From Nitrospirota bacterium (GTDB taxonomy: Bacteria; Nitrospirota; UBA9217), in the NCBI GenBank assembly GCA_963751455.1, contig CAVVUN010000001.1, positions 128,001 to 192,000 of the forward strand: a stretch of 64,000 nt of DNA, written 5' to 3'. A program made the translations under genes and the position numbers. The notes beneath the pieces were generated by a model. It was not told the DNA's origin. It worked only from the letters and a program-made list of their open reading frames with translations, and did not search any database. The stretch's first letter is position 1, and the number at the start of each line of letters is the position of its first letter. Of this stretch, positions 1 to 64,000 are shown piece by piece.

Positions 1-665
1 TCCGTTGCGTAGGCATCGACCTCAATGAAGTAACTCCCGGTCGTCAGCGTTCCAAAACTTACGACCGCAGACGTGTCCGTCGTATAGCCTGTTATACAGT
101 TTGTGTCAGGATCGCAGACGTTATAGGCGTAAGATCCAGCGCCGTCGATGCTAGGCCAAGTGAGCTTAATATCGCTCCCCGAGGAACTTGCGTTCGGAGC
201 AGGCCGGGAAAGTACGGAAGATGTGATGGTGAAGTCATCATAAATGGTTGTAGAGCCATCGGTTGCTGTTGCACGATAAGTGCCGGGAACAGGATCGAAA
301 CTAGCCCATTCCCAGGTCATAAAACTTCCGAGGCGGGGATCGGAATAATCGACAACAAGCGGAGAGGAAATCCCAGGACCTGTAATAGTAATCGTCCAAG
401 GCAGCGTTGGGCCCCAACCACTGCCGTCCCTTAGCGTTACAAGCAGGGACAGACCCTTCGCTCCTGATCCGTCATTCAACGTCCCGCCCGAAGCAACAAG
501 TGTATAGCCTCCGTCAGCGTTGGTCGGGGTACCGGGATTGTTTTTCTTCCCCCCCTTGCAGCCAAAAAGAGTGAACAGTAGGATGACGGATAAAAAAGTG
601 ACAAGCGAAAAATGGGGAAAGATGCGGACAAGAGGCAATGACTTTGATAAGGAATTCTTAATCAT
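1..665 (-). CDS. Secreted lipoprotein with beta-rich (Ig/FN3-like) mature region; 3' end runs off the window
   Basis: Not in the ORF track because it has no stop in the window. Manual translation from ATG 665: MIKNSLSKSLPLVRIFPHFSLVTFLSVILLFTLFGC-KGGKKNNPGTPTNADGGYTLVASGG...; lipobox LFGC; frame open to position 1. Its GGAGG RBS now lies on the far side of the IS (2067-2071). Confidence 0.75.
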   Translation of the reverse strand, partial: MIKNSLSKSLPLVRIFPHFSLVTFLSVILLFTLFGCKGGKKNNPGTPTNADGGYTLVASGGTLNDGSGAKGLSLLVTLRDGSGWGPTLPWTITITGPGISSPLVVDYSDPRLGSFMTWEWASFDPVPGTYRATATDGSTTIYDDFTITSSVLSRPAPNASSSGSDIKLTWPSIDGAGSYAYNVCDPDTNCITGYTTDTSAVVSFGTLTTGSYFIEVDAYAT

Positions 666-667
666 TT

Positions 668-2056
668 GGTAGTGTAGAAAAGGAGAGACTTTGGACATGA
701 AGTAACAACAAATTGCCCTCCATTTTATGGATAATAGTTTTGGACGAAACTAACCATAAAACAGGAGGGCAATATGGGTGTTACCCCACAAAGGAAAGGT
801 ATCACCATCAGTTTTGATTGTCAATTTGAAGTGCATTTGAAGGACAGCTCTCTTTCATCAATACTCGCCGCCTTTGCCGAGCTTTTGCCGCAGATTTTGA
901 CGGACTTCATTCAGAAAGTGCTTGTAGGCTTTGGCGAGCATGTGATGGCTCTTAAGAAAAAGCCTTTTGCCTGCGGGTGCGGCAATGATCGGGAATTCAC
1001 ATGGAAGACGCGGCACGGGAAAAAGACTAAGATTCATGCCTTTTACCAATGGGTCTGGTTACAGCAGCTCCAGGTTGTTTGCAAACGCTGTGGGAGTAAG
1101 CTCTACATCACCCGAAAGCTGCTCGGAATGAAGCCGAAAAAGCGAATAGCGGCAGAAATTTATCGAAAGCTTGGGCTTCTGGGTTCCTTGACAACCTTTC
1201 GTGTGGCGGAGAAGATCGGCAAGATGTTCGGCTGGGCCGTGGACAAGATGACGGTCTGGAGCGCTGTCCAAAAGACGGGGTCGGAAATAGAGTTCAAGGT
1301 TGATGAAAAGGAGCTTCCCCAGGGCGAGGCTGACGGGACCGGGATCGGCATCAAGGGAATCAAGAAGCGCGGGAAGGAATTGAAGGCGTTCATACAGTAC
1401 AAGAAGGGTGGCGGCGTGCGGGTGGCGGGCCTTGATATCGGGAATTATAACGGGTCCTGGGACAACCTTTTCAAGAAGAGTCTCAAGGCTCTGGGGAGCT
1501 TCACCCGTCCGTTTTCCTTAATCACCGACGGCGACACCTCCATCCTGGATGCTCTTAAGGGGAAGGTGAAGATAATTGTTCAGCGCTGCTTGTGGCATAT
1601 TCCCTATCAAGCGAAGTATGTGTTGTGGCAGGACAAAGTGAAGCGTAAGAGCGAGGACTGGTTGTATGTGATCGTGGAGCTGATGGAAATCTGCGCGATA
1701 CGGCCGTTTGTAGACGACAAGCAGACGATAGCCGCGATGATCGCTTCGAAGAAGGCCCGGCTGGATGAACTGATAAAGCGGTGCGCTGAGAGAGAATATA
1801 CTCACACAGCCGCTTATCTTGAAAATGCCCGCCCGGATATGTTTACGGCGATCAAGAAGAGATTAGACGGTAAGACCACGAGCAAGGTGGAGCGACTCAT
1901 GCGCACGGTCAATATGCGGGTAAACGTGAGCAAGTGGACCGAGGCCGGAGCGCTGAATGTCATGAAAGTCCGGCTGGCTTATTACTATAACGGATTTGAT
2001 GCATAATGCGCGTAAAATGGGGGGCTTTTGTCAGGTCTCCACTTGACAACGCTACC
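668..2056 (+). mobile_element. Insertion sequence, ISH6-like (IS256/ISLre2-related), 1389 bp
   Basis: Imperfect terminal inverted repeats GGTAGTGTAGAAAAGGAGAGAC and GGTAGCGTTGTCAAGTGGAGAC (reverse complement of right end); perfect 8-bp target duplication AATCATTT at 660-667 and 2057-2064; one transposase ORF. GGT ends, ~1.4 kb size and 8-bp DR fit ISH6. Confidence 0.85.
774..2006 (+). CDS. DDE transposase (ISH6/UPF0236-like)
   Basis: 410 aa; EADGTG, LITDGD, QRCLWH and TTSKVERLMR motifs of IS256-superfamily transposases; GGAGG RBS at 764-768; lies between the TIRs. Confidence 0.85.
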   Translation: MGVTPQRKGITISFDCQFEVHLKDSSLSSILAAFAELLPQILTDFIQKVLVGFGEHVMALKKKPFACGCGNDREFTWKTRHGKKTKIHAFYQWVWLQQLQVVCKRCGSKLYITRKLLGMKPKKRIAAEIYRKLGLLGSLTTFRVAEKIGKMFGWAVDKMTVWSAVQKTGSEIEFKVDEKELPQGEADGTGIGIKGIKKRGKELKAFIQYKKGGGVRVAGLDIGNYNGSWDNLFKKSLKALGSFTRPFSLITDGDTSILDALKGKVKIIVQRCLWHIPYQAKYVLWQDKVKRKSEDWLYVIVELMEICAIRPFVDDKQTIAAMIASKKARLDELIKRCAEREYTHTAAYLENARPDMFTAIKKRLDGKTTSKVERLMRTVNMRVNVSKWTEAGALNVMKVRLAYYYNGFDA

Positions 2057-2113
2057 AATCATTTTGCCTCCAAAACAGATACAAATTGACTGTCTCATAG
2101 ACTTCTATCAATT

Positions 2114-2196
2114 AAAAAAAAAGGGGGGGGGATGTGTGATGTATGTATGTATGTATGTATGTATGTATGTATGTATGTATGTATGTATGTATGTAT
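2114..2196. repeat. Simple-sequence repeat: A9-G9 homopolymers followed by (ATGT)14
   Basis: A9 at 2114-2122, G9 at 2123-2131, 14 perfect ATGT units at 2139-2194. Confidence 0.95.
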
Positions 2197-2243
2197 AAAG
2201 TATTACAAATAAAATTATTTTGACATAAAATATAAATTTTGTC

Positions 2244-2281
2244 TCGGCTTTTGTTGCTTTTTTTCTTCGGCTTTTGTTGCT
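2244..2281 (-). promoter_or_regulatory. 15-bp direct repeat (AGCAACAAAAGCCGA x2, 23-bp period), candidate AraC-family operator
   Basis: TCGGCTTTTGTTGCT at 2244-2258 and 2267-2281, upstream of the lipoprotein gene and just downstream of an AraC-type regulator. The regulatory role is inferred. Confidence 0.45.
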
Positions 2282-2385
2282 GTTTATATTTTAATCAAAT
2301 TGGTTCCTATGGAAGTGACGTGCAGAATAAACCAGAAAAACAGGGGTCATAAATACAGGCGGGAAATCGAGATTCAGTTTGATAT

Positions 2386-3171
2386 TTATTTATTTCTGAT
2401 TTTATTTCGGAACTGAGTAGGCGTAGATCCGAGAACTTTCTTGAAAATTCTTTCGAAGTGGGTCAAATCCGAAAAGCCCGTACAGAAACCGACGTCCGTT
2501 ATCGAGAGGGCCTGATCGGTCAACAGTTTTTTTGCCTGTTCTATTCTCACCCGATTTAAATAGCTTTGATAGGTCAATCCCGTCGTTTCTTTGAACGTCC
2601 GGGAAAAATGAAATCTGGAGACAGACGCTATCTTTGCCACCTGATCAAGGCTGATATTCGTGGAACAGTTGCTGTGAATATATTGAAGCGCTTTATGAAT
2701 GTAACTGCTCTTGTCGTTCGTGTCGGCGTCCTGGACCTCTTCTCTCACGCTTGTTTCAGCTGGGTCCAGTGGGGCCGTTCTGTGCTTGACCGGCCCGATG
2801 CCCTTACGAAACAAGCATATATTTATCCGTTCTATAAAATCGTCATAAATGAAGGGTTTTTTAACGTAATCTCGTGCTCCAAGTCTGAATGCTTTCACGG
2901 CAACATCTTCATTGCCATACCCGGTTATGAAGATCACCGGAATTAAAGGCATGAGCTTCTTTAATTCTTTTAGAACATCGATGCCTGACATGTCCGGCAG
3001 CTTATAATCAATGACCGCAAGATTAAGATCAGGGTTCTTTTTAAGATAACGGATCGCCGTTTTACCGTCAGGCTTGATTACAACTATGAAGCTCTTGGGA
3101 AGAAAATAACGATGAAGCTTTATCATTTCCAAGTCGTCTTCAACAACAAGAATCTTTTTTTTGACGGCCAT
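2386..3171 (-). CDS. Response regulator, REC domain plus AraC-type HTH
   Basis: KKILVVEDD...IDYKLPDMSG...ITGYG...DYVKKP receiver; C-terminal SRFHFSRTFK...GFSDLTHFERIFKK AraC HTH. ATG at 3171 preferred over TTG 3186. Confidence 0.9.
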   Translation of the reverse strand: MAVKKKILVVEDDLEMIKLHRYFLPKSFIVVIKPDGKTAIRYLKKNPDLNLAVIDYKLPDMSGIDVLKELKKLMPLIPVIFITGYGNEDVAVKAFRLGARDYVKKPFIYDDFIERINICLFRKGIGPVKHRTAPLDPAETSVREEVQDADTNDKSSYIHKALQYIHSNCSTNISLDQVAKIASVSRFHFSRTFKETTGLTYQSYLNRVRIEQAKKLLTDQALSITDVGFCTGFSDLTHFERIFKKVLGSTPTQFRNKIRNK

Positions 3172-3529
3172 ATAATCTGCGCTCAATCTTTCTCGTTACA
3201 TCGACAATGACAAATATGGTTACAACGACGGTGGTGTCGCTTCCCGGAGTCTAGAATTTAAAGAACCAGCTCACCGATTTCAAATTTAATCATCCTGACT
3301 TACAAATGAGAGCGATCTTTGAAAATCCGAAACCAGCCTATCCAAGTTAAATAAAGCTTGGCTGCAAACGATAGTTTTTCTAAATATGATATGGTTTTTT
3401 TAAAATATCAAGAAAATAATGATGGTTTTTTGGGATATATTTTAGGGAATGCCATTATCCCTTATTAACAGCGGCGTTATAGTGTGATTTTTCCATCGAT
3501 ATCATCATATTTAACTATTCATGACAATA

Positions 3530-3563
3530 AAACAAAAAGCCGCTCCATTGAGCCGGGAGCGGC
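3530..3563 (-). terminator. Rho-independent terminator after the FecR-domain gene
   Basis: Stem GCCGCTCC / GGAGCGGC followed by a T-rich tract on the minus strand. Confidence 0.7.
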
Positions 3564-3590
3564 CTCATAACATTTTCATGGAATTTATTC

Positions 3591-4349
3591 TTAAAAATCG
3601 AGCTCCTTGTCCCTCTCCTGGTTCCACTTCACCCAGTCGTCGGCCTCGGCCTTGGGATCGAAATCCTGCGGCTTGGACGGTATGCCCTGCGGCGATATTG
3701 TAATCTGCTGCATAGCCTTGACAATCTCGGTCCATTCTTCCATGGTTACCTCATGGTACGGCGGCGGGACTGCATGTGGACCTGACACCTCGTGAGGAGC
3801 CTTAGACATGTCTGCCGCCTGAGAAGGATCCCTCGGCGGATTTGCGACATATACGGACCCGTCATAAACCTTGACCATGGCGCTGTTGTCTTCTTCCACA
3901 TTTACGCGATATACCGTCCCGCGTACTCCGGCAACGGCATTTGCCGTCTTGACTTGTACCGACGAATCAGCGGTCAGCTTCCTCACCTTGGCCCAGAGCC
4001 TGCCGACAGAGAGGCCCACTGTGATATTTTTCGTTTCGGTTTTCGGATCATATTTGACTTCGCTCATGAGAAAACGGGACTTTTGGGCCAGACGCATAAC
4101 ACTGCCGTCAGGATACCGTATCTCTACCTGCGACCGGTCGCCCACGAGTATTTCATTATCGTCGGTGAGCTTGTCTCCTTTTTTCAATGCGCGTCCCGGT
4201 GCTTTCTTTTTTGTAAATACCTGCGCGCTTCCGTCTATGGCAGTAACAACAGCGCTGCTGCTTCCGGCTGTCTTTTTTTCCACGGCTTCTCCGGAACCGG
4301 ATATAAACATCACCATCGACGCAGCGACAAGCCACATGAATCGTTTCAT
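3591..4349 (-). CDS. Secreted FecR-domain protein
   Basis: Signal peptide; FecR signatures G.S.VEI.YPDGS.MRL...S and VKTANAVAGVRGT.Y.V...V.V..G.V.V. Confidence 0.8.
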   Translation of the reverse strand: MKRFMWLVAASMVMFISGSGEAVEKKTAGSSSAVVTAIDGSAQVFTKKKAPGRALKKGDKLTDDNEILVGDRSQVEIRYPDGSVMRLAQKSRFLMSEVKYDPKTETKNITVGLSVGRLWAKVRKLTADSSVQVKTANAVAGVRGTVYRVNVEEDNSAMVKVYDGSVYVANPPRDPSQAADMSKAPHEVSGPHAVPPPYHEVTMEEWTEIVKAMQQITISPQGIPSKPQDFDPKAEADDWVKWNQERDKELDF

Positions 4350-4396
4350 AATGGTTTTATCCTTTCACCAAGCTGTCACCGAACCCAGTTTGCTCT

Positions 4397-5368
4397 TCAG
4401 CGGCTCAGTTTTACTATATCACCCGGCTGGAATCCTACACCCGACGTAGGCGTTGCAATGGAAAGATCCGCCTGGTCACCAATGTCATTCTGCTGAACGA
4501 TGGCCTGCCCGATCTTGTTCTCCGTGGTCCCCAGCTTCATTTTGGTGACCGGGTCGATGATTTCCTTGCCCGGACGAAACACATCGAGCTTGTCGCCCGT
4601 GTTCAATCCTGATTTCTGTCCGGCGTTGATGTAAAGGTTGCTCCCGTCCACCTGCGCAACTCTGCCGTTCCATTTACGGGTCCCGAGTTTCTGCACCATA
4701 TTCACCATAGCTTTTGTGAGAGCATCTCTCAGCGCACCGTCGCGCAGATCGGAATCATAGCTTACTTTGCTTCCAGCTCCCAGCACGGTAGTCGCCTTTT
4801 TTTGATAGATACCGGCCCCTGAATCGGCCATAAGCTGGACACCCGTGGTTGTATCAACGATCCGATAATCGACCGTTACCCGTGCAATCTGCGTTTTGCT
4901 TTTACCGATGATAAAATCCGTCCCCTCTTCCGCTTCTGAATAGGCAGTGACGGCGCCGGTCACAATTGCATTTAAACCCAGAACTTTTCCCATCTCCGCC
5001 GCGGTATCCGGATTAACCGCGCCCGTAGCGCCCATCCGCTGTTGCGAGAGAATCGAGTCTATGTCCTGCTGCGGTATGACGATAAAACGGTCGGTCTTCT
5101 GTAAAATGGTCCCGAGGATGTCAGCTGCCGCTTCGCCGATTCCAAGCACTTTCGACGGAGTTTTGTTCTGAAAATTTACGACACCTACTCTCAGTTTCGG
5201 GCCCTTATACTCTTTCACGTCGCTCGCCTGGGTCAGTTCACTCGACGTGTTCGTAGCGGTTGTATCGTCTTTGACCTGTCCTCTCTTGGCCGCGTCCGAG
5301 CTTGTTGCAGCGGCAGTTAAAACGGTTGCGCTAACCAACCATATGAACATAACCCTCTTCAAATCCAT
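4397..5368 (-). CDS. CsgG/HfaB-family protein with FlgT-like C-terminal domain
   Basis: Signal peptide; KLRVGVVNF...ILSQQRMGATGAVNPDTAAEMGKVLGLNAIVTGAVT...VDYRIVDTTTG; C-terminal GRVAQVDGSNLYINAGQKSGL..GD.L.V...G.EIIDPVT..LG. Confidence 0.8.
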   Translation of the reverse strand: MDLKRVMFIWLVSATVLTAAATSSDAAKRGQVKDDTTATNTSSELTQASDVKEYKGPKLRVGVVNFQNKTPSKVLGIGEAAADILGTILQKTDRFIVIPQQDIDSILSQQRMGATGAVNPDTAAEMGKVLGLNAIVTGAVTAYSEAEEGTDFIIGKSKTQIARVTVDYRIVDTTTGVQLMADSGAGIYQKKATTVLGAGSKVSYDSDLRDGALRDALTKAMVNMVQKLGTRKWNGRVAQVDGSNLYINAGQKSGLNTGDKLDVFRPGKEIIDPVTKMKLGTTENKIGQAIVQQNDIGDQADLSIATPTSGVGFQPGDIVKLSR

Positions 5369-5400
5369 CGTAATTCCTCCTCAATACCGAATTATAATAA

Positions 5401-6792
5401 TTATTTCGTTTCCGCCATGAGCTCCATGAATGAGTGCGCCTCCGTATATCCGCCGGGGATCTCGAACAGCGATCCCGGGGGCGTTTTGAGGACGATCGTT
5501 TTGAGCTCCGTCGTGACGCGAACATCGCTGTTCTCTAATTCGCTTTTGATGGTCATGTTGTCGAGGTCACGAGCATACCACATGAACCCTTCCTGCACGG
5601 TGCCGTTCTTGTACGTGATTTTGACTTTATATTTGTCGGTCGGATGTTTATCGACCACTTCGCTTCCAATCCGTGTTTTTTCCACAAGGGGCTTTTCATA
5701 TGCTTCCGTTTTGCCGTCGGTAATGGTCATGAATTTCTTCGACTCGGGATAGAGAGTATAACCCGTATTCTTGTCACCGTTGTACACCATGGACATCCTG
5801 CTCATGGCCGGGGGCGCGCCCTGGCCGCCTTTCATCATAGTTGAAAGGTCCATGTCCATCCTGATCTTTTCGCCCGCCTTTGAAATGGGGATTTCGTAAT
5901 TATAGCTGTTACTGCTGTTCTTGTCCATGGTTACCGAAATGAGCACGGCTGAAAAATCCTTTTTCCCGTAATCCATATACCCGAATGACGGAGCCTGGGG
6001 ATTTTTGATTTTCGGCAATGAAATTACCATCGGCTTCGCAACAGGCTCGCGGGCAGAAGCGGTTTCCGGCCCTGGTCCCCAAGGAAGCGTATCTATGATC
6101 CTTCGAGCCATCTCTTTCGATTCATAATCCAGGTGAACGCCGATTGCTTTTGTGAGCAGCTTTGCCCCCATGCCCAGGGCGAATGCCTTTCCGATGTTAT
6201 TTTCACTGGTTGTCACACTGTCAATAGTTACCCACGGCACCTCTTTTTCCCTCGCATCGGCAGTCCGGTTCAGGGCCGACGTGACCGATCCGCTTCTGCC
6301 GGCCATTTTTGTTTCCGTTCGTACCCCCAGTCCTCTTTCCCAAAACGTCTGCCCCGCGCCTGTATCGACCAGTTTGAACTTAGCCCGGACCTTTCGCACA
6401 TTAATCAGACCTGTCGTCGTTTCATCAAAATCCATGAGCGATCCATACAGAACGCCTTCAACACCCAGGGCTTCGCCGAGCTTCTGCGGCGTGGTCATTT
6501 CGAGCTGGCCGCCGAGAGTAATGCCCATCCGATCTCTCAGTATCTGGTCGGTTTCCTGGACATCCTTGACGATATATGCCCTACTCTCCAGCATCTCTAT
6601 CATCTTTTTTCTGACCAAGTCAGGACCGGCTACATCCAGCGTATCGTTCTTCAAGGGTAAAACTGCAACCCGTTTAAGAGGATTGCTTGCATCATAATGC
6701 CTGGGTACTATACGGCGGGGCGCTGACGCACAGGATACGAGCACACTTGAAACAGCGACGACACCCAATAATCTGCACAGCATTTTCACCAT
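5401..6792 (-). CDS. DUF799/GNA1162-family lipoprotein fused to a DUF4412-like domain
   Basis: Lipobox LVSC; RVAVLPLKNDT...PQKLGEALGVEGVLYG...V.AKFKLVD...G...W; C-terminal KTRIGSEVVDKHPTDKYKV...GSLFEIPGGY. Confidence 0.7.
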   Translation of the reverse strand: MVKMLCRLLGVVAVSSVLVSCASAPRRIVPRHYDASNPLKRVAVLPLKNDTLDVAGPDLVRKKMIEMLESRAYIVKDVQETDQILRDRMGITLGGQLEMTTPQKLGEALGVEGVLYGSLMDFDETTTGLINVRKVRAKFKLVDTGAGQTFWERGLGVRTETKMAGRSGSVTSALNRTADAREKEVPWVTIDSVTTSENNIGKAFALGMGAKLLTKAIGVHLDYESKEMARRIIDTLPWGPGPETASAREPVAKPMVISLPKIKNPQAPSFGYMDYGKKDFSAVLISVTMDKNSSNSYNYEIPISKAGEKIRMDMDLSTMMKGGQGAPPAMSRMSMVYNGDKNTGYTLYPESKKFMTITDGKTEAYEKPLVEKTRIGSEVVDKHPTDKYKVKITYKNGTVQEGFMWYARDLDNMTIKSELENSDVRVTTELKTIVLKTPPGSLFEIPGGYTEAHSFMELMAETK

Positions 6793-6888
6793 ACCATCTC
6801 CTTTGTCCGTGATCCATAAGACTGTTTCCAGGTCTCAATTGCTTACTTATTTTTGTATCCCGGCGAGACAAGAGAGCCGTCTACGTTT

Positions 6889-7959
6889 TTAATAAACTAT
6901 GATGACCCGACAGTATTGCAGAAATTCGGCCTTTGACGATAACTGCCGAAGCGTGTCAGCGTCCGCCTGTCCGATCATGAGATCCGTCTTTGTGCTGCCC
7001 GACGCGCTCAACCCTTTTATGACCGCCGGGTTGTCGGTCACTCTGAAATTGTTGGATGCAGCGCTTACATCTTTGGCGTATCCAGCAACGCCTTGCTCGA
7101 CCGCATTGGTCCTCGTAGCAACCTGTCCTACATAAACCTCGCTGCCTTGCGGATCCACGATTTTAGGCAGAAGCGCAGGCCTTAAGCCAAGACCTCTTCC
7201 GTCGATCACCAAACCGGTCGCAACACCGCCTTTAAAATTCACTGTTGCATCAGATTGCGGTGCCGGTGCCGGCTGAGGTAATGCAGGTTTCAAAGGTTCA
7301 GTCTTCTTTTCGGGTTGTGACGGGATAGGCTGTAGCGGCTCTCCGTGCGGTTCCGGGACCTTCGTCGTCGTAGGGGCGGGTTTGGAGGGCTCCGGTTTTG
7401 CAGGGTCGGCTTTCTTGTCCGGCGTCACCGGTTGAGCGGGTTTAATATCCGACGGTTTCTGGGGAATGAGGACTGGTTTCTGAGGAACAGTTACCGTCGA
7501 GGATCGGCCGAACGTTTCCGGCACGACCGCGTTCATGAAGGCGCCCCTCATCGGCATTGATACGACCACTTCCACGGACCCATCGGACAAGTACCTGGTT
7601 TTAACGACGCGCGCTCCCCTCACAATGCCGTCAACCTTGGTCCTGATTATGTCGCTTTTTGTCATGAAATTTTCAACCACGGTCTCCGAATCCACGCGTA
7701 CTTCTTTTACGGCCTCGAGCAAATTGCGTATCCCAACCACAAACGCGGCCCGCTCGGTCATTGCACGCGCCTGCGCGGCATTTGCCGCATTGGCCGGCGG
7801 TGCGCCTATGCCCGTTGCATAAACCTCTCCGATAGTCCAGTTGATGGTACCTGAAGCCGTGTTCTCAACGGCGTCGGAAGGAGCGAACGTCTGGGCATCT
7901 GAATTTGCAAACGCGAAAAGAAACATAACAGCGAGCAAGAATGAGAACTTATAATTCAT
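6889..7959 (-). CDS. LPP20/FlgP-like secreted protein with Pro/Lys-rich linker
   Basis: Signal peptide; ATGIGAPP...ARAMTERAA..RNLLEAVKEVRVDSETVVENF; C-terminal TGLVIDGRGLGLRPALLPKI; clear paralog of 10726-11604. Confidence 0.7.
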   Translation of the reverse strand: MNYKFSFLLAVMFLFAFANSDAQTFAPSDAVENTASGTINWTIGEVYATGIGAPPANAANAAQARAMTERAAFVVGIRNLLEAVKEVRVDSETVVENFMTKSDIIRTKVDGIVRGARVVKTRYLSDGSVEVVVSMPMRGAFMNAVVPETFGRSSTVTVPQKPVLIPQKPSDIKPAQPVTPDKKADPAKPEPSKPAPTTTKVPEPHGEPLQPIPSQPEKKTEPLKPALPQPAPAPQSDATVNFKGGVATGLVIDGRGLGLRPALLPKIVDPQGSEVYVGQVATRTNAVEQGVAGYAKDVSAASNNFRVTDNPAVIKGLSASGSTKTDLMIGQADADTLRQLSSKAEFLQYCRVIIVY

Positions 7960-7995
7960 GTTCTTTTCTCCTTCATGACTGTGCCTTACAGAGTC

Positions 7996-9378
7996 TTATT
8001 TGATGGCGAAATCAAGCAGAGTTTCCTTGCCCGCTTCAGCCTGGCCCGTTTTCGAAACTTCCTTATCCCCCGCCATTGCAGACACCTTATATTGGCCCGG
8101 CGCAAGGCCCTCTATACGGTAGGTCCCGTCTTTCTCTATAGGCACGCCGTAACTGGTGCTTCCATCCCGATAAAACACATCCCCATCCTGGAGCGGCCTG
8201 CCCCGGGAATCGAAAACCTTGCCCTTGATAACGCCGCCGGGTTGAAGCGTGAAGTCGAGCGTATAAATCTTACCCTGTTCCACCTGAAACTCCCGTGAAG
8301 ATTTCGTAAACCCGGATCCTTTCAGCTCAAGCCGATATTTGCCCGGTTTCTCAAGCGCAGCCGCATACCGACCGTCCGTAAAAGGATAAGGAGTTCCCCG
8401 TCCGTCTTTCCAGAGAACCGCCGCTCCTTTCAAAACCGATAAACCGTTCCTGTCGTTTACCCGTCCTGTCACCAGCGCAGAATTCTGGCGATCATCAAGC
8501 CTGCGGCCGAGCCGTTTTTCTTTGGGCATCGGCAGTTCATCGACCATCAGGGTATTGTTTTCCTCTTTAAAAATCGTGAAGAACGTGGCCTTGTCCACAT
8601 CCAGATAGCCTTCCTTATACTTGCCGGGCATTTCCATGCCGTCCAGACGCAGAATCATATGAAAAGGGTCGACGAAATTATGTGAATGTTCCGCATCCGA
8701 GAATGCCCATCCGGTATCAGGATAAAATATTTCAAGATAGGCATGGAATCCGCCGTCGTTTACCTTCACACCCCAATAATCCTTAGAAAATCCCCATTCA
8801 TATCCGGGCGGCAGATAGCCGTGCGCTATTCGTGCCGGAATGCCTGCCGCGCGGAGCAGCGCAACCGAGAGATTGGAATAGCCGACGCAATAGGCTTTCT
8901 TGTGCCGCAAGGCTGAAACTGCATCAGGGGGAACAGATATGCTCGCATCGAATGTAAGGTTGTCTGCGACCCAGGAAAGAACCGCATGAGCAGCTTCATG
9001 TACAAACCTGCTGTCTTTTGTAATTTCTTTTGCAAGGCGTAGAATGGCCGGGTCTGATGATTGCCGGTCCTTCTCGGGGCTTAGGTACTGAAAAAGAGCA
9101 GCAGGGACGACACCTGAAGCGATGGGAAACGGAACCCGGGACTTCATGGGTCGCATTTTTGACGTAACCTGGACCCTTTTGCTGAACTCATCCTGACTGA
9201 GCACTTTTTGTTCGAAAGATTCGTTGGAATAATCGGGGATGAATGCAACGCCGCGCGGATTGACGATATCGTAAATAACAATGTGTTCCCCCTCGAGCAC
9301 TTTGAGGCCTGCAATGGCGCTCGAGGCTGACAACAAAACCAAAAAGAAAATGACAATACAGAGGGCTCGATATCTCAT
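7996..9378 (-). CDS. Secreted transglutaminase-like protein with carboxypeptidase-regulatory-like domains
   Basis: Signal peptide; triad motifs AYCVGYSNL..ALLRAAGIPAR, GFHAYLE, GWAFSD; two C-terminal beta-sandwich repeats (GTYRIEGLAPGQYKV). Confidence 0.8.
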   Translation of the reverse strand: MRYRALCIVIFFLVLLSASSAIAGLKVLEGEHIVIYDIVNPRGVAFIPDYSNESFEQKVLSQDEFSKRVQVTSKMRPMKSRVPFPIASGVVPAALFQYLSPEKDRQSSDPAILRLAKEITKDSRFVHEAAHAVLSWVADNLTFDASISVPPDAVSALRHKKAYCVGYSNLSVALLRAAGIPARIAHGYLPPGYEWGFSKDYWGVKVNDGGFHAYLEIFYPDTGWAFSDAEHSHNFVDPFHMILRLDGMEMPGKYKEGYLDVDKATFFTIFKEENNTLMVDELPMPKEKRLGRRLDDRQNSALVTGRVNDRNGLSVLKGAAVLWKDGRGTPYPFTDGRYAAALEKPGKYRLELKGSGFTKSSREFQVEQGKIYTLDFTLQPGGVIKGKVFDSRGRPLQDGDVFYRDGSTSYGVPIEKDGTYRIEGLAPGQYKVSAMAGDKEVSKTGQAEAGKETLLDFAIK

Positions 9379-9493
9379 AGACGCTGCAAATTATATTTTT
9401 CAGCTTTTTGTGAGACGACAAAAATATAAGGAATCGTTAGAAGCATTTGTCTTTGACACTTTGCTATAAGCTGTGATTGCTTACGAATTAATC

Positions 9494-9524
9494 AAAAAAG
9501 CCCGCCCCATAAAACGGGGCGGGC
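9494..9524 (-). terminator. Rho-independent terminator
   Basis: Stem GCCCGCCCC / GGGGCGGGC with T6 on the minus strand, 14 bp after the stop of the TPR-SLH gene. Confidence 0.8.
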
Positions 9525-9537
9525 ATAATAGCACTAA

Positions 9538-10695
9538 TCAGAATTTCAGCTGGTTTTTGAATTCGCGGATCGCGAGCAACGCATCCGCACCGCATACGGG
9601 GTCACCCGGTTTAAATTCACCGGTTGCCTTGTCCGCTTCAAGGAATCCGCGGGAGGCAGCAACCATGGCCGCATTGAACGCATAGTGATCGCTGCGGAGG
9701 TCAGGAAACAGTGAAGACGACCCGACGTATTTCGTCGCCAGTTTCTCGTCGCCGCTCACCTTGATCAGGATATCCTCCAGCATCAGCGCGAATTCGGCCT
9801 TCGTAATCAGCTTTGTCGGTTCGAACGTGTGGTTCGGCCCGGCTTCGAGTCCACGGACCTGGAGCCTGAGCACGGTATCTATGCTCGGCTTGAGCCAGTT
9901 GTCCGAAATATCGGTCGCAGCTTCAATCTTCACAACTTTTTCCGTTGTCATGGCAGTCGCTGTCGCCTCGGTCGGCGCCTTGAAAGCAGTGTCATAGGTC
10001 TTCGGTCCGCGTTTGGTAAAGAGCTTCTCCAGGTCCATTTCCTGCACGAAAAGCGCCGAGATATCTGCCCGGTCGATCCTGTCAATCAGCGCAATCTGCC
10101 TGCCGATCACGGTCCCCGGCGCGGCGCGCTGGATCTTCTGGATTACCGACCACTCAGCGTTGGCCTCGACGGTGAACTCCTTGTTCATATCGAGGACCTT
10201 GCGGAACATTTCGGCTGCCCGGTCAAAATCCAATGCCACCTTGTATGCAGTACCCATATAGTAGTGCAAGGCAGCGCTGTTCGGATCTTTTTCGAATGCC
10301 TCTTTGAATTCCTTTTCCGTGTTTTTGACCCAGTCCTCCCCGCGCTGCATGCCGTAGAGGCGAATCATGCCGATATTTGACTGGATGCCCTTCTCTTCAT
10401 AGTCCTTGGCTGTCTCCATATTCTCAAAGGCGGCTTTGAAGTCCCCTTTTTTCCCGAGCACGAGGCCCTTGCCGATATATCCCAGCGGCGCTTTGGGGGC
10501 CAAAGCGATCGCCCGGTCAAACGATCTTATAGCGTCGTCAAGCTGTCCTTTATCGAGATACGTAAGCCCGTTCTTATAATGGTACTCCGGCGTGTCCATA
10601 ATCGAAGTCGAAGGGGCTATCTTGGGGCCACACCCGACCGCTGTCAATGCCAGAACCGCCGCCACAACGATGATCCGCTTTATCTGTGTAAACAT
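9538..10695 (-). CDS. TPR-repeat lipoprotein with C-terminal SLH domains
   Basis: Lipobox AVGC; TPR repeats; SLH motifs TDISDNWLK...FEPTKLITKAEFA and FPDLRSDHYAF...FKPGDPVCGADA. Confidence 0.8.
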   Translation of the reverse strand: MFTQIKRIIVVAAVLALTAVGCGPKIAPSTSIMDTPEYHYKNGLTYLDKGQLDDAIRSFDRAIALAPKAPLGYIGKGLVLGKKGDFKAAFENMETAKDYEEKGIQSNIGMIRLYGMQRGEDWVKNTEKEFKEAFEKDPNSAALHYYMGTAYKVALDFDRAAEMFRKVLDMNKEFTVEANAEWSVIQKIQRAAPGTVIGRQIALIDRIDRADISALFVQEMDLEKLFTKRGPKTYDTAFKAPTEATATAMTTEKVVKIEAATDISDNWLKPSIDTVLRLQVRGLEAGPNHTFEPTKLITKAEFALMLEDILIKVSGDEKLATKYVGSSSLFPDLRSDHYAFNAAMVAASRGFLEADKATGEFKPGDPVCGADALLAIREFKNQLKF

Positions 10696-10725
10696 TCAAA
10701 CCTCCTATTTCTCTTTGATTAATTT

Positions 10726-11604
10726 TCAATCAACGAGGATTATTACCCTGCATTTTTCAAGCATGCTCAGATTTTGAGATGCGCTTTGCAATGCCGCAGC
10801 ATCGGCATTGGAGATCACCGTGTCCACCCGGCCGTCCCCGGAGACTTTGATAGCCTTGACGAGGAGCGGCTTGTCTGTTACGCGCGGATTTGTCTGCGCC
10901 GCAGCGGGGTCCTTCATATAGCCCGCCATGCCCTCCTTGACAGCCCAATCTCTGTTGACCCAGGCAGACCCGTAAACCTCTTTGCCGTCCTCATTCAGGA
11001 CCTTCGGCGACATTGCAGGTCTCAAGCCGAGGCCGCGGGCGTCGACGACCAACCCTGTATAAAGCTGACCAGTGATTGCTCCCGGCGCCTGTGCAGCCGG
11101 AGGGGTCGCTGCTGCTGCACCGGCAGTTGACGGTGCGGCAGCCTGCGGCGGAAGAAGGGCTTCTGCAAGCGCGCCAGTCAGCTTCATTCCGACAGTTACC
11201 TCGACTGACCCGTCTGACATATATTTTTTGTCCATGATCATCGCGCCCTGTATAATGCCGTTGACCTGTGTTTTAATAACGTCACTGGTGACGATAAAAT
11301 TCTCCACCGTAGTTGTGGAATCTACCCGAACGCCTTTGACGGCCTCAAGAAGATTTCTGTAAGCAACAACCTGAGCAGCACGTTCCGCCATTGCCCGTGC
11401 CTGTGCAGCGTTTGCAGGTTGCGCCGGGGGGGCGCCGATGCCGACAGCGGTGATCATGCCGGTGGTCCAATCAACTTTGCCGGTGCTGCCTACCGGGTCT
11501 ACAACGTCCTTAATAGTGCCGGTCAGTTGTGCAACCGCACTGCCCGCTGCAAGTATAAAAACCGCAAGTACGATTACAAAAAAACGAGTTCTTATTTGAA
11601 ACAT
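10726..11604 (-). CDS. LPP20/FlgP-like secreted protein with Ala/Pro-rich linker
   Basis: Signal peptide; AVGIGAPP...ARAMAERAAQVVAYRNLLEAVKGVRVDS; YTGLVVDARGLGLRPAMSPKV; paralog of 6889-7959. Confidence 0.7.
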   Translation of the reverse strand: MFQIRTRFFVIVLAVFILAAGSAVAQLTGTIKDVVDPVGSTGKVDWTTGMITAVGIGAPPAQPANAAQARAMAERAAQVVAYRNLLEAVKGVRVDSTTTVENFIVTSDVIKTQVNGIIQGAMIMDKKYMSDGSVEVTVGMKLTGALAEALLPPQAAAPSTAGAAAATPPAAQAPGAITGQLYTGLVVDARGLGLRPAMSPKVLNEDGKEVYGSAWVNRDWAVKEGMAGYMKDPAAAQTNPRVTDKPLLVKAIKVSGDGRVDTVISNADAAALQSASQNLSMLEKCRVIILVD

Positions 11605-11979
11605 GTTGTCCCTCCCTATCAGAACGGTTTAATTATGGAGCCTAAATCGCAGAGGATTTCGATGCTCACCTCCTTATTTATGACTAAAGGCAAGCGACCC
11701 AAATTTTGAGCACTATTTCACATAAGTCTTTGTGAGTCAAGGTAATATTCACCTTTGAATCGGGAAGAAATCGTTAAAATACTCCCTGTAAAGGGCTGTC
11801 CAGGACAACGGGCGGGTAATACAGGCTGGAAAAACATAACAGAATATACCCAAAGGATTAGTTTTTGTCAAGACCGGCGAATTTGGGAATATAACCAAAA
11901 AAGGCATTTTTGCATTATCCAAGATACTTGGGAATGTCAACTATAACTGTGAGCGCGAGCGTCTCTCCTGCCTTGTTTT

Positions 11980-12702
11980 TTAAATAGCACGTGCAAGAGT
12001 TACTGCTGTTACCTTCGAAGCTCCGGCTTTCTTAAGAACGAGACTGCACTCATTCATGGTGGCCCCCGACGTAAATACATCGTCGACAAGGACTACGTCT
12101 TTGCCGTCAATTTCTTCCGGACGGAGGAGTGAAAAAGCTCTTGAGACGTTTTTAATCCGCTCTTCTCCGGAAAGATCCACCTGCGGTCTGGTCGGGCGGA
12201 CCCTGACCAGGTTGTCGAAGCTGAGGGGGATAGAGAACGCTTTTCCGATTTCATGGGCAAGGATAAGGGACTGATTGAATCCTCTGTGCCTCAGGCGCTC
12301 CCTGTGGAGCGGAACAGGCATGATGCAGTCAATGCTCGAATGAGGACGGATATTTTTCACCATCCATAAGGCTAGGGGTTTACCGAGAGACCTGCAGGGC
12401 CGATACTTGAATTGATGGATGGCTTCCCGAAGGGAACCTTCAAAATATCCAATGGACAGCGCCTGGTCGAAAACAGGCGGCTTCTGCCTGCATGCCGAAC
12501 AGACATGCTCAGGACTGTGGGTGAGCGCTTCCGGGGAATCAAAGGGCCTTCCGCAACCGGGACAGGCAGCCCCGGTTATCAGCGAGAAATCAGACCAGCA
12601 TGTGGCACAGAAAAAAGGGATAAGCGAATCGCCGATCGGAGAACGGCAATGGGAGCAAGCGGTAGGCAGAATAAAATCCAGGAGCAGCCGAATAAGGTTC
12701 AT
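11980..12702 (-). CDS. comF: ComF family protein (double zinc ribbon plus phosphoribosyltransferase)
   Basis: Four CxxC pairs; PVPLH..R...RGFNQS; VLVDDVFTSGAT. Confidence 0.9.
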   Translation of the reverse strand: MNLIRLLLDFILPTACSHCRSPIGDSLIPFFCATCWSDFSLITGAACPGCGRPFDSPEALTHSPEHVCSACRQKPPVFDQALSIGYFEGSLREAIHQFKYRPCRSLGKPLALWMVKNIRPHSSIDCIMPVPLHRERLRHRGFNQSLILAHEIGKAFSIPLSFDNLVRVRPTRPQVDLSGEERIKNVSRAFSLLRPEEIDGKDVVLVDDVFTSGATMNECSLVLKKAGASKVTAVTLARAI

Positions 12703-12745
12703 ATCTGGAGCACCTTACCCTTTCACGCTGCGCAGCCGGAGACGA

Positions 12746-14293
12746 TCACTTAACAATAAGGCTCTTTCCCGTCATCTCAGCCGGTTGTTCAATTCCGAGT
12801 AGAGCCAGCACCGTCGGCGCGACATCTGCAAGCAGCCCGCCGTCCTTTACCCTCGGGTTCTCCCCGACAACGATAAACGGAACCGGGTCCGTCGTATGCG
12901 CAGTATGCGGCTGCCCGGAAGACGGGTCTGCCATCATTTCGATGTTTCCGTGGTCGGCGGTTATCAGTACTCGAGTGCCTGTCTCCTCGGCTGCCTGCAG
13001 GACTTTCCCGAGACACTCATCCAACGTCTCGACGGCCTTGACCGCTGCTTCCAGTATTCCGGTATGACCTACCATGTCCGGATTTGCGTAATTGACAAGG
13101 ATAAATCCATATTGACCGGAGCGAATAGCGCTAACGAGTTTGTCAGTGATCTCCCGCGCGCTCATCTCCGGTTTCTTATCGTATGTTGCAACATCTCTCG
13201 GTGACGGAACAAGCACCCTGTCTTCAAGCGGAAAGGGGCGCTCTTCACCGCCATTGAAAAAAAAAGTCACATGTGCGTATTTTTCGGTTTCTGCTATGCG
13301 GAACTGGCGAACGCCATTGGCTGCTCAGGATTTCGCCCAGGATATTCGTAAGCCTCACGGGAGCAAAAGCGACGGGGAGATCGAAGGTCTCATCATAGGC
13401 AGTGAGGCAAACAAAAGCGAGCATAAGGCCGGAACAGTATTCCGCTTGAATCCGTCAAAGCTCGGGTCGGTCAGGGCCTTCGTGATCTCGCGCGCCCTGA
13501 TCCGATCGGAAATTGCAAAAGATAACGGCGTCGCTGTCTCCAATGGTGGCCAACGGACTGCTCGACTTCGGGCATCGATAATGACCGTCGGCATCATAAA
13601 TTCGTCGGTTCTGCCGTTTTCATAGCTCTTCTTTACCGCTTCGGCAGCGGTGTAGCTCATGGCCCCTTCACCCTTTACCAGCGCCGCATACGCCTTCTCC
13701 ACGCGGTCCCAGCGTTTATCCCGGTCCATAGCGTAATAGCGCCCGGAAATCGTGGCGATCTTTCCGATTCCGATTTTCGCAAGATGGCTTTCGAGGCGGG
13801 CGATATATTCGAGCGCGCTTGACGGCGGGGTGTCCCTGCCGTCCAGGAAGGCATGAAAAAATACATTCTGAACGCCCAGGGATTTGGCCATATCAAGCAT
13901 GGCGAAGATGTGGTCAAGCCTGCTGTGCACGCCGCCGTCGGAAAGCAGCGCCATAAGATGAAGTGCAGCGCCCTGTCTTTTCGCTGATTCCATGGCAGAC
14001 ATCAGAACAGGATTTTTAAAGAAATCTCCTTCTCTGACCGCCTTGCTGATGCGTGTGGAATCCTGATATACAACCCTTCCGGCGCCGAGGTTCAAATGCC
14101 CTACTTCCGAATTTCCCATCTGGCCATCGGGCAGACCAACTGCCTCGCCGGCAGCCTGAAGTTTGGTATGTGGACAAGCGGCGATCAGGCTGCGGTAAAC
14201 GGGAGCATGAGCCGATGCGATTGCGTTGGCTTCTTTCTTCTCGCTGATCCCCCAACCATCGAGAACGATCAGCACAACTGGTTTGCGATACAT
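12746..14293 (-). CDS. gpmI: 2,3-bisphosphoglycerate-independent phosphoglycerate mutase; several frameshifts at ~13270-13580, probably sequence errors
   Basis: [30 protein letters not shown] and GRYYAMDRD in ORF 13355-14293; [18 protein letters not shown] and LADVAPT in ORF 12746-13270. Confidence 0.9.
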
Positions 14294-14457
14294 TTAAACT
14301 CCCCTGCCCGATTAAATCCAAATCACAAATGAGACTAATTTCAAAAACAAATCAAAAATGCGTATTGGCGCTGTTATTGGATTTGTTTGAGATTTGAAGA
14401 TTTGGCGTTATTGGAGCTTATTTGCTATTTGATGCTTGTTACTTGGAGTTTGTACTA

Positions 14458-15766
14458 TCAGCAGGTCTTTTCGAGATTTACTCCGAACGTGTTCCACTTT
14501 CCGCAGTTCGGACACCGGCCGGACCAGCCCTTGGTGTGCAATTCGCAATTGGAGCAGACATACGGGACAATGATCTGTTTCTTGAATCCGAGTGCCCTCT
14601 TAAATTCCGACGCAGCAAGTCCGAGTGAACCGCGGCGAAGATAGATATTGCCGAGCAGTTTGTGCACATCCGGTAGATCCCTATCGCCCCAGTCAGCTGA
14701 CGACAGGATGTCGAACGCCTCGTCCACCATTTCAAGACGGTAGTACAGCTTCCCGAGAAAGAATCTCAGCGTAATATCCTGCGGCTTCCACATGACCGCC
14801 TGTTTATAGAGCTCGATCGCGCATCCGGGCTCACCCTGTTTCAGATAAAGATCCTCGATACGGTGCAGAAGCAGTACCGAAGACGTCATTTTATACGCTT
14901 TCTCCCAGAGTTCTGCCGCTTCCTTTACCTTATCTTCCTCGAGATAAACTTCTCCAAGCCCCAGATATGCAGGAATGAAATCTTTGTCCAGTTTGATCAC
15001 ACCGCGGAATATTTTCTTTGCGCGTTCCAGGTCGCCTGCCTCCAGCAGTGAACGGCCAAGCTCGTATTTGAAACCCACAAGCTTTCGGTGCTCAATCTCC
15101 TGTTCCGCGGGCGACAAAGGATTGGCAGAGAATACGCCGCTGGGTCTCGGATAGTTCCTCCCAGTGATTGAGCCGTTGATACAGATCCCGCATTTTTATA
15201 AGCGCCGTCAGGTTGGTCGGATCCTTGGAGATTATTTCCTGATAGACTTTCAGAGCGTCGTCATAGCGCTTTGCTTCTTCATAATCTGCGGAAAGAGAAA
15301 ACATGACTTCCTGGTTGTCATAGTCCAGACTCAATGCCTTCTGGTGAAGGAGAATGGCTTCATGATGATTTTTTTCGCGCAGCTGGCTTATTCCCATCCT
15401 GAGCAGCGTATCTACATGGTTAGGATCGATCGAGAGTACCTTCTGAAAAAAACTGGTCGCTTCGGGGTTGCGTTTTGCAAGCAGCGAGTTGAGACCTTTG
15501 GTATACAGCTCCTGGATACGGGACCGCTTTTTCTGTTCGCGCTGCACACGAAGACCGCGAAGAAACCTTTTGACATCGCGGAGCAGGTATAGAAACAGGA
15601 CACTGCCCGCGCCTGCGGCAAGTGAAATCAGAAAGAATGCGGATTTTGAGATATCGTACGACCGGGAAGGAAGGAGATTAACGGTCATTGTACCCGGATT
15701 GAACTCATACAGCGCGAAAATCGCAAATGCGATCAGGAGAAGCACTATCGTTACGAAAAACTTCAT
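14458..15766 (-). CDS. lapB: LapA-like N-terminus fused to LapB-type TPR protein with C-terminal rubredoxin-like Zn finger; frameshift near 15110
   Basis: Two TM segments, then TPRs (ORF 15092-15766), continuing in ORF 14458-15117 that ends YVCSNC...WSGRCPNCGKWNT. Confidence 0.75.
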
Positions 15767-15859
15767 GCATGATCCTTTCCGCAGAAAAAATAGCGGTAAA
15801 AACCGTTCGTCAGGAGCCTAAAAGTCCGATCCGCAACCGCAAAAACAAGATAAGATATC

Positions 15860-16330
15860 TCAGTAGTGATACGTCTTCCCTTTAATAATCGTGAACGCGC
15901 GGTAGAGCTGTTCTAGAACAACCAGCCTTGCCATTTCATGAGTCAGAGTCCACCGTGACAGCGCAAGGGTCCTCTGCGAACTGGTAGTCACCTCTTCAGC
16001 AAGGCCCAGAGCGCCCCCAATGATAAAAGATGTTTCCCTGACGCCGGACTCTAGTACTTCATTTAACAATGCGGCAAATTCATGGGATGTATATTCTTGA
16101 CCGCGTTCATCAAGGCTGACCATATAGGACCCGGCCGGAACAGCGCGGAATATCTTTTCCGCTTCTTTTTTCCGTATCACGGGCGCATCTTTCAGGTCAC
16201 GGATTTTTTCTTCCTTGAGTTCCCTGATGTCGATGTCCGCATAATGCCTGAGGTAACGAAGATACTTTTCGATCCCTTCCCGGATGAATGACTCCCTCGT
16301 TTTGCCCATGCAGATGATGCTTATTTTCAT
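15860..16330 (-). CDS. rlmH: 23S rRNA (pseudouridine1915-N3)-methyltransferase
   Basis: LDERG, FIIGGALG, LSRWTLTHEMARLVVLEQLYRA..I..G..YH; follows rsfS. Confidence 0.95.
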   Translation of the reverse strand: MKISIICMGKTRESFIREGIEKYLRYLRHYADIDIRELKEEKIRDLKDAPVIRKKEAEKIFRAVPAGSYMVSLDERGQEYTSHEFAALLNEVLESGVRETSFIIGGALGLAEEVTTSSQRTLALSRWTLTHEMARLVVLEQLYRAFTIIKGKTYHY

Positions 16331-16704
16331 GAAGAGGCGCCGCCGAGCGCCCGGGGCATTGAACCAACAGGAACGCGGAGTGCTTCACCCCAGAGCTTCT
16401 CGAGCGCATAGTAAATCCTCGTTTGCTCGTCGAAAATATGCACCACTACGTCGCCGTAGTCCATCAGCACCCACCGGGATTCTTCCTGTCCTTCCACATG
16501 TGAAGGAAGAACTCCCGTCTTCGCCAGTGTCTGGCCTATCCAGTCTGATATAGCGGAAACCTGCGTGGTATTGCTGCCGGAGCAGATCACGAAATAGTCG
16601 GTTATGTAGGTAAGTCCGCGGAGGTCGAGAATCAGGATGTCGAACGCCTTTTTGCCGTCCGCGGCTTCTGCGCACAAGCGTGCCGTTTCTAACGAATTAA
16701 CCAT
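16327..16704 (-). CDS. rsfS: Ribosome silencing factor
   Basis: KKAFDI.ILDL...TDYFVICSG; WVLMDYGDVVVHIF...R.YY.LEKLW. Confidence 0.95.
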   Translation of the reverse strand: MVNSLETARLCAEAADGKKAFDILILDLRGLTYITDYFVICSGSNTTQVSAISDWIGQTLAKTGVLPSHVEGQEESRWVLMDYGDVVVHIFDEQTRIYYALEKLWGEALRVPVGSMPRALGGASS

Positions 16705-17357
16705 ATAATGTATGATTAATTATATAGTGTTCTACGGATTCAGGCAAGAGATATTTAATCGTCCGCCGTGTTTTGACCCTTGTTCTGATGTCCGTTGACG
16801 ATATATCGTAGAGGGGAATCTTTTCGAGATATATCCGGAAGCCTCCGGTTGTCACAACCGATTGGTGTTGTTTCCCGCTGTCCAGCGCCGCCAGCTCGGC
16901 TGCGGCCGTTTGCATGAAGTCTATTTTCAGGAGATCCGGGAACCGGTAACCCGGCCTTGACAGCACTACAAAAGAGCAGAGCGCAAGGACGCGTTCCCAT
17001 CGATTCCAGGTTTGAATATCGAGAAAGGAGTCGAGACCTGTTATAAAATACAATTCCGAACCGGGATTGTCTGAAAGAAGCATGTCAAGCGTATCGGAGG
17101 TATATGACCTGCCTCCCCGCTGTATTTCGATGTCGGATACGGCAAAATTGGGATTTCCTGCAATCGCGAGACGAACCATGTCCAGTCGCTGTGCCGCGGA
17201 TGGAATGTCCCGACCCTGTTTATGGGGAGGCAGAAAAGGAAGGGATGAACAGCACCTGATCGAGCTTCAACCTGTCATGAATCTCTTCAGCCGCGGCAAG
17301 ATGGCCGTAATGTACGGGATTGAAGGTCCCTCCAAGGATGCCGAGTCGTCGATGCAA
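16697..17357 (-). CDS. nadD: Nicotinate-nucleotide adenylyltransferase; frameshift near 17230
   Basis: [15 protein letters not shown] (ORF 17220-17465) joins SYTSDTL...YFITGLDS...ISSTDIR (ORF 16697-17179); TTG start at 17357. Confidence 0.9.
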
Positions 17358-17367
17358 GATACCCCCG

Positions 17368-17480
17368 TCGGCATTCTCAGAATGCCGAATTGCATATTGC
17401 AAAGTGCAAATTGTAAATTGCAAAGGGAAATTTAAACTTATCATTTTGCAATTTGAAATTTGCAATTTTCATTTTACACT
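17368..17480. repeat. Palindrome plus inverted heptamer-repeat array between proA and nadD
   Basis: TCGGCATTCT-C-AGAATGCCGA palindrome (17368-17388); five ATTGCAA-like heptamers at 17389-17423; five inverted TTGCAAT-like heptamers at 17446-17480. Confidence 0.8.
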
Positions 17481-17485
17481 CTATC

Positions 17486-18748
17486 TTATCTTCTTATCTG
17501 TCCGTTCCCAAAAACAATGAATTTCGTGGAGGTCAGTTCCTCAAGGCCCATGGGACCGCGCGCGTGGATCCTGGTCGTTGAAATGCCTATTTCGGCGCCT
17601 AGACCGAATTCAAAGCCGTCATTCAGACGCGTGGACGCATTCACGAATACGGCTGAAGCGTCCACCTCCCGCTGGAACCTCATTGCTCTCGCATAATCGT
17701 CCGTCACAATCGCCTCCGAATGCTGGGAACCATGCGCCGCAATGTGTGTCATGGCAGCATCCAGGTCGTCGACCACTTTCACATTCAGGACGAGGTCGTT
17801 ATATTCCGTGTCCCAGTCTTTGTCCGTAGCAACCTTGACGTACGGTACTATTCCCGCGGTTCGGGTGCAGCCCCTGATCTCCACATTTGCCTTCGTGAAC
17901 CTTCCGATCATTGCCGGTAGAAACGAGGAAGCGAGATCTTTGTGCACAAGCATCGTTTCCATCGCATTGCAGGTTCCGGGACGCTGTACTTTAGCGTTAA
18001 AACAGATCTCTTCGGCCATGGCGGGATCCGCCTTGCAATCGACGTAGACGTGGCAGACGCCCTTGTCGTGCTTGATGACCGGGATGGTAGAATTCTCGGA
18101 TACCATCCTGATAAGCCCTTCGCCGCCGCGGGGAATGATCAGGTCGACGAACCGGCTCAGCTTAAGCATTTCCATCACACAGGCCCGGTCCGGGTTCTCG
18201 ATAAACGAAACTGTTCCATCGGGGATTCCGGCTTCAGCGCCCGCCAGTGACAGCACGCCGGCGATGGCCGTATTCGAATTGATTGCTTCAGACCCTCCGC
18301 GAAGCAGCACGCCATTGCCCGATTTCAAGCAGAGCGCAGCCGCATCCGCAGTAACGTTCGGCCGCGATTCGTAAATAATACCGATAAGCCCGATCGGCAC
18401 CCGCATCCGTCCGACCTGCATGCCGTTCGGCCTCCGCCACATCCTGAGCACCTCGCCGACCGGATCGGGAAGACCGGCTACCTCCCGCAAACCGTCGGCC
18501 ATGGCCTTGATCCTCGCCGGGTTCAACGTAAGCCGGTCGATCATTGCCTTTGAAAGGCCCTTCCCTTCCCCGGCGGACACGTCTTTTTTATTCTCGGCCA
18601 TGAGCCTGTCGGCTTCCTGTTCCAGCCCGGCAGCCATCCTGAAGAGGGCGTTGTTCTTTACCTCCGTTGAAAGGTTTGCCAGCTTTCTTGACGCTTCTTT
18701 GGCTTTTTTTGCCTTATCAGATACATACTGTTTAATGTCGTTGTCCAT
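17486..18748 (-). CDS. proA: Glutamate-5-semialdehyde dehydrogenase
   Basis: IIYESRPNVT, LRGGSEA, IIPRGGEGLI, CNAMET, NASTRL.DG..FGLGAEIGIST..HARGPMGL. Confidence 0.97.
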   Translation of the reverse strand: MDNDIKQYVSDKAKKAKEASRKLANLSTEVKNNALFRMAAGLEQEADRLMAENKKDVSAGEGKGLSKAMIDRLTLNPARIKAMADGLREVAGLPDPVGEVLRMWRRPNGMQVGRMRVPIGLIGIIYESRPNVTADAAALCLKSGNGVLLRGGSEAINSNTAIAGVLSLAGAEAGIPDGTVSFIENPDRACVMEMLKLSRFVDLIIPRGGEGLIRMVSENSTIPVIKHDKGVCHVYVDCKADPAMAEEICFNAKVQRPGTCNAMETMLVHKDLASSFLPAMIGRFTKANVEIRGCTRTAGIVPYVKVATDKDWDTEYNDLVLNVKVVDDLDAAMTHIAAHGSQHSEAIVTDDYARAMRFQREVDASAVFVNASTRLNDGFEFGLGAEIGISTTRIHARGPMGLEELTSTKFIVFGNGQIRR

Positions 18749-18805
18749 ACCATCCTCCGATGCGCCCGGCCATCGCTCATCAACTGAGAAGTAACCCGGG
18801 GTCGT

Positions 18806-19318
18806 TTATTGCGGCAACCATGTCTTAATGCTTCTCGTCAATTCCTGTTCATTGCTGATTTCGCCGTAGAAAACGTCTTTTACGGTTCCATCTTCGCCGA
18901 TAAGAAAAGTCATCGGCAGGAATCGAACACCGTACAGTTCTGAGACCTTGCCTTTGCCGTCGCTCAGAACGAGTGGCTTATCAACCCTCAATTCCCGGAG
19001 CAATTCACTGATTTGACCAAAGTTCTCCTTGACACCGATTATGACCACGGTGATGCCTTTTTTTTGAAGGTCATCAACCAGGGAATTGATCAGCGGCAAC
19101 TCTGCTCGGCAAGGAGCGCACCAGGAAGCAAAAAAACTAAGGAGGAGGCCATGTCCGCTCCTGGTTCGGTTCGGGCCTGCATACTCGCTCAAGATAAAAT
19201 CGTTGCCCGCATTGTCCTTGATTGAAAAAAAGGGTGCGCTGTCATGTCGCCTCACAGCGCCGAATGCGGAAGAAACAATCAAGGCAGGCAGCAACACAAT
19301 CAGGATAACTGTTTTCAT
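18806..19318 (-). CDS. TlpA/ResA-family thiol-disulfide oxidoreductase
   Basis: Signal anchor; FFASWCAPCRAELP; YGVRFLPMTFLI. Confidence 0.85.
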   Translation of the reverse strand: MKTVILIVLLPALIVSSAFGAVRRHDSAPFFSIKDNAGNDFILSEYAGPNRTRSGHGLLLSFFASWCAPCRAELPLINSLVDDLQKKGITVVIIGVKENFGQISELLRELRVDKPLVLSDGKGKVSELYGVRFLPMTFLIGEDGTVKDVFYGEISNEQELTRSIKTWLPQ

Positions 19319-19329
19319 CTTTTCCGTTC

Positions 19330-20526
19330 TTACAGGATGACCAGATCGTCGCGGTGTATCACCTCGTCGTAGTCCTTGTGTCCCAGCACGGCTGCTATTT
19401 GCGAGGTCTTGAGTCCCTTGATCAGGTCAAGGTCCTGTGAAGAATATTTAACCAGCCCCCGGGCAAAGGCGCGCCCGGTACCGTCAATACAGGTGACGCA
19501 GTCACCGACCTTGAACGTTCCTTCGATCTTTACAATGCCGCCCGGCAGCAGGCTCTTGCCTTTGCTGATCAAGGCCTCACGCCCGCCATCGTCTACGACG
19601 ACCCTGCCGCTCGCACTAACCGCATACGCTATCCAGTGTTTTCTGCTGTCCTGCTTCTCCGACCGGGGAAGAAACAGGGTCCCCACTTCACGGCCTTCGA
19701 ATAAAGCCCTGAGGTTTCCCGCCTTCTTTCCGTTCATTATGACGACGGGCGCTCCATAGGCACCGACCTTGCGTGCGGTCATGATCTTGGAGCGCATGCC
19801 GCCGGTACCTACGGTCGACCGGGTGTCGCCTGCTCCGCGTTCCATATCCGCGGTGATCTTCTCAACGATCGGGATAAATTCAGCGGACGGTTGCTGTTTC
19901 GGATCGGCGGTATACAGTCCGTCGATATCGGAAAGGATTACCAGCAGATCGGCGTCCGCAAGATGGACTACCATGCCGGACAGATTGTCGTTGTCTCCGA
20001 ACTTGATCTCATCGACCGCCACCGTGTCATTTTCATTGATGATCGGCACTACCCGGTATTCCAGAAGGGTATGAAGCGTGTTTCTCGCGTTCAGAAACCG
20101 TGTGCGGTTCGAAAGATCTTCACGGGTCAGCAGCACTTGTGCCACTTTCCGGCCGTGCGCCCCGAACGTCTTTTCATACATCCACATGAGACTCGACTGA
20201 CCTATTGCCGCAGCCGCCTGCTTGAGCGAAAGGGGCATTCCCTTCTTTTTCGCGATACCGAGCTTCGCCAGGCCTGCAGCAATGGCTCCGGAAGAGACCA
20301 GAATCACCTCGCGTCCCTGATCGAGAAGCTCGGCAATTTCGGCGGCAAGCTGCTCAACGCGTGCATGATTGATCCCTCTCTCGGACGACGCCAGTACCGC
20401 GCTGCCGACTTTGATCACGATCCTTCGTTTTTTCGAGAAGAGTGATTTCGATCGATCGTCAAGTTTTTTTTCATAGTGAAAATTGCTTTTGATCAGATGA
20501 TGAAAACAATTATGTTCGGGAAGCAT
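19330..20526 (-). CDS. proB: Glutamate 5-kinase with PUA domain (true start may be slightly downstream)
   Basis: IVIKVGS, VSSGAIAAG, PIINENDTV, FGDND.LS, GTGGMRSK; C-terminal PUA domain. Confidence 0.97.
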   Translation of the reverse strand: MLPEHNCFHHLIKSNFHYEKKLDDRSKSLFSKKRRIVIKVGSAVLASSERGINHARVEQLAAEIAELLDQGREVILVSSGAIAAGLAKLGIAKKKGMPLSLKQAAAAIGQSSLMWMYEKTFGAHGRKVAQVLLTREDLSNRTRFLNARNTLHTLLEYRVVPIINENDTVAVDEIKFGDNDNLSGMVVHLADADLLVILSDIDGLYTADPKQQPSAEFIPIVEKITADMERGAGDTRSTVGTGGMRSKIMTARKVGAYGAPVVIMNGKKAGNLRALFEGREVGTLFLPRSEKQDSRKHWIAYAVSASGRVVVDDGGREALISKGKSLLPGGIVKIEGTFKVGDCVTCIDGTGRAFARGLVKYSSQDLDLIKGLKTSQIAAVLGHKDYDEVIHRDDLVIL

Positions 20527-20578
20527 ATCCTCCTGGGCTGATGATCCGGCCTGACTTCTTCGTTAATTCACAGCCCTC

Positions 20579-21650
20579 TCAGAGATTTAATAAAACCGCC
20601 TCCCACTCCTCGTTCTCAAGCACCTTCAGTTCCACCCTAAGCGCCCAGATCCCGCCGGGCTTCAGATTCCTGAGACGTACACCGTCTTTTTCGGTCGTCA
20701 CGATCATGCTGATCTTCTCGTGCGAGGCCCGGTCCCGATTGCAGCAAGGTCCGACTTATTATATGCGTAATGGTCCGGAAACCGGATATCGGCCTTTACT
20801 TCCGCTCCCAGCGCTCGAAGAATCGAGATGAATGATTCATGACGCGCAATTCCCGAAAACACCAGAACGCTGACGCCGTGAAGCGTGAGAGGGGCCTCTG
20901 CTCTCCGGTTTCGAGATCGATCAGATCAACAGGCACCAGCCGTGAAGTAAATATGCGGGCTCCCGTATGCCGGCTGATCGCTTTCCTGAGCGCGGGGAGA
21001 TCAGCTGCCCGGTCAGCATGCGTAATAACAACAACATCGGCGCGTCGAAGAGCCGAAAGCGGTTCCCGCAGGATTCCCGCGGGAAACAGTTTGCCGTTTC
21101 CAAAGGGGTCAACGGCATCGACCAGCACGATATCGAGATCGCGCGCCAGCCGGATATGCTGAAATCCGTCGTCCAGAATGACCGTGTCATTTCGAAATTT
21201 TTCATGGGCGTACTGCGCGGCCTGCAGCCGGTCACTTGCCGCTACAACCGGAACGCCAAGCACTTTCGAACCGATCAGCACGGGCTCATCTCCTCCCGTA
21301 CCCGGATCAGCAAGAACCATTTTCCCGTCCGAAACCACGGTCAGAACATTTTCGTCCCTGCGCCCGTAGCCCCTGCTCACGACAGCCGGATGCCTCTCAT
21401 GCGTCAGCAGCACGCGGGCGATCTGCATGACTGCCGGTGTCTTGCCGGTTCCGCCCACCGTTATATTGCCGACGGAAATCACGGATTGCTTAAGCTTTAC
21501 CTGCTTTATAATACCCAACCTGTACAAGCCATGCCGCAGGCGTATGATTTGTTCGTAGAATATCGAGACAAACTTCAGTAAAGAACCCGCAAACAAGGAT
21601 CTTTTTCTTCCGTACATCACTTCTTCAAGATCACTTTTTCTCATTATCAC
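20579..21650 (-). CDS. lpxK: Tetraacyldisaccharide 4'-kinase; frameshifts in the 3' third
   Basis: SVGNITVGGTGKTP, VSRGYG, GDEP, ILDDGFQH, PAGILREP; C-terminal IVTTEKDGVRL in another frame ending at TGA 20579. Confidence 0.9.
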
Positions 21651-22902
21651 CGATCAGCCTGCTGACCGCGTCAATGGTTCTTGCAGCCGCCCCGGAATTC
21701 GCCTCGATCACGGCAAAGGCGCGGCTTCCAATAAGCTGCGCATATTTCTTATCCGACAGGAGTTTGTCAACCTTTATATAAAGTTCTTCTTTATCTTTGA
21801 CCAGAATTCCCCCTCCGGCAAAAATAAGGGCCTCAGATATTTCTTTAAAATTGAACATGTAACGGCTGAAAATTACGGGTTTTTTCATCGCTGCCGGCTC
21901 AAGCAAATTGTGGCCTCCCACTTTGACAAGGCTGCCTCCCACAAAAGCGATATCACAGATGCCGTAGAATGAACGAAGTTCCCCGATCGTATCGAGCAGA
22001 AGTACATCTTTTATGGGGCCGCCAGGTCTTGTCCTTCTCTGGCATTCATACCCGGCCTTGTTTATCAGTCCCTCTACCTCGTCGAACCGCTCGGGATGAC
22101 GCGGAGCGATAATGAGCACCAACTCGGGGTATTTCTCTCTCAACCTTCGGAATACGGTCAATAAAGCCGCTTCCTCGCCGCGATGCGTGCTCCCTGCGGT
22201 GATGACCTTGCTGTTCGGCGCAAGGGATACAGTGCTCGTCGGGATACCGTGGATCTTCAGATCGAATTTCAGATTCCCGGTCACAATTACGCGGTCCGGA
22301 TCAGCGCCGATGGCTTTGATCCTGACGGCGTCTTCGTCCGATTGCATGCAAAACAGCGTCACGTTGGAGAATACCAGCCTGAAGAACCTTCGCAGTTTCA
22401 TGTAATTGTTAAAGGAAGGAGGAGATATCCTGCCGTTTATTACCGCCGAAGGAATCCCTTCCCGGCTGAGCGCCCGGAAAAAATTGGGCCAGAGTTCCGT
22501 TTCCGCCACGAGGACGATGATCGGATTTATTTTCCGTATGACCCTGCGAACAATCCAGGGATAATCAAACGGAAAAAAGAAAACGACATCTGCCTCGGGC
22601 ACCCGCTGCCGCGCCGTATAATTCCCCGTTACCGTTACCGTTGAAAGAATCAGTTTTCTGGTTGGATATTTTTTCCTGAGTTCGCGGATGAGAGGATGCG
22701 CGGCCATGACTTCACCCACCGAAACGGCATGGATCCATATCGGCCTGGTATCGCGAATGACCTTTTTGAGCCGCTTGCGCACCCGGCCCAGCTTCTGGGT
22801 TATTCCGCCCCGGTACTTCGGCACGGTGATCATTTTAAAGAGAATGACCGGAGAGAAGAACACCGTAGCCAGAACTAAAACCAGGTTGTAAAGAATATAC
22901 AT
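21631..22902 (-). CDS. waaA: 3-deoxy-D-manno-octulosonic acid (Kdo) transferase
   Basis: WIHAVSVGE, ETELWPN, GNLKFD, AGSTHRGEE, APRHPERF, GGHNLLEPA. Confidence 0.95.
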   Translation of the reverse strand: MYILYNLVLVLATVFFSPVILFKMITVPKYRGGITQKLGRVRKRLKKVIRDTRPIWIHAVSVGEVMAAHPLIRELRKKYPTRKLILSTVTVTGNYTARQRVPEADVVFFFPFDYPWIVRRVIRKINPIIVLVAETELWPNFFRALSREGIPSAVINGRISPPSFNNYMKLRRFFRLVFSNVTLFCMQSDEDAVRIKAIGADPDRVIVTGNLKFDLKIHGIPTSTVSLAPNSKVITAGSTHRGEEAALLTVFRRLREKYPELVLIIAPRHPERFDEVEGLINKAGYECQRRTRPGGPIKDVLLLDTIGELRSFYGICDIAFVGGSLVKVGGHNLLEPAAMKKPVIFSRYMFNFKEISEALIFAGGGILVKDKEELYIKVDKLLSDKKYAQLIGSRAFAVIEANSGAAARTIDAVSRLIGDNEKK

Positions 22903-22907
22903 TCAAA

Positions 22908-23564
22908 TCACCCTTTCGAGCCATTCTCCAGAAAATAATTATCGGCCTCTTTAGAAACGCGGTTCAGGGCATCGGCCAGTTCCCGGCGCTTGAGTTCGAG
23001 CTCTTCCTCCCCGGTTCCCTTTACAATAATCGGTTCGCCGTATACCACAACGCCTTTCGTGAACGGCGACGGGAGAAGATACTTATCCCATATCTTTTCC
23101 AGGATCCAGAACCGCTTTGCGCTGGACGATAGCGGAACAATCACCTTATCCAGCTTTCCGGACAGGTAGGTAACGCCCTGTTTCACCTCGTAGACCGGTC
23201 CCCGGGGGCCGTCAACAGCCAAAGCGATCGTTTTTCCCTTCCTGAGCGCATCCACAAGGCCCAGCAGCGCGCGGTCCCCTTTCCTCTTGCTCGATCCACG
23301 CACCACTTCGAATCCGAACCGCTTGAGGATCCTGGCCTGGATTTCGCCGTCGCGGCTTTCGCTCGACGGAATGACCATGCCGCTGTTCCGGTGTTTCTGC
23401 AGCAGCAGGAACTGCCTTCCGTGCCAGAAGGCGTAAATGATATTTTTGCCTTCCGCTTTCAGCTTTTCAGGTATTTCCCGGTTCACGAATGCCGTTCGTA
23501 CCGATCCACCCCAGAGTGAAATCAATATCCACCCGATAAAGGACAATAATTTAGCCCTGATCAT
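22908..23564 (-). CDS. DUF374 lysophospholipid acyltransferase family (LpxJ-like)
   Basis: IYAFWHG, S.SRDGE, VRGSS..G, AVDGPRGP, WDKYLLP.PF; lies within the lipid A operon. Confidence 0.8.
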   Translation of the reverse strand: MIRAKLLSFIGWILISLWGGSVRTAFVNREIPEKLKAEGKNIIYAFWHGRQFLLLQKHRNSGMVIPSSESRDGEIQARILKRFGFEVVRGSSKRKGDRALLGLVDALRKGKTIALAVDGPRGPVYEVKQGVTYLSGKLDKVIVPLSSSAKRFWILEKIWDKYLLPSPFTKGVVVYGEPIIVKGTGEEELELKRRELADALNRVSKEADNYFLENGSKG

Positions 23565-25303
23565 TGCACCGCCCTAGCCGTCGTTTCTTCCCGGAACTGC
23601 CGATCGTACAGGTTTTTGTAGTCACCGCCGTTACTCAGCAGCTCTTCGTGATTGCCCTGTTCCACAATCCTGCCTGCTTTCAGCACGATGATCCGGTCTG
23701 CATTCATGATGGTCGAAAGCCGGTGCGCAATAACAAAGCTGGTTCTGCCCTTCATAAGGGTATCAAGCGCGTTCTGCACTTCCCGCTCGGACTCCGTATC
23801 GAGCGATGAAGTCGCTTCATCGAGAATCAGGATCGGCGCGTTTTTGAGCAGCGCCCTGGCAATTGAGAGGCGCTGCCGCTGGCCACCCGAAAGCCTGACG
23901 CCTCCCTCCCCTATCACCGTATCATATCCCATCGGGAAGGAGCGTATGAAGGAATCTGCCTGCGCCGCCTGCGCCGCCTGGACGATTTTTTCGAACGTGC
24001 ATGCAGTATCGCCATACGCGATATTGCTTCGGACTGTATCATTGAAAAGGATCGTCTGTTGGGTGACGATCGCTATCTGAGACCGAAGCGATGCCGTTGC
24101 AGCCCGGCGGATATCAACGCCTTCGACGAGAATGGACCCGCCGGTGACGTCATAAAACCGCGGGATGAGATTCACCAGCGTGGTCTTCCCCCCGCCGCTC
24201 TGCCCCACGATGGCGATCGTTTCACCTGCCCGTACCGTGAGGTTTACCTCTTTAAGTACAAGATCGTTTTCATATTGGAACGAAACGTTTTTGAACTCGA
24301 TCGTTTTAAAATCGCGGGGCAGCAAGGCAGCTCCGGGCATGTCCCGGATCTCGGGCTGTGTATCAATGACTTCAAATATTCTTCGTGCAGCGGCTATTCC
24401 GTCTTGAATGACGCTGTTCACGCCGTTTAACTCCTTGAGCGGCCGATAGAAAAATACGAGCGCCATGGAAAAAGAACCGAAGTCGCCGACCGTCATGGAA
24501 CCCCGAATGACCGAATAGCCGCCGAACCCGACCACGAGTGATGTTCCGATGATGCTGATCAGTTCCGTAACCGGGTGTGAGACGGCCGTTGTTTTGATTG
24601 CCCGCATAAGAGAATTAAAGAGGTCGCGATTGCGCGCTGCGAACCTCCGGCTTTCATATTCCTCCATGCCGAAGGCCTTCACGATCCGGACGCCGGCAAT
24701 CGTTTCATGCAGGTGTGTTGTCAATTGGCCGAGCTGCTCCTGCATGGTGGTGCTTGTTTTTCTGAGCCGTCTGCTGAATTTGGCCAGGGCGAGGCCCGCC
24801 AGAGGCAGGGCAACGAACGAGAGCAGGGCAAGCCGCCAGTTGAGGTACAGGATGAGCCCGAGCAGGCCGGCCATCGTGGCGAGTCCCTGCACAACGCTCG
24901 CAGGCACCCGGGTGAGCGCACCCTGCACCAGGTTCACGTCGTTCATGATTCTCGAGACAATGACCCCGGTCGGAGTCCTGGCAAAATATGAAAACGAAAG
25001 CGACTGCACGTGCGCATACAGCTGGTCACGAATATTGTTGACCACTTTCTGCCCGACATAGCCCATCAGATAGTCCTTGGCATACGACGTGATGCCTTTG
25101 ATGATGCTGATGACGATCAACGCAGGAGGGACGAGGTAAAGAAGGGTCTTGTTCTTGTTTACGAAGACGTCGTCGAGTACATGCTTGACGAGGTATGTCT
25201 GCGCCGAGATCATGGCGCTCGTGAACCCCATGAAGAGCGCAGCCCATATCAGCCGCATCTTGTAGGGCTTCAGATATATCAGCAATCTTTTATAAATATC
25301 CAT
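23561..25303 (-). CDS. msbA: Lipid A export ABC transporter (permease/ATPase)
   Basis: TM domain plus Walker A GQSGGGKTT, LSGGQRQR, ILDEATS; next to lpxB and waaA. Confidence 0.9.
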   Translation of the reverse strand: MDIYKRLLIYLKPYKMRLIWAALFMGFTSAMISAQTYLVKHVLDDVFVNKNKTLLYLVPPALIVISIIKGITSYAKDYLMGYVGQKVVNNIRDQLYAHVQSLSFSYFARTPTGVIVSRIMNDVNLVQGALTRVPASVVQGLATMAGLLGLILYLNWRLALLSFVALPLAGLALAKFSRRLRKTSTTMQEQLGQLTTHLHETIAGVRIVKAFGMEEYESRRFAARNRDLFNSLMRAIKTTAVSHPVTELISIIGTSLVVGFGGYSVIRGSMTVGDFGSFSMALVFFYRPLKELNGVNSVIQDGIAAARRIFEVIDTQPEIRDMPGAALLPRDFKTIEFKNVSFQYENDLVLKEVNLTVRAGETIAIVGQSGGGKTTLVNLIPRFYDVTGGSILVEGVDIRRAATASLRSQIAIVTQQTILFNDTVRSNIAYGDTACTFEKIVQAAQAAQADSFIRSFPMGYDTVIGEGGVRLSGGQRQRLSIARALLKNAPILILDEATSSLDTESEREVQNALDTLMKGRTSFVIAHRLSTIMNADRIIVLKAGRIVEQGNHEELLSNGGDYKNLYDRQFREETTARAVQ

Positions 25304-25309
25304 CGTCTG

Positions 25310-26449
25310 CTATGCGCCTTGTATGAATTCCATGACAACGTCGGCCGCCTTCGAAGACGCGCCGCCTTCTCCGAGCAGGGACCGCAGTTTCAGTAAACCG
25401 TCCTTTACTTCCCGGTGCCGGACGGGCTGATCCAGCAGGTCTGATATGTGTTCCGCTATCTTCTCCGGAGTCACGTCATTCTGTATCAGTTCAGGAACGA
25501 CCCGCCGGTTTGACACGATGTTCACGAGACCGACATGCTTGACGCCACTCACCAATTTGGTAAGGAGATAATAGGTCACGGCCGAAATGCGATATATGAT
25601 CACCATGGGCACCGCCATGAGCCCTGTCTCCAAAGTCGCCGTTCCGGACGTCACAATCGCCGCATCCGAGGCTCGCAGCACATCGTATACCCTTCCATCC
25701 ACGCTTTGCACCGGAACGCGGGAATGCTCAATATAAGCCTGCACGAAGTTCCGGTCAAGCGTCGGCGCGACCGGGAGAACAAACTGGAGGTCCGGGTGCC
25801 GTGACAAAAGCAGCAGCGCCGCGCCCAGCATGTCGGGAAGAAGATTGGCTATCTCGCCCTTTCTGCTTCCGGGCAGGAGGGCTATCGTACGGCGATTGGC
25901 GTCGAGACCGAGGGCCCGTCGCGCTTCCTCCTGGTTCAGGTCGGACTGAACGATATCCGCCAAAGGATGGCCCACGAAACGTACATCCACGCCGACCGCT
26001 TTATAAAGCGGCACCTCGAAGGGAAAAACCACGATCATGGCCTTGACGAGACCGGCTATGGTTTTGATTCGTCCTTTCCGCCATACCCATACCTGCGGAC
26101 TGATATAGTACAGGACGGGAATCCCGAGTTTGCGGGCCGCCTTTCCCAGCTTTATGTTGAAATCGGGAAAATCGATAAGCACAAGCAACTGGGGACGTTC
26201 GTTTTTCAGGAACTGCCTGAGCCTGGCAAATACACGATAGATCGGGCGGATGTGTGTGAGCACTTCGGTTATTCCCACTACCGATATTTCCGAGGCGTCA
26301 GCCAGCATGTGCACGCCGGCCTCCTTCATCCGCCTGCTGCCGACACCGTAAATTGTGATGTCGTTGTCGCGTTTACGGATTTCCCGGGCCAGATTGGCGC
26401 CATGCAGGTCGCCTGAGGCCTCACCGGACATGATCATGATTTTCTTCAT
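25310..26449 (-). CDS. lpxB: Lipid-A-disaccharide synthase
   Basis: GEASGDLHG, IDFPDFN, YYISPQVWVWR, FVGHPL, LLPGSR, SGTATLE. Confidence 0.97.
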   Translation of the reverse strand: MKKIMIMSGEASGDLHGANLAREIRKRDNDITIYGVGSRRMKEAGVHMLADASEISVVGITEVLTHIRPIYRVFARLRQFLKNERPQLLVLIDFPDFNIKLGKAARKLGIPVLYYISPQVWVWRKGRIKTIAGLVKAMIVVFPFEVPLYKAVGVDVRFVGHPLADIVQSDLNQEEARRALGLDANRRTIALLPGSRKGEIANLLPDMLGAALLLLSRHPDLQFVLPVAPTLDRNFVQAYIEHSRVPVQSVDGRVYDVLRASDAAIVTSGTATLETGLMAVPMVIIYRISAVTYYLLTKLVSGVKHVGLVNIVSNRRVVPELIQNDVTPEKIAEHISDLLDQPVRHREVKDGLLKLRSLLGEGGASSKAADVVMEFIQGA

Positions 26450-26499
26450 CGTTTTGGACCACGCGGCAGCCCTGGTGGCCTTCCCGGATAAAACCCTAT

Positions 26500-27600
26500 T
26501 TATAGCGCTTTTTTCACTGCCTCGGCAACCTGCATGATCTGCGGTTCGGTCAACTCAGGAAACATCGGAAGCGAGAGCACCTCGGCTGCGGCCTGTTCTG
26601 CTTTCGGCAGACTGCCTTTTTTCATACCAATTCCGGAATATGCTTTCTGGAGGTGCAGCGGCACCGGATAATAAATCATCGACGAAGTCACGTTGCCGGC
26701 ATCCAGCTTCTGCTTGACAGCGTCCCGGTTCGCGATCCTTATCGTATACTGATGATACACATGCTTTGCGTCCTTCTGTTCTGAAGGCGCGCTGATGCCG
26801 GGGACGTTCAGGTATTTTTTATACAGTGAAGCATTGTTCCTGCGTCTTTCGTTATAGGCGTCGATATGCCGGAATTTAATCCGGAGTACGGCTGCCTGGA
26901 CCTCGTCGAGCCTGCTGTTGAAACCGATCTCATCGTGATAATAGCGCACACGACTGCCGTGGTTCCGCAGCTTAGCCATATGATCAGCAAGGTTTGTATC
27001 GTCCGTGATAACCATGCCCCCGTCCCCATAACAACCGAGATTTTTACTCGGGAAGAAGCTGAAACATCCCACATCTCCGAAGACTCCGGTCTTCTTTCCC
27101 TTGTATTCCGCACCGAAGGACTGAGCGCAGTCCTCGATCACCTTGAGACCGTGGTTCCCGGCTATGCGCATGAGTTCGTCCATCTTCAACGGTTGACCGT
27201 ACAGGTGAACGGGTATGATCGCCTTTGTCTTTTTGGTAAGAGCAGGCTCTATCTGCGCAATATCCATGTTGAACGTTTCAGGATCGATATCAACGAATAC
27301 AGGCCTGGCTCCGACATATGATATTGCTTCAGCCGTTGCAATGAACGTAAATGGTGTGGTGATAACCTCGTCGCCCGGTTTAAGCCCGGCCGCGATCAGC
27401 GCAAGATGGAGCGCGTCTGTTCCCGACGCTACGGACAAAGCGTGCTTTGTCCCGTGATATTTTGCCACTTCCTCTTCGAGCGCTTTGCCCTGGGGCCCGA
27501 GAATAAAATTGGTGCTGCGAATAACTCCGAGAACAGCGTTGTCAATTTCCTCTTTGATCGCTTCGTATTGTATCTTGAGATCTACCATGGGAACCGGCAT
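26500..27600 (-). CDS. gnnB: DegT/DnrJ/EryC1/StrS aminotransferase, positional GnnB (UDP-3-keto-GlcNAc transaminase)
   Basis: SGTDAL, PFTFIAT, EDCAQ, SFFPSKNLG.YGDGG; paired with a Gfo/Idh/MocA gene between lpxA/lpxI and lpxB. Confidence 0.75.
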   Translation of the reverse strand: MPVPMVDLKIQYEAIKEEIDNAVLGVIRSTNFILGPQGKALEEEVAKYHGTKHALSVASGTDALHLALIAAGLKPGDEVITTPFTFIATAEAISYVGARPVFVDIDPETFNMDIAQIEPALTKKTKAIIPVHLYGQPLKMDELMRIAGNHGLKVIEDCAQSFGAEYKGKKTGVFGDVGCFSFFPSKNLGCYGDGGMVITDDTNLADHMAKLRNHGSRVRYYHDEIGFNSRLDEVQAAVLRIKFRHIDAYNERRRNNASLYKKYLNVPGISAPSEQKDAKHVYHQYTIRIANRDAVKQKLDAGNVTSSMIYYPVPLHLQKAYSGIGMKKGSLPKAEQAAAEVLSLPMFPELTEPQIMQVAEAVKKAL

Positions 27601-27762
27601 GCGTGTCTTATTCTCCTCAATTTATAATTTTTATTGTGCTGGTGACCGTTCGAAACGGATATTTGAATGACCCATCGGGTTGCCGCCGAAACTCAAACGC
27701 TTTATTATAGTCAACGGCTGCCGCCCGAAAAGCATGACGGGACAAATCGAGTGGTCGAATTT

Positions 27763-28719
27763 CTAACTCTTCGATATAGGAACAAATGCCGTTGTCCCGT
27801 TTCTGATATTTTCGGATATAGTTTGTGCAAGCGCCAGGGCACTCCTGGCTTCGATGCCCGATACGAGCGGCTGTCTGCCGGTTTGAATGCTGTTGACAAA
27901 AGCGCAGATCTCTTTGTGCAGCGTGTCGCACCGTTCAGCAGATATATCGGTTCCCACGAGCTCCGGGACGCCGTTTCCGCTCTTCCGGGATACGGTTGCT
28001 TTCTGGGTTTGATAATCCGAGGTATAAACGTTCTCTCCGTCAAGCACCCGGAGCAGCCGTTTTTTTTCGTCCGATATCCTGCTGGCAGTCACATCCGCGA
28101 TGCAGCCGTTTTCGAACAGGATCCGTGCTGTCGCGAGATCTATTTCTCCCGTAATGACGGCCGCACCGGCAGCGCTCACTTGTTTCGGCAGGGATCCGGC
28201 GAGGTCGGCGACGATATCGAGGTCGTGGATCATGAGGTCAAGTATGACGTTTACGTCCGTACACCGGACCGTGAAAGGCGCAGCGCGCTCGCTGGTCATG
28301 TACCTCGGCGCTTTCAGCATTGATTTGACCGCCGTGAGGGCGGGGTTGAAGCGTTCAATATGACCTACTTGAAGGACCGTTCCCTTGTTCCCCGCCATGG
28401 CAATAAGTTCATCGGCTTGTTCGAGGGTAACCGTAATGGGCTTCTCCAGAAAAACGTGAACGCCCTCCTCCATGAACCTTTTGGCAACATCATAATGATG
28501 CTTCGTGGGCACGACGATGTTGACGGCGTCTACAAGACCGAGGAGCTGAGCCGGTTGAGAGAACTGCCGCGTATTCAGACTTTTTGCGACAAGCGAGGCC
28601 CGCTCCGGTTCTACATCAACGATGCCAACCAGTTCGACGCCCGGGATGGTCGCGTATTTTTCGGCGTGAAACCTGCCCAGGTAGCCGACGCCTATGACGC
28701 CGACTCTCACTTTTTTCAT
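27763..28719 (-). CDS. gnnA: Gfo/Idh/MocA oxidoreductase, positional GnnA (UDP-GlcNAc 3-dehydrogenase)
   Basis: GVIGVGYLG.FHA, LEKP, QVGHIERFNPA, DLMIHDLD, ASRIS. Confidence 0.75.
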   Translation of the reverse strand: MKKVRVGVIGVGYLGRFHAEKYATIPGVELVGIVDVEPERASLVAKSLNTRQFSQPAQLLGLVDAVNIVVPTKHHYDVAKRFMEEGVHVFLEKPITVTLEQADELIAMAGNKGTVLQVGHIERFNPALTAVKSMLKAPRYMTSERAAPFTVRCTDVNVILDLMIHDLDIVADLAGSLPKQVSAAGAAVITGEIDLATARILFENGCIADVTASRISDEKKRLLRVLDGENVYTSDYQTQKATVSRKSGNGVPELVGTDISAERCDTLHKEICAFVNSIQTGRQPLVSGIEARSALALAQTISENIRNGTTAFVPISKS

Positions 28720-29537
28720 GTGCTCCCCCCCGGGTTTTGTACGACAGCAATCGCAATGCCCGCCCGATCTGCGCCATCGATAACCGCATCGCGGTCCAGA
28801 ATAATCGTTTTGCCTGCTTCAACTGCCAGACAGGCAGCCTTCACTTCCCTCATTGTCTGTATCGTTTGAGCGCCAAGTGCGGGAAGATCGAAACGAAGAT
28901 CCTGCTGGGGCTTGCAGACCTTCACGACAACTGCACCTTCACCGCAGAGACGCCCGCCCCGTCGAATGGCTTCGTCGGTCCCTTCGATGGCCTCGACCGC
29001 GAGTACCGCCTGGTTTTTGACGACAACGGTCTGTCCTATGTCAAGTCTCCCGATTTCCATGGCAATCTGCCAGCCGAACTCAATGTCCCGCTGCTCGTCC
29101 TTCGAAGGTTTTCTCCTGGTCAGTACGCCGGAAGGCGCCAGCAGGTTGTCCAGGTACAGCGTAGATTCACGGACCGTAATGCCCTCTGATTCCAGCTCCT
29201 CTGCAACTGCACGAAGCAGGGAATCATCTTTCTTGTGAACCATGCGGGCAAGCAGCGCAATCCCCCGCATATCGGGAGCAGCCCCGCCGAACAGCCGGGT
29301 TTTTTTAATCCCGCCCGCCATGAGCACATCGGTCACCCGCTGCTCCTTGAATATTTTAATCAGCTTGCCCAGTTGCCCGACTTTGACCCAGAATATCGCG
29401 TCGACGAGCTGCTCGAGCTCCGGAAGTGTTTCCCCTTCATGGGCTACGGCTATCACGTGAAGTCCTTTTTGTTTTGCGGCCCGTGCGAACGCAAGCGGGA
29501 ATGTGCCGTTGCCGGCTATCAGACCGATTGTCTTCAT
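28716..29537 (-). CDS. lpxI: UDP-2,3-diacylglucosamine diphosphatase LpxI
   Basis: IGLIAGNG.FP, LDIGQTVVV, AVEAIEGTD, KPQQDLRFDLP; ATG at 29537. Confidence 0.92.
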   Translation of the reverse strand: MKTIGLIAGNGTFPLAFARAAKQKGLHVIAVAHEGETLPELEQLVDAIFWVKVGQLGKLIKIFKEQRVTDVLMAGGIKKTRLFGGAAPDMRGIALLARMVHKKDDSLLRAVAEELESEGITVRESTLYLDNLLAPSGVLTRRKPSKDEQRDIEFGWQIAMEIGRLDIGQTVVVKNQAVLAVEAIEGTDEAIRRGGRLCGEGAVVVKVCKPQQDLRFDLPALGAQTIQTMREVKAACLAVEAGKTIILDRDAVIDGADRAGIAIAVVQNPGGST

Positions 29538-29732
29538 GTATCTCGATACCCGCGGTTCTCTCCGGTATTTTCTGTACAACACAAACCGGTTTTCGCGCCA
29601 GCCGCCAAGCAAATGAAAGAACCGAATAACCTGGTTTAGCTTTGTCTTCCCTTGTGTTCTTTGCGGTTCAGTGTGGCCGTTTTTTCGGCCATTGCGCGAG
29701 ACGACTCGCTTTTTCGACTTAGAAAGGTTACC

Positions 29733-30533
29733 TTACCTCGTCACTCCCCGTTTTGAGTGGCGCATAAAATCTACGAAATAGTTGACTTCCCGGGAATCCG
29801 GAAATTCCTCGACTGCCTTTTGGAAGGCTTCATCCAGCGTCAACCCGGACCGGAAAATTATCTTGTATGCCTTTTTCAGGTTATTTATCGTCTCATCGCT
29901 GAACCCCTTGCGTTTGAGCCCGATCGTATTCAGACCGTACAACTGGGCCCTGTTTCCTGCGGCGCTCACATATGGAGGGATGTCCTGTACGATTGCCGAC
30001 TGGCCCCCGATCATCGCGTATGCCCCAATTCGCACATGCTGATGAACGCCCACGATACCGCCCAAAATTGCGTAGTCCTCGATTACGATATGGCCTGCAA
30101 GACCTGCTGAATTCGCCATAATGATATTGTTGCCGAGTTTGCAGTCGTGCGCCACATGCGAATAGGCCATGAGGTAGTTGCCGTTTCCGATTTCGGTTTT
30201 GCGGTCCTCTTTGGTCGTGGCCCGGTGCACGGTCGCGCATTCCCTGATGACGTTGTCGTTACCGATGATGAGGTACGTCTCCTCGTTTTTGTAGCCGATA
30301 TCCTGGGGAGGCGTTCCCACGCTCGAAAAAGAATGGATCTGGTTGCGTTCTCCGATCGTGGTCCAGCCCTCGATCAGTACGTGAGATCTGATTTTGGTGT
30401 CCTTGCCGATCCTGACGTGCTCGCCGATCACGGAATACGGGCCTATCTCAACGCCCTCGCCGATCACCGCCCCGCGATGTACTAGTGCTGCCGGATGAAT
30501 GCTCAATTCCTTCTCCTGTGCCGCTGATTTCAT
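29733..30533 (-). CDS. lpxA: Acyl-ACP--UDP-N-acetylglucosamine O-acyltransferase
   Basis: Hexapeptide repeats; PPQD..Y, IRECAT.HRAT, MAYSHVAHDC, GLNTIGLKR. Confidence 0.96.
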   Translation of the reverse strand: MKSAAQEKELSIHPAALVHRGAVIGEGVEIGPYSVIGEHVRIGKDTKIRSHVLIEGWTTIGERNQIHSFSSVGTPPQDIGYKNEETYLIIGNDNVIRECATVHRATTKEDRKTEIGNGNYLMAYSHVAHDCKLGNNIIMANSAGLAGHIVIEDYAILGGIVGVHQHVRIGAYAMIGGQSAIVQDIPPYVSAAGNRAQLYGLNTIGLKRKGFSDETINNLKKAYKIIFRSGLTLDEAFQKAVEEFPDSREVNYFVDFMRHSKRGVTR

Positions 30534-30970
30534 TTGTCCACGACCATCGCCTTCATCTCGGCCTCGGCCACTACAGCACCCTCCACCTTCGCAACGGCCT
30601 TGAAGCTCTTGACCGGCCCTCGTTCCCTGATGATTTCAAGCTCGAAGCGAAGCTGGTCTCCGGGAACGACCGGCTTGCGGAATTTGGCGTTGTCGATGCT
30701 CATGAAATAAAGCACCTTTTTCTTCACCTCGTCTTCCGGCAACGATTTGAGCGCCATGACGCCGCCTACCTGCGCCATCGCCTCGAGCAGAAGGACGCCC
30801 GGCATGATCGGATGACCGGGAAAGTGGCCCTGGAAAAAAGGCTCGTTGATCGTCACGTTCTTCATTCCCACGATCCGCTTGTTCGCCTCGAATTCAAGGA
30901 TCCCGTCGATCATTAGAAATGGGTACCGATGTGGAAGAAAATTCATTATTTCATTAATGCCGAGGAGCAT
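30530..30970 (-). CDS. fabZ: 3-hydroxyacyl-ACP dehydratase
   Basis: LPHRYPFLMID, KNVTINEPFFQGHFP..PIMPGVLLLEAMAQ. Confidence 0.97.
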   Translation of the reverse strand: MLLGINEIMNFLPHRYPFLMIDGILEFEANKRIVGMKNVTINEPFFQGHFPGHPIMPGVLLLEAMAQVGGVMALKSLPEDEVKKKVLYFMSIDNAKFRKPVVPGDQLRFELEIIRERGPVKSFKAVAKVEGAVVAEAEMKAMVVDK

Positions 30971-31041
30971 GAGCTATCCCCTTTCTCCTAATTATTATTT
31001 GGTTCGCCGGGTGCGCGCTATACAGCGGCTTACCCGGATGC

Positions 31042-32061
31042 TTACTTTTTTTCCTTCAATTCCCGGAGCTGCTTTTCCAGGCTCATGATCGCTTTTTTCA
31101 GCTCCGGCAGCTTCGGCAATATTGCCTGGACCTTGAGCCATTCGCGAATCGGGATCGCGTTGAATCCGGCTATGATCTGGCCGGCGTCCACATCCCTGAC
31201 GATTACTGCCTTGCCGCCGGCCATAACGCCGTCACCAATGCTGATGTGGTCTGACACGCCCACCTGACCTCCCAACACGACATATTTCCCGAGCGTACTG
31301 CTTCCGGCTATCCCGGTCTGCCCCGCAAGCAGGCAGTGCTCCCCTACGGTTACGTTGTGCGCCACATGCACCTGATTATCGAGCTTGGTCCCTTTTTTAA
31401 TAACTGTGTTCCCGAGCGTAGCGCGGTCAATAGAGCAATTGGCCCCGATTTCCACGTTGTCCTCTACGATCACGCCTCCGACCTGCGGAATCTTGTGATG
31501 CACACCGCCCTCGGTCACGAATCCGAAACCGTCGCTTCCGAGTACGGTGCCGGAATGAACGATCACCCGCTTGCCGATAGAGCTGCCGTGTCCGATGCTC
31601 ACATTAGAAAAAATCACGGTATCATCATCGATTATCGAATCCCGGCCCACATACACGCCGGAATGTATGGTCACCCGGCTGCCTATCCTGACGTTGTCGT
31701 CGATAACGGCGAACGGACGAATGGAGCAGTCGCTACCGATGACAACCTGTTTTCCTATGGCTGCCCGATCGCTGACTCCGGTAGGCAGGGAGGGCCGCAC
31801 ATAGAAAAGCTCCAGAGTCCGGGCAAATGCAAGTCGGGGGTTTTTAACGCGAAGCAGAGGAAGGCGCATTACAGGCGCATCATACGGTACGAGAGCGGCA
31901 GACGCTTTCGATTGCTCCAGGTCCTTGAGGTAATTCAGCCCGGCGATAAAGGTCACGAATCCTTTGCCTGCCTCATGTATTCCGGCCGATCCGACGATCT
32001 CTATATCGGCTGGTCCGGTCAGTTCGGCGCCGAGTAATTCCGCTAATTTCCCAAGTTTCAT
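31042..32061 (-). CDS. lpxD: UDP-3-O-(3-hydroxyacyl)glucosamine N-acyltransferase
   Basis: GSDGFGF, KIPQVGGV, EIGAN..IDRA, KLDNQVHVAHNV. Confidence 0.96.
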   Translation of the reverse strand: MKLGKLAELLGAELTGPADIEIVGSAGIHEAGKGFVTFIAGLNYLKDLEQSKASAALVPYDAPVMRLPLLRVKNPRLAFARTLELFYVRPSLPTGVSDRAAIGKQVVIGSDCSIRPFAVIDDNVRIGSRVTIHSGVYVGRDSIIDDDTVIFSNVSIGHGSSIGKRVIVHSGTVLGSDGFGFVTEGGVHHKIPQVGGVIVEDNVEIGANCSIDRATLGNTVIKKGTKLDNQVHVAHNVTVGEHCLLAGQTGIAGSSTLGKYVVLGGQVGVSDHISIGDGVMAGGKAVIVRDVDAGQIIAGFNAIPIREWLKVQAILPKLPELKKAIMSLEKQLRELKEKK

Positions 32062-32092
32062 AGAAATGATTTTTGACTTCCGCTCATTAGAA

Positions 32093-32117
32093 GACCCTTC
32101 ACTTCGTTCAGGGTGAC
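32093..32117. repeat. REP-like short palindromic element (single copy)
   Basis: GACCCTTCACTTCGTTCAGGGTGAC; the reverse complement GTCACCCTGAACGAAGTGAAGGGTC resembles the widespread GTCATCCTGAGCGAAGCGAAGGATC-type repeats. Confidence 0.45.
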
Positions 32118-32140
32118 GGTTTTAAATTGTATAAAAACCG

Positions 32141-32692
32141 TCACTTCTTGACGTCTTCCTGTTTGTCCATCTCCGTGATGACCTTTGCCGTCAGATCGAG
32201 ATCTTCATCGGCATAAAGAATCGAGGGAACTTCGGCCTTGGAGAGAACGTTGATCGTTTTGTTCATCACGAGGGAGACCTTTTCCTTCTTGGCAATGTCC
32301 TTGAGTACCGCGACCATATGCTGGTTGAACTCATTCGACAGCTCCTCGTTTTTCTTGCTGATCTCGGCGCTGAAATCGTTCCGCTTCTTGTCGAAGTCGT
32401 TGATCTTTCGTCCGACCGTCTCTTCCTTCTCCTTCTGAGCCTTTTCGTTCAGGAGTTTTGCCTGTTTTTGCTTATTGTATTCTTCCTGCAGCTTTTGGAT
32501 TTCATCAGCGTCCATATCCAGTATCTTCTTCCGGCTTTCATAATATTCCCGAACGATACCCTGATATTTCTTGCCGAGTTTCGTCTTGTCGAACACGCTC
32601 TGCGTATCGACGTATGCGATTTTGCCTCCGGCTGCCGATGCCTGTACGGCCATAAGACTTATTGCTGCGATCATCAATAGTATCTTTTTCAT
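32141..32692 (-). CDS. skp: OmpH/Skp periplasmic chaperone
   Basis: Signal peptide, KIAYVD, long coiled coil, ILYAD..DLT..VI; lies between bamA and lpxD. Confidence 0.9.
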   Translation of the reverse strand: MKKILLMIAAISLMAVQASAAGGKIAYVDTQSVFDKTKLGKKYQGIVREYYESRKKILDMDADEIQKLQEEYNKQKQAKLLNEKAQKEKEETVGRKINDFDKKRNDFSAEISKKNEELSNEFNQHMVAVLKDIAKKEKVSLVMNKTINVLSKAEVPSILYADEDLDLTAKVITEMDKQEDVKK

Positions 32693-32780
32693 TGAGCCTC
32701 CTCAAATCACATTGTTATAAGCAGCCAAACTGCTGCGCTGCTTGGACTTCGTAAAGCGGCTGACGAGTTCTTATTTACCG

Positions 32781-35219
32781 CTAGAACAGGGTGCCGATAT
32801 TGAATTCGAATTGGCTCGCCTGGTCCTCGGGCTTTCTGTTCACGATATAACCCCATTCAAAGCGCAGCGGTCCGAGCGGCGACAGCCACCAGAACCCCAA
32901 TCCCCAGCCTTGCTTCAAGTCACGGAAACTGATCCGTGTCGGATCGTCAGCAAGCGCTTCATCGACTCTATTTCGAAGAATATCGTCCGCGAAAGCCCTT
33001 CCAATATCGTAAAATATCACTCCCTTAAGGCGTGCAGCGGGTACCAAGGGGAAATTATATTCAAAGTTGAATATCAACTCCTTGTTGCCTCCCACCCTGT
33101 TTCCGGAGCTGTCAACCGGACCAACCGTTCCATACCTGAACCCGCGCACTGTACCACCTCCGCCGCTGGTCCCGCCGACGAAGAAGCGTTCGCCGATCGG
33201 CACCGGCTTATCGATCAAAGAGCGTATTGCGCCGATCCGGCCCCTGGCCATGAATACCGTGTCCCAGAACAGAGGGAAAAACCATGCGGAATCAGCCACG
33301 GACTTGATGAACTGAGGGTCACCGCCCAGTACCCCTCCCGCATATTCGACAAATATGCTGTTTTTCGAACCGGTTCGCGGATCCAGATAGAAATCACGCG
33401 AATCCCGTGTCAGAGATGCTGTTAAGGCACTCGTTGTTACCGCCGTTCCATAGAACTGGAGCTGCTGCTCCAGTACGTACGGATTTCGACTTGTCTCATC
33501 GATTTCCTTGACCCCGGAACTGTCGAGACTGTACCGGATCGAACCTGAAAGAAACTCATCGAACGTTTTGCCGAAGCCGAGCGCGAAACCGTTCGAATCG
33601 AGAGTGTAACCATCGTACAGCTGTGTCTGACGGTACAGATCTATTCTTCCATATACCGGTTCGTCAAAAAGATACGGCTCCATGAAGCTGAGCATCATTA
33701 TTCGATGCTTGCCGCCCCATTGCGTTTTAAATTTAAGAAGCTGGCCGCGGCCCGCCAGATTGCCTTGTGTCACTTCCGCGATTCCCACAAGCCGGTCAAC
33801 CGAGCTGTAGCCTCCGCCGACGCTCAACGTGCCTGTCATTTTCTCCCTGACCTTGACGTTCAGGTCCATGACCGGCTCCCGCAAACGCCGCTCGGGCGCG
33901 ATATCCACAGTTTCGAAGAAATTCAGATTGTTGATCCGTTCATAGCTCCGCTTGATCGCCTTCTTGCTGTACAGGTCACCTTCGTTCAGCCGCATTTCGC
34001 GCCTTACTACCTTGTCGCGCGTCTTGCTGTTGCCGGTGATGTTGATCCTGCCTATTTGGACCTCTCCGCCCTCCTGGATCTCGATATTGATTGCAACGGT
34101 CTTCCTCTCCGGGTTTATATCGAACAACGGCACAACGCTTGCGAACGGACGAGCGATGCCGTCGTAGCGGTCCATGATCCTGTTGACATCCTGCCGGAGC
34201 ATTTCCCTGCTGAAGATGTCGCCCTTTTTAAGCTTGATCTCTTTATCGAGCTCGCTGTCGGAAAGGATGGAGTTCCCCTTGAATGTGACGGAACCGACTT
34301 TGAACTGTTCGCCTTCCCGGATGTTGATGGTAACGACAAGTTCATTCTTCTCCGCGTACGTTCTCAACGGGCCGAATTCGAAACGTTCTTCATCCGGCAG
34401 CCATGTTTCCGAGCGCCTGGTGACAATCTTCGGTTTAATGACCGGCTCATCCACCTGTACCTGGATATAGCCCTTGTTGTAATACAGATTCCTGATGGTT
34501 TCCAGATCTTCGGTGAGGTCTTCGGTCCGCAGAGTGCCGCTCCTGCCCAAGAACGAAAAGAACCAGTGTTCCTGGTTCTTGAGGGGTTCCTTGATCTCGT
34601 CATCGGTCAGCGCCTTGTTGCCTGTTATGACGATATCGGACAGCTTTACTTTGTCCTTTTCTTCGATATAAAAGACGACATTCCTGTCGCCCCCGCGCAC
34701 TTCGGTAATGACCGGAACAACGACGGCATCGTAGTACCCGGAGTCCTGATATTTCAACCGTATCTTTTCCGCGGTTTCCTGGATGAGTTGGATGTTAAAA
34801 GCGGCGCGCGGAAGCAGGGTCATTCCCTCTTTCAGCTTCTCAGTCGTCAGTTCATCATTGCCTTCAAAAGAGATTTCCCGTATCAGCGGTTTTTCTCTGA
34901 CAGAGAAAATGACTTTCAGTCCGTCCTCGAACCCCTCGGTCTTGACCTGAACGTCCTCGAAATGGCCCAGCTGATACAGGCTCTTGATATCTTCTTTTAG
35001 CTGCGCCGGCGAGAACGGCTCCCCTTCCCGGGTTTTTACCTTTGCCAGAATCGTCGCAGCTTCGATCCTTCTGTTTCCCTGAACCTCGACAAACGTAACT
35101 TTTGTCTGTTCTGCTGGGTTTGTTTCTCCGGTTTTGGTTGTTTCTGAAGCCCGGCAGACCGTTTGCAGCGCGATCAGCATCAAGGCACAGCTGAGAAAAA
35201 CACCTAGTTGTCTTGCCAC
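32781..35219 (-). CDS. bamA: Outer membrane protein assembly factor BamA
   Basis: POTRA repeats (GNRRIE, GN.KTRDKVVRRE), VRGF motif, C-terminal FEFNIGTLF; GTG start at 35219 after GGAGG. Confidence 0.96.
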   Translation of the reverse strand: MARQLGVFLSCALMLIALQTVCRASETTKTGETNPAEQTKVTFVEVQGNRRIEAATILAKVKTREGEPFSPAQLKEDIKSLYQLGHFEDVQVKTEGFEDGLKVIFSVREKPLIREISFEGNDELTTEKLKEGMTLLPRAAFNIQLIQETAEKIRLKYQDSGYYDAVVVPVITEVRGGDRNVVFYIEEKDKVKLSDIVITGNKALTDDEIKEPLKNQEHWFFSFLGRSGTLRTEDLTEDLETIRNLYYNKGYIQVQVDEPVIKPKIVTRRSETWLPDEERFEFGPLRTYAEKNELVVTINIREGEQFKVGSVTFKGNSILSDSELDKEIKLKKGDIFSREMLRQDVNRIMDRYDGIARPFASVVPLFDINPERKTVAINIEIQEGGEVQIGRINITGNSKTRDKVVRREMRLNEGDLYSKKAIKRSYERINNLNFFETVDIAPERRLREPVMDLNVKVREKMTGTLSVGGGYSSVDRLVGIAEVTQGNLAGRGQLLKFKTQWGGKHRIMMLSFMEPYLFDEPVYGRIDLYRQTQLYDGYTLDSNGFALGFGKTFDEFLSGSIRYSLDSSGVKEIDETSRNPYVLEQQLQFYGTAVTTSALTASLTRDSRDFYLDPRTGSKNSIFVEYAGGVLGGDPQFIKSVADSAWFFPLFWDTVFMARGRIGAIRSLIDKPVPIGERFFVGGTSGGGGTVRGFRYGTVGPVDSSGNRVGGNKELIFNFEYNFPLVPAARLKGVIFYDIGRAFADDILRNRVDEALADDPTRISFRDLKQGWGLGFWWLSPLGPLRFEWGYIVNRKPEDQASQFEFNIGTLF

Positions 35220-35295
35220 CTTTATTGCACCCTCCGGAGTCCGCGATAAAGAACGGATTACTATAGCATTTACAAAGGGATGTGTAAACAAAATT

Positions 35296-36426
35296 CTATA
35301 AACAGAGCCTTGTTACGGCCTCGTTGGTGAGTAAAAAACCGCGCCGGGTCAGCCTCAGCATACCCGCTCTCTCTTCGATCAACCCGGTCTGCTTAAGCAC
35401 GTCCGCCTTCATCACGAGTTGCTGCCGCGCGCCAGGACCGAATTCCTTTTCATAAAGACCGAGGTCGAGTCCCCTGCTCATCCTGAGACCCAGCATTACT
35501 TGTTCATTTGCGGACTGGACGGGTTCCAGGACTTCGGCGCCTTCAGTAACGGACCGGCCGTCAAGCATCCGCGAGGCATATTCGCGGATGTCGGCAATAG
35601 TTTGATACCGTTTACCTGAAATAAAGGACCAAGCGCCCGGACCAAGTCCCAGGTATTCTCCCCGCTCCCAATAGTTGGTGTTATGGCGGCATGCAAAACC
35701 GGGAAGCGAGAAATTAGATATTTCGTAGTGATCGTAGCCGGCAGTGATCAGCCTTTCGACGGCCTGTTCATACTGGCCTGCAGTATATTCATCATCCGGG
35801 AGAGTAAATCGGCCATGAGCTGCCTCCCGTTCGAAATGGGACCCGTTGTCCAGGGATAGACAGTAGGTTGATATGTGTTCCGGCCTCATCCGCACGGCAG
35901 TTTCCACGGTCTCGTTCCAGAGCTCTTCTGTCTGACCGGGCACCCCATAAATAAGATCGATGCCAATATTGGAAAAACCCGTGATTCTAGCAAGCTTGAA
36001 CACTTCAAGAGAGTCGCGAACAGTATGGACTCTGCCGAGTTTCCCTAAAACCTCATCGGAAAATGATTGCACGCCCAAGCTAAGCCGGTTTATACCGTGT
36101 TCCCGCAAACTGCTGAAAAGGCTTATCGAACTTGTATTAGGGTTTGCTTCAATCGTCCATTCAGCGTCCGGGGAGATATGAAAACTGTCCCGAATAATAT
36201 TGATCAGCATTACCAGTTGATTCGAATCGAGAACCGTCGGCGTTCCGCCGCCGATATAGACTGTTTCGAATACCCGGTTTTTGAATGAAACTTCATATCG
36301 TGAGGCCTCGGCGCGGAGACCTTCCAGGTAACTGTGGGCAGCTTGCCGAGAATATACTGTTGAATAAAAGCTACAGTAGTGGCATTTTCTAACACAAAAT
36401 GGAATATGTACGTATATGGATAACAT
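35296..36426 (-). CDS. hemW: Radical SAM heme chaperone HemW
   Basis: YVHIPFC..KCHYCSF, YIGGGTP, EANP, HYEISNF, HN.NYW. Confidence 0.9.
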   Translation of the reverse strand: MLSIYVHIPFCVRKCHYCSFYSTVYSRQAAHSYLEGLRAEASRYEVSFKNRVFETVYIGGGTPTVLDSNQLVMLINIIRDSFHISPDAEWTIEANPNTSSISLFSSLREHGINRLSLGVQSFSDEVLGKLGRVHTVRDSLEVFKLARITGFSNIGIDLIYGVPGQTEELWNETVETAVRMRPEHISTYCLSLDNGSHFEREAAHGRFTLPDDEYTAGQYEQAVERLITAGYDHYEISNFSLPGFACRHNTNYWERGEYLGLGPGAWSFISGKRYQTIADIREYASRMLDGRSVTEGAEVLEPVQSANEQVMLGLRMSRGLDLGLYEKEFGPGARQQLVMKADVLKQTGLIEERAGMLRLTRRGFLLTNEAVTRLCL

Positions 36427-36519
36427 TGTCTTCTTTATATTAATTAATGTTATAGAAGGCTGCACAACCGGGCTGGCGGTTATGATTGCAACCCATGTGC
36501 CATTCGGGATAGTGCCGTA

Positions 36520-36978
36520 TCAAGGATTTGGAATCCGAATGAGGAGCGCGGACTCATCGCAGTTGGGGAACTTGACGCAATTGAGGCAGTCGGTCCAGAT
36601 TTTATGAGGAAGTTCTTTCTTGTCCACTTCATTAAAACCGAGTTTTTTGAAAAACCCGCCTTGGTAGGTGAGGACGAATACTTTCTCAACCTGCAGTTCT
36701 GCTGCTTCAGCGAGGCACCGGCGCACCAGTTCTGAGCCGACACCCCGCTTCATCGTGTCCGGTCTAACAGCCAGTGATCTGATTTCGGCAAGTTTGTCCC
36801 AGCTGACGTGGAGCGCACAGACACCTGTAAGGTTACCGTTGTCTTCAGATACATGAAAATCACGCAAATGCTCATAGAGTTCGTTCAAAGTCCGGGGAAG
36901 CATCTGTCCGGATTCGGCAAACCCGTTAATGAGCGACTGGATATGTTTGACATCCGCCAGTTTCGCTTTCCTAATCAT
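36520..36978 (-). CDS. GNAT N-acetyltransferase (short ArgA-like)
   Basis: MIRKA...MLPR, LAEIRSLAV, FVLTY..FF.KLGF, LPHKIWTDCLNCVKFPNCDE. Confidence 0.85.
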   Translation of the reverse strand: MIRKAKLADVKHIQSLINGFAESGQMLPRTLNELYEHLRDFHVSEDNGNLTGVCALHVSWDKLAEIRSLAVRPDTMKRGVGSELVRRCLAEAAELQVEKVFVLTYQGGFFKKLGFNEVDKKELPHKIWTDCLNCVKFPNCDESALLIRIPNP

Positions 36979-37238
36979 ACGGCAAAAACTACTATGTTAG
37001 GTCTTCAAAGTCAATAAAAAACATTACCGTTCTACGCGCTTTGCCGAAATGTGCGCGATTGCCGCTGTCACAATGTTCATACAGAATAATTAATTTTTTT
37101 GAAGCGGTTTCTGTTGATAGAAACAGCAGTTTCTGATAGTATAGCTGCAGATTTTATTGTGGTTCTTTAGAGTAAGTGAAGCGGACATATAATCTTTCTT
37201 GTACTGAAAGCCACCGGACGAGGAGAGACCGGACTCAT

Positions 37239-38180
37239 ATGAAAATGCTGAAATATTTCATTTTGGTTGCAGTCGCCGCTTTATTAAGCGTTCTCGCTGC
37301 CGTCAGTTGTATACGGGGCGGGAAACTAGACTCGATAATCATTACGCCGGATAACCCGATCATCGCTATTGGCACAAAGCAGCAGTTTAAAGCCACGGCA
37401 CATTTTACAGACGGCACTGCGCTTACGTGGACTTCAGCGGCCAATTGGACATCATCAAACCCCGATGCAGTTGCGATTGGAAACGTGACCGGCTCATTCG
37501 GCGTTGCGACTTCTCTCACCGGTACGGGGGCCTTTACTATAATAGCAACCGATCCAGCAAATGGAATTGAAGATTCTACAACACTGATTGTTGCCGAACC
37601 AGATGCGCTTGAACTGACACCGGCCAATGCATTCATGGCAATCGGAACAACGCATCAGTTTATTGCTGCCGCTCTATTTTCAAACACGAGCGGGACCCAG
37701 AATTTGTCATCATTTGCAACGTGGAAGACGACCGTCCCGTCCGTCGCGACAGTCAGCGGTACAGGCCTTGTCACCGCAAATACGGCCACTGCCGGCTCGA
37801 CTGAGCTGGTTTCCGAATACACATTCACGGATCCAGACACTGATCTTGTTTCCAGAATATCGGACACTACTATCATAACCATAACAGAAACGGCGCTCGA
37901 TTCGATTACAGTAACTTCAGTTCCTGCCGTCGATCCACTGACGATCATGGTCGGACAGACCATGCAGTTCATAGCAATGGGAAATTACCCGGGCAGCACA
38001 GCGACGAGAGATTTTACCCAATCGGTCTCATGGACTTCCTCGGATTCTAACGTTGCAAATATCAGTAATATACCGGGTTCAAATGGTTTTGCAACAGGCA
38101 TCTCCACGGGCACAACGATCATTACGGCGACTGATCCGATAACAAACAAATTAGGAAGCATAACGCTGACGATACAATGA
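37239..38180 (+). CDS. Lipoprotein with three bacterial Ig-like (Big_2) domains
   Basis: Lipobox AVSC; three repeats of SI.ITP...G..QF.A...WTSS..VA. Confidence 0.8.
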   Translation: MKMLKYFILVAVAALLSVLAAVSCIRGGKLDSIIITPDNPIIAIGTKQQFKATAHFTDGTALTWTSAANWTSSNPDAVAIGNVTGSFGVATSLTGTGAFTIIATDPANGIEDSTTLIVAEPDALELTPANAFMAIGTTHQFIAAALFSNTSGTQNLSSFATWKTTVPSVATVSGTGLVTANTATAGSTELVSEYTFTDPDTDLVSRISDTTIITITETALDSITVTSVPAVDPLTIMVGQTMQFIAMGNYPGSTATRDFTQSVSWTSSDSNVANISNIPGSNGFATGISTGTTIITATDPITNKLGSITLTIQ

Positions 38181-38346
38181 GAACGTTGATTGTTTTTCTT
38201 GATAGAACCTGGGAAATATCACAGTATCGGCAGTCGATCTCTAATGCGGTGTTCGCGTCCCGGCAAAAGGGCTCTTGACTTTACAACTCTGATTGGAGTA
38301 TATTTTAAGCAGGTTTGAAAAGATTTATTTAAGGCGGTTTTCCATG

Positions 38347-40785
38347 ATGTTTGAAAAGTTTACGGAACGAGGAAGAAAAGTAATTGTTTATGCTCGCGAA
38401 GAAGCCGAACGGCTTCAGAACGACTATCTCGGCACCGAGCACATCCTGCTCGGGACGCTTCGCGAGGAGGACGGCATCCCCGTCTCCGTACTCCGGAAAA
38501 TGGGGATTGATGTCGACCAGATCCGTGTTGAAGTAGAAAGGAACCTTCCTTCCAGCGGCAACACGCTCACGTTCGGCGATATACCGTTTACTCCTCGGGC
38601 AAAGAAAGTTCTCGAATACGCGGTTGAAGAAGCGCGGCTCCTCGGCCATAACTATATCGGAAGCGAACACCTTCTCCTCGGTCTGATCAGGGAAGAAGAA
38701 GGCATCGGCGGCAAGATACTTCGAAGCTTCGGAGTGAACCTGCTCGGCTCGCGGCAGTTGGTCATTAATTATCTGCGCCGCGCCGCCACCCAGGTCAGCG
38801 CTAAAAAAAGTCCCACCCCGGCGCTCGACGAATTCAGCAGGGACCTCACGCTTCTTGCAAAAAGCGGCAAGCTCGATCCCGTAATCGGTCGTGACCAGGA
38901 AATAGACCGTGTGCTCCAGATCCTGTCACGCAGGACCAAGAACAATCCCGTTATCATCGGCGAGGCCGGTATCGGCAAGACCGCCATTGTGGAAGGGCTC
39001 GCGCAGCGCATCATCAATTCCGACGTTCCCGAGAATATCCTGAACAAGCGGGTGGTATCGCTCGACCTCGGCGCGCTTATCGCAGGCACAAAATACCGCG
39101 GACAGTTCGAAGAGCGCCTCAAGATCGTGATGAAAGAAATTGTTCAGGCCGATAACATCATCTTGTTCATAGACGAACTCCATACTCTCGTCGGAGCAGG
39201 GGCCGCGGAAGGCTCTATCGACGCATCGAGCATGCTGAAACCGGCGCTGGCACGCGGAGAAGTCCAGTGCATCGGCGCAACCACGCTCGATGAGTTCAGA
39301 AAGCACATTGAAAAAGACGGCGCGCTCAAGCGACGGTTTCAACCAATATATGTGCAGCCGCCCAATGTCGAGGAAACAGTCAGCATAATCAAGGGCCTGC
39401 GTCCAAAGTACGAATCGCATCACAAGATAAGGATCACCGATGAAGCGGTGCTTGCTGCAACAAAGCTTGCAGATCGCTACATTACGGACCGTTATCTTCC
39501 TGACAAGGCAATCGATGTGATTGACGAAGCGGGCGCTAAGGCAAAGCTTAACCGGTATACGTATCCCGCGGAAATGAAGTCCATCGAGAAGAAGCTGAAA
39601 AAACTCGAACAGGAAAAGAACCTTTTCTCCCGAATAAAGGATTATGTCAGGGTTGAGTCGATCCACGAGGAAGAGGACCGTTTGAGAGAGACCCTCGACG
39701 GTATTCATAAGGACTGGAAAGACAATCAGGAAAAAAACGTCCCCGTTGTCGGCGAGGAAGAAGTAGCGGTGATCGTTTCACATATCACCGGCATCCCGCT
39801 TGCGAGGCTCGAAGAGAAAGAGGCTTCGCGGCTGCTCCGTATGGAAGAGGAACTCCATAAGCGGATCGTCGGCCAGGATGAATCCATTATTGCAGTTTCG
39901 CGCGCGATCAGACGTTCCCGCGTCGGCCTCAAAGGCCGGAAACAGCCGATCGGATCCTTTATTTTCCTGGGACCTACCGGCGTCGGCAAGACAGAACTCG
40001 CGCGCTCCCTTGCGATGTTCCTGTTCGACAGCGAAGACGCGCTTATCAGGGTCGACATGTCCGAATATATGGAAAAATTCAGTTCATCCAGGCTTGTCGG
40101 TTCCCCCCCGGGATACGTCGGATACGATGACGGCGGCCAATTGACCGAGAAGATCCGTCGCAGACCGTATTCCGTTGTGCTCTTCGATGAGATCGAGAAG
40201 GCTCACCCGGATATTTTCAACATGTTGCTCCAGGTCCTGGACGACGGGTTTATGACCGACAGCTTCGGCAGAAGAGTGGATTTCCGTAACACGGTCATCA
40301 TCATGACCTCCAACCTGGGCGCCCGGATGATCGACAAGGATACGACGCTCGGATTCCAGCAATCCAGTTCGCAGAGTCAATATGAAAAGATGAAAGGAAA
40401 CGTAATAGCCGAGTTGAAGAGATCGTTCAATCCCGAGTTTTTAAACAGGATCGACGATGTGGTGGTCTTCCACCCGCTGACCAACGAACATCTCGTAAAG
40501 ATCGTGGACATGCTCGTTGAAGAATTGAACAACCAGATGATGGTGGACCGCAGCATCCAACTCGAGGTTTCGCCCGAAGTAAAAGAATGGATCATCCGTG
40601 AAAATTACCAGCCCACTTACGGCGCCAGGCCCATGCGGCGGGCCATCCAGAAATATCTTGCAGATCCTCTTTCAGAAGAGATCCTGAGAGGCCGGTTCAA
40701 GGACATTCATAAGGTGCTTGTGGCTTTCAAGAACGGCTCGATAGAATTCCAGGAAGAAGAAGCGATTCTTCTTGCCAAGGTCTAA
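38347..40785 (+). CDS. clpC: ATP-dependent Clp protease ATP-binding subunit ClpC
   Basis: MFEKFTER, Clp-N repeats, two Walker A motifs ([16 protein letters not shown]), short middle domain, GARPMRR. Confidence 0.93.
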
Positions 40786-40806
40786 AGTCTAAACCTCATT
40801 ATAAAT

Positions 40807-40839
40807 AAAAAAGGAGCGGTAATTCCGCTCCTTTTTTTT
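40807..40839. terminator. Bidirectional rho-independent terminator
   Basis: A6-GGAGCGG-TAATT-CCGCTCC-T8 between convergent genes. Confidence 0.9.
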
Positions 40840-40852
40840 GTCCATACCTTTT

Positions 40853-42088
40853 TTATTTTATCACCTGATCGATAAAAATGCCTGCTGCAGCAAAAGCCTG
40901 TTCTGGGGTACCAGAACCGTCATCAAGCATAAAAATCCCCTTCCTTACGGACCTGCTGAGAAGCGCCTGTTTCCCCGATGTTTGGATCTTTTTAAACGAA
41001 ATTCCTTCCGGAAGCCTGAACGATTTCGTCTGCGGTTCGCGGTGTTCTTGAACAACCAGAAAATCGTCCAAAAAAGGGATCAGCGAGGCAACCCGCGCAG
41101 TTCTCTCTTCCTTCGGCAAGTGACTGCCGCTCGAGGAAAAAGAAACAGAAAGCGTCCTCATCCCCCGTTGTGCAGCAGCTTCATCGTCCCTGGTACTCAG
41201 CGAAACCATAAAAAAAAGGTCGGGCCGGGAATAATCACTGAGACAAAGTACATGCTGCAGCATGCTTACAGGCACCACTTCATCCCTGATGCCCATAAAA
41301 ATGCGGCATCTCTTTGCGGAAGCATCGAAGTTGAGCAGCACTGCATCGCTTTCAATGACGTCCTGCTCTATGTTCAAGCGCGGCGGGCGCCCTTCCTGAA
41401 GCACGATCTCCGAAAAGGGAACACCGAATCTTATTTCGCCTCCGTTCTTCAGCAGCGAATTGACCATTTGTTGCGCCACGGAAGCAAACCCGCCATGAAC
41501 CATGAAAGGAGCGGAATCGCACAAGGTTATAAGCGAAGAAAGCGAAAGAGCTGCGACCGGCTGCTCAAAGAAAACATGAGACTGCACATCGAGGAAGGCA
41601 AAAAATTCCGGCGTGAAGCCGTATTTGCTGAGGAAACCGCGGGCGGTCCGGTGCCTCGATAGAAAAGCTGCAAGACCTCCCTTGGCCTGCAGCTCCGCCT
41701 CTTTGCGGATATCCCGGTAAAAACGCGCGATAGCGTCTATTTCGTCCGGGAATTCCCGGCTCAGCTCTTCGAGGGTCTCTCCCTGCTCCGAATAGAGAGT
41801 GATCCGTTTCCCGGGAAGGGCTACCTGGTAGCAGGGCGAATATACGGACGCTCCCGGAGCGATTCCCAGGCTCTCCATGAATTTTTGAATCGAGCCGCCC
41901 CGTTCGAAACCGAACGACAGGTCCGGTCCGGAAAAAACAAAATTCTTCTTTCTGAAAGCCGCCCACGACCCTCCTGCGGTTGTCTCGGGAGCGAGCACGA
42001 TCACTTTTTTATTCTGCCTCGCTGCCAGGGAAGCCGCTGCCAGGCCGCCCAGACCTGCTCCGACCACTGCGACATCGTATTTCGGCAA
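40853..42088 (-). CDS. FAD/NAD(P)-dependent oxidoreductase, phytoene dehydrogenase-like
   Basis: YDVAVVGAGLGGL Rossmann motif, V.GG motif; TTG start at 42088 after AGGAGG. Confidence 0.75.
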   Translation of the reverse strand: MPKYDVAVVGAGLGGLAAASLAARQNKKVIVLAPETTAGGSWAAFRKKNFVFSGPDLSFGFERGGSIQKFMESLGIAPGASVYSPCYQVALPGKRITLYSEQGETLEELSREFPDEIDAIARFYRDIRKEAELQAKGGLAAFLSRHRTARGFLSKYGFTPEFFAFLDVQSHVFFEQPVAALSLSSLITLCDSAPFMVHGGFASVAQQMVNSLLKNGGEIRFGVPFSEIVLQEGRPPRLNIEQDVIESDAVLLNFDASAKRCRIFMGIRDEVVPVSMLQHVLCLSDYSRPDLFFMVSLSTRDDEAAAQRGMRTLSVSFSSSGSHLPKEERTARVASLIPFLDDFLVVQEHREPQTKSFRLPEGISFKKIQTSGKQALLSRSVRKGIFMLDDGSGTPEQAFAAAGIFIDQVIK

Positions 42089-42215
42089 GGTTCCTCCTGT
42101 ACATGTCCCCAAAAAACAGAAATTACTCTGGTCCAATGCTGGCACAGAACGAGGGGCGCTCGGTCCTGTGCATTTATAAAACTTAAAGAATCCGCTGAAC
42201 GACATGGTCACAAAC

Positions 42216-42255
42216 AAAAAAGGAAATAGGGTTATATTGCATCTTCCTATTTCCT
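42216..42255 (-). terminator. Terminator-like hairpin after pnp
   Basis: Stem AGGAAATAGG / CCTATTTCCT with T6 on the minus strand. Confidence 0.65.
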
Positions 42256-42287
42256 CTCCGTCACCTTATCATCTTCAGTAGTATGCG

Positions 42288-44381
42288 CTATTGCGTCTTG
42301 GCCTTCTCCCGCATCGCTTCCTTGCGCGACAACCGGATCTTGCCCTGGCGGTCTATCTCGAGCACTTTTACCAGCACTTCGTCACCCTCGTGCAATTCGT
42401 CAGTTACCTTCTCCAGCCGCCGTTCGGATATCTGAGAAATGTGCAGCAGACCGTCGGTTCCGGGGAATATTTCGACAAAGGCGCCGAAGTCCATGATTTT
42501 TCGGACCTTGCCCATATAGAGCTTGCCGACCTCGGCCTCTTGCACGATTCCTCGTATAATTTCCTTGGCCTTGTTCGCAGCCGCTTCATCCGAGGAAGCG
42601 ATATTGATTATGCCGCTGTCCTCAATATCGATCTTTGCTCCGGTCTGTTCGACGATGCTTCGGATCACCTTGCCCCCGCTGCCGATCACGTCCTTGATCT
42701 TGTCCGGGTTGATCTGCATGGTGATGATCCTAGGCGCGAAGGGGTTCAACGTTTTCCTGGGCAGCGGCAGGGTTTCGAGCATTTTGCCGAGAATATGGAG
42801 CCGTCCGTCCTTCGCCTGCTGGAGCGCACGGCGCATCACTTCGATCGTGATGCCCTCTATCTTCATGTCCATTTGAAGCGCTGTGATGCCTTCGCTCGTC
42901 CCGGTCACCTTGAAATCCATGTCGCCCAGGTGGTCTTCAAGGCCGAGAATATCGGACAGCACGACTACCCGATCCCCTTCCTTGATAAGGCCCATCGCGA
43001 TTCCAGCAACCGGCGCCTTGATCGGGACACCCGCGTCCATCAGGGCCAGCGTACCTCCGCAAACGGTCGCCATCGAAGACGACCCGTTCGATTCCAGGAT
43101 GTCTGACACGAGCCTGATAGTATAGGGGAACTCCAGCTTTGACGGTACCATGGCCTTCAGGGCCCGCTCCGCAAGCGCCCCATGACCGACTTCACGCCTG
43201 CCCGGTCCCCGAAGCGGCTTGGTTTCTCCCACGCTGAACGGAGGGAAGTTGTAGTGCAGCATGAAGGTCTTGAAGTATTCACCTTCCAGTGAATCGATAC
43301 GCTGTTCATCCTCGGAAGTGCCCAACGTCGCCACAACCAGGGCCTGTGTTTCGCCTCTCGTAAAGAGCGCACAACCATGAGTCCTCGGCAGAAGCCCGAC
43401 CGCCGAGCTGATCGGCCGTATCTCCTCCGGTTTTCTTCCATCGGCACGAACGCTTTTATCGAGGATGATCTTCCGTACCTCATCTTTTTCGAGACCCAGG
43501 AATATCGTTGATACCTGGCGATTCCTCAGCGGGTCGTCGTTCTTGAGTTTCTGCTTGATCTCGTCAAGCAGAACATCCAGTGTTTTCTGCCGTTCCATTT
43601 TGTTCGGGATTACGATGGAAGTCCGAAGACGCTCCATGGCGAGGTCAGCGACCTGGGCCGCAAGTTCCTTGTCGATCTCCACGGTCTTGACCGACCGTTT
43701 CTGCTTACCGACTTTTGCAACCAGATCGTTCTGAAGCGCTACTATTTTCTTTATCTCGCGATGAGCTGCTTCCAGCGCTTCGAGCATCTGGTCCTCGCTC
43801 AGTTCGCTGGCTCCGCCCTCTACCATCATGATTGCGTCTGCTGTCCCCGCTACTACCAGGTTAAGCCGGGTGTTCTCGAGGTCCTTTTGACCCGGGTTGA
43901 TCATGTAAGTTCCGTCCTTGTACCCGACGCGCACCGCTCCAATGGGTCCGTTGAACGGAATATCGGATATCGCAAGGGCAGCAGAGGAGGCAATCATCCC
44001 CATAAGATCCATGGAGCTTTCGTCCCCGATGGAAAGTACAGATGCGATGATCTGCGTGTCGAAGTAATAACCTTCGGGAAACAATGGCCGTATCGGGCGG
44101 TCGATCAATCTCGAGGTCAGTATCTCTTTTTCGCTCTGCCGTCCTTCCCGTTTGAAAAAGCCTCCGGGAATCCTTCCTGCCGCATACGCTTTTTCCTGAT
44201 AATCTACTGTCAACGGGAAGAAAATCCACGTTTTCTCTTTCGACCTTCGATGCGACTGCCGTCGACAAAACCACGGTATCTCCGTATCTGGCAACGACGG
44301 CTCCGCTGGCCTGTTTGGCCATAAGTCCTGTTTCCAGAATTATCGTCTGCCGCTTATTTCTGTTTCTACCGTTGTTACCAT
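42288..44381 (-). CDS. pnp: Polyribonucleotide nucleotidyltransferase; frameshifts in the first ~60 codons
   Basis: [13 protein letters not shown] (alternate frame), [37 protein letters not shown] and S1 domains; ATG at 44381. Confidence 0.96.
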
Positions 44382-44413
44382 GAACCCTCTCTTTTCCCTT
44401 GGAATTGACGCTG

Positions 44414-44677
44414 CTACTTCCGTATGCCGAGTTGATCAATTACCTGGCGATAACGATCAAGATCGTTTTTCTTCAGATAATCCAGATGACGCCGCCGCTG
44501 GCCGACCATCTTCAGGAGACCCCTCCGCGAATGATGGTCATGCTTGTGCGACTGCAGGTGTTCTGTCAGATGCGTGATTCTTCCGCTGAGAAGCGCGATT
44601 TGCACTTCCGGAGAGCCCGTATCTGAAGGATGCCTGCGATACGTATTGATCAGACTGTTTTTCTTTTCCTTATCCAT
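44414..44677 (-). CDS. rpsO: 30S ribosomal protein S15
   Basis: [34 protein letters not shown]. Confidence 0.97.
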
Positions 44678-44827
44678 TCAACCGTACCTCCTTTCATGAG
44701 TATTCGTAAAGCGTTAAATTATCATATTTTCATATTGTTGTAAAGCAATATATTCGCGTTGGTGCTGCTTTGCGAGACGCGCCGAGGCACATGAGTGACT
44801 GCCTGCAACGCGCTGCACCGGATCTCT

Positions 44828-45708
44828 TCAACTAAGAACAAGTTCCGGCCGGATTTCCCGCTCCCACGCTCTTGCCACCGCGAGCAGCGCCCCGGACGGT
44901 CCGTGTATCCTGAGCGGTGTGGCGCCGGAGCCGGACAAATCCGGATCCGCAATCCGGTTACCGTGACTAATTTTGTTTGCATCCGCCTGGTTTACCTTAA
45001 GAGAGGGAAAATCGGAAAGCGCCTCATCAATCGATATTAAAACCTTTTCCAGAGCTCCTGCAGCTGCAAAACCGGCAAGCTGATCGAGAGATAGCGAGCA
45101 CTCAATCGTGAATCGGCCAGACCTCGACCGTTCGAGAACGGCAAGGTGCGCCCCGGCGCCGAGCGACCTCTCCGATATCAGCGCAGAGCGATCTGATATA
45201 CACGCCTTTGGAGCATGCTACTGTCATGTTGACGAGCGGGTCTTCATATCCGGTCAACTCAATGCTGAAGATCGAAACCTGTCGGGGCATGTGCGGTTGC
45301 GCTTTTCCCATGCGTGCGAGCCTGTACGACGCTACGCCGCCCACCTTTACCGCAGAATAAGCGGGCGGACGCTGCATGATCGTGCCGGTAAAACCGCGGA
45401 GAACACTGAAGCAGCGCCGACCGATCAGGCGGGCTGTACGGCCGCCTTTCAACCACGCGGCCGTCTGCGTCAAGCGTATCGGTGATGATCCCGAGACGCA
45501 TAACTGCCTTGTATTCCTTCTCTCCCGCCTCGATATACTGCGCAATTCTGGTTGCCTTGCCCGCGCAAAGAACGAGAACGCCCGTGGCACCAGGGTCCAG
45601 TGTTCCGGTATGGCCGATCCGCTTTTGCCCCGTGATCCGCCGCGCCGCCTGGACAACATCGTGCGATGTCATACCGGAGGGTTTATTTATATTAAGAACG
45701 CCGTCCAT
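44828..45708 (-). CDS. truB: tRNA pseudouridine(55) synthase; multiple frameshifts
   Basis: GHTGTLDPGATGVL in one frame; QRPPAYSAVKVGG and CSKGVYIRSLCADIG in another; probable stop at 44828. Confidence 0.9.
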
Positions 45709-45714
45709 AGACCG

Positions 45715-46691
45715 TTAAGGCTTTTCAACTGCGAGTGCGACCGCCCTGCTTACGGCGCCTATGACGCGTGCCTTTATTTCGGCCAACGTGCCGTCCAGTA
45801 CGCCGCCTGCCGCGTTTTTATGCCCTCCGCCGCCAAGCGACTGCGCCACTGCGGAAACATCGACACGTCCTTTTGACCGAAGGCTTATCTTAAACTGAGA
45901 ATCTGCGGTCTGTCTGAACAGTATCGCTACTTCGACACCTTTGGTTGAGCGGACAAAGTTGATAAAATTGTCGGTGTCCTCTGCTGAAGCGCCATGCCTT
46001 CGAAACAACTCCTCGGTCACCGTCACCCAGGCAATTTTACCGTCATTGCTGCATTCCATCCCGGACAGAACGCTTCCGAGCAGTTTCAGCCGTCTGTACG
46101 CAAAAGATTCGTATACGTTTTCGGTAACTATCCATGGATCAGCGCCTGATTCTATCAAGGGAGGCGGCAATCCTCATGCTCTTCGGGGTTGTGTTCGTGT
46201 ATCGAAACGAACCGGTGTCGGTCAGAATTGCAGTATACAGACAGATCGCTATCTCGGGGTCAATGCCGACTCCGAGCAAATTGATGAGTTCATACACCAT
46301 TTCTCCCGTTGCCGAAGCAGAAGAATCGAGCCAGGTAAAAGGCCAATCGAGCTGATTCGTAATGTGATGGTCTACGTTGATCAGCTTATCGGCCGGACAC
46401 GATGTATCGAAAAGGCCTGTTCGAGCGGGATCGGAATCAAGAACCACGACGGCGTCGTACCGGCCCTTTGATTTCAGTTCCCGTTCGTATCTTTTCGGAT
46501 ACGGGAAGAAACCGGTACATCTCCGGGACCGGATCTGCGTTCTGCGCCGTTACCTTCTTTTTCAGCTTCTCGAGAGCAAGCATGAGCGCAATTTCCGAGC
46601 CCAGTGCGTCTCCGTCCGGATTTCGGTGGACGGTTATCAGCACGCTGCCGCAGGACTTCAGTAGAGAGGCGACATCGGATGCTTCACTCAT
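45715..46691 (-). CDS. nrnA: DHH-family oligoribonuclease/PAP phosphatase NrnA; two frameshifts
   Basis: H.NPDGDALGS, NVDHH.TN, TDTGSFRY and SLRSK...GGGGHKNAAG spread over three consecutive ORFs. Confidence 0.88.
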
Positions 46692-46693
46692 CC

Positions 46694-47053
46694 TCAGGGC
46701 CTTTCTTCTTCTCCTCGATCTCCCTCGAGAAGCTCCATGATATGTGCGCCCTGTTCGACGCTCGTGTCGAAACGGAACAGGAGCTCGGGGATAAACCGCA
46801 ACCGCATCCGTTTGCCGAGTTCCGATCGTATGAACGGCGCGGCGTTCTTGAGACCGGCAAGGGACGTTTTCTTATCGCCTCCGTAGACGCTTACGAAAAC
46901 AGTTGCGTTTCTCAGGTCATGGGCCACATCTACGCCGGTTACGGTTACGAAACCGATTCTCGGGTCCTTTATCTTGCGCATGAGGATATCGGCGATCTCC
47001 TGCTTCATCTGATCGCCGACGCGGTCGGATCGTTTAAAGGTTGGTTTTGACAT
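46694..47053 (-). CDS. rbfA: Ribosome-binding factor A
   Basis: R.DRV, IKDPRIGFVTVT.V, LRFIPELLF.FDTS. Confidence 0.95.
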   Translation of the reverse strand: MSKPTFKRSDRVGDQMKQEIADILMRKIKDPRIGFVTVTGVDVAHDLRNATVFVSVYGGDKKTSLAGLKNAAPFIRSELGKRMRLRFIPELLFRFDTSVEQGAHIMELLEGDRGEEERP

Positions 47054-47110
47054 GGGATTGAACAGACAACGGAGGACAAATCGCAAGACTGTCTTCGCTG
47101 CTCCGCCTCG

Positions 47111-47393
47111 TTAAAATATCTCTATGTGATAATCCAGCAGACTCAGCTCGGGTACGGCGCGAACCATGTTTAATACGTGGTCCATTGTCTGGTTGAGGTG
47201 GCTCTTATCGTTACTTACGGCAGCTACTGCGAGGGATGCTTTCTGCCAGAGGTCATTGTCTGCGATCTCAGCAACCGACACATTGAACTCTGCTCCGGAT
47301 CCGGTCTTTCAGACTCCGGAGCGAATGTCTCTTGTTCTTCAGAGATCCGCTCTCCGGGATATGCATTTCAATAGTGCAAACAGCGATGAACAT
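47111..47393 (-). CDS. DUF503 (YlxP) protein; one extra base
   Basis: Manual translation MFIAVCTIEMHIPESGSLKNKRHSLRSLKDRIRS / FNVSVAEIADNDLWQKASLAVAAVSND...; span of 283 nt is 3n+1; canonical position between infB and rbfA. Confidence 0.85.
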
Positions 47394-47414
47394 TGCTATA
47401 CCGACTGCCGACTG

Positions 47415-50033
47415 TTAGAGCTTCGCGGCAACTTTATCGATAACATAGGCTTCGATCACATCGCCTACCTTGAGGTCGTTGAAATTCTCCACGCCCAGAC
47501 CGCATTCGTAACCCGTCTGGACTTCGCGGACATCGTCCTTGAAGCGTTTGAGCGAATTCAGTTTTCCTTCATACACAAGCACGTTGTCCCTGAGCACCCG
47601 TATACCGTCCGCCTGCCTTGTCATGACGCCTTCCACAACGTAAGAACCCGCGATGGTGCCGATCTTCGAGACATGGAACGTCTGGCGTACCTCGGCGCGT
47701 CCCAAAACGCGCTCTTTGAGGGTCGGCTCAAGCAGTCCTTCCATGGCGGCCTTTATATCGTCGATCGCGTTATAGATGATATTGTAAAGGCGTACATCCA
47801 CTCCCTCGCGCTGCGCCAGTTCCGTGCCCTTCGGTTCGGGCCTCACATTAAACCCGATGATAATGGCGTTGGATGCGGCAGCAAGCATTACATCCGTTTC
47901 AGTGATTGCGCCGACTGAGCTGTGAATGACCTTGAGTTTCACTGCGGGTGTCGAAAGCTTTTCGAGCGAATCGACGATAGCGCCTGCCGAACCGGACACA
48001 TCGGCCTTGATCACGATGTTAAGTTCCTTCACCATTCCTTCCTGGATCTGCGCATGAAGGTCTTCGAGCGTTACTTTTTTCATCGTGGACAGTTCGAACG
48101 TTCGCTGCTTTGCCTGGCGGAGTTCCGCTATTTGACGCGCCTTGCGTTCTTCCTCGAGCACCACGAACCGCTCGCCTGCGAGCGGAACACTGGAAAAACC
48201 GATCACTTCGGCCGGCATGGATGGCCCCGCCTGATCAATCCGTACACTCTTGTCGTTAATGAGCGCGCGCACCTTTCCGAACTGCGCGCCGGTGACGAAG
48301 AAATCTCCGACCTTGACGGTACCGGACTGGACAAGCACGGTCGCCACGGGGCCCCGCCCCTTGTCGAGCTTCGCTTCAATCACGGTCCCGCGGGCCATTT
48401 TATTTGGATTCGCTTTCAGTTCCAGAACATCAGCCTGAATGAGGATCATTTCGAGCAGGTGTTCAAGCCCGATTTTCTTCTTCGCGGAAACCTCGCAGAA
48501 GATGGTCTGCCCTCCCCATTCTTCGGGAACAAGCTCGAACTCGGAAAGTTCATGTTTGACCCTGTCCGGTTTGGCTTCCGGTTTGTCTATCTTGTTGATC
48601 GCCACGATGATCGGCACTCCTGCAGCCTTTGCGTGGTTGACCGCCTCTCTGGTCTGCGGCATAACGCCGTCATCCGCGGCAACAACCAGGATGACGATAT
48701 CCGTCACCTGGGCTCCACGCGCACGCATGGCCGTGAATGCGGCATGACCCGGCGTGTCGAGGAACGAAATGTCCCTTCCCTTCAAGCTTACCTGGTAAGC
48801 GCCGATATGCTGCGTGATGCCGCCCGCTTCCTTGGAGACGACATTGGTTTCCCGTATGGCGTCCAGGAGCGATGTTTTGCCGTGGTCGACATGGCCCATA
48901 ATCGTAACCACCGGCGGCCGTATCAGCATGGCCTCCGCCTCATCCGCCTTTTCTTCGAGCAGGTCTTCCGCGGATTCGATGCTCGTCATCTCAGCCTTGA
49001 TTCCGTATTCGTCCGCCATGAGCATAGCGGCATCCGTGTCCATCGACTGGTTCTGGGTGGCCATGATCCCCATGGCCATCAGTTTTTTCATTACGTCGCC
49101 CACTTTTTGGCCGACGATCTCTGCAAATTCCTTTATGGTGCACCCTTCCTGGATCTTTACGACCTTTTTCCGGGGCTTCGTGATTTCCGCAACATCGGTC
49201 TGCTGGATATTGTATTTATCATCCTTTTTATGCGGCTTTTTCCCGGCAGGAAGCGTTTTGAGGTCCGGCATTTTCTTAAAAGTCGGTTTTTCACGGAACT
49301 CGCGCTCCTGCTTCTGTTCGAAATCCGTCTTCTTCTGCCATTTTTTCTTCGCACCTTTCCCCGGGGCAGGAGTCGGGATCAGTGAAGGCGGAACCTGGGA
49401 GGGCGCCAGCACGGGAGAGCCGAAAGAAGATCTTGTTGTAAACGGCCTTCCCGAAGGACGTCCGTCTCCTGCAGGTCTCTGGTATCCTGTATGCGGCCGG
49501 CCTGAAGGGACCATGCCCGGCCGGGTCTGAGCAGGACGCTGCGGCGGTATACTGGCAGTCGTTTGTGTCGGGGCTGCGGCGGCGGGCGCCGAAGAGACTG
49601 CCGCGGCGCCTTCTTTTTCTTCACTGGATTTTACGGGCGTAACAGGTGCGGGCTTGGCCTGTCCCGCGGGAGGAATGACCGGAGGCGCGGGAATAACCGG
49701 TTTGGGCAGCGGCGGCGGGATCGGAGCCGGCTTTGGCTTGGTGCCGGGCTTTTCGAGTGTCGAGGAGAATTTGCCTATCAGTGCTGCCGCTTTTTTCATC
49801 CGTTCTTCCCTGGAAAGAAGCGGGTCGACGGCGACGGCATCTTTGTCCTTTTTTACTTTTTCTTTTTCCTTGCGGACAGCCTTCAGCTTTTCGATCAGGG
49901 ACTTGGTCTCCTTGTCATCAAGACCGCTGGACGCAGTTTTCCCCTTGATCCCCATTTTTTCAAGGACGACAACGAGGTCTTTGCTCTCTACGCCCATTTT
50001 TTTTGCCAGTTCGTGCACCCTGATCACGGTCAT
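47415..50033 (-). CDS. infB: Translation initiation factor IF-2
   Basis: RVHELAK N-terminus, [46 protein letters not shown]. Confidence 0.98.
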
Positions 50034-50074
50034 AAAATCGTTTACCCCCAAAAAGTGACAATACTTATTGTACT

Positions 50075-50662
50075 CTACTCATTGATATTTATCAAGCTTT
50101 TTAATCTTTCGGTCTCTTTCCCTATTGCCTGAGCGAATCCGCTGTCTTCAATTGCAATCACTCCCACCAGTTCGCGGCCGAACATACCGCCCATTTCCTC
50201 GCGGGTAAAAAGGTTCGCATACGGAATGGATAAGGCCTGAAGCAGAACCTTCTCCTTGGTTCCTTCAGATACGTCCTCAGCACATAGGATCATCTGGACG
50301 CGGCCCTTCTCCAGGGCATCCCGCACTGCCGAATATCCTGCAGCGGCTTTGCCGGCCTTCATGGACATGGTCACAAGGGATCGTATCTTCTCCCGGACGC
50401 TTGAGGAAAGAATCTCTATAAAGGCCTCGACACTCCCCGACAACTTTTTCAACCGGAGCGCCCGGGAAAGGTTTTCGCGACTCAGCGCCTTCTCGATGCA
50501 CTGCCGATTTGGACAAACATAAGCGGCGCGTCCAGGCATCTTCTCGCGGTAGTCTATGACGGGACCTGCAGGTCCGGCTATAATTCTTACCAGATGTTGT
50601 TTATTAAAGCCGCCACGGCATCCTATGCAGGTCCTTTCGGGCTCGTGCTTCATCGTCTTCAT
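50075..50662 (-). CDS. YlxR (DUF448)-L7Ae/YlxQ fusion protein
   Basis: N-terminal PERTCIGC...GRAAYVC...CIEKA; C-terminal KAGKAAAG...A.DVS...[14 protein letters not shown]. Confidence 0.85.
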
Positions 50663-50726
50663 TCGTTAAAAATCCTTCGGTTCGATTGGAGCCGTGCTTG
50701 CCGAAGGGATGAGTTTTCTCTGACCG

Positions 50727-52076
50727 TCACTTTTTAACAAGCGCCCGCGCGGACAGAATGATCTTTTGCGCGGTTTTCTCTCCTATGCCGGGAACCGCGA
50801 GGATTTCCTCATCGGACATCGCCGCGATCTTCTCGATTGTGTCATACCCCGCCTCCTTAAGCTGTTCGGCGGTCTTGGGGCCGACTCCTTCGATCACGGT
50901 CAGACCGTCTGCCTGTGGCTGCTCCACGTTTGCCGGCGCTGCCTGGGCTTCCATGGTCTCCGCTGCCTCGGTTTCCTCGGCCATCTTGCGTGTTTCCTCA
51001 ACAATGGCCGCTTCAATCTCCTGTTCGCGTTCTTTCTGCCGTTCCTGATCGTATTCCGATTCGCTCAGAATGTCGATCTTCCAACCCGTCAACTTGGCAG
51101 CAAGACGCACGTTCTGTCCTTTCTTGCCGATTGCCAGAGAGAGCTGCGAGTCAGCTACTACGGTCAGCGCTGAGCGATCTTCCTCGGTTACGCCTACCTT
51201 TTCCACCACGGCCGGACTCAAGGCCTTCGCGATGAAGATGCGAGGGTCTTCAGACCATGGGATAATATCTATTTTCTCGCCCCTCAGCTCCCGCACCACT
51301 GATTGGACCCGCGAACCTTTCATTCCGACACACGCGCCGACCGGGTCCACCTGGGAGTCCTTTGACATTACAGCGATCTTGGTGCGGTCCCCCGCCTCAC
51401 GGACAACCCCCTTGACCTCTACGATGTTTTCATATATTTCGGGGACCTCCATCTCGAACAACCGGGATACGAATTCCGGATGGGCGCGGGAAAGAACCAC
51501 CTGCGGACCTTTCGATGTATCGCGCACTTCAAGGACGTAGGCCCGGACGCGGTCACCCCTGCGGTAACTCTCGCGGGGAACCTGCTCCCGCGCGGGCAGC
51601 ACAGCCTCGGTCTTCCCCAAGTCTATATAATAGGCGCCTTTTTCATGCCGCAAAACTATACCGTTCACCAGTTGCCCGATCTTGTCGTTGAATTCCTTGA
51701 AGATGACGTCCCGCTCGGCTTCGCGCACCTTCTGCACGATTACCTGCCGTGCCGTCTGTGCGGCGATCCGGCCGAATCCCTGGAATTCCACCTGGAGCGG
51801 CACTTCCCCGTCCATCTGCGCATCGGGGTACAGTTCAAGCGCCTCTTCGAGGGTTATCTCCTCTTCGGGATTCGTGACGGCGGGAACTACTTTCTTATAC
51901 GCATACATGATTATATCGCCCCGTTTCGGGTCGATCTGCACGGCGATTCTCTGCGCGCCGTACTTTTTCTTGGCCGCGCTCACCAGCGCCGACTCAACGG
52001 CCTCCACCACCATGTCCTTCGAAATCCCTTTTTCCTTGCTGATCTGGTCTATCACATGAATCAATTCCTGACTCAT
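50727..52076 (-). CDS. nusA: Transcription termination/antitermination factor NusA
   Basis: FGRIAAQTARQVI, REAG.RTKIAV, DPVGACVG.KG.RV, LSLAIGKKGQNVRLA; C-terminal HhH repeats. Confidence 0.98.
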   Translation of the reverse strand: MSQELIHVIDQISKEKGISKDMVVEAVESALVSAAKKKYGAQRIAVQIDPKRGDIIMYAYKKVVPAVTNPEEEITLEEALELYPDAQMDGEVPLQVEFQGFGRIAAQTARQVIVQKVREAERDVIFKEFNDKIGQLVNGIVLRHEKGAYYIDLGKTEAVLPAREQVPRESYRRGDRVRAYVLEVRDTSKGPQVVLSRAHPEFVSRLFEMEVPEIYENIVEVKGVVREAGDRTKIAVMSKDSQVDPVGACVGMKGSRVQSVVRELRGEKIDIIPWSEDPRIFIAKALSPAVVEKVGVTEEDRSALTVVADSQLSLAIGKKGQNVRLAAKLTGWKIDILSESEYDQERQKEREQEIEAAIVEETRKMAEETEAAETMEAQAAPANVEQPQADGLTVIEGVGPKTAEQLKEAGYDTIEKIAAMSDEEILAVPGIGEKTAQKIILSARALVKK

Positions 52077-52168
52077 CGTTCTCCTCCTGATATAAATACA
52101 GAAACTGAATAGGGCATAGCGCATGGCGTAAAAGATTTCCGCTGCCCTATGCATTTTGCTCTATGCGG

Positions 52169-52630
52169 TTAAAATTCCACCTCAAGCGCGGCCTTCGCGA
52201 TATTACCCAACGGGATCTCAAGGAGACCACCCCCCTCAGGTTCTATCCTGACGCCGGTTTCAGCCATGCCGAGCAGTTTTCCACTCAGTACTTTCTGCCC
52301 GTCGATCGGCTGATACATCTTGATTTTGACCCTGCTTCCCGCGAAACGGACGAAATGTTCGGGCTTGGTCAGCTTCCTGTCAAGCCCCGGCGAGGAAACT
52401 TCAAGCATGTACGCATGAGGAACGATGTCTTCGACATCGAGCGCTGCGCCAAGGTCTCTGCTTACGGTCTCACAGTCGTTCAGCGTGACCCCGCCCTGTT
52501 CCCGATCGATATATATCCTCAGAAGCCACTTGGGCCCCTGTTTCTGGAATTCCATGTCCCAAAGGGACAGGCCCATGGATGCAAGTATGGGGTCTAAAAT
52601 TTCCTGTATCTCTTTTTCACCCGCAGACAT
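52169..52630 (-). CDS. rimP: Ribosome maturation factor RimP
   Basis: LRIYID, GVTL.DC..VSR, Y.LEVSSPGLDR.L. Confidence 0.96.
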   Translation of the reverse strand: MSAGEKEIQEILDPILASMGLSLWDMEFQKQGPKWLLRIYIDREQGGVTLNDCETVSRDLGAALDVEDIVPHAYMLEVSSPGLDRKLTKPEHFVRFAGSRVKIKMYQPIDGQKVLSGKLLGMAETGVRIEPEGGGLLEIPLGNIAKAALEVEF

Positions 52631-52646
52631 ATTGTTTGTCCCAAAT

Positions 52647-52676
52647 AAAAAGAGTGGGCAAAAGATGCCCACTCTT
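52647..52676 (-). promoter_or_regulatory. rimP leader hairpin (GAGTGGG...CCCACTC plus U-tract)
   Basis: AAGAGTGGGCA-AAAGA-TGCCCACTCTT just upstream of rimP; this attenuator-like hairpin is common ahead of rimP-nusA operons. Confidence 0.7.
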
Positions 52677-52874
52677 CAAGGAATTTTCCAGAGTGTTAAG
52701 TACCTTGTAACATAGCGGGACAAATAATGCAAGTGAAAAAAGCCGGTTTCGTGAATAAATTTAAGGCACGCAATCGCGGCATCGAATTGCATTCACAGCT
52801 GAAGGCGGAAGATGACTACGGCAGCAAAGAAGAAACCTATTCCGGGCAGTCGCCGCTGCTGGAGGATTATCAAT

Positions 52875-52903
52875 AAAAAAAGCAGGCCGGTTCCCGACCT
52901 GCT
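52875..52903 (-). terminator. Rho-independent terminator of Gly/Thr-rich gene 1
   Basis: AGCAGG...CCTGCT stem with T7 on the minus strand. Confidence 0.75.
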
Positions 52904-52927
52904 CGTCTTATACCGACCGAAATCCCA

Positions 52928-53560
52928 TTACATTCCTGAACCGCCTGCTCCGCTCGAGCTGCTGCCCCTGCGCCGCCGAGCTGCTCGCATGATTCCGCCG
53001 GTGCCGTTTATTCCGCCTGTTCCTGTTCCATTCGTACCACCGGTCCCGGAGCCGCCCATTCCGGAACTGTCAGTGCCTCCTGTGCCTGAATCGAAGGTTC
53101 CCGTTCCTCCTGTGCCTAAATCAGTACCTGTTCCGCCGGTTCCCATGTCAGACGTTCCACCCATACCGGAACCATTCATGCCGCCGATGCCCGTGTCGCC
53201 CGTGCCTCCGGTACCCGAGCCGTTAATGGTACCAGTGCCGCCCGTGCCTCCGGTACCCGAGCCGTTAATGGTACCAGTGCCGCCCGTTCCCATGCCGTTC
53301 ATGGTACCGGTACCGCCCGTTCCCATGCCGTTCATGGTACCGGTACCGCCCGTTCCCATACCGTTCATGGTATCCGATCCACCGGTACCCGTTCCGTTGA
53401 TTCCGCCTGTGCCTGATCCGTTGGTTCCGCCTGTACCCATATCGCTTGTTCCTCCGGCACCGGAGCCGCTCGTGCTGCCGCTATAAGCGAATGCTACTGC
53501 AAAGGTAAGAGTGAAAATCGCTGCTGTGATAAGAGAAATCATCTTCCTCATCGCGTTCAC
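52928..53560 (-). CDS. Secreted Gly/Thr/Met-rich low-complexity repeat protein
   Basis: Signal peptide ending AFA-Y; many GMGTGGTGT(M/I)N-type repeats; own promoter and terminator. Confidence 0.75.
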   Translation of the reverse strand: MNAMRKMISLITAAIFTLTFAVAFAYSGSTSGSGAGGTSDMGTGGTNGSGTGGINGTGTGGSDTMNGMGTGGTGTMNGMGTGGTGTMNGMGTGGTGTINGSGTGGTGGTGTINGSGTGGTGDTGIGGMNGSGMGGTSDMGTGGTGTDLGTGGTGTFDSGTGGTDSSGMGGSGTGGTNGTGTGGINGTGGIMRAARRRRGSSSSGAGGSGM

Positions 53561-53593
53561 CTCTCTCTTTCTATAGAATTGACACTTGATCTT

Positions 53594-53621
53594 AACTTAT
53601 CATAGGACCCGACGTTGTCAA
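53594..53621 (-). promoter_or_regulatory. Sigma70-type promoter TTGACA-N16-TAAGTT (extended TG)
   Basis: Matches the architecture seen upstream of the paralog at 54251-54278. Confidence 0.6.
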
Positions 53622-53736
53622 GGCGACAGAAAACTGAGATGATACAGCGGTATTATCAAACAATTCCTTTTTGTAATATGTAACTCAAATTTTTCCTCTC
53701 AAAAAGAACTCGTAATGGCACTTATTTCCAATAGAT

Positions 53737-53768
53737 AAAAAAAGCAGGTCGGGGATAACCGCCTGCTT
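53737..53768 (-). terminator. Rho-independent terminator of Gly/Thr-rich gene 2
   Basis: AAGCAGG...CCTGCTT stem with T-tract; homologous to 52875-52903. Confidence 0.75.
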
Positions 53769-53797
53769 AGACTAAAATTAAAGCAATCCGTCACTCG

Positions 53798-54205
53798 CTA
53801 ATAGCTTTTAGAACCGCTGCCAGAATTTGAACCGCTGGAACCTCCCGCGCCGGAGCCCGAACTATCCATGCTGTTCGATCCGCCCGCCCCCGAGCTGGAA
53901 CTGGAGCCATAGCCTTGCGAATCAGCGCCGCCTGTGCCCATACCATTCGTACCGGTGCCGCCGGTGCCCATGCCATCAGTCCCCGTACCGCCCGTACCCA
54001 TACCATCAGTCCCTGTGCCTCCCGTACCCATACCGTCAGTGCTCGTGCCGCCGGACCCGGTGCCGCTTGTACCGCTCTCACGATCTCCTTTTGAACCCCA
54101 TGCCAGTTGGTCTCCCTTTGAGAGGTCGGCCCCGTCATAGGCAAATGCCAGCCCAAAGGTAAGAACAAAAACAACAGCCATTCCAATCAAAAGCGTCTTC
54201 TTCAT
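53798..54205 (-). CDS. Secreted Gly/Thr/Ser-rich repeat protein (paralog of 52928-53560)
   Basis: Signal peptide ending AFA-Y; about four GMGTGGTGT(D/N)-type decamers; GAGAGG RBS. Confidence 0.75.
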   Translation of the reverse strand: MKKTLLIGMAVVFVLTFGLAFAYDGADLSKGDQLAWGSKGDRESGTSGTGSGGTSTDGMGTGGTGTDGMGTGGTGTDGMGTGGTGTNGMGTGGADSQGYGSSSSSGAGGSNSMDSSGSGAGGSSGSNSGSGSKSY

Positions 54206-54250
54206 AATTGTCCACCTCTCCTTTATATTTTAAGATAGCTGCTTTTTATA

Positions 54251-54278
54251 AAGTTACCATAGCGAAAGTCGTTGTCAA
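54251..54278 (-). promoter_or_regulatory. Sigma70-type promoter TTGACA-N16-TAACTT (extended TG)
   Basis: Same layout as 53594-53621. Confidence 0.6.
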
Positions 54279-54512
54279 GAGAGCTTCATAACTCATATAG
54301 AACGACGGTATTAGCAGAAAAACTATGATTTTAGTTTTCTAATACACAAAGAAAAGGCTAGACACTGGCAGTGTTTAAAATAGCCGAACACACAGTACGT
54401 ATTCAAATAACTATGGTTGTTCCTGCCGAACGCTGAGAAGGCCTCTTCTTCGGTTAAGGACAGCATTCGGAGACTTCTTGTCTGATACAATCAGAACAGA
54501 GGTTCATCTATC

Positions 54513-55349
54513 GTGCCTAATGATACAAATAATATAAATGCTCTCGTCCTGGCAGGAGGAATAAACCGGATTGTGTTGTATGACGGTTATATACCGGGGT
54601 ACAAGGGTCTGCTGCCCGTTGGCGGGAAGCCTTTAATACGCTATACGCTCGAGGCATTGAGAGGCACTCCGGAGGTGAAGCGCATTTGCATTGTAGGTCC
54701 GATTGATCAAATCAGGATTAGCATCACGGACTCAGGCGGGTATGAATTCCTGGACGGAAGCGAAACCTTGATCCAAAATATCCAAAAAGGCCTTCATCAT
54801 TTCTCAGTATCCACGCCCGTGCTTATCATACCGTCAGATCTTCCACTCGCAACTCCGCAGGCAATACGAGACTTCCTGGCAAAATGCGGAATAATTGAAA
54901 CTGAATACCGTTCTAATATTCTCTGGTCCATGGTGCCAGAGAAGGACTTTACCGGTCAGTATGCCATGGTTAAAAAAGGATTCAATCGGTTCAGGGACAT
55001 TTCGGTATGCCACGGCAATCTTCTTCTCGCAACGCCCTCGCTCATTGAAAACCGGAACTTCATATCCCGGATGGAAAACATATACAATGCGCGCAAGAGT
55101 TCTATCAGGGCCGCCCTTGCGGTGGGACCGTTTGTCGGTCTGAGTTACCTCATCGGGGTTCACCTGCTGAAGTTGATGACGATTTCCCGTTTTGCCAAAA
55201 TCGCATCTGCGGGGTTCGGTATAGGACTGGTGCCGGTTATTACCGATTATCCGGACATCGCCGTGGACATCGATGAAGCCCGGGATTATCAATTCATAAT
55301 TGAAGAATTGGAGCGCAGAGGGAAAATATTTCTAAAGACAATACCTTAA
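54513..55349 (+). CDS. MobA-like NTP transferase domain protein
   Basis: ALVLAGG...KGLLPVGGKPLI.Y.LEAL, PSDLPL, IAVDIDE..DY. Confidence 0.8.
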   Translation: MPNDTNNINALVLAGGINRIVLYDGYIPGYKGLLPVGGKPLIRYTLEALRGTPEVKRICIVGPIDQIRISITDSGGYEFLDGSETLIQNIQKGLHHFSVSTPVLIIPSDLPLATPQAIRDFLAKCGIIETEYRSNILWSMVPEKDFTGQYAMVKKGFNRFRDISVCHGNLLLATPSLIENRNFISRMENIYNARKSSIRAALAVGPFVGLSYLIGVHLLKLMTISRFAKIASAGFGIGLVPVITDYPDIAVDIDEARDYQFIIEELERRGKIFLKTIP

Positions 55350-55351
55350 TA

Positions 55352-55750
55352 AGAGACTGGAGGAGGGTTGAAGATACGATAGGCTTCGCAAAACTGATGG
55401 GCTATAGGAAAATCGGGATTGCAACCTGTATCGGACTCCTTGAAGAGACCAACCGTCTTGCCTCTGTTCTGAAAGCGCAGGGCTTCGTTCCAGTGAGCGT
55501 CTGCTGTAAGACAGGAAGCATTGACAAACTTGAGATGGGGTTATGCGATTCTTGCGATCTGAGCATCCTCGCTGTCACCGTGATAAAAATCAAAGCACTC
55601 TCTGATCTGTGCGTGTTCGTGTGTAGGGCAATACCCGAACTTTACCGGCCTCTTCGCCGGATCAGCGCTCCAGCAGTTCGTAGCGCCTGTCTTCCTTCAC
55701 GCCTCGCTGCAGACTGCCCACGAAAATTCATCAGTATTAGTCTTAGTCAT
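55352..55750. pseudogene. DUF1847-family pseudogene split across both strands
   Basis: Plus strand ~55352-55543: WRRVEDTIGFAKLMGYRKIGIATCIGL...VSVCCKTGSIDK. Minus strand 55750-55541: Cys-rich N-terminus with GGAGG RBS and an internal TGA. Confidence 0.65.
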
Positions 55751-55833
55751 TTGTCCCTCCCTGCTTTATCAGTAGTTGACTAAGACCTATACGATAGACC
55801 TCTACGCTGTTCTGTCAACAGGATAGTCCGGTC

Positions 55834-56297
55834 CTAGAGTGCGCCCTTCAGTGACCCTCTCGAGCGTTTTGTAACGCCCTTTACCAAATAGATCAACGGC
55901 GCAAATGGCGACATAATAAGTCCCCACCAGAAGAAGGTTTTCTTCAACATTCGCTTCTTGTATTTATCGGCGAAGTTTTGTTCCGTCTTCTTTTTCACAC
56001 AGTGAGTAAAATATTGGCAATGGTGTCCTATCTCATGGTAAAGGACAGCAGCAAGCATGAACTTGGCAACAAAAGGTAAGAAAAATACAAACCGAGGCAC
56101 GCCGCTGTAAATCGTACCTACAGCAAGTTCAATTCTAGCCGGTTCACGCCCCTTCCGTGGCCAATAGAGCCCGCCCGCTTTTTGATTCTTCTTGTATGTC
56201 AGATGATCAACAAGAGTGATCGAATCTAATCCAACCAGATGCTCTTGAGGAACTTTAATCAATAGTTTCGAAATTAGCTTTTCAAAGGGAAACCATA
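55834..56297 (-). pseudogene. Zincin-like (HExxH) protein whose 5' end is separated by the RAYT element
   Basis: AVLYHEIGHH motif; the first 14 codons in the ORF track come from the element; a candidate native start MIRTLL lies at 58142-58125. Confidence 0.55.
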
Positions 56298-56300
56298 GGG

Positions 56301-57170
56301 TCAAGTCTTTCTCCGTGTATTTTCGCTTTCTCGGAGCCAACGGCTAATTGTGGAATAGTGTACCCCCACTTGGCGTGCAATCTCGCTCTGGCGGTAGCCA
56401 TGCTTTTCAACAGCTTCGCTCAATCTTTTGTACATCTTCTTCTGATCTCGCTCAATCCCCTCGGGGAACAGGACATGCAATTGCGGTCTCGTTGCGTACC
56501 GCTGGCTCCGGGGAATTTCTGGGATATCCTTGTGTTTTTTAAGGCGATCGGTAAGTTTCTCGACAAAGCTGTCCTCGCCCAACAGAGCCTGGCCCCGTAC
56601 CTCGGTCCAAATACTCTTTTGCCCGATGCCCCAGGAAACGAACTGGCGATACTCCTGCTCCGCTTTTGAACGTTTTCGGCTGAATTGTCCAAGCACCCAG
56701 TCAGTCGTCAGACTCGGATGCGGCTCGGTTTTTCCGGCCGTAGCCAGATAACTGGACCATTTCCATTCATCTGGTTTTTCCATCAACGTGGCGCGAACAG
56801 GGTTCAAAACGACGTACCGGCAGACTTCCAGGAGATGACTGTCTTTCTGGATCAGAATGGCTTTATACCTGCCCTGGAAGAGGTGGCCAATCTTCCCGTT
56901 CCTTCTGTTAAAGAGCTGAGTATACACACCGTTCAACTGTCGCATCCCGAGGGACAAGTTGCCCTCCGGCGTCTCGATCAGGAGGTGATAATGGTTCGTC
57001 ATCAGGCAATATGCATGGCATATCCAGTTGTATCGCTTATTTACGTGTTGCAGGGTGTTCAGGAAGTTCTCGCGGTCCTGGTCGTCCTTAAAGATGGGCT
57101 TTTTCCGATTGCCGCGCGAGGTGACGTGATAGACCGCTCCAGGATATTCTATTCTTAGGGGTCGTGCCAT
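56301..57170 (-). CDS. REP-associated tyrosine transposase (Y1_Tnp plus C-terminal HTH), copy 2
   Basis: MARPLR..YPGAVYHVTSRGN, YCLMTNHYHLL (HUH), GHLFQGRYKA, RYVVLNPVRA, WSSY; C-terminal HTH. Confidence 0.9.
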   Translation of the reverse strand: MARPLRIEYPGAVYHVTSRGNRKKPIFKDDQDRENFLNTLQHVNKRYNWICHAYCLMTNHYHLLIETPEGNLSLGMRQLNGVYTQLFNRRNGKIGHLFQGRYKAILIQKDSHLLEVCRYVVLNPVRATLMEKPDEWKWSSYLATAGKTEPHPSLTTDWVLGQFSRKRSKAEQEYRQFVSWGIGQKSIWTEVRGQALLGEDSFVEKLTDRLKKHKDIPEIPRSQRYATRPQLHVLFPEGIERDQKKMYKRLSEAVEKHGYRQSEIARQVGVHYSTISRWLRESENTRRKT

Positions 57171-57202
57171 GCAGTTACCATAGCATAAGGGAAACCATAG
57201 GG

Positions 57203-58072
57203 TCAAGTCTTTCTCCGTGTATTTTCGCTTTCTCGGAGCCAACGGCTAATTGTGGAATAGTGTACCCCCACTTGGCGTGCAATCTCGCTCTGGCGGTAGC
57301 CATGCTTTTCAACAGCTTCGCTCAATCTTTTGTACATCTTCTTCTGATCTCGCTCAATCCCCTCGGGGAACAGGACATGCAATTGCGGTCTCGTTGCGTA
57401 CCGCTGGCTCCGGGGAATTTCTGGGATATCCTTGTGTTTTTTAAGGCGATCGGTAAGTTTCTCGACAAAGCTGTCCTCGCCCAACAGAGCCTGGCCCCGT
57501 ACCTCGGTCCAAATACTCTTTTGCCCGATGCCCCAGGAAACGAACTGGCGATACTCCTGCTCCGCTTTTGAACGTTTTCGGCTGAATTGTCCAAGCACCC
57601 AGTCAGTCGTCAGACTCGGATGCGGCTCGGTTTTTCCGGCCGTAGCCAGATAACTGGACCATTTCCATTCATCTGGTTTTTCCATCAACGTGGCGCGAAC
57701 AGGGTTCAAAACGACGTACCGGCAGACTTCCAGGAGATGACTGTCTTTCTGGATCAGAATGGCTTTATACCTGCCCTGGAAGAGGTGGCCAATCTTCCCG
57801 TTCCTTCTGTTAAAGAGCTGAGTATACACACCGTTCAACTGTCGCATCCCGAGGGACAAGTTGCCCTCCGGCGTCTCGATCAGGAGGTGATAATGGTTCG
57901 TCATCAGGCAATATGCATGGCATATCCAGTTGTATCGCTTATTTACGTGTTGCAGGGTGTTCAGGAAGTTCTCGCGGTCCTGGTCGTCCTTAAAGATGGG
58001 CTTTTTCCGATTGCCGCGCGAGGTGACGTGATAGACCGCTCCAGGATATTCTATTCTTAGGGGTCGTGCCAT
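57203..58072 (-). CDS. REP-associated tyrosine transposase (Y1_Tnp plus C-terminal HTH), copy 1
   Basis: Identical 289-aa translation to copy 2. Confidence 0.9.
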   Translation of the reverse strand: MARPLRIEYPGAVYHVTSRGNRKKPIFKDDQDRENFLNTLQHVNKRYNWICHAYCLMTNHYHLLIETPEGNLSLGMRQLNGVYTQLFNRRNGKIGHLFQGRYKAILIQKDSHLLEVCRYVVLNPVRATLMEKPDEWKWSSYLATAGKTEPHPSLTTDWVLGQFSRKRSKAEQEYRQFVSWGIGQKSIWTEVRGQALLGEDSFVEKLTDRLKKHKDIPEIPRSQRYATRPQLHVLFPEGIERDQKKMYKRLSEAVEKHGYRQSEIARQVGVHYSTISRWLRESENTRRKT

Positions 58073-58149
58073 GCAGTTACCATAGCATAATAAAATGTGA
58101 ATTGCAATAAGAAAGACTTGACCCTAAAAGGGTTCTGATCATATATAAA

Positions 58150-59667
58150 CCTTAACGTTGCATAAAAAATCGCTATGCGGCCCGTTGCAATCGGTCGAGA
58201 TAATGCAACAACCCCTTTTTGACTCGTGGATTGGCGTTCATTGTCAGAGTTAGCTTGCCGCCGGGCTGTGTCAGGCGGCCGGCACGCTGTATAAGTGTTC
58301 TTCGCAGGGTATTGGGCTCCGTGAACTCCCAAAGAGCGGCCCGTTTTTCGGTGGTGCCCCGGTCGGGTTCATGCGCGACCATGTGAAGTTCCTTCAGGAG
58401 ATTGTGCGAGATGATCGCCGACATCATGTATAGCTGATTTCCGTGCAATCTTCTCACAGCCACGTAATCCATATTGCACTGGGACTTTAGCTCTCCAAGG
58501 ATGTTTTCCTGAGAACCGCGGCCCTGATGGAAGTTCAGGACTTTCTTCACCGTCGTTGTTTTGTTTGTAACGATCACCTTGAAGTCAAACCCGTATTCGT
58601 GCGGCGTGAACATATCAAGCTGCACCGGCTCTTTTGACTGCTTTTTGGCTTTTTGACGAATAAAAAGAAAGCGGAACCGGCTGTCCCAGCTTTTCGGCTT
58701 CCAGGGTGTGTCGAAATAGGAAACAACGGAATCGTAACGCCTCCAGCGTTTTTTGGCTTCGATCATGTGTTTGAGTTCGGAGAACCGCTCAAAGGGGACC
58801 GAGATGGTGAACTCAATTCCGTCGCGCTCCAGCGCGCCGACGATTTCATCGCTGAAGAAAGCGCTGTCCATGCGCACTTCGATGACGATATCCGAACAGG
58901 TTGCACGCACCTGTTCGATGCACGCAAGGATGAACGCCCGGGCGCCGTTGGAATCATGTACGTTACCCGAACGGGGCAGGACGTCAAGGACCATGCCCAA
59001 CTGAGCGATCATGCAGAAAAGCGGATAATAGCTTCTCTGCCCTTTTTTCTTTTTGTTGAAGCCTACGGCGGCACCCTCAGCCCATCGGGAGGTCGAGAGC
59101 ACAGAGCCGTCGAAATCAAGCGTCACGCGACGAAGCTTCAAACCCTGTATGCGGGAGAGCGACATTTCCCGGCAGAACCGACGAAGATTCAAAATGTCCT
59201 TTGCGTCGACCGTCATCAATGCCCGGCTGATCGTGGAAACGTCCGGCATTTTTCGGAGGCCCAGAAGACGAAGCGCCATAAGGTCGTCCTGATAGTATTC
59301 GATGTCGCGGAGTTTCCGATAACCCAGCATCAGATGCACGATCAGCACGAGCGTAATGACGTGATTGCCGAAGATGGCGCTCGACGGTAGATGATCAAAG
59401 CAGCTTTTCAAGCGGGCTTTCAGATTCAGCTTCGTGAAGAATGCCTGAATGATAGCAAGGCCCGCGTAGGAAGTGAGCTGTTGATCCTCGAACTTCAGTT
59501 CCGGTATTTTGTGAACGCGGCTTAGAACCTGTGCTTTACTGGACTTCACTTTCAGTGGCCTCCTGCTTGAGTGAAATAATGATATCGCAGGAGCACTATA
59601 TCCAATAATGAAGCCTGTTTCCAGAGGTTTCTGCATATTTTCAAGAAATGTTTATGCAACTACAAGG
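58150..59667 (-). mobile_element. IS1380-family insertion sequence (~1518 bp)
   Basis: Termini CCTTAACGTTGCATAAA and CCTTGTAGTTGCATAAA (reverse complement of right end), 14/17 identical; no matching target duplication. Confidence 0.8.
58173..59549 (-). CDS. IS1380-family DDE transposase
   Basis: LTSYAGL, TLDFDGS, SYYPL, LPRSGNVH, VRMDSAFFS, RGSQENILGELK; GTG start after AGGAGG. Confidence 0.9.
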   Translation of the reverse strand: MKSSKAQVLSRVHKIPELKFEDQQLTSYAGLAIIQAFFTKLNLKARLKSCFDHLPSSAIFGNHVITLVLIVHLMLGYRKLRDIEYYQDDLMALRLLGLRKMPDVSTISRALMTVDAKDILNLRRFCREMSLSRIQGLKLRRVTLDFDGSVLSTSRWAEGAAVGFNKKKKGQRSYYPLFCMIAQLGMVLDVLPRSGNVHDSNGARAFILACIEQVRATCSDIVIEVRMDSAFFSDEIVGALERDGIEFTISVPFERFSELKHMIEAKKRWRRYDSVVSYFDTPWKPKSWDSRFRFLFIRQKAKKQSKEPVQLDMFTPHEYGFDFKVIVTNKTTTVKKVLNFHQGRGSQENILGELKSQCNMDYVAVRRLHGNQLYMMSAIISHNLLKELHMVAHEPDRGTTEKRAALWEFTEPNTLRRTLIQRAGRLTQPGGKLTLTMNANPRVKKGLLHYLDRLQRAA

Positions 59668-62050
59668 TTAATTCTCCGTAGGCGTTATAAATGAAAGTGG
59701 TTATCCCCGATTGCGGGTCCGTGATTATTTTCAGGTTACTCTTCGTGTCATACTCTAAAACGGACGCCATGTTTGCCGGGTCCGTCAGCCGGGTAAGATT
59801 GTCGTTGTTGTCATACGTCAAGAGGTGAATGTTTCCTAGAGGATCGGTTGTGCTGGTTATGTTACCCCGTGCGTCATATGTCAATGTCGTACTGTTACCA
59901 TTCGGATCCGTGATCCGGTTTATGTTGCCCTGTGCATCAAGCCCTCTGGACCATGTGTGACCTAACGGATCTATGATTTCCGTAATTTCTGCATACGGCT
60001 CCAGTTCATAGTAATACCATGTATTGCCGTTAGCGTCTTTTTTAATTACGTATTCACCCGGCGCTGAGTAGTCCGTCTTGTTTCCGAGAGGATCAATGAT
60101 CGAGCCCACCACGTAACCTATGTCCGCATCGTAATACACGTTGTTGATAGTCGTGGTCCCCTTTGTAGTTATGATGGAGCTCATGTAGCTGTACGTGTTG
60201 TAGGCGTATACCGCTTCATTTCCGGCCATATCCACGGAACGAATGAGGTTATTATTGGCGTCGTAATAGAAAAAAGCCTGTCTGTTTAAAGGGTCTGCTA
60301 TGGATGAAACCTTGCCGTTGGCCCCGTATGAAAAGGTTATTTGCCTTCCGGCCGCGCTTGTAACGGAGATAAGTCTGTTATTACCGTCATATTGAATCGT
60401 CACCAAATTGCTGTTAGCGTCCGTGATGCTACCAAGCCTTCCGGTTGCATCGAAATGCTGAGTAAGCTTCGTCTTTTTGATCTTCAGGCTGAAGGTCCCG
60501 TCCGGGTTTTTAATAAGGTTATCGTATACCCATCTCGGAGCAGTATAGATGCCGCCACCCGCAGGCGGAAAATTATCGACCTTGCCTGATCCCCGCTTTA
60601 TATCAACGTCGCCGCCTGGATTTTCAGTCAGCCTGGTCTCGTAGTTCGAAAACCAGCTTCTCCCGAAAATCCCCTCGCCCGGATCGTCCGCATTATACGT
60701 CCTTTTAACAAATACACCGGGCCCCCTGCCCCGAAGCACCACGTCTGTATCCAGTACGAGGTAATTTAAGTTAGAAAGGTTTACCTTCATACTGGGCATA
60801 CCGGGACTGCTGCATCCGCCGATGTCAGAGGGTTCGTCATATATGACAGGAGGATTGTCTTCGGCGTCTCCGGCATTGGTGCCGTGAAGATGATGACCTC
60901 CCCTTATCCCTTCCATCTGATTGATACTTAATTTATAAGATGAATAATTACTGTGCTCCTTATCAGGGAATACAAGGGCGGTCCCGCTCCATCTGTTCTT
61001 AAATTCTGCGGTCGTTAACGTTATATACCCTTTGTCCGGGTCGATGATGGAAACCTTTTCTTCCTGAAGATCTGTGACGGTAACAAAATGATTGATCTTC
61101 AAATGAGCGATCCACGGCGCTTTGATCAACTCCTTTGCTTCACCGAAACTTAATTTGGCGCCTATTGCTTCTACCCCGATTTCCCGTGAAGCTTTTTCCA
61201 AATCTTTCAAAGACAATATCAGGCCGTCTTTTGATAGCTTATTCTTTAGTGTCTTGCCTTTTATCTTCAAAACGTCCGCGAGCGCCTTTGAACCGCATGA
61301 TAAGGACGCTGTATTCTTAGCATGCTTGGCTGTGCGATTGATGATTTTAAGAAGGTACGTGGCCTCTTTGATAATGTTCCAGTCCTTGCTTTCGCGAAGC
61401 GCCTCTTTAAGCTCGCTGATTGAATTCTCGTAATCCCCGTTAAGAAAATGGAGCCTCGATAGTTTCAGTGCGGCTTGGTGGGCTACACGGGATTTGGGCG
61501 CAACTCTTTTTGCATTTACGAACGCCTTGACTGCCTCCTGGAAATCGCCCTCCTCATAGTATTCCCCCAATCTGAAATGGGATAATGCGGCTTCGGGCAG
61601 ATCGGGGAAACTCTCGGTTATTATCCTGTGTTTTGCGGCAACTTTATCCCATCTGCGGCCTTTCCAGTCTTCCTCCGCTTTATCGCTGATTTCCTTTATC
61701 GTCTTCGGTTCAATCGCGTTGAACGGGGAGCCGGCTTTTGCAGTATCCGGGGAAACAGATTCGATTACCGGAGCCGGGCTGAATATCGTAAATAAGAACG
61801 GGTCGGAAATTCCTCCGCCCGGCGAAGGATTTGTGACAGTCACCGGGACATCTCCGAGGGCGGCTAGCCAGTCTGTGGGAATCGCCGCCTGGATATTGTT
61901 ATTATCCTTGAAAAAGGTCTCTACGTCGCTCTTGTTGAACTGCGTCTGGCTCCCTCCCCTCTGTGTCAATATGACTGAGACACCTCCCCTATGGTAAATT
62001 AGAGTAGCGGGCGGGGGAGGAAATAACCTTATGATAGCAACAAAGATCAA
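59668..62050 (-). pseudogene. Truncated RHS/YD-repeat protein: IPT/TIG fragment, TPR, peptidase C39, GG motif, DUF6531-like domain, YD repeats
   Basis: C39 motifs SCG..AL, IAHL..NHFV.V, IIDP..G, F..RWSG.AL; VKRTYN...GIFGRSW; many YDxxGN/TDP.G repeats; the frame runs into the IS1380 end. Confidence 0.8.
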
Positions 62051-62131
62051 AGCAACCCAGGGAAACGAAGGAGCCCGTAGCGGCGTTCTCTTTTAATCCT
62101 CTGATACATTCCGTTATTTCTGCGGACATTC

Positions 62132-62880
62132 TTAACAACAAATATATGCCACTTCCGAATTCTTGCCCGGAACTGCTTTGACGAAAGCTTTCTCGACTTT
62201 CTCCCCGTTCCAGTACAGCCCCGCCTGAAGAGTGTATGTCGTCGTGGCCGTAATCACGTTTGAGTACGCAGTCGAGAGATTGACACTTGCCGATGCCGTA
62301 GAGGACGCGTCCGTACCGCTCAGCGTGGAGTTTGCCGAACTAGCGGTCCCGTATTGTGGAATGGCAGATATGGTCACCGTGGTGCCGACGGGGATATTAG
62401 AGGCCGATACGTCGATGATAATTTCGGCCTGCCTGAGACGATTGGTAAGCCGTTCATTCTCTTTGCGGAGCTTTTCGTTCTCTACATGGAGAGGATGGCG
62501 GACTGATTCCTTACGCCCCCGCTTCTTGGGCGCGAGGCCGGATAGTACGCCGCGGTCGCGCTGACCTTGCCAGGTTTTGAGATTCGATGCATAGAGCCCT
62601 TCTCGGCGCAGGAGCGTACCAAGGCACCCCGGCTCATCGCAAGGCTGGTTCGCAGGAACCAAGCTTATTCAGGATATTAAGGTCTGAATCATAAATAGAA
62701 ATTTCTCCGCTGCTTCCGCCGACAAATACCCATCCCTTTTCCTTGGCGGTGTCGATCCCGGCTACCTCGTATTCCATTTTCAACTGCTTTTCACACTGCT
62801 CTATAAGCACCATGTACCGCATCCTCGACGAAAACCAGGAGGTCAAGGAGCGCAGGAACCAGCTCACCCATCCCGTGTAT
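62132..62880. pseudogene. Mosaic debris: IS3-family OrfA fragment (-), surface-protein C-terminal fragment (-), IS3-family OrfB fragment (+)
   Basis: LLRREGLYASNL..W...L.PKKRGRK at ~62410-62645 (-) fused to SASNIPVGTTVTISAIP...; HCSISTMYRILDENQEVKERRNQLTHPVY at 62794-62880 (+). Confidence 0.65.
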
Positions 62881-62963
62881 CTGACAAAAGGGGCTTTCTT
62901 TGTCTCTTTTCAATAGCGGCTGCCCCATCTGCTTCGCCGTCCGGCTCTGTGAGCCAACATGCG

Positions 62964-64000
62964 TTACAACGCTTCATCAGCTCCGATGTCCCATAGAGCT
63001 TGGCGGGCCTGCGCGTCAGTGTCATCAGAAAACAGACCGGAACCCGGGTCGCTTACGCCATGGTCCTTCGCCCCGGCATCGCTCGCAGCAAGGTGATAAT
63101 CTCCACTTGCCTCATTCACAAACGTAAACGTTTGCGATATCCGATCATGGGTATTTCCCCCACCAGTCACCGTATACCCCATTGAGGCGTTATTAGTTGC
63201 GTTATAATCCGTACCGGCATCAAACGTCCCTCCCGCAGGCTGATTACACAGATACATAAGATTGTTCTTAGCGATGACACTGCCGCCATTCTGGTACATC
63301 CCCTGATAACAGTTTACTAAAGTGTTGTTGAAGTAATAGGGTGTACCGATACTGGTGTATACACCGCCTATGAAAGTGCCGGCCCCTGACCGGTTCCAGT
63401 CAAGGAACAGGTTGTTAAATATCCTAACAACCGTGTTGGTTTCGGGGCCATTCGAGACCCCGTCTGAGTATGTGACCGTCCCGCTCAGAACTCCCTTAAT
63501 GATGCTATGAGATATCCGTATATCCCCGGCGCCAACGACGTTGGCTGTGCTGATTCCGTTCGCATTCGTTCCGGAAGAGGCGGTGACCTGTATTTGCAGT
63601 CCTTCGATGCGTACGTAATTGGCGGCGATATTAATCGCCTGTCCGGTTGTTTCAATCCGGTACTTACTGGTGTCCCATTTCCCCTGGTGGCGCTCACTTG
63701 CCGGCGTATAAATCCGGATATAATGGTCAGCATCCGTTGTGAATCCCGTTAGATTCACCGCGGTAGTATCCTGCATTGCATAACACTCAATGTAAAGAAT
63801 CCGATTGAGGGCGACCAGGTCAGCGGATTCCGCAGTGAGGGCTGCATTGAGCGAAGTATAATTACCGCCCGATGGTTTGACCGTGACCGTCCGGATAGTT
63901 GGCTGCATGCCGGAGGCTATATATTCATCTGCTCCGATGTCCCATACAGTCTGGCGCGCCTGCCCGTCGATATCATCGGAGTAAAGACCGGAACCCGGAT
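62964..64000 (-). CDS. C-terminal part of a large secreted protein with tandem beta-helix modules ending in DIGADE (choice-of-anchor-Q-like); 5' end outside the window
   Basis: The frame is open from the window edge: ...PGSGLYSDDIDGQARQTVWDIGADEYIASG-MQPTIRTV...PGSGLFSDDTDAQARQALWDIGADEAL; NNTLVN/KNNL beta-helix motifs. Confidence 0.75.
   Translation of the reverse strand, partial: PGSGLYSDDIDGQARQTVWDIGADEYIASGMQPTIRTVTVKPSGGNYTSLNAALTAESADLVALNRILYIECYAMQDTTAVNLTGFTTDADHYIRIYTPASERHQGKWDTSKYRIETTGQAINIAANYVRIEGLQIQVTASSGTNANGISTANVVGAGDIRISHSIIKGVLSGTVTYSDGVSNGPETNTVVRIFNNLFLDWNRSGAGTFIGGVYTSIGTPYYFNNTLVNCYQGMYQNGGSVIAKNNLMYLCNQPAGGTFDAGTDYNATNNASMGYTVTGGGNTHDRISQTFTFVNEASGDYHLAASDAGAKDHGVSDPGSGLFSDDTDAQARQALWDIGADEAL

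What the first reader, a model, noticed from the sequence alone, without database searches (positions are those of the whole stretch)
3591..11604. Seven-gene envelope module resembling a non-flagellar FlgT/FlgP/CsgG outer-membrane ring system
Seen: seven co-oriented genes, all with signal peptides or lipoboxes: LPP20-like, TPR-SLH lipoprotein, transglutaminase, second LPP20-like, DUF799 lipoprotein, CsgG+FlgT_C-like and FecR-domain. Established: CsgG forms an oligomeric OM secretion ring; Vibrio FlgT/FlgO/FlgP use CsgG-like and LPP20-like folds to build H/T-rings; DUF799 lipoproteins co-occur with CsgG-family genes. No flagellar, curli subunit, TonB receptor or ECF sigma gene is nearby. Inference: an uncharacterised wall-anchored ring or secretion/assembly apparatus with a cross-linking or proteolytic enzyme.
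Basis: partly seen in the sequence, partly recalled or inferred. Interest (0 to 1): 0.7.

Follow-up and report, generated by a model that had tools for sequence, protein, structure and literature searches.

The report
Wall-anchored FlgP-like scaffold under Crp control
A non-flagellated Nitrospirota bacterium carries a conserved seven-gene operon of exported proteins, built around a relative of the flagellar ring protein FlgP and a lipoprotein with a cell-wall-binding fold, which likely forms an undescribed brace under the outer membrane that is predicted to be switched on, together with surface lipoprotein and polysaccharide genes, by a Crp-family regulator.

Summary
The seven genes are real, intact and co-oriented, with the domains claimed. 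Flagellin, FlgH, FlgI, CsgF and curlin were not found in this 100%-complete genome. The core is the first two genes. g1 is a Treponema Tp0624 D1–D2 homologue (model Z 22.8) whose D1 is a FlgP relative. g2 is a TPR lipoprotein with a complete SLH domain (Z 14.5). They are adjacent in 51/53, 14/17 and 59/59 scorable loci, and a covarying terminator-like hairpin follows g2. The CsgG-like gene is dispensable, has short hairpins and here lacks its lipid cysteine, so a curli-type pore is unlikely. A conserved box centred near −41.5 of the second promoter tracks one Crp-family gene (53/55 versus 9/145 genomes) and elsewhere precedes lipoprotein and polysaccharide-export genes. Best reading (0.5): a wall-tethered scaffold under the outer membrane, an output of a predicted cAMP–Crp surface programme. 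The scan found this module before on other DNA; a word search of its notes found no Crp-box report. Not found in the papers searched. Interest 0.62.

The parts
11843..11871 (-). Promoter P1, sigma-70 consensus type (11 of 12 matches, 17-bp spacer)
   Evidence: same arrangement in 35 of 44 family upstream regions
11712..11753 (-). Promoter P2 with conserved box (11741-11753) abutting the -35 hexamer; predicted class II site of a Crp-family activator
   Evidence: 36 of 44 family upstream regions; box tracks one Crp-family gene across 200 genomes
10726..11604 (-). g1: periplasmic two-domain protein, FlgP/Lpp20-type SHS2 domain + Tp0624-D2 domain (292 aa)
9538..10695 (-). g2: lipoprotein, TPR domain + three-lobed SLH domain (385 aa)
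   Evidence: (Cys22 invariant in 50 sequences)
9493..9524 (-). Intrinsic-terminator-like hairpin after g2, separating the g1-g2 core from g3-g7
7996..9378 (-). g3: exported transglutaminase-like (papain-fold) enzyme, Cys164/His212/Asp228, + two CarboxypepD_reg domains (460 aa)
6889..7959 (-). g4: paralogue of g1 with a long Pro-rich linker between the two domains (356 aa)
5401..6792 (-). g5: GNA1162-like lipoprotein + C-terminal DUF4412-like domain (463 aa)
4397..5368 (-). g6: CsgG-clan domain with short hairpins + FlgT_C/TsaP-like domain; lipobox cysteine lost in this genome (323 aa)
3591..4349 (-). g7: exported FecR-domain protein of the LipL45/Lsa33 kind, no anti-sigma N-terminus (252 aa)
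   Evidence: Lsa33 and LipL45 models matched far below their cut-offs
3529..3563 (-). Terminator-like hairpin (8-bp stem, 9-nt loop, T run) closing the operon
   Evidence: read by eye; not reported by the scan, whose loop limit is 8

Best explanation
The seven genes form a conserved operon of exported proteins whose core pair (g1, a FlgP/Tp0624-like protein, and g2, a TPR-SLH lipoprotein) likely builds a wall-tethered scaffold under the outer membrane, and a Crp-family activator is predicted to raise its expression together with surface lipoprotein and polysaccharide genes. Steps: (1) shown by sequence and model: g1 and g4 have the Tp0624 D1-D2 fold, D1 carrying the FlgP insert without gaps; g2 has an invariant lipid cysteine, TPRs and a whole SLH domain. 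(2) Inferred: g2 hangs from the outer membrane and grips the wall through SLH, doing in trans what the OmpA-like D3 is proposed to do inside Tp0624; its TPRs would bind g1. (3) Inferred: the hairpin after g2 would make g1 and g2 the bulk subunits, with g3-g7 made by read-through in smaller amounts. (4) Inferred, untested: g1 would associate side by side as FlgP does, in rings or patches; g5 and g6, CsgG-clan proteins like FlgO/FlgT-middle, would dock at the membrane, and g3 would cut or cross-link a subunit or the wall. (5) Shown by comparative genomics, not by experiment: the P2 box follows one Crp-family gene; inferred: a cyclic-nucleotide signal, likely from the genome's CHASE2 cyclases, turns the programme up while P1 gives a basal level. 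The likely purpose is to brace and organise the outer membrane when the cell surface is loaded with lipoproteins and polysaccharide.
For: g1 family profile matches Tp0624 D1-D2 end to end (E 4.3e-23) and FlgP of C. jejuni (9hmf, E 1.2e-19) and Vibrio (8z5n, E 4.3e-9) in D1; model to 5jir Z 22.8, rmsd 2.6 A over 230 residues. g2 residues 179-385 match Sap SLH 6bt4 (Z 14.5, rmsd 3.5, 158 of 165 residues) and SpaA SLH 6cwc (Z 13.2); a polysaccharide pyruvyl transferase gene is present. g1-type and SLH genes adjacent in 51 of 53, 14 of 17 and 59 of 59 scorable loci. Hairpin after g2 in all 39 family loci folded; 99% of cells paired, 5 of 9 pairs with two-sided changes, 0 of 500 shuffles. Natural relatives carry two to six tandem copies of D1 (P0123, P0152, P0132), as lateral association would favour. 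g6 C-domain matches TsaP (6ve2, E 6e-13), a wall-anchored ring protein around pilus secretins (role recalled). Box found in 53 of 55 genomes with the Crp orthologue and 9 of 145 without (hand tally); that gene lies within 6 kb upstream of the module in 5 of 57 and 7 of 17 loci and keeps cNMP-pocket and recognition-helix motifs. At box sites away from g1, 10 of 25 next genes have a lipobox against 119 of 3767 genome ORFs by the same rough rule; a Wza-type export cluster follows one site in this genome.
Against: The monomer model folds the FlgP hairpin segment (91-119) as two helices, as in Tp0624, and purified Tp0624 is a monomer (PMC5104382). Covariation in D1 is weak and leans to helix packing. 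g1 has no lipid anchor, unlike FlgP. g1 persists in four family genomes where intact g2 was not found (G099 is 100% complete), so the pair is not obligatory. The third SLH motif lacks the usual arginine. The genome already has nine OmpA-family proteins, so another tether is not obviously needed. The box and the Crp gene are absent from the Nitrospirales-type loci and from the distant metagenome loci scanned, so this control is lineage-limited; many box hits lie at the module itself and kin are not independent.
Confidence: 0.5

Rival explanations
1. Export or display platform: the module helps move the co-regulated Gly/Ser-tethered lipoproteins or polysaccharide across, or anchor them on, the outer membrane; CsgG-clan subunits act as a pore or anchor where present.
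For: Box sites precede many such lipoproteins and a polysaccharide export cluster. Some distant g6 homologues have long Gly-rich hairpins of 29-30 and 24-25 residues (L020, L083, L086). Deleting the Acinetobacter csgG of a csgG/GNA1162-like cluster reduced PNAG and pili (bioRxiv 10.1101/2021.05.19.444899, passages).
Against: g6 is absent or replaced in 7 of 18 family loci, has hairpins of 20 and 16 residues and no lipid cysteine here; no substrate gene is fixed in the operon; co-regulation does not show a substrate relation.
Confidence: 0.2
2. Sensor input: the module reports envelope state or surface contact through the FecR-like protein to CHASE2 adenylate cyclases, closing a feedback loop with Crp.
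For: CHASE2 cyclase genes lie within 10 kb in 4 of 57, 2 of 17 and 1 of 80 loci, next to a FecR gene in L085; this genome has three CHASE2 genes, one beside a FecR gene; caspase-like and CHAT proteases recur nearby.
Against: The link is sparse. In Sinorhizobium the Clr-activated FecR and TPR genes are reported as not required for signal perception (PMC5498481, section heading seen). A terminator that favours g1-g2 suits structural subunits better than a sensor.
Confidence: 0.13
3. Wall-remodelling platform: monomeric g1-g2 units position peptidoglycan enzymes (g3, and in other lineages amidase or transglycosylase), with no ring.
For: g3 triad conserved in 38-39 of 39 sequences and related to P. 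aeruginosa TgpA (6g49, E 1.6e-4; name recalled); SLT transglycosylase and amidase genes adjoin some loci; weak LpoB matches for g6-like proteins; Helicobacter HP0018/HP1457 were discussed in this sense (PMC11394524, passage).
Against: No one enzyme is constant; g3 is missing from 14 of 14 long distant loci.
Confidence: 0.12
4. Curli-type secretion pore or a flagellar H-ring.
For: Pfam CsgG and FlgT_C matches; in one locus (L080) the module starts about 300 bp after flgE.
Against: CsgF, curlin, flagellin, FlgH and FlgI not found in this genome; g1 in 23 of 24 family genomes but FlgI in 5 of 24.
Confidence: 0.03

Closest known systems
Treponema pallidum Tp0624 (PDB 5JIR), D1-D2 unit plus OmpA-like D3
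   Same: g1 and g4 have the same two-domain fold and packing (Z 22.8, 230 residues); cleavable-type signal; proposed wall-to-membrane link.
   Different: No fused OmpA-like D3; an adjacent TPR-SLH lipoprotein supplies a wall-binding fold instead. The paper (PMC5104382) notes about 50 D1-D2-only proteins but did not link D1 to FlgP or describe neighbours in the parts read.
Vibrio H-ring (FlgT, FlgP, FlgO) and Campylobacter FlgP basal disk
   Same: D1 aligns to FlgP without gaps across the ring-forming insert; g6 has the CsgG-clan + FlgT_C pairing; FlgT_N-bearing proteins join the module in other lineages.
   Different: No flagellum; g1 is not lipidated and carries D2; an SLH lipoprotein, a papain-fold enzyme and a FecR-domain protein have no H-ring counterpart; the insert is modelled as helices.
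csgG / GNA1162 three-lipoprotein cluster of Acinetobacter and Neisseria
   Same: g5 matches GNA1162 (4hrv, E 5e-6) and lies next to a CsgG-clan gene; no curli genes.
   Different: Here these two are dispensable accessories of a g1-g2 core; g5 has an extra DUF4412-like domain.
Sinorhizobium meliloti CHASE2 cyclase-Clr (Crp family) regulon
   Same: Crp-family activator, CHASE2 cyclases in the genome, FecR-domain and TPR targets, polysaccharide genes in the regulon (PMC5498481, passages).
   Different: Different box; no SHS2, SLH or CsgG-clan targets in the passages read; the control here is predicted from sequence only.
Helicobacter Lpp20 (HP1456)/HP1454 operon
   Same: SHS2 fold (5ok8 Z 7.5; 4kzs Z 7.0), in an operon with an LpoB-like lipoprotein; these proteins bind FlgP in two-hybrid tests (PMC11756786).
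   Different: No D2, no SLH partner.

Membership tests
Tp0624 D1-D2 proteins | Tandem D1 (SHS2-like) and D2 fold with shared packing | tested here: met
Tp0624 D1-D2 proteins | Fused OmpA-like D3 (full-length Tp0624) | tested here: not met
   g1 ends with D2 at residue 292
Flagellar H-ring / basal disk (FlgP, FlgT, FlgO) | Flagellar L/P rings and filament in the same genome | tested here: not met
   FlgH, flagellin, FlgI not found; genome 100% complete
Flagellar H-ring / basal disk (FlgP, FlgT, FlgO) | SHS2 domain with the insert that forms the ring beta-sheet | tested here: inconclusive
   insert present in sequence without gaps but modelled as helices; covariation weak
Flagellar H-ring / basal disk (FlgP, FlgT, FlgO) | FlgP-like subunit is a lipoprotein | tested here: not met
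   no lipobox in g1 or g4; 4 of 150 family representatives by a rough rule
Flagellar H-ring / basal disk (FlgP, FlgT, FlgO) | Forms homo-oligomeric rings | not testable with these tools
Curli secretion system (CsgG pore) | CsgF and curlin subunits in the genome | tested here: not met
Curli secretion system (CsgG pore) | Lipidated N-terminal cysteine | tested here: not met
   absent in this genome's g6; present in 23 of 23 close orthologues
Curli secretion system (CsgG pore) | Two membrane-spanning hairpins per subunit | tested here: inconclusive
   first hairpin 6 residues shorter than CsgG; second 16 residues, not aligned to CsgG by the call; no model of g6 made
SLH-domain proteins | Three-lobed SLH fold | tested here: met
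   6bt4 Z 14.5, 6cwc Z 13.2; Sap is the only significant PDB sequence match of the C-half
SLH-domain proteins | TRAE-type motifs in all three grooves | tested here: inconclusive
   two motifs keep Arg/Lys, the third has Gly in its place
SLH-domain proteins | Binds pyruvylated wall polysaccharide | not testable with these tools
   a PF04230 gene is present; its product and substrate are unknown
Transglutaminase-like papain-fold enzymes | Cys-His-Asp triad | tested here: met
   C164 38 of 39 (one gap), H212 and D228 39 of 39
FecIRA-type cell-surface signalling | Anti-sigma FecR with cytoplasmic N-terminus beside an ECF sigma and a TonB receptor | tested here: not met
   g7 starts with an export signal and is followed by a terminator and an AraC response regulator
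Crp/Fnr class II regulons | Box overlapping -35, centred near -41.5, co-distributed with a cNMP-binding regulator | tested here: met
   position counted from the -35 hexamer, no transcript start measured
Crp/Fnr class II regulons | Canonical CRP spacing (6 bases between GTGA and TCAC) | tested here: not met
   the most symmetric variants have 4 bases

The most novel reading that the evidence does not exclude
g1-g2 is the core of a widespread, non-flagellar periplasmic scaffold from which the flagellar FlgP/FlgT/FlgO rings were recruited. Its SHS2 insert switches from the helical, monomeric Tp0624-like state to the FlgP beta-hairpin to polymerise into wall-anchored rings under the outer membrane, and in Nitrospirota a cyclic-nucleotide Crp with a new box induces it as part of a surface-building programme.
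Probability: 0.25. Interest if true: 0.85.

Novelty: new variant of a known kind. Interest (0 to 1): 0.62.

Why it matters
The origin of the flagellar outer-membrane rings and the function of the Tp0624 D1-D2 unit are both open. This operon ties them together: D1 is a FlgP relative, and the D1-D2 family is large (1,458 clusters at 50% identity with E up to 1e-30) and nearly always sits beside one SLH lipoprotein in the loci read. That gives a two-protein system to purify and image. It would also be an SLH-based wall tether in a phylum not among the SLH-positive controls. The predicted Crp box gives an inducing condition and a list of co-regulated surface genes, so function can be tested rather than guessed from folds.

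Tried and rejected
Covariation analysis of D1 (461 sequences, effective 228): inconclusive. Foldseek on the g2 model listed only TPR proteins; the SLH match came from the wider aligner. A genome-wide Pfam SLH search missed g2 itself, so short-family searches of this kind can miss weak members; this caution applies to the curlin search. RNA runs: none was listed. Plasmid collection: no match. Cluster look-ups gave one taxon name among 20 distant representatives (Bdellovibrionota), so the phyla of the metagenome loci are not known from my calls. Atlas search of g1 returned only LPP20-labelled or hypothetical clusters (Thermodesulfobacteriota, Nitrospirota, Myxococcota). A canonical CRP box was not enriched upstream of g1 (12 of 44 at 8/10 matches, shuffles mean 6.8, max 14). 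First pair count on the terminator was one column out of register and was corrected. The idea that D2 caps the polymerising insert was dropped: the Tp0624 paper places the D2 contact on the third short helix, which by my mapping lies outside the insert. Rejected: curli pore, flagellar ring, FecIRA signalling. Literature searches found no description of the module or the box; the library lacks most subscription papers, and no supplements were opened.
Full report
Observation. Seven intact ORFs run on the minus strand from 11604 to 3591 with short gaps. Pfam gives LPP20 (g1), TPR + SLH (g2), transglutaminase core + two CarboxypepD_reg (g3), weak LPP20 (g4), GNA1162-like + DUF4412 (g5), CsgG + FlgT_C (g6) and FecR (g7); no NCBIfam model reaches its cut-off for any of them. 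All seven begin with an export signal by eye; only g2 and g5 have a lipobox. The window lies in a 5.7-Mb genome, 100% complete and 5.4% contaminated. All 57 named loci of close g1 relatives are Nitrospirota.

Conservation. g1 matched in 23 of 24 same-family genomes and its profile in 50 of 53 family genomes and 79 of 201 genomes searched in the phylum, counting this genome and five that match D1 only. Of 18 family loci, 9 have all seven genes in order, 7 lack g5 and lack or replace g6, and 2 are degenerate. In other Nitrospirota families the order changes and FlgT_N-bearing, DUF4384, caspase-like, CHAT, SLT and CHASE2 genes come and go. The constant is a g1-type gene next to a TPR-SLH gene: 51 of 53 scorable named loci (57 examined; 3 too short, 1 without D2), 14 of 17 other-family loci, and 59 of 80 metagenome loci, the other 21 being too short to score. 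This scoring favours adjacency, because short loci count only when the neighbour is seen, but no metagenome locus with room on both sides lacked it. Among the 58 metagenome loci under 62% identity to g1, 42 were adjacent and 16 too short; their phyla are unknown from my calls. Against an obligatory pair, intact g2 was not found in 4 of 5 genomes tested for this reason, all of which keep g1.

Not flagellar, not curli. FlgH, flagellin, FlgI, CsgF and curlin were not found in this genome. FlgI is in 5 of 24 family genomes. One other-family locus has the module about 300 bp after flgE (L080); a second locus of the same genus does not by my reading of its ORFs (L091).

g1 and g4. A 119-sequence profile matches Treponema Tp0624 D1-D2 end to end (E 4.3e-23) and, in D1, C. 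jejuni FlgP (E 1.2e-19) and Vibrio FlgP (E 4.3e-9), without gaps across the insert. The model (mean pLDDT 89.8) superposes on 5jir with Z 22.8, rmsd 2.6 A over 230 residues; next come Lpp20 (Z 7.5) and HP1454 (Z 7.0) (Foldseek E 2.4e-16). PMC12222027 (passages) says ring formation in this family goes with that insert, which forms a beta-hairpin. In my monomer model the insert is two short helices, as in Tp0624, which may reflect that structure being in the predictor's training data. PMC5104382 (parts 2-4 of 6 read) reports Tp0624 as a monomer, D1-D2 as a unit of unknown function, and proposes a wall-to-membrane link through its OmpA-like D3. Covariation in D1 gave one strong pair inside the insert (E101-T106) and several helix-packing pairs, with only a weak hairpin ladder. 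The ring question is therefore open. The family is large (1,458 representatives at E up to 1e-30), mostly not lipidated, and includes proteins with tandem D1 copies.

g2. Cys22 is invariant in 50 sequences. The model (pLDDT 83.4) has TPRs followed by a domain that matches the whole SLH domain of Sap (Z 14.5, rmsd 3.5, 158 residues) and SpaA (Z 13.2); by sequence Sap is the only significant PDB match of the C-half (E 2.7e-4). Two of three groove motifs keep the basic residue. The genome has a polysaccharide pyruvyl transferase gene; that SLH domains bind pyruvylated wall polymers is in the title of entry 6bt4. Outer-membrane sorting of g2 is inferred.

Accessories. g3 keeps Cys164, His212 and Asp228 and matches 6g49 (E 1.6e-4); whether it cuts or cross-links is unknown. 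It is in 30 of 40 long named loci and 0 of 14 long distant metagenome loci. g5 matches GNA1162. g6 matches CsgG (E 1.6e-8) and, in its C-domain, TsaP (E 6e-13) and weakly FlgT. Its first hairpin is 6 residues shorter than CsgG's; the two measure 20 and 16 residues against 29-30 and 24-25 in three distant homologues. It has lost the lipobox that 23 of 23 close orthologues keep; the same sequence is held by three sources. bioRxiv 10.64898/2025.12.02.691832 (passages, listing abstract) shows FlgO, FlgP and FlgT forming rings anchored by lipids without a pore, the better analogy.

Operon structure. A strong terminator-like hairpin follows g2. A hairpin is there in all 39 family loci folded, with the T run weak or missing in a few. 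In 32 aligned sequences (this window and 31 of the 39) 99% of cells pair and 5 of 9 pairs change on both sides, with 0 of 500 shuffles as high (I chose the structure from these sequences). Two promoters precede g1: a consensus sigma-70 type in 35 of 44 upstream regions and a weaker one with a conserved box against the -35 hexamer in 36 of 44; every region has at least one.

The box. Variants of the same box precede module genes in 8 of 11 loci of other families scanned, and no strong match was seen in 3 Nitrospirales-type or 11 metagenome loci. In this genome 8 sites score 22 bits or more against 0 in the reversed genome. A strict pattern gave 47 sites in 41 genomes against 1 control hit. Of 28 sites away from g1 in relatives, 3 ended at contig edges; of the other 25, 10 are followed by a lipobox gene by a rough rule that marks 119 of 3767 ORFs in this genome, and by eye 17 are followed by exported proteins. 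Targets include Gly/Ser-tethered lipoproteins, GNA1162-like lipoproteins, M6 and M23 peptidases and a Wza-type polysaccharide cluster; several sites have no clear target. One Crp-family gene lies upstream of the module in 5 of 57 named, 7 of 17 other-family and 2 of 80 metagenome loci. Tallying by hand over the same 200 genomes: the box is in 53 of 55 with that gene (35 of 36 in the family, 18 of 19 outside) and 9 of 145 without (4 of 17 and 5 of 128). Three genomes have gene and box without a full-length g1 (G114, G165, G177), and several have the module without either, so the box follows the regulator better than the module. Limits: the pattern was built from module sites, gene and module are sometimes linked, kin are not independent, and draft genomes have gaps. 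The palindromic variants are centred 41.5 bases upstream if the -35 hexamer is placed as usual, the class II activator position (recalled), but with a spacer two bases shorter than CRP's. The regulator keeps cyclic-nucleotide pocket and recognition-helix motifs, and the genome has three CHASE2 genes, two confirmed as cyclases. PMC5498481 (passages) describes a comparable logic in Sinorhizobium: cAMP-Clr activates polysaccharide, FecR-domain and TPR genes.

Mechanism. Most likely g2 links outer membrane and wall, g1 binds it and builds a scaffold as FlgP does, the terminator makes these two the bulk subunits, and g3-g7 are minor modifiers and membrane docks; cyclic-nucleotide Crp raises output when the surface is being built up (0.5). 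Folds, adjacency, terminator and box distribution are shown; binding, polymerisation, wall ligand and inducer are inferred. Rivals: export or display platform (0.2), sensor input to CHASE2 cyclases (0.13), wall-remodelling platform without rings (0.12), curli pore or flagellar ring (0.03).

Comparison and novelty. It works most like the H-ring and Tp0624 but is a member of neither system in full, and it is not a curli or FecIRA system. PMC11756786, PMC11394524, PMC5758724 and bioRxiv 10.1101/2021.05.19.444899 were read as passages only; they cover related Helicobacter, Campylobacter and Acinetobacter proteins, and the last calls the csgG cluster's role unknown. Nine full-text searches found no description of the g1-g2 module or the box; subscription papers and supplements were not seen. 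Earlier notes of this scan describe the same module on other DNA and gave me the Tp0624 lead, which I tested; a word search for a Crp regulon found none. Verdict: real, conserved, undescribed in the papers searched; new variant of a known kind; interest 0.62.

Noticed in passing
window 774-3186; G000:C1:77000-79600 (L102): In most relatives g7 is followed by fur-feoB-like genes; here an AraC response regulator and an ISH6-family transposase follow, and the fur-feoB block lies about 50 kb away, which suggests an insertion or rearrangement.
   Followed up: partly
window 12746-14293, 14458-15766, 16697-17465: Housekeeping genes (gpmI-, lapB- and nadD-like; names recalled) are split into two frames here but whole in relatives, pointing to indel errors in this assembly; the seven module genes are unaffected.
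   Followed up: partly
window 14458-35291: The operon lies just downstream of a long lipid A and outer-membrane biogenesis region (lapB, lpxK, waaA, msbA, lpxB, lpxA, lpxD, skp, bamA; names recalled from the translations).
   Followed up: no
window 2140-2195: A perfect (TACA)n repeat of about 13 copies followed by C and T runs, between the response regulator and the transposase.
   Followed up: no
window 56301-59636: Two tandem near-identical copies of a REP-associated-type transposase beside an IS1380-like transposase (family names recalled).
   Followed up: no
G000:C1:72085-72390 and G000:C7:30397-30780; L001:13721-14671: A third paralogue fusing a CarboxypepD_reg domain to the FlgP-like D1 lies near the operon in many relatives (316 aa); this genome has two shorter, apparently broken copies, and contig C7 repeats this region, which may be part of the 5% contamination.
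   Followed up: partly
L219 (G000:C1:241000-260999): CHASE2 cyclase, M48 peptidase, FadL-like barrel and a run of large Gly-tethered lipoproteins, two of them with the P2-type box upstream.
   Followed up: partly
P0161; P0132, P0141, P0206: One g1-family protein is fused to Hint (self-splicing) domains; others consist of four to six tandem FlgP-like domains.
   Followed up: no
L093, L095, L017, L004: Family genomes that lost g2-g7 (or most of them), the Crp gene and the box but keep g1 at 69-76% identity, which hints at a g2-independent role for g1.
   Followed up: partly
L097 (G150:C19:214000-233999): A different arrangement with three D1-only or double-D1 genes, a FlgT_N protein, a FecR-LPP20 fusion and a CsgG-like gene, without D2 or SLH.
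   Followed up: no

Follow-up and report, generated by a model that had tools for sequence, protein, structure and literature searches.

In the 64,000-nt stretch of Nitrospirota DNA analysed here (the window), the transposase gene belongs to an inserted element whose ends do not coincide with its inverted repeats. Judged against uninterrupted alleles, the left end of the inserted DNA lies 12 nt beyond the repeat, and the right end probably does too; in the family as a whole, the re-copied tips are likely to be the sites of DNA cutting and rejoining by the enzyme. The reading that we favor, and consider probable from these sequence comparisons, is that this is a mobile unit of the TIRtron kind whose HUH/tyrosine enzyme would nick at tips lying outside the repeats. 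The original prediction had placed the ends of the element at the repeats and had regarded the adjoining TA as a duplicated target. For this locus the TA reading is refuted by the alignment, because the intact alleles stop matching 12 nt outside the repeat. The features of the locus are listed in Table 1.

Table 1. Features of the locus spanning positions 55834 to 59668 of the window.
Feature	Position	Strand	Remark
3' part of HExxH-motif gene (from about codon 16)	55834..56285	-	90.7-95.2% identity over 419 nt to L034-L038
Left outer tip, 12 nt, non-target DNA including TA	56286..56297	+	Homology to intact alleles stops at 56285
Left (downstream) inverted-repeat arm	56296..56312	+	Conserved core from 56297-56298
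Transposase copy 1, 289 aa, intact, within duplicated block	56301..57170	-	tblastn 100% over 289 aa
First unit of exact tandem duplication of 902-nt period, from left tip	56285..57188	.	2-nt microhomology
Left tip and repeat arm, second copy, at duplication junction	57187..57214	+	Third repeat arm is 57198-57214
Transposase copy 2: HUH (H60, H62), catalytic-position Y119, N123, WSS motif, C-terminal HTH	57203..58072	-	
Right (upstream) inverted-repeat arm	58110..58126	-	Core 52 nt before ATG
Right outer tip, 12 nt, inferred boundary	58125..58136	-	Limit set by 8-nt target remnant
Probable target remnant, 8 nt	58137..58144	-	Found in L034, L035, L037
IS1380-family element, unrelated neighbor	58150..59668	-	Removes rest of upstream flank

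The basic element is a 949-nt unit, whose left part is here duplicated over 902 nt. Its size between repeat cores, about 925 nt, is the commonest among 81 related elements, a set chosen for paired repeats, and the distance from arm core to ATG is likewise the commonest among homologues (24/69). As predicted, the left and right arms are perfect inverted repeats (17/17 complementary), and the stop codon of the transposase falls within the downstream arm, the ORFs having their ends at 57203 and 56301. A promoter scan returned one site, against a chance mean of 1.6, and was thus at chance level. The neighboring IS1380 element, which occurs in this genome in 10 copies that are 99.9-100% identical, starts a few bases past the ATG that had been used to reconstruct the empty site. 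An RHS ORF ends at the far side of this IS1380 copy.

By its sequence, the predicted transposase is an intact HUH/Tyr enzyme, and the element is likely autonomous. Pfam assigned it a Y1_Tnp domain and a C-terminal HTH_23 domain (26.3 bits, cut-off 24.6), with HTH_28 falling just below its own cut-off. The NF047646 model (REP_Tyr_transpos) was passed with 92.8 bits (cut-off 80); NF033573 (IS200/IS605) gave 16.2 bits, below its cut-off of 55, and NF033545 (IS630-type DDE) gave 17.9 bits against a cut-off of 100, with the HTH part alone matched. Residues H60, H62, Y119 and N123 were invariant in 37/37 aligned relatives. An alignment-based structure model (pLDDT 87.2), in which the C-terminal domain is helical, had as its best match TnpA-REP (4ER8), followed by the ISDra2 and IS608 enzymes. 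A profile search of the PDB also returned 4ER8 (E 0.0035); phmmer found no PDB match, and the single-sequence fold was poor (pLDDT 45.7). The closest relatives are from Nitrospirota, where strong matches were present in 67 of 251 genomes.

The original prediction that a RAYT-like subgroup with a C-terminal HTH bears terminal inverted repeats (TIRs) at unrelated loci was borne out in many genomes. An inverted repeat scoring at least 12 flanked 60 of 80 full-length homologues, compared to 1 of 80 controls, for which the best of five shuffles per homologue was taken. Such counts vary with strictness: an anchored test found TIRs at 52/80, and at 17/39 further loci, some of them earlier failures tested again. 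Immediately outside the repeat core, at what is position 1 of the published GGGGWSAS motif, 99% of the 162 ends have A or G, and two positions out from the core T is the most frequent base (60%). The complete motif was exact in 68/162 related ends, part of it being imposed by the anchor pattern, and the window copy fits it at 6/8 positions. Hairpins were not a feature of these ends, with z values of -0.55 and -1.17 here and z below -2 in 4/161 family ends. Tetranucleotide-tagged REP hairpins were found neither at the two ends here nor at the 161 family ends.

To define the boundaries of the insertion, we compared the interrupted gene with its uninterrupted homologues. The HExxH protein itself had no Pfam or NCBIfam match and fell only into unnamed clusters in the Atlas. 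Of its 18 homologues, 16 begin with an N-terminal stretch of approximately 15-16 further residues, and the remaining two are called from a later start. In intact alleles, the gene sits directly behind an RHS C-terminal ORF. Five metagenome loci (L034-L038, with L036 and L038 identical over the part shown) align with the window at 90.7-95.2% identity, and in 5/5 the alignment breaks off at position 56285, 12 nt beyond the core's first G. Contigs in 4/4 independent runs also stop there. The WFPF codons and the TA are thus, on this alignment, inserted DNA and not target. It had been proposed that deletion of the element and one TA restores the reading frame of the HExxH gene. The two peptides do read in frame, but their join is not the empty site, since the intact alleles differ from it: the N-terminus of the 18 homologues is unlike the join and incompatible with the reconstruction. 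PF does occur near the join in a few distant homologues, but its distance to the shared EK is two residues longer.

On the upstream side, only 25 nt are left between the element and the IS1380 copy. Eight of these, ending 12 nt outside the core, recur 78 nt upstream of the left junction in 3/3 alleles tested, and a match of this kind arose by chance in 74-91 of 5000 cases (about 1.5-1.8%). It is therefore likely, as far as these 8 nt indicate, that the insertion is accompanied by a loss of approximately 78 nt of target, comprising the end of the RHS ORF and the first ~16 HExxH codons. This loss may have occurred at insertion or by later trimming. Similarly, the element in L021 interrupts an RHS core motif. 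Of 16 intact examples, 13 have a spacing of 26-30 residues in this motif, compared to the 5-8 residues left in L021, suggesting a loss of roughly 18-22 codons by the closest spacing of 26-27. These are the two loci at which both junctions are available, through the 8-nt match here and the protein-motif spacing in L021, and each points weakly to such a loss. L244 and L245 lie between an RHS core and an apparent C-terminal remnant.

Junctions with uninterrupted sequence at 87-100% identity were available in 12 cases, 11 in this genome and one in a relative. Counted from the first G of the core, they lie at -8 (one), -9 (three), -10 (two), -11 (two) and -12 (four), with none of the 12 at 0 or -2. 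Not counted here are IS1380 ends (-19 to -24), positions at which paralogues diverge (-28, -21 and -15), four ends whose only repeat matches are short or of 81-90% (-19/-21, -7/-10, -8 and -10), one end that is unconfirmed (+14), a further nested junction (+12), a stutter copy (-29) and the filled orthologues L008/L129. Searches with both flanks of 64 and then 81 elements yielded no clean filled/empty pair, only nested transposase pieces, and genus searches with four flanks recovered nothing beyond the query and RHS paralogues; the loci able to inform on this point were few. Among 115 and 95 flank peptides scanned with Pfam (62 and 19 elements, respectively; the 95 consist of a chosen 93 of 221 open stretches and 2 from L034/L036), no domain was split across both ends, and truncated domains adjoin one end in L124, L135, L168, L171, L175 and L195. 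A palindromic target formed by two back-to-back tips had 0 occurrences in the genome.

The same outer tip is the starting point of the tandem duplication. In the assembly, positions 56285-57188 are repeated exactly at 57187-58090; as a result, the transposase gene is present twice in complete form, and there are three repeat arms in all. The intact alleles, as independent evidence, place the tip no more than 1 nt from the start of the duplication (56285-56287). Shorter tandem re-copies of the tips, which we refer to as stutters, occur at 43/161 family ends, compared to 3/161 and 0/162 neighboring control sites; a separate count found them at 31/103 ends and at 90/9,683 random positions. In a scan from -60 to +30, the innermost duplications started at -13 to -6 in 41/50 cases. 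Their inner ends vary, lying commonly at 0, +1 or +6 and out to +31, and their lengths are 6-40 nt, with long cases of 115 nt and the 902 nt seen here. The junction dinucleotide is not fixed, with nine different ones among 23 stutter junctions. The stuttered sequence also differs between elements, and position therefore counts for more than sequence. Replication slippage as the source of the stutters is disfavored by their microhomology, which is 0-1 nt in 35/43. A full-text literature search, with subscription journals mostly outside its coverage, found no report of such tips, stutters, absent target duplication or target loss.

Recent multiplication of the subgroup as a unit is supported by the copies in this genome. 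Five near-full paralogues, 96-98% identical to one another and approximately 74% identical to the window copy, lie at unrelated sites; the nearest copy of the window element in its own genome is likewise at 74% nucleotide identity. At each end, six of the ten paralogue pairs agree to 9-12 nt outside the core and then diverge, and each of the remaining pairs includes the same single copy, which carries a substitution at -4 or -6. Since paralogues at unrelated sites carry their tips along, mobility as a unit is supported. Another genome, G011, has three copies at 97% identity on different contigs, and copies interrupt genes and one another. Element copies can, to judge from shared flanks, also stay put for long: L251 and L253 have the element at one site, with both flanks shared at 88% over 3.8 kb, and L008 and L129 share one flank at 93%. 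Between orthologues, the sequence directly outside the repeats has been rewritten, while flank further out aligns well. Tips rewritten in place mean that tips and deletions need not date from insertion. Family matches were found in 3 of 72,556 plasmid records and in no viral contigs, which suggests that accessory DNA contributes little to the spread of the family. This genome has many partial copies and many repeat-like ends standing alone.

The mechanism that we favor for the mobile unit would begin with binding of the HTH to the repeat as duplex DNA, which is the likeliest guide since the ends form no hairpins. The HUH domain would then nick the strand that runs into the element, at a point about 10 nt (roughly one helical turn) beyond the repeat, and the enzyme would stay joined to the 5' tip of the element through Tyr119. 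The freed 3'-OH of the flank could, before resealing, be extended by host polymerase, producing a stutter, or be trimmed, producing flank loss. A nick at this distance on the entering strand would explain the fixed start and variable end of the stutters. Were a foreign 3'-OH to take part in the same reaction, with one tip per strand, the element would move to a new site, and joining of a tip to that 3'-OH would produce variable target loss and no duplication. A fuller version, which we put forward tentatively and hold to be possible but doubtful, is a pathway of reversed DDE polarity, in which nicks on opposite strands would be followed by copying from both flank 3'-OH groups and by independent sealing of the tyrosine-charged 5' tips. 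Replication followed by joining would be one consistent route for bringing both tips to a new site. The tips might join any free 3'-OH, including those of broken chromosome ends, and insertion would come with variable deletion and would need neither a target sequence nor a duplication. The 902-nt stutter would then be a nearly finished round of copying that was resealed early.

A cut-and-paste element that ends at its repeats and duplicates TA, as IS630/Tc1-like elements do, would account for the TA beside both arms here and at both ends in 23/80 elements, and for the prevalence of T two positions outside the core. The A, however, occupies the repeat's own purine position, 57/80 elements lack TA at one or both ends, and the target homology stops 12 nt further out, with no high-identity junction at 0 or -2 and a reconstructed N-terminus unlike that of the 18 homologues. 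Direct repeats of at least 6 nt occurred in 3/80 elements, as compared to 3.55 in permuted pairs, which is chance, and a fixed-length target duplication at any offset from 0 to 16 was likewise at chance level. We consider the cut-and-paste reading very improbable. A narrower alternative concerns the 902-nt duplication alone, which could be an assembly artefact. The two copies are 100% identical, and the duplication rests on the assembly: the sequencing runs searched contained small shares of the window, which say nothing about habitat, and no reads from this locus. Against an artefact, its start coincides to within 1 nt with the tip set by the intact alleles, and smaller duplications start from the same position in other genomes (37 and 40 nt, and 115 nt with one mismatch). 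We judge an artefact improbable.

A more serious competitor is that the gene is mostly sedentary and REPtron-like, that the enzyme rewrites its own flanks, and that whole-element moves are rare and occur via recombination or hitch-hiking. The orthologous copies kept across species with rewritten tips, the many solo ends and partial copies, and the rarity of plasmid matches and absence of viral matches fit this description, as do the 6.3% duplicates and 1.2% plasmid carriage of RAYT Group 1 (Bertels 2017, PMC5581495). It is harder to reconcile with five near-full copies at unrelated sites whose homology ends 9-12 nt outside both repeats, with the three copies on different contigs of G011, or with copies inside genes and inside each other, and we hold it to be rather unlikely, though the strongest of the alternatives to mobility. 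Less likely still is a single-strand route, either an IS200-like circle inserting at forks or IS91-like one-ended rolling-circle copying, with stutters as short one-ended products beside the parent end. One-ended rolling-circle copying of IS91 gives a fixed start and a variable end, as seen in the stutters; the catalytic fold is that of the IS608 and ISDra2 enzymes, and nested partial copies occur. This route is opposed by the lack of hairpin ends (4/161 with z below -2), by inverted ends that show the same motif on opposite strands and both stutter, and by the target loss, since IS200/IS605 elements insert without losing target.

The premise that HUH genes with TIRs were unheard of was mistaken, since such elements were published in 2013 and again in 2018. 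RAYT-like genes flanked by TIRs were named TIRYT or TIRtron (Di Nocera, De Gregorio & Rocco 2013, PMC3733652), and these have been equated with TnpA-Y1 subclass 2.1, which is described as having a C-terminal HTH and no REPs (Quentin 2018, PMC6006769). RAYT Group 1 is the same group and is considered the most IS-like RAYT group (Bertels 2017, PMC5581495). By sequence features, the element belongs to this published kind. Subclass 2.1 is reported as the second largest TnpA-Y1 subclass, present in about 15% of species (PMC6006769), with 1.9 copies at 49% mean identity, and these sources leave its substrate and activity open (PMC6006769, PMC5581495). The element resembles TIRtrons in its RAYT-like HUH/Tyr gene, in TIRs that are unrelated to REPs and in a repeat that may overlap the 3' end of the gene. 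Its repeat approaches the GGGGWSAS motif, which some but not all TIRtrons have, with the 6/8 positions given above. It differs in having ends 8-13 nt outside the repeat, stutters and target loss; the TIRtron description considered here (PMC3733652) contains no element boundaries, mobility test or mechanism, and in the main text of that paper, a term search for 'target site' and 'duplication' gave 0 occurrences. The NH[YF]H (here NHYH), FQ and SS motifs of subclass 2.1.2 are present, as are the lack of REPs and a C-terminal HTH_23/28, HTH_23, HTH_28 and Bac_DnaA_C being the types described for 2.1.2 (PMC6006769). In contrast, the Y motif is YVVLNP, both in the transposase and in the family consensus, rather than Y[IV]HLNP, a difference of one position, and there are recent copies at 96-98%.

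Among better-studied systems, TnpA-REP, with its REPtrons and BIMEs, has the closest solved fold, and its amplification reaction fits the stutters: TnpA-REP shows a 5'-phosphotyrosine/3'-OH polarity, and a cut-extend-rejoin model has been put forward for tandem amplification (Ton-Hoang 2012, PMC3333891). According to the same paper, TnpA-REP binds GTAG-tagged hairpins, cuts at CT and has no HTH, and REPtrons are apparently immobile as a unit (PMC3333891). Here, by contrast, there are no hairpins and no fixed dinucleotide at the stutter junctions, and the whole gene appears to move. IS200/IS605 elements (IS608, ISDra2) share the HUH/Y1 core, the absence of target duplication and, probably, autonomy, but are described as having subterminal hairpins, strand-specific ends and no TIRs (PMC3333891, PMC6006769), whereas the ends here are inverted, hairpin-free and imprecise. 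The look of TIRs with adjoining TA is also that of IS630/Tc1-mariner elements, although the element lacks the DDE enzyme and the TA duplication of that group. IS630/Tc1-mariner elements have TIRs with an adjoining TA, a DDE enzyme and a true TA duplication.

To the published description of the group, this locus adds an empty allele at nucleotide level that refutes the TA reading, a near-full-length stutter that starts from the same tip as the boundary set by that allele, and multi-copy paralogues in which the tips are seen to accompany the element. The comparisons also supply candidate substrates, specified by strand, by distance from the repeat (6-13 nt) and by expected products. If the nick-at-tip reading is true, HUH transposition would not be confined to hairpin-guided single-stranded DNA, and annotations that end such elements at their repeats and treat the TA as a duplication would misplace every end by approximately 10 nt. 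The reversed-polarity pathway, if true, would represent a natural system for joining tyrosine-charged DNA across many bacterial phyla.

The TATGGT box of the transposase gene lies 6 nt upstream of the ATG. In the original gene, TTGCAA is found 17 nt upstream of this same box, which suggests that the gene gives a leaderless transcript from a promoter whose -35 element adjoins the repeat. At the junction of the tandem duplication (window 57206-57177, minus strand), the TTGACC of the repeat arm, reading outward, has been brought 18 nt upstream of the TATGGT box. The junction may have restored a promoter for copy 1 of the two intact transposase genes. A promoter scan returned only one match, a number at chance level.

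RHS polymorphic-toxin loci were a frequent location of TIRtrons, the RAYT-like transposase genes framed by terminal inverted repeats (window 55834-62050; L005, L021, L244 and L245). In L034 and L036, which carry intact alleles of the interrupted HExxH gene, an RHS C-terminal ORF precedes this gene, and the HExxH gene may be an immunity-type gene. No matching direct repeat was found between the two flanks of the IS1380 copy beside the probable 8-nt target remnant (58137..58144). Together with the joining of the cut RHS ORF to the remnant, this arrangement is consistent with an adjacent deletion. The DUF1847 fragment looks like a remnant.

Other features of the window
Feature	Window position	Remark
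IS1380 copy	58150-59668	links cut RHS ORF to target remnant
Signal-peptide-like Gly/Thr-rich repeat proteins (GTGG-type repeats), two ORFs	52928-53560, 53798-54205 (both minus strand)	
DUF1847 fragment	55397-55783	profile positions 53-106 of 157 only

Several elements were adjoined by tyrosine-recombinase genes (L117, L168 and L195, the last at C1:554300-557200 of genome G000). The L195 integrase is broken at profile position 137/172, immediately before the array of stutters, the tandem re-copies of the element tip. Short non-coding or internally deleted derivatives that keep the paired repeats were also observed in G000 (C12:213393-213465, 73 nt; C12:243924-244238, 315 nt), and these are MITE-like. 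A distant homologue (L167:930-990) has 58-nt repeats that are each palindromic, with two motif copies head to head, a form that the remaining homologues do not share.

TIRtrons were also joined to other TIRtrons. At C15:1324718 and C15:787230 of G000, copies of a third TIRtron type are joined by two different TIRtron types at the identical base, after codon 8 and ~77 nt inside the repeat of the third type. This coincidence may reflect a hot spot or shared ancestry.
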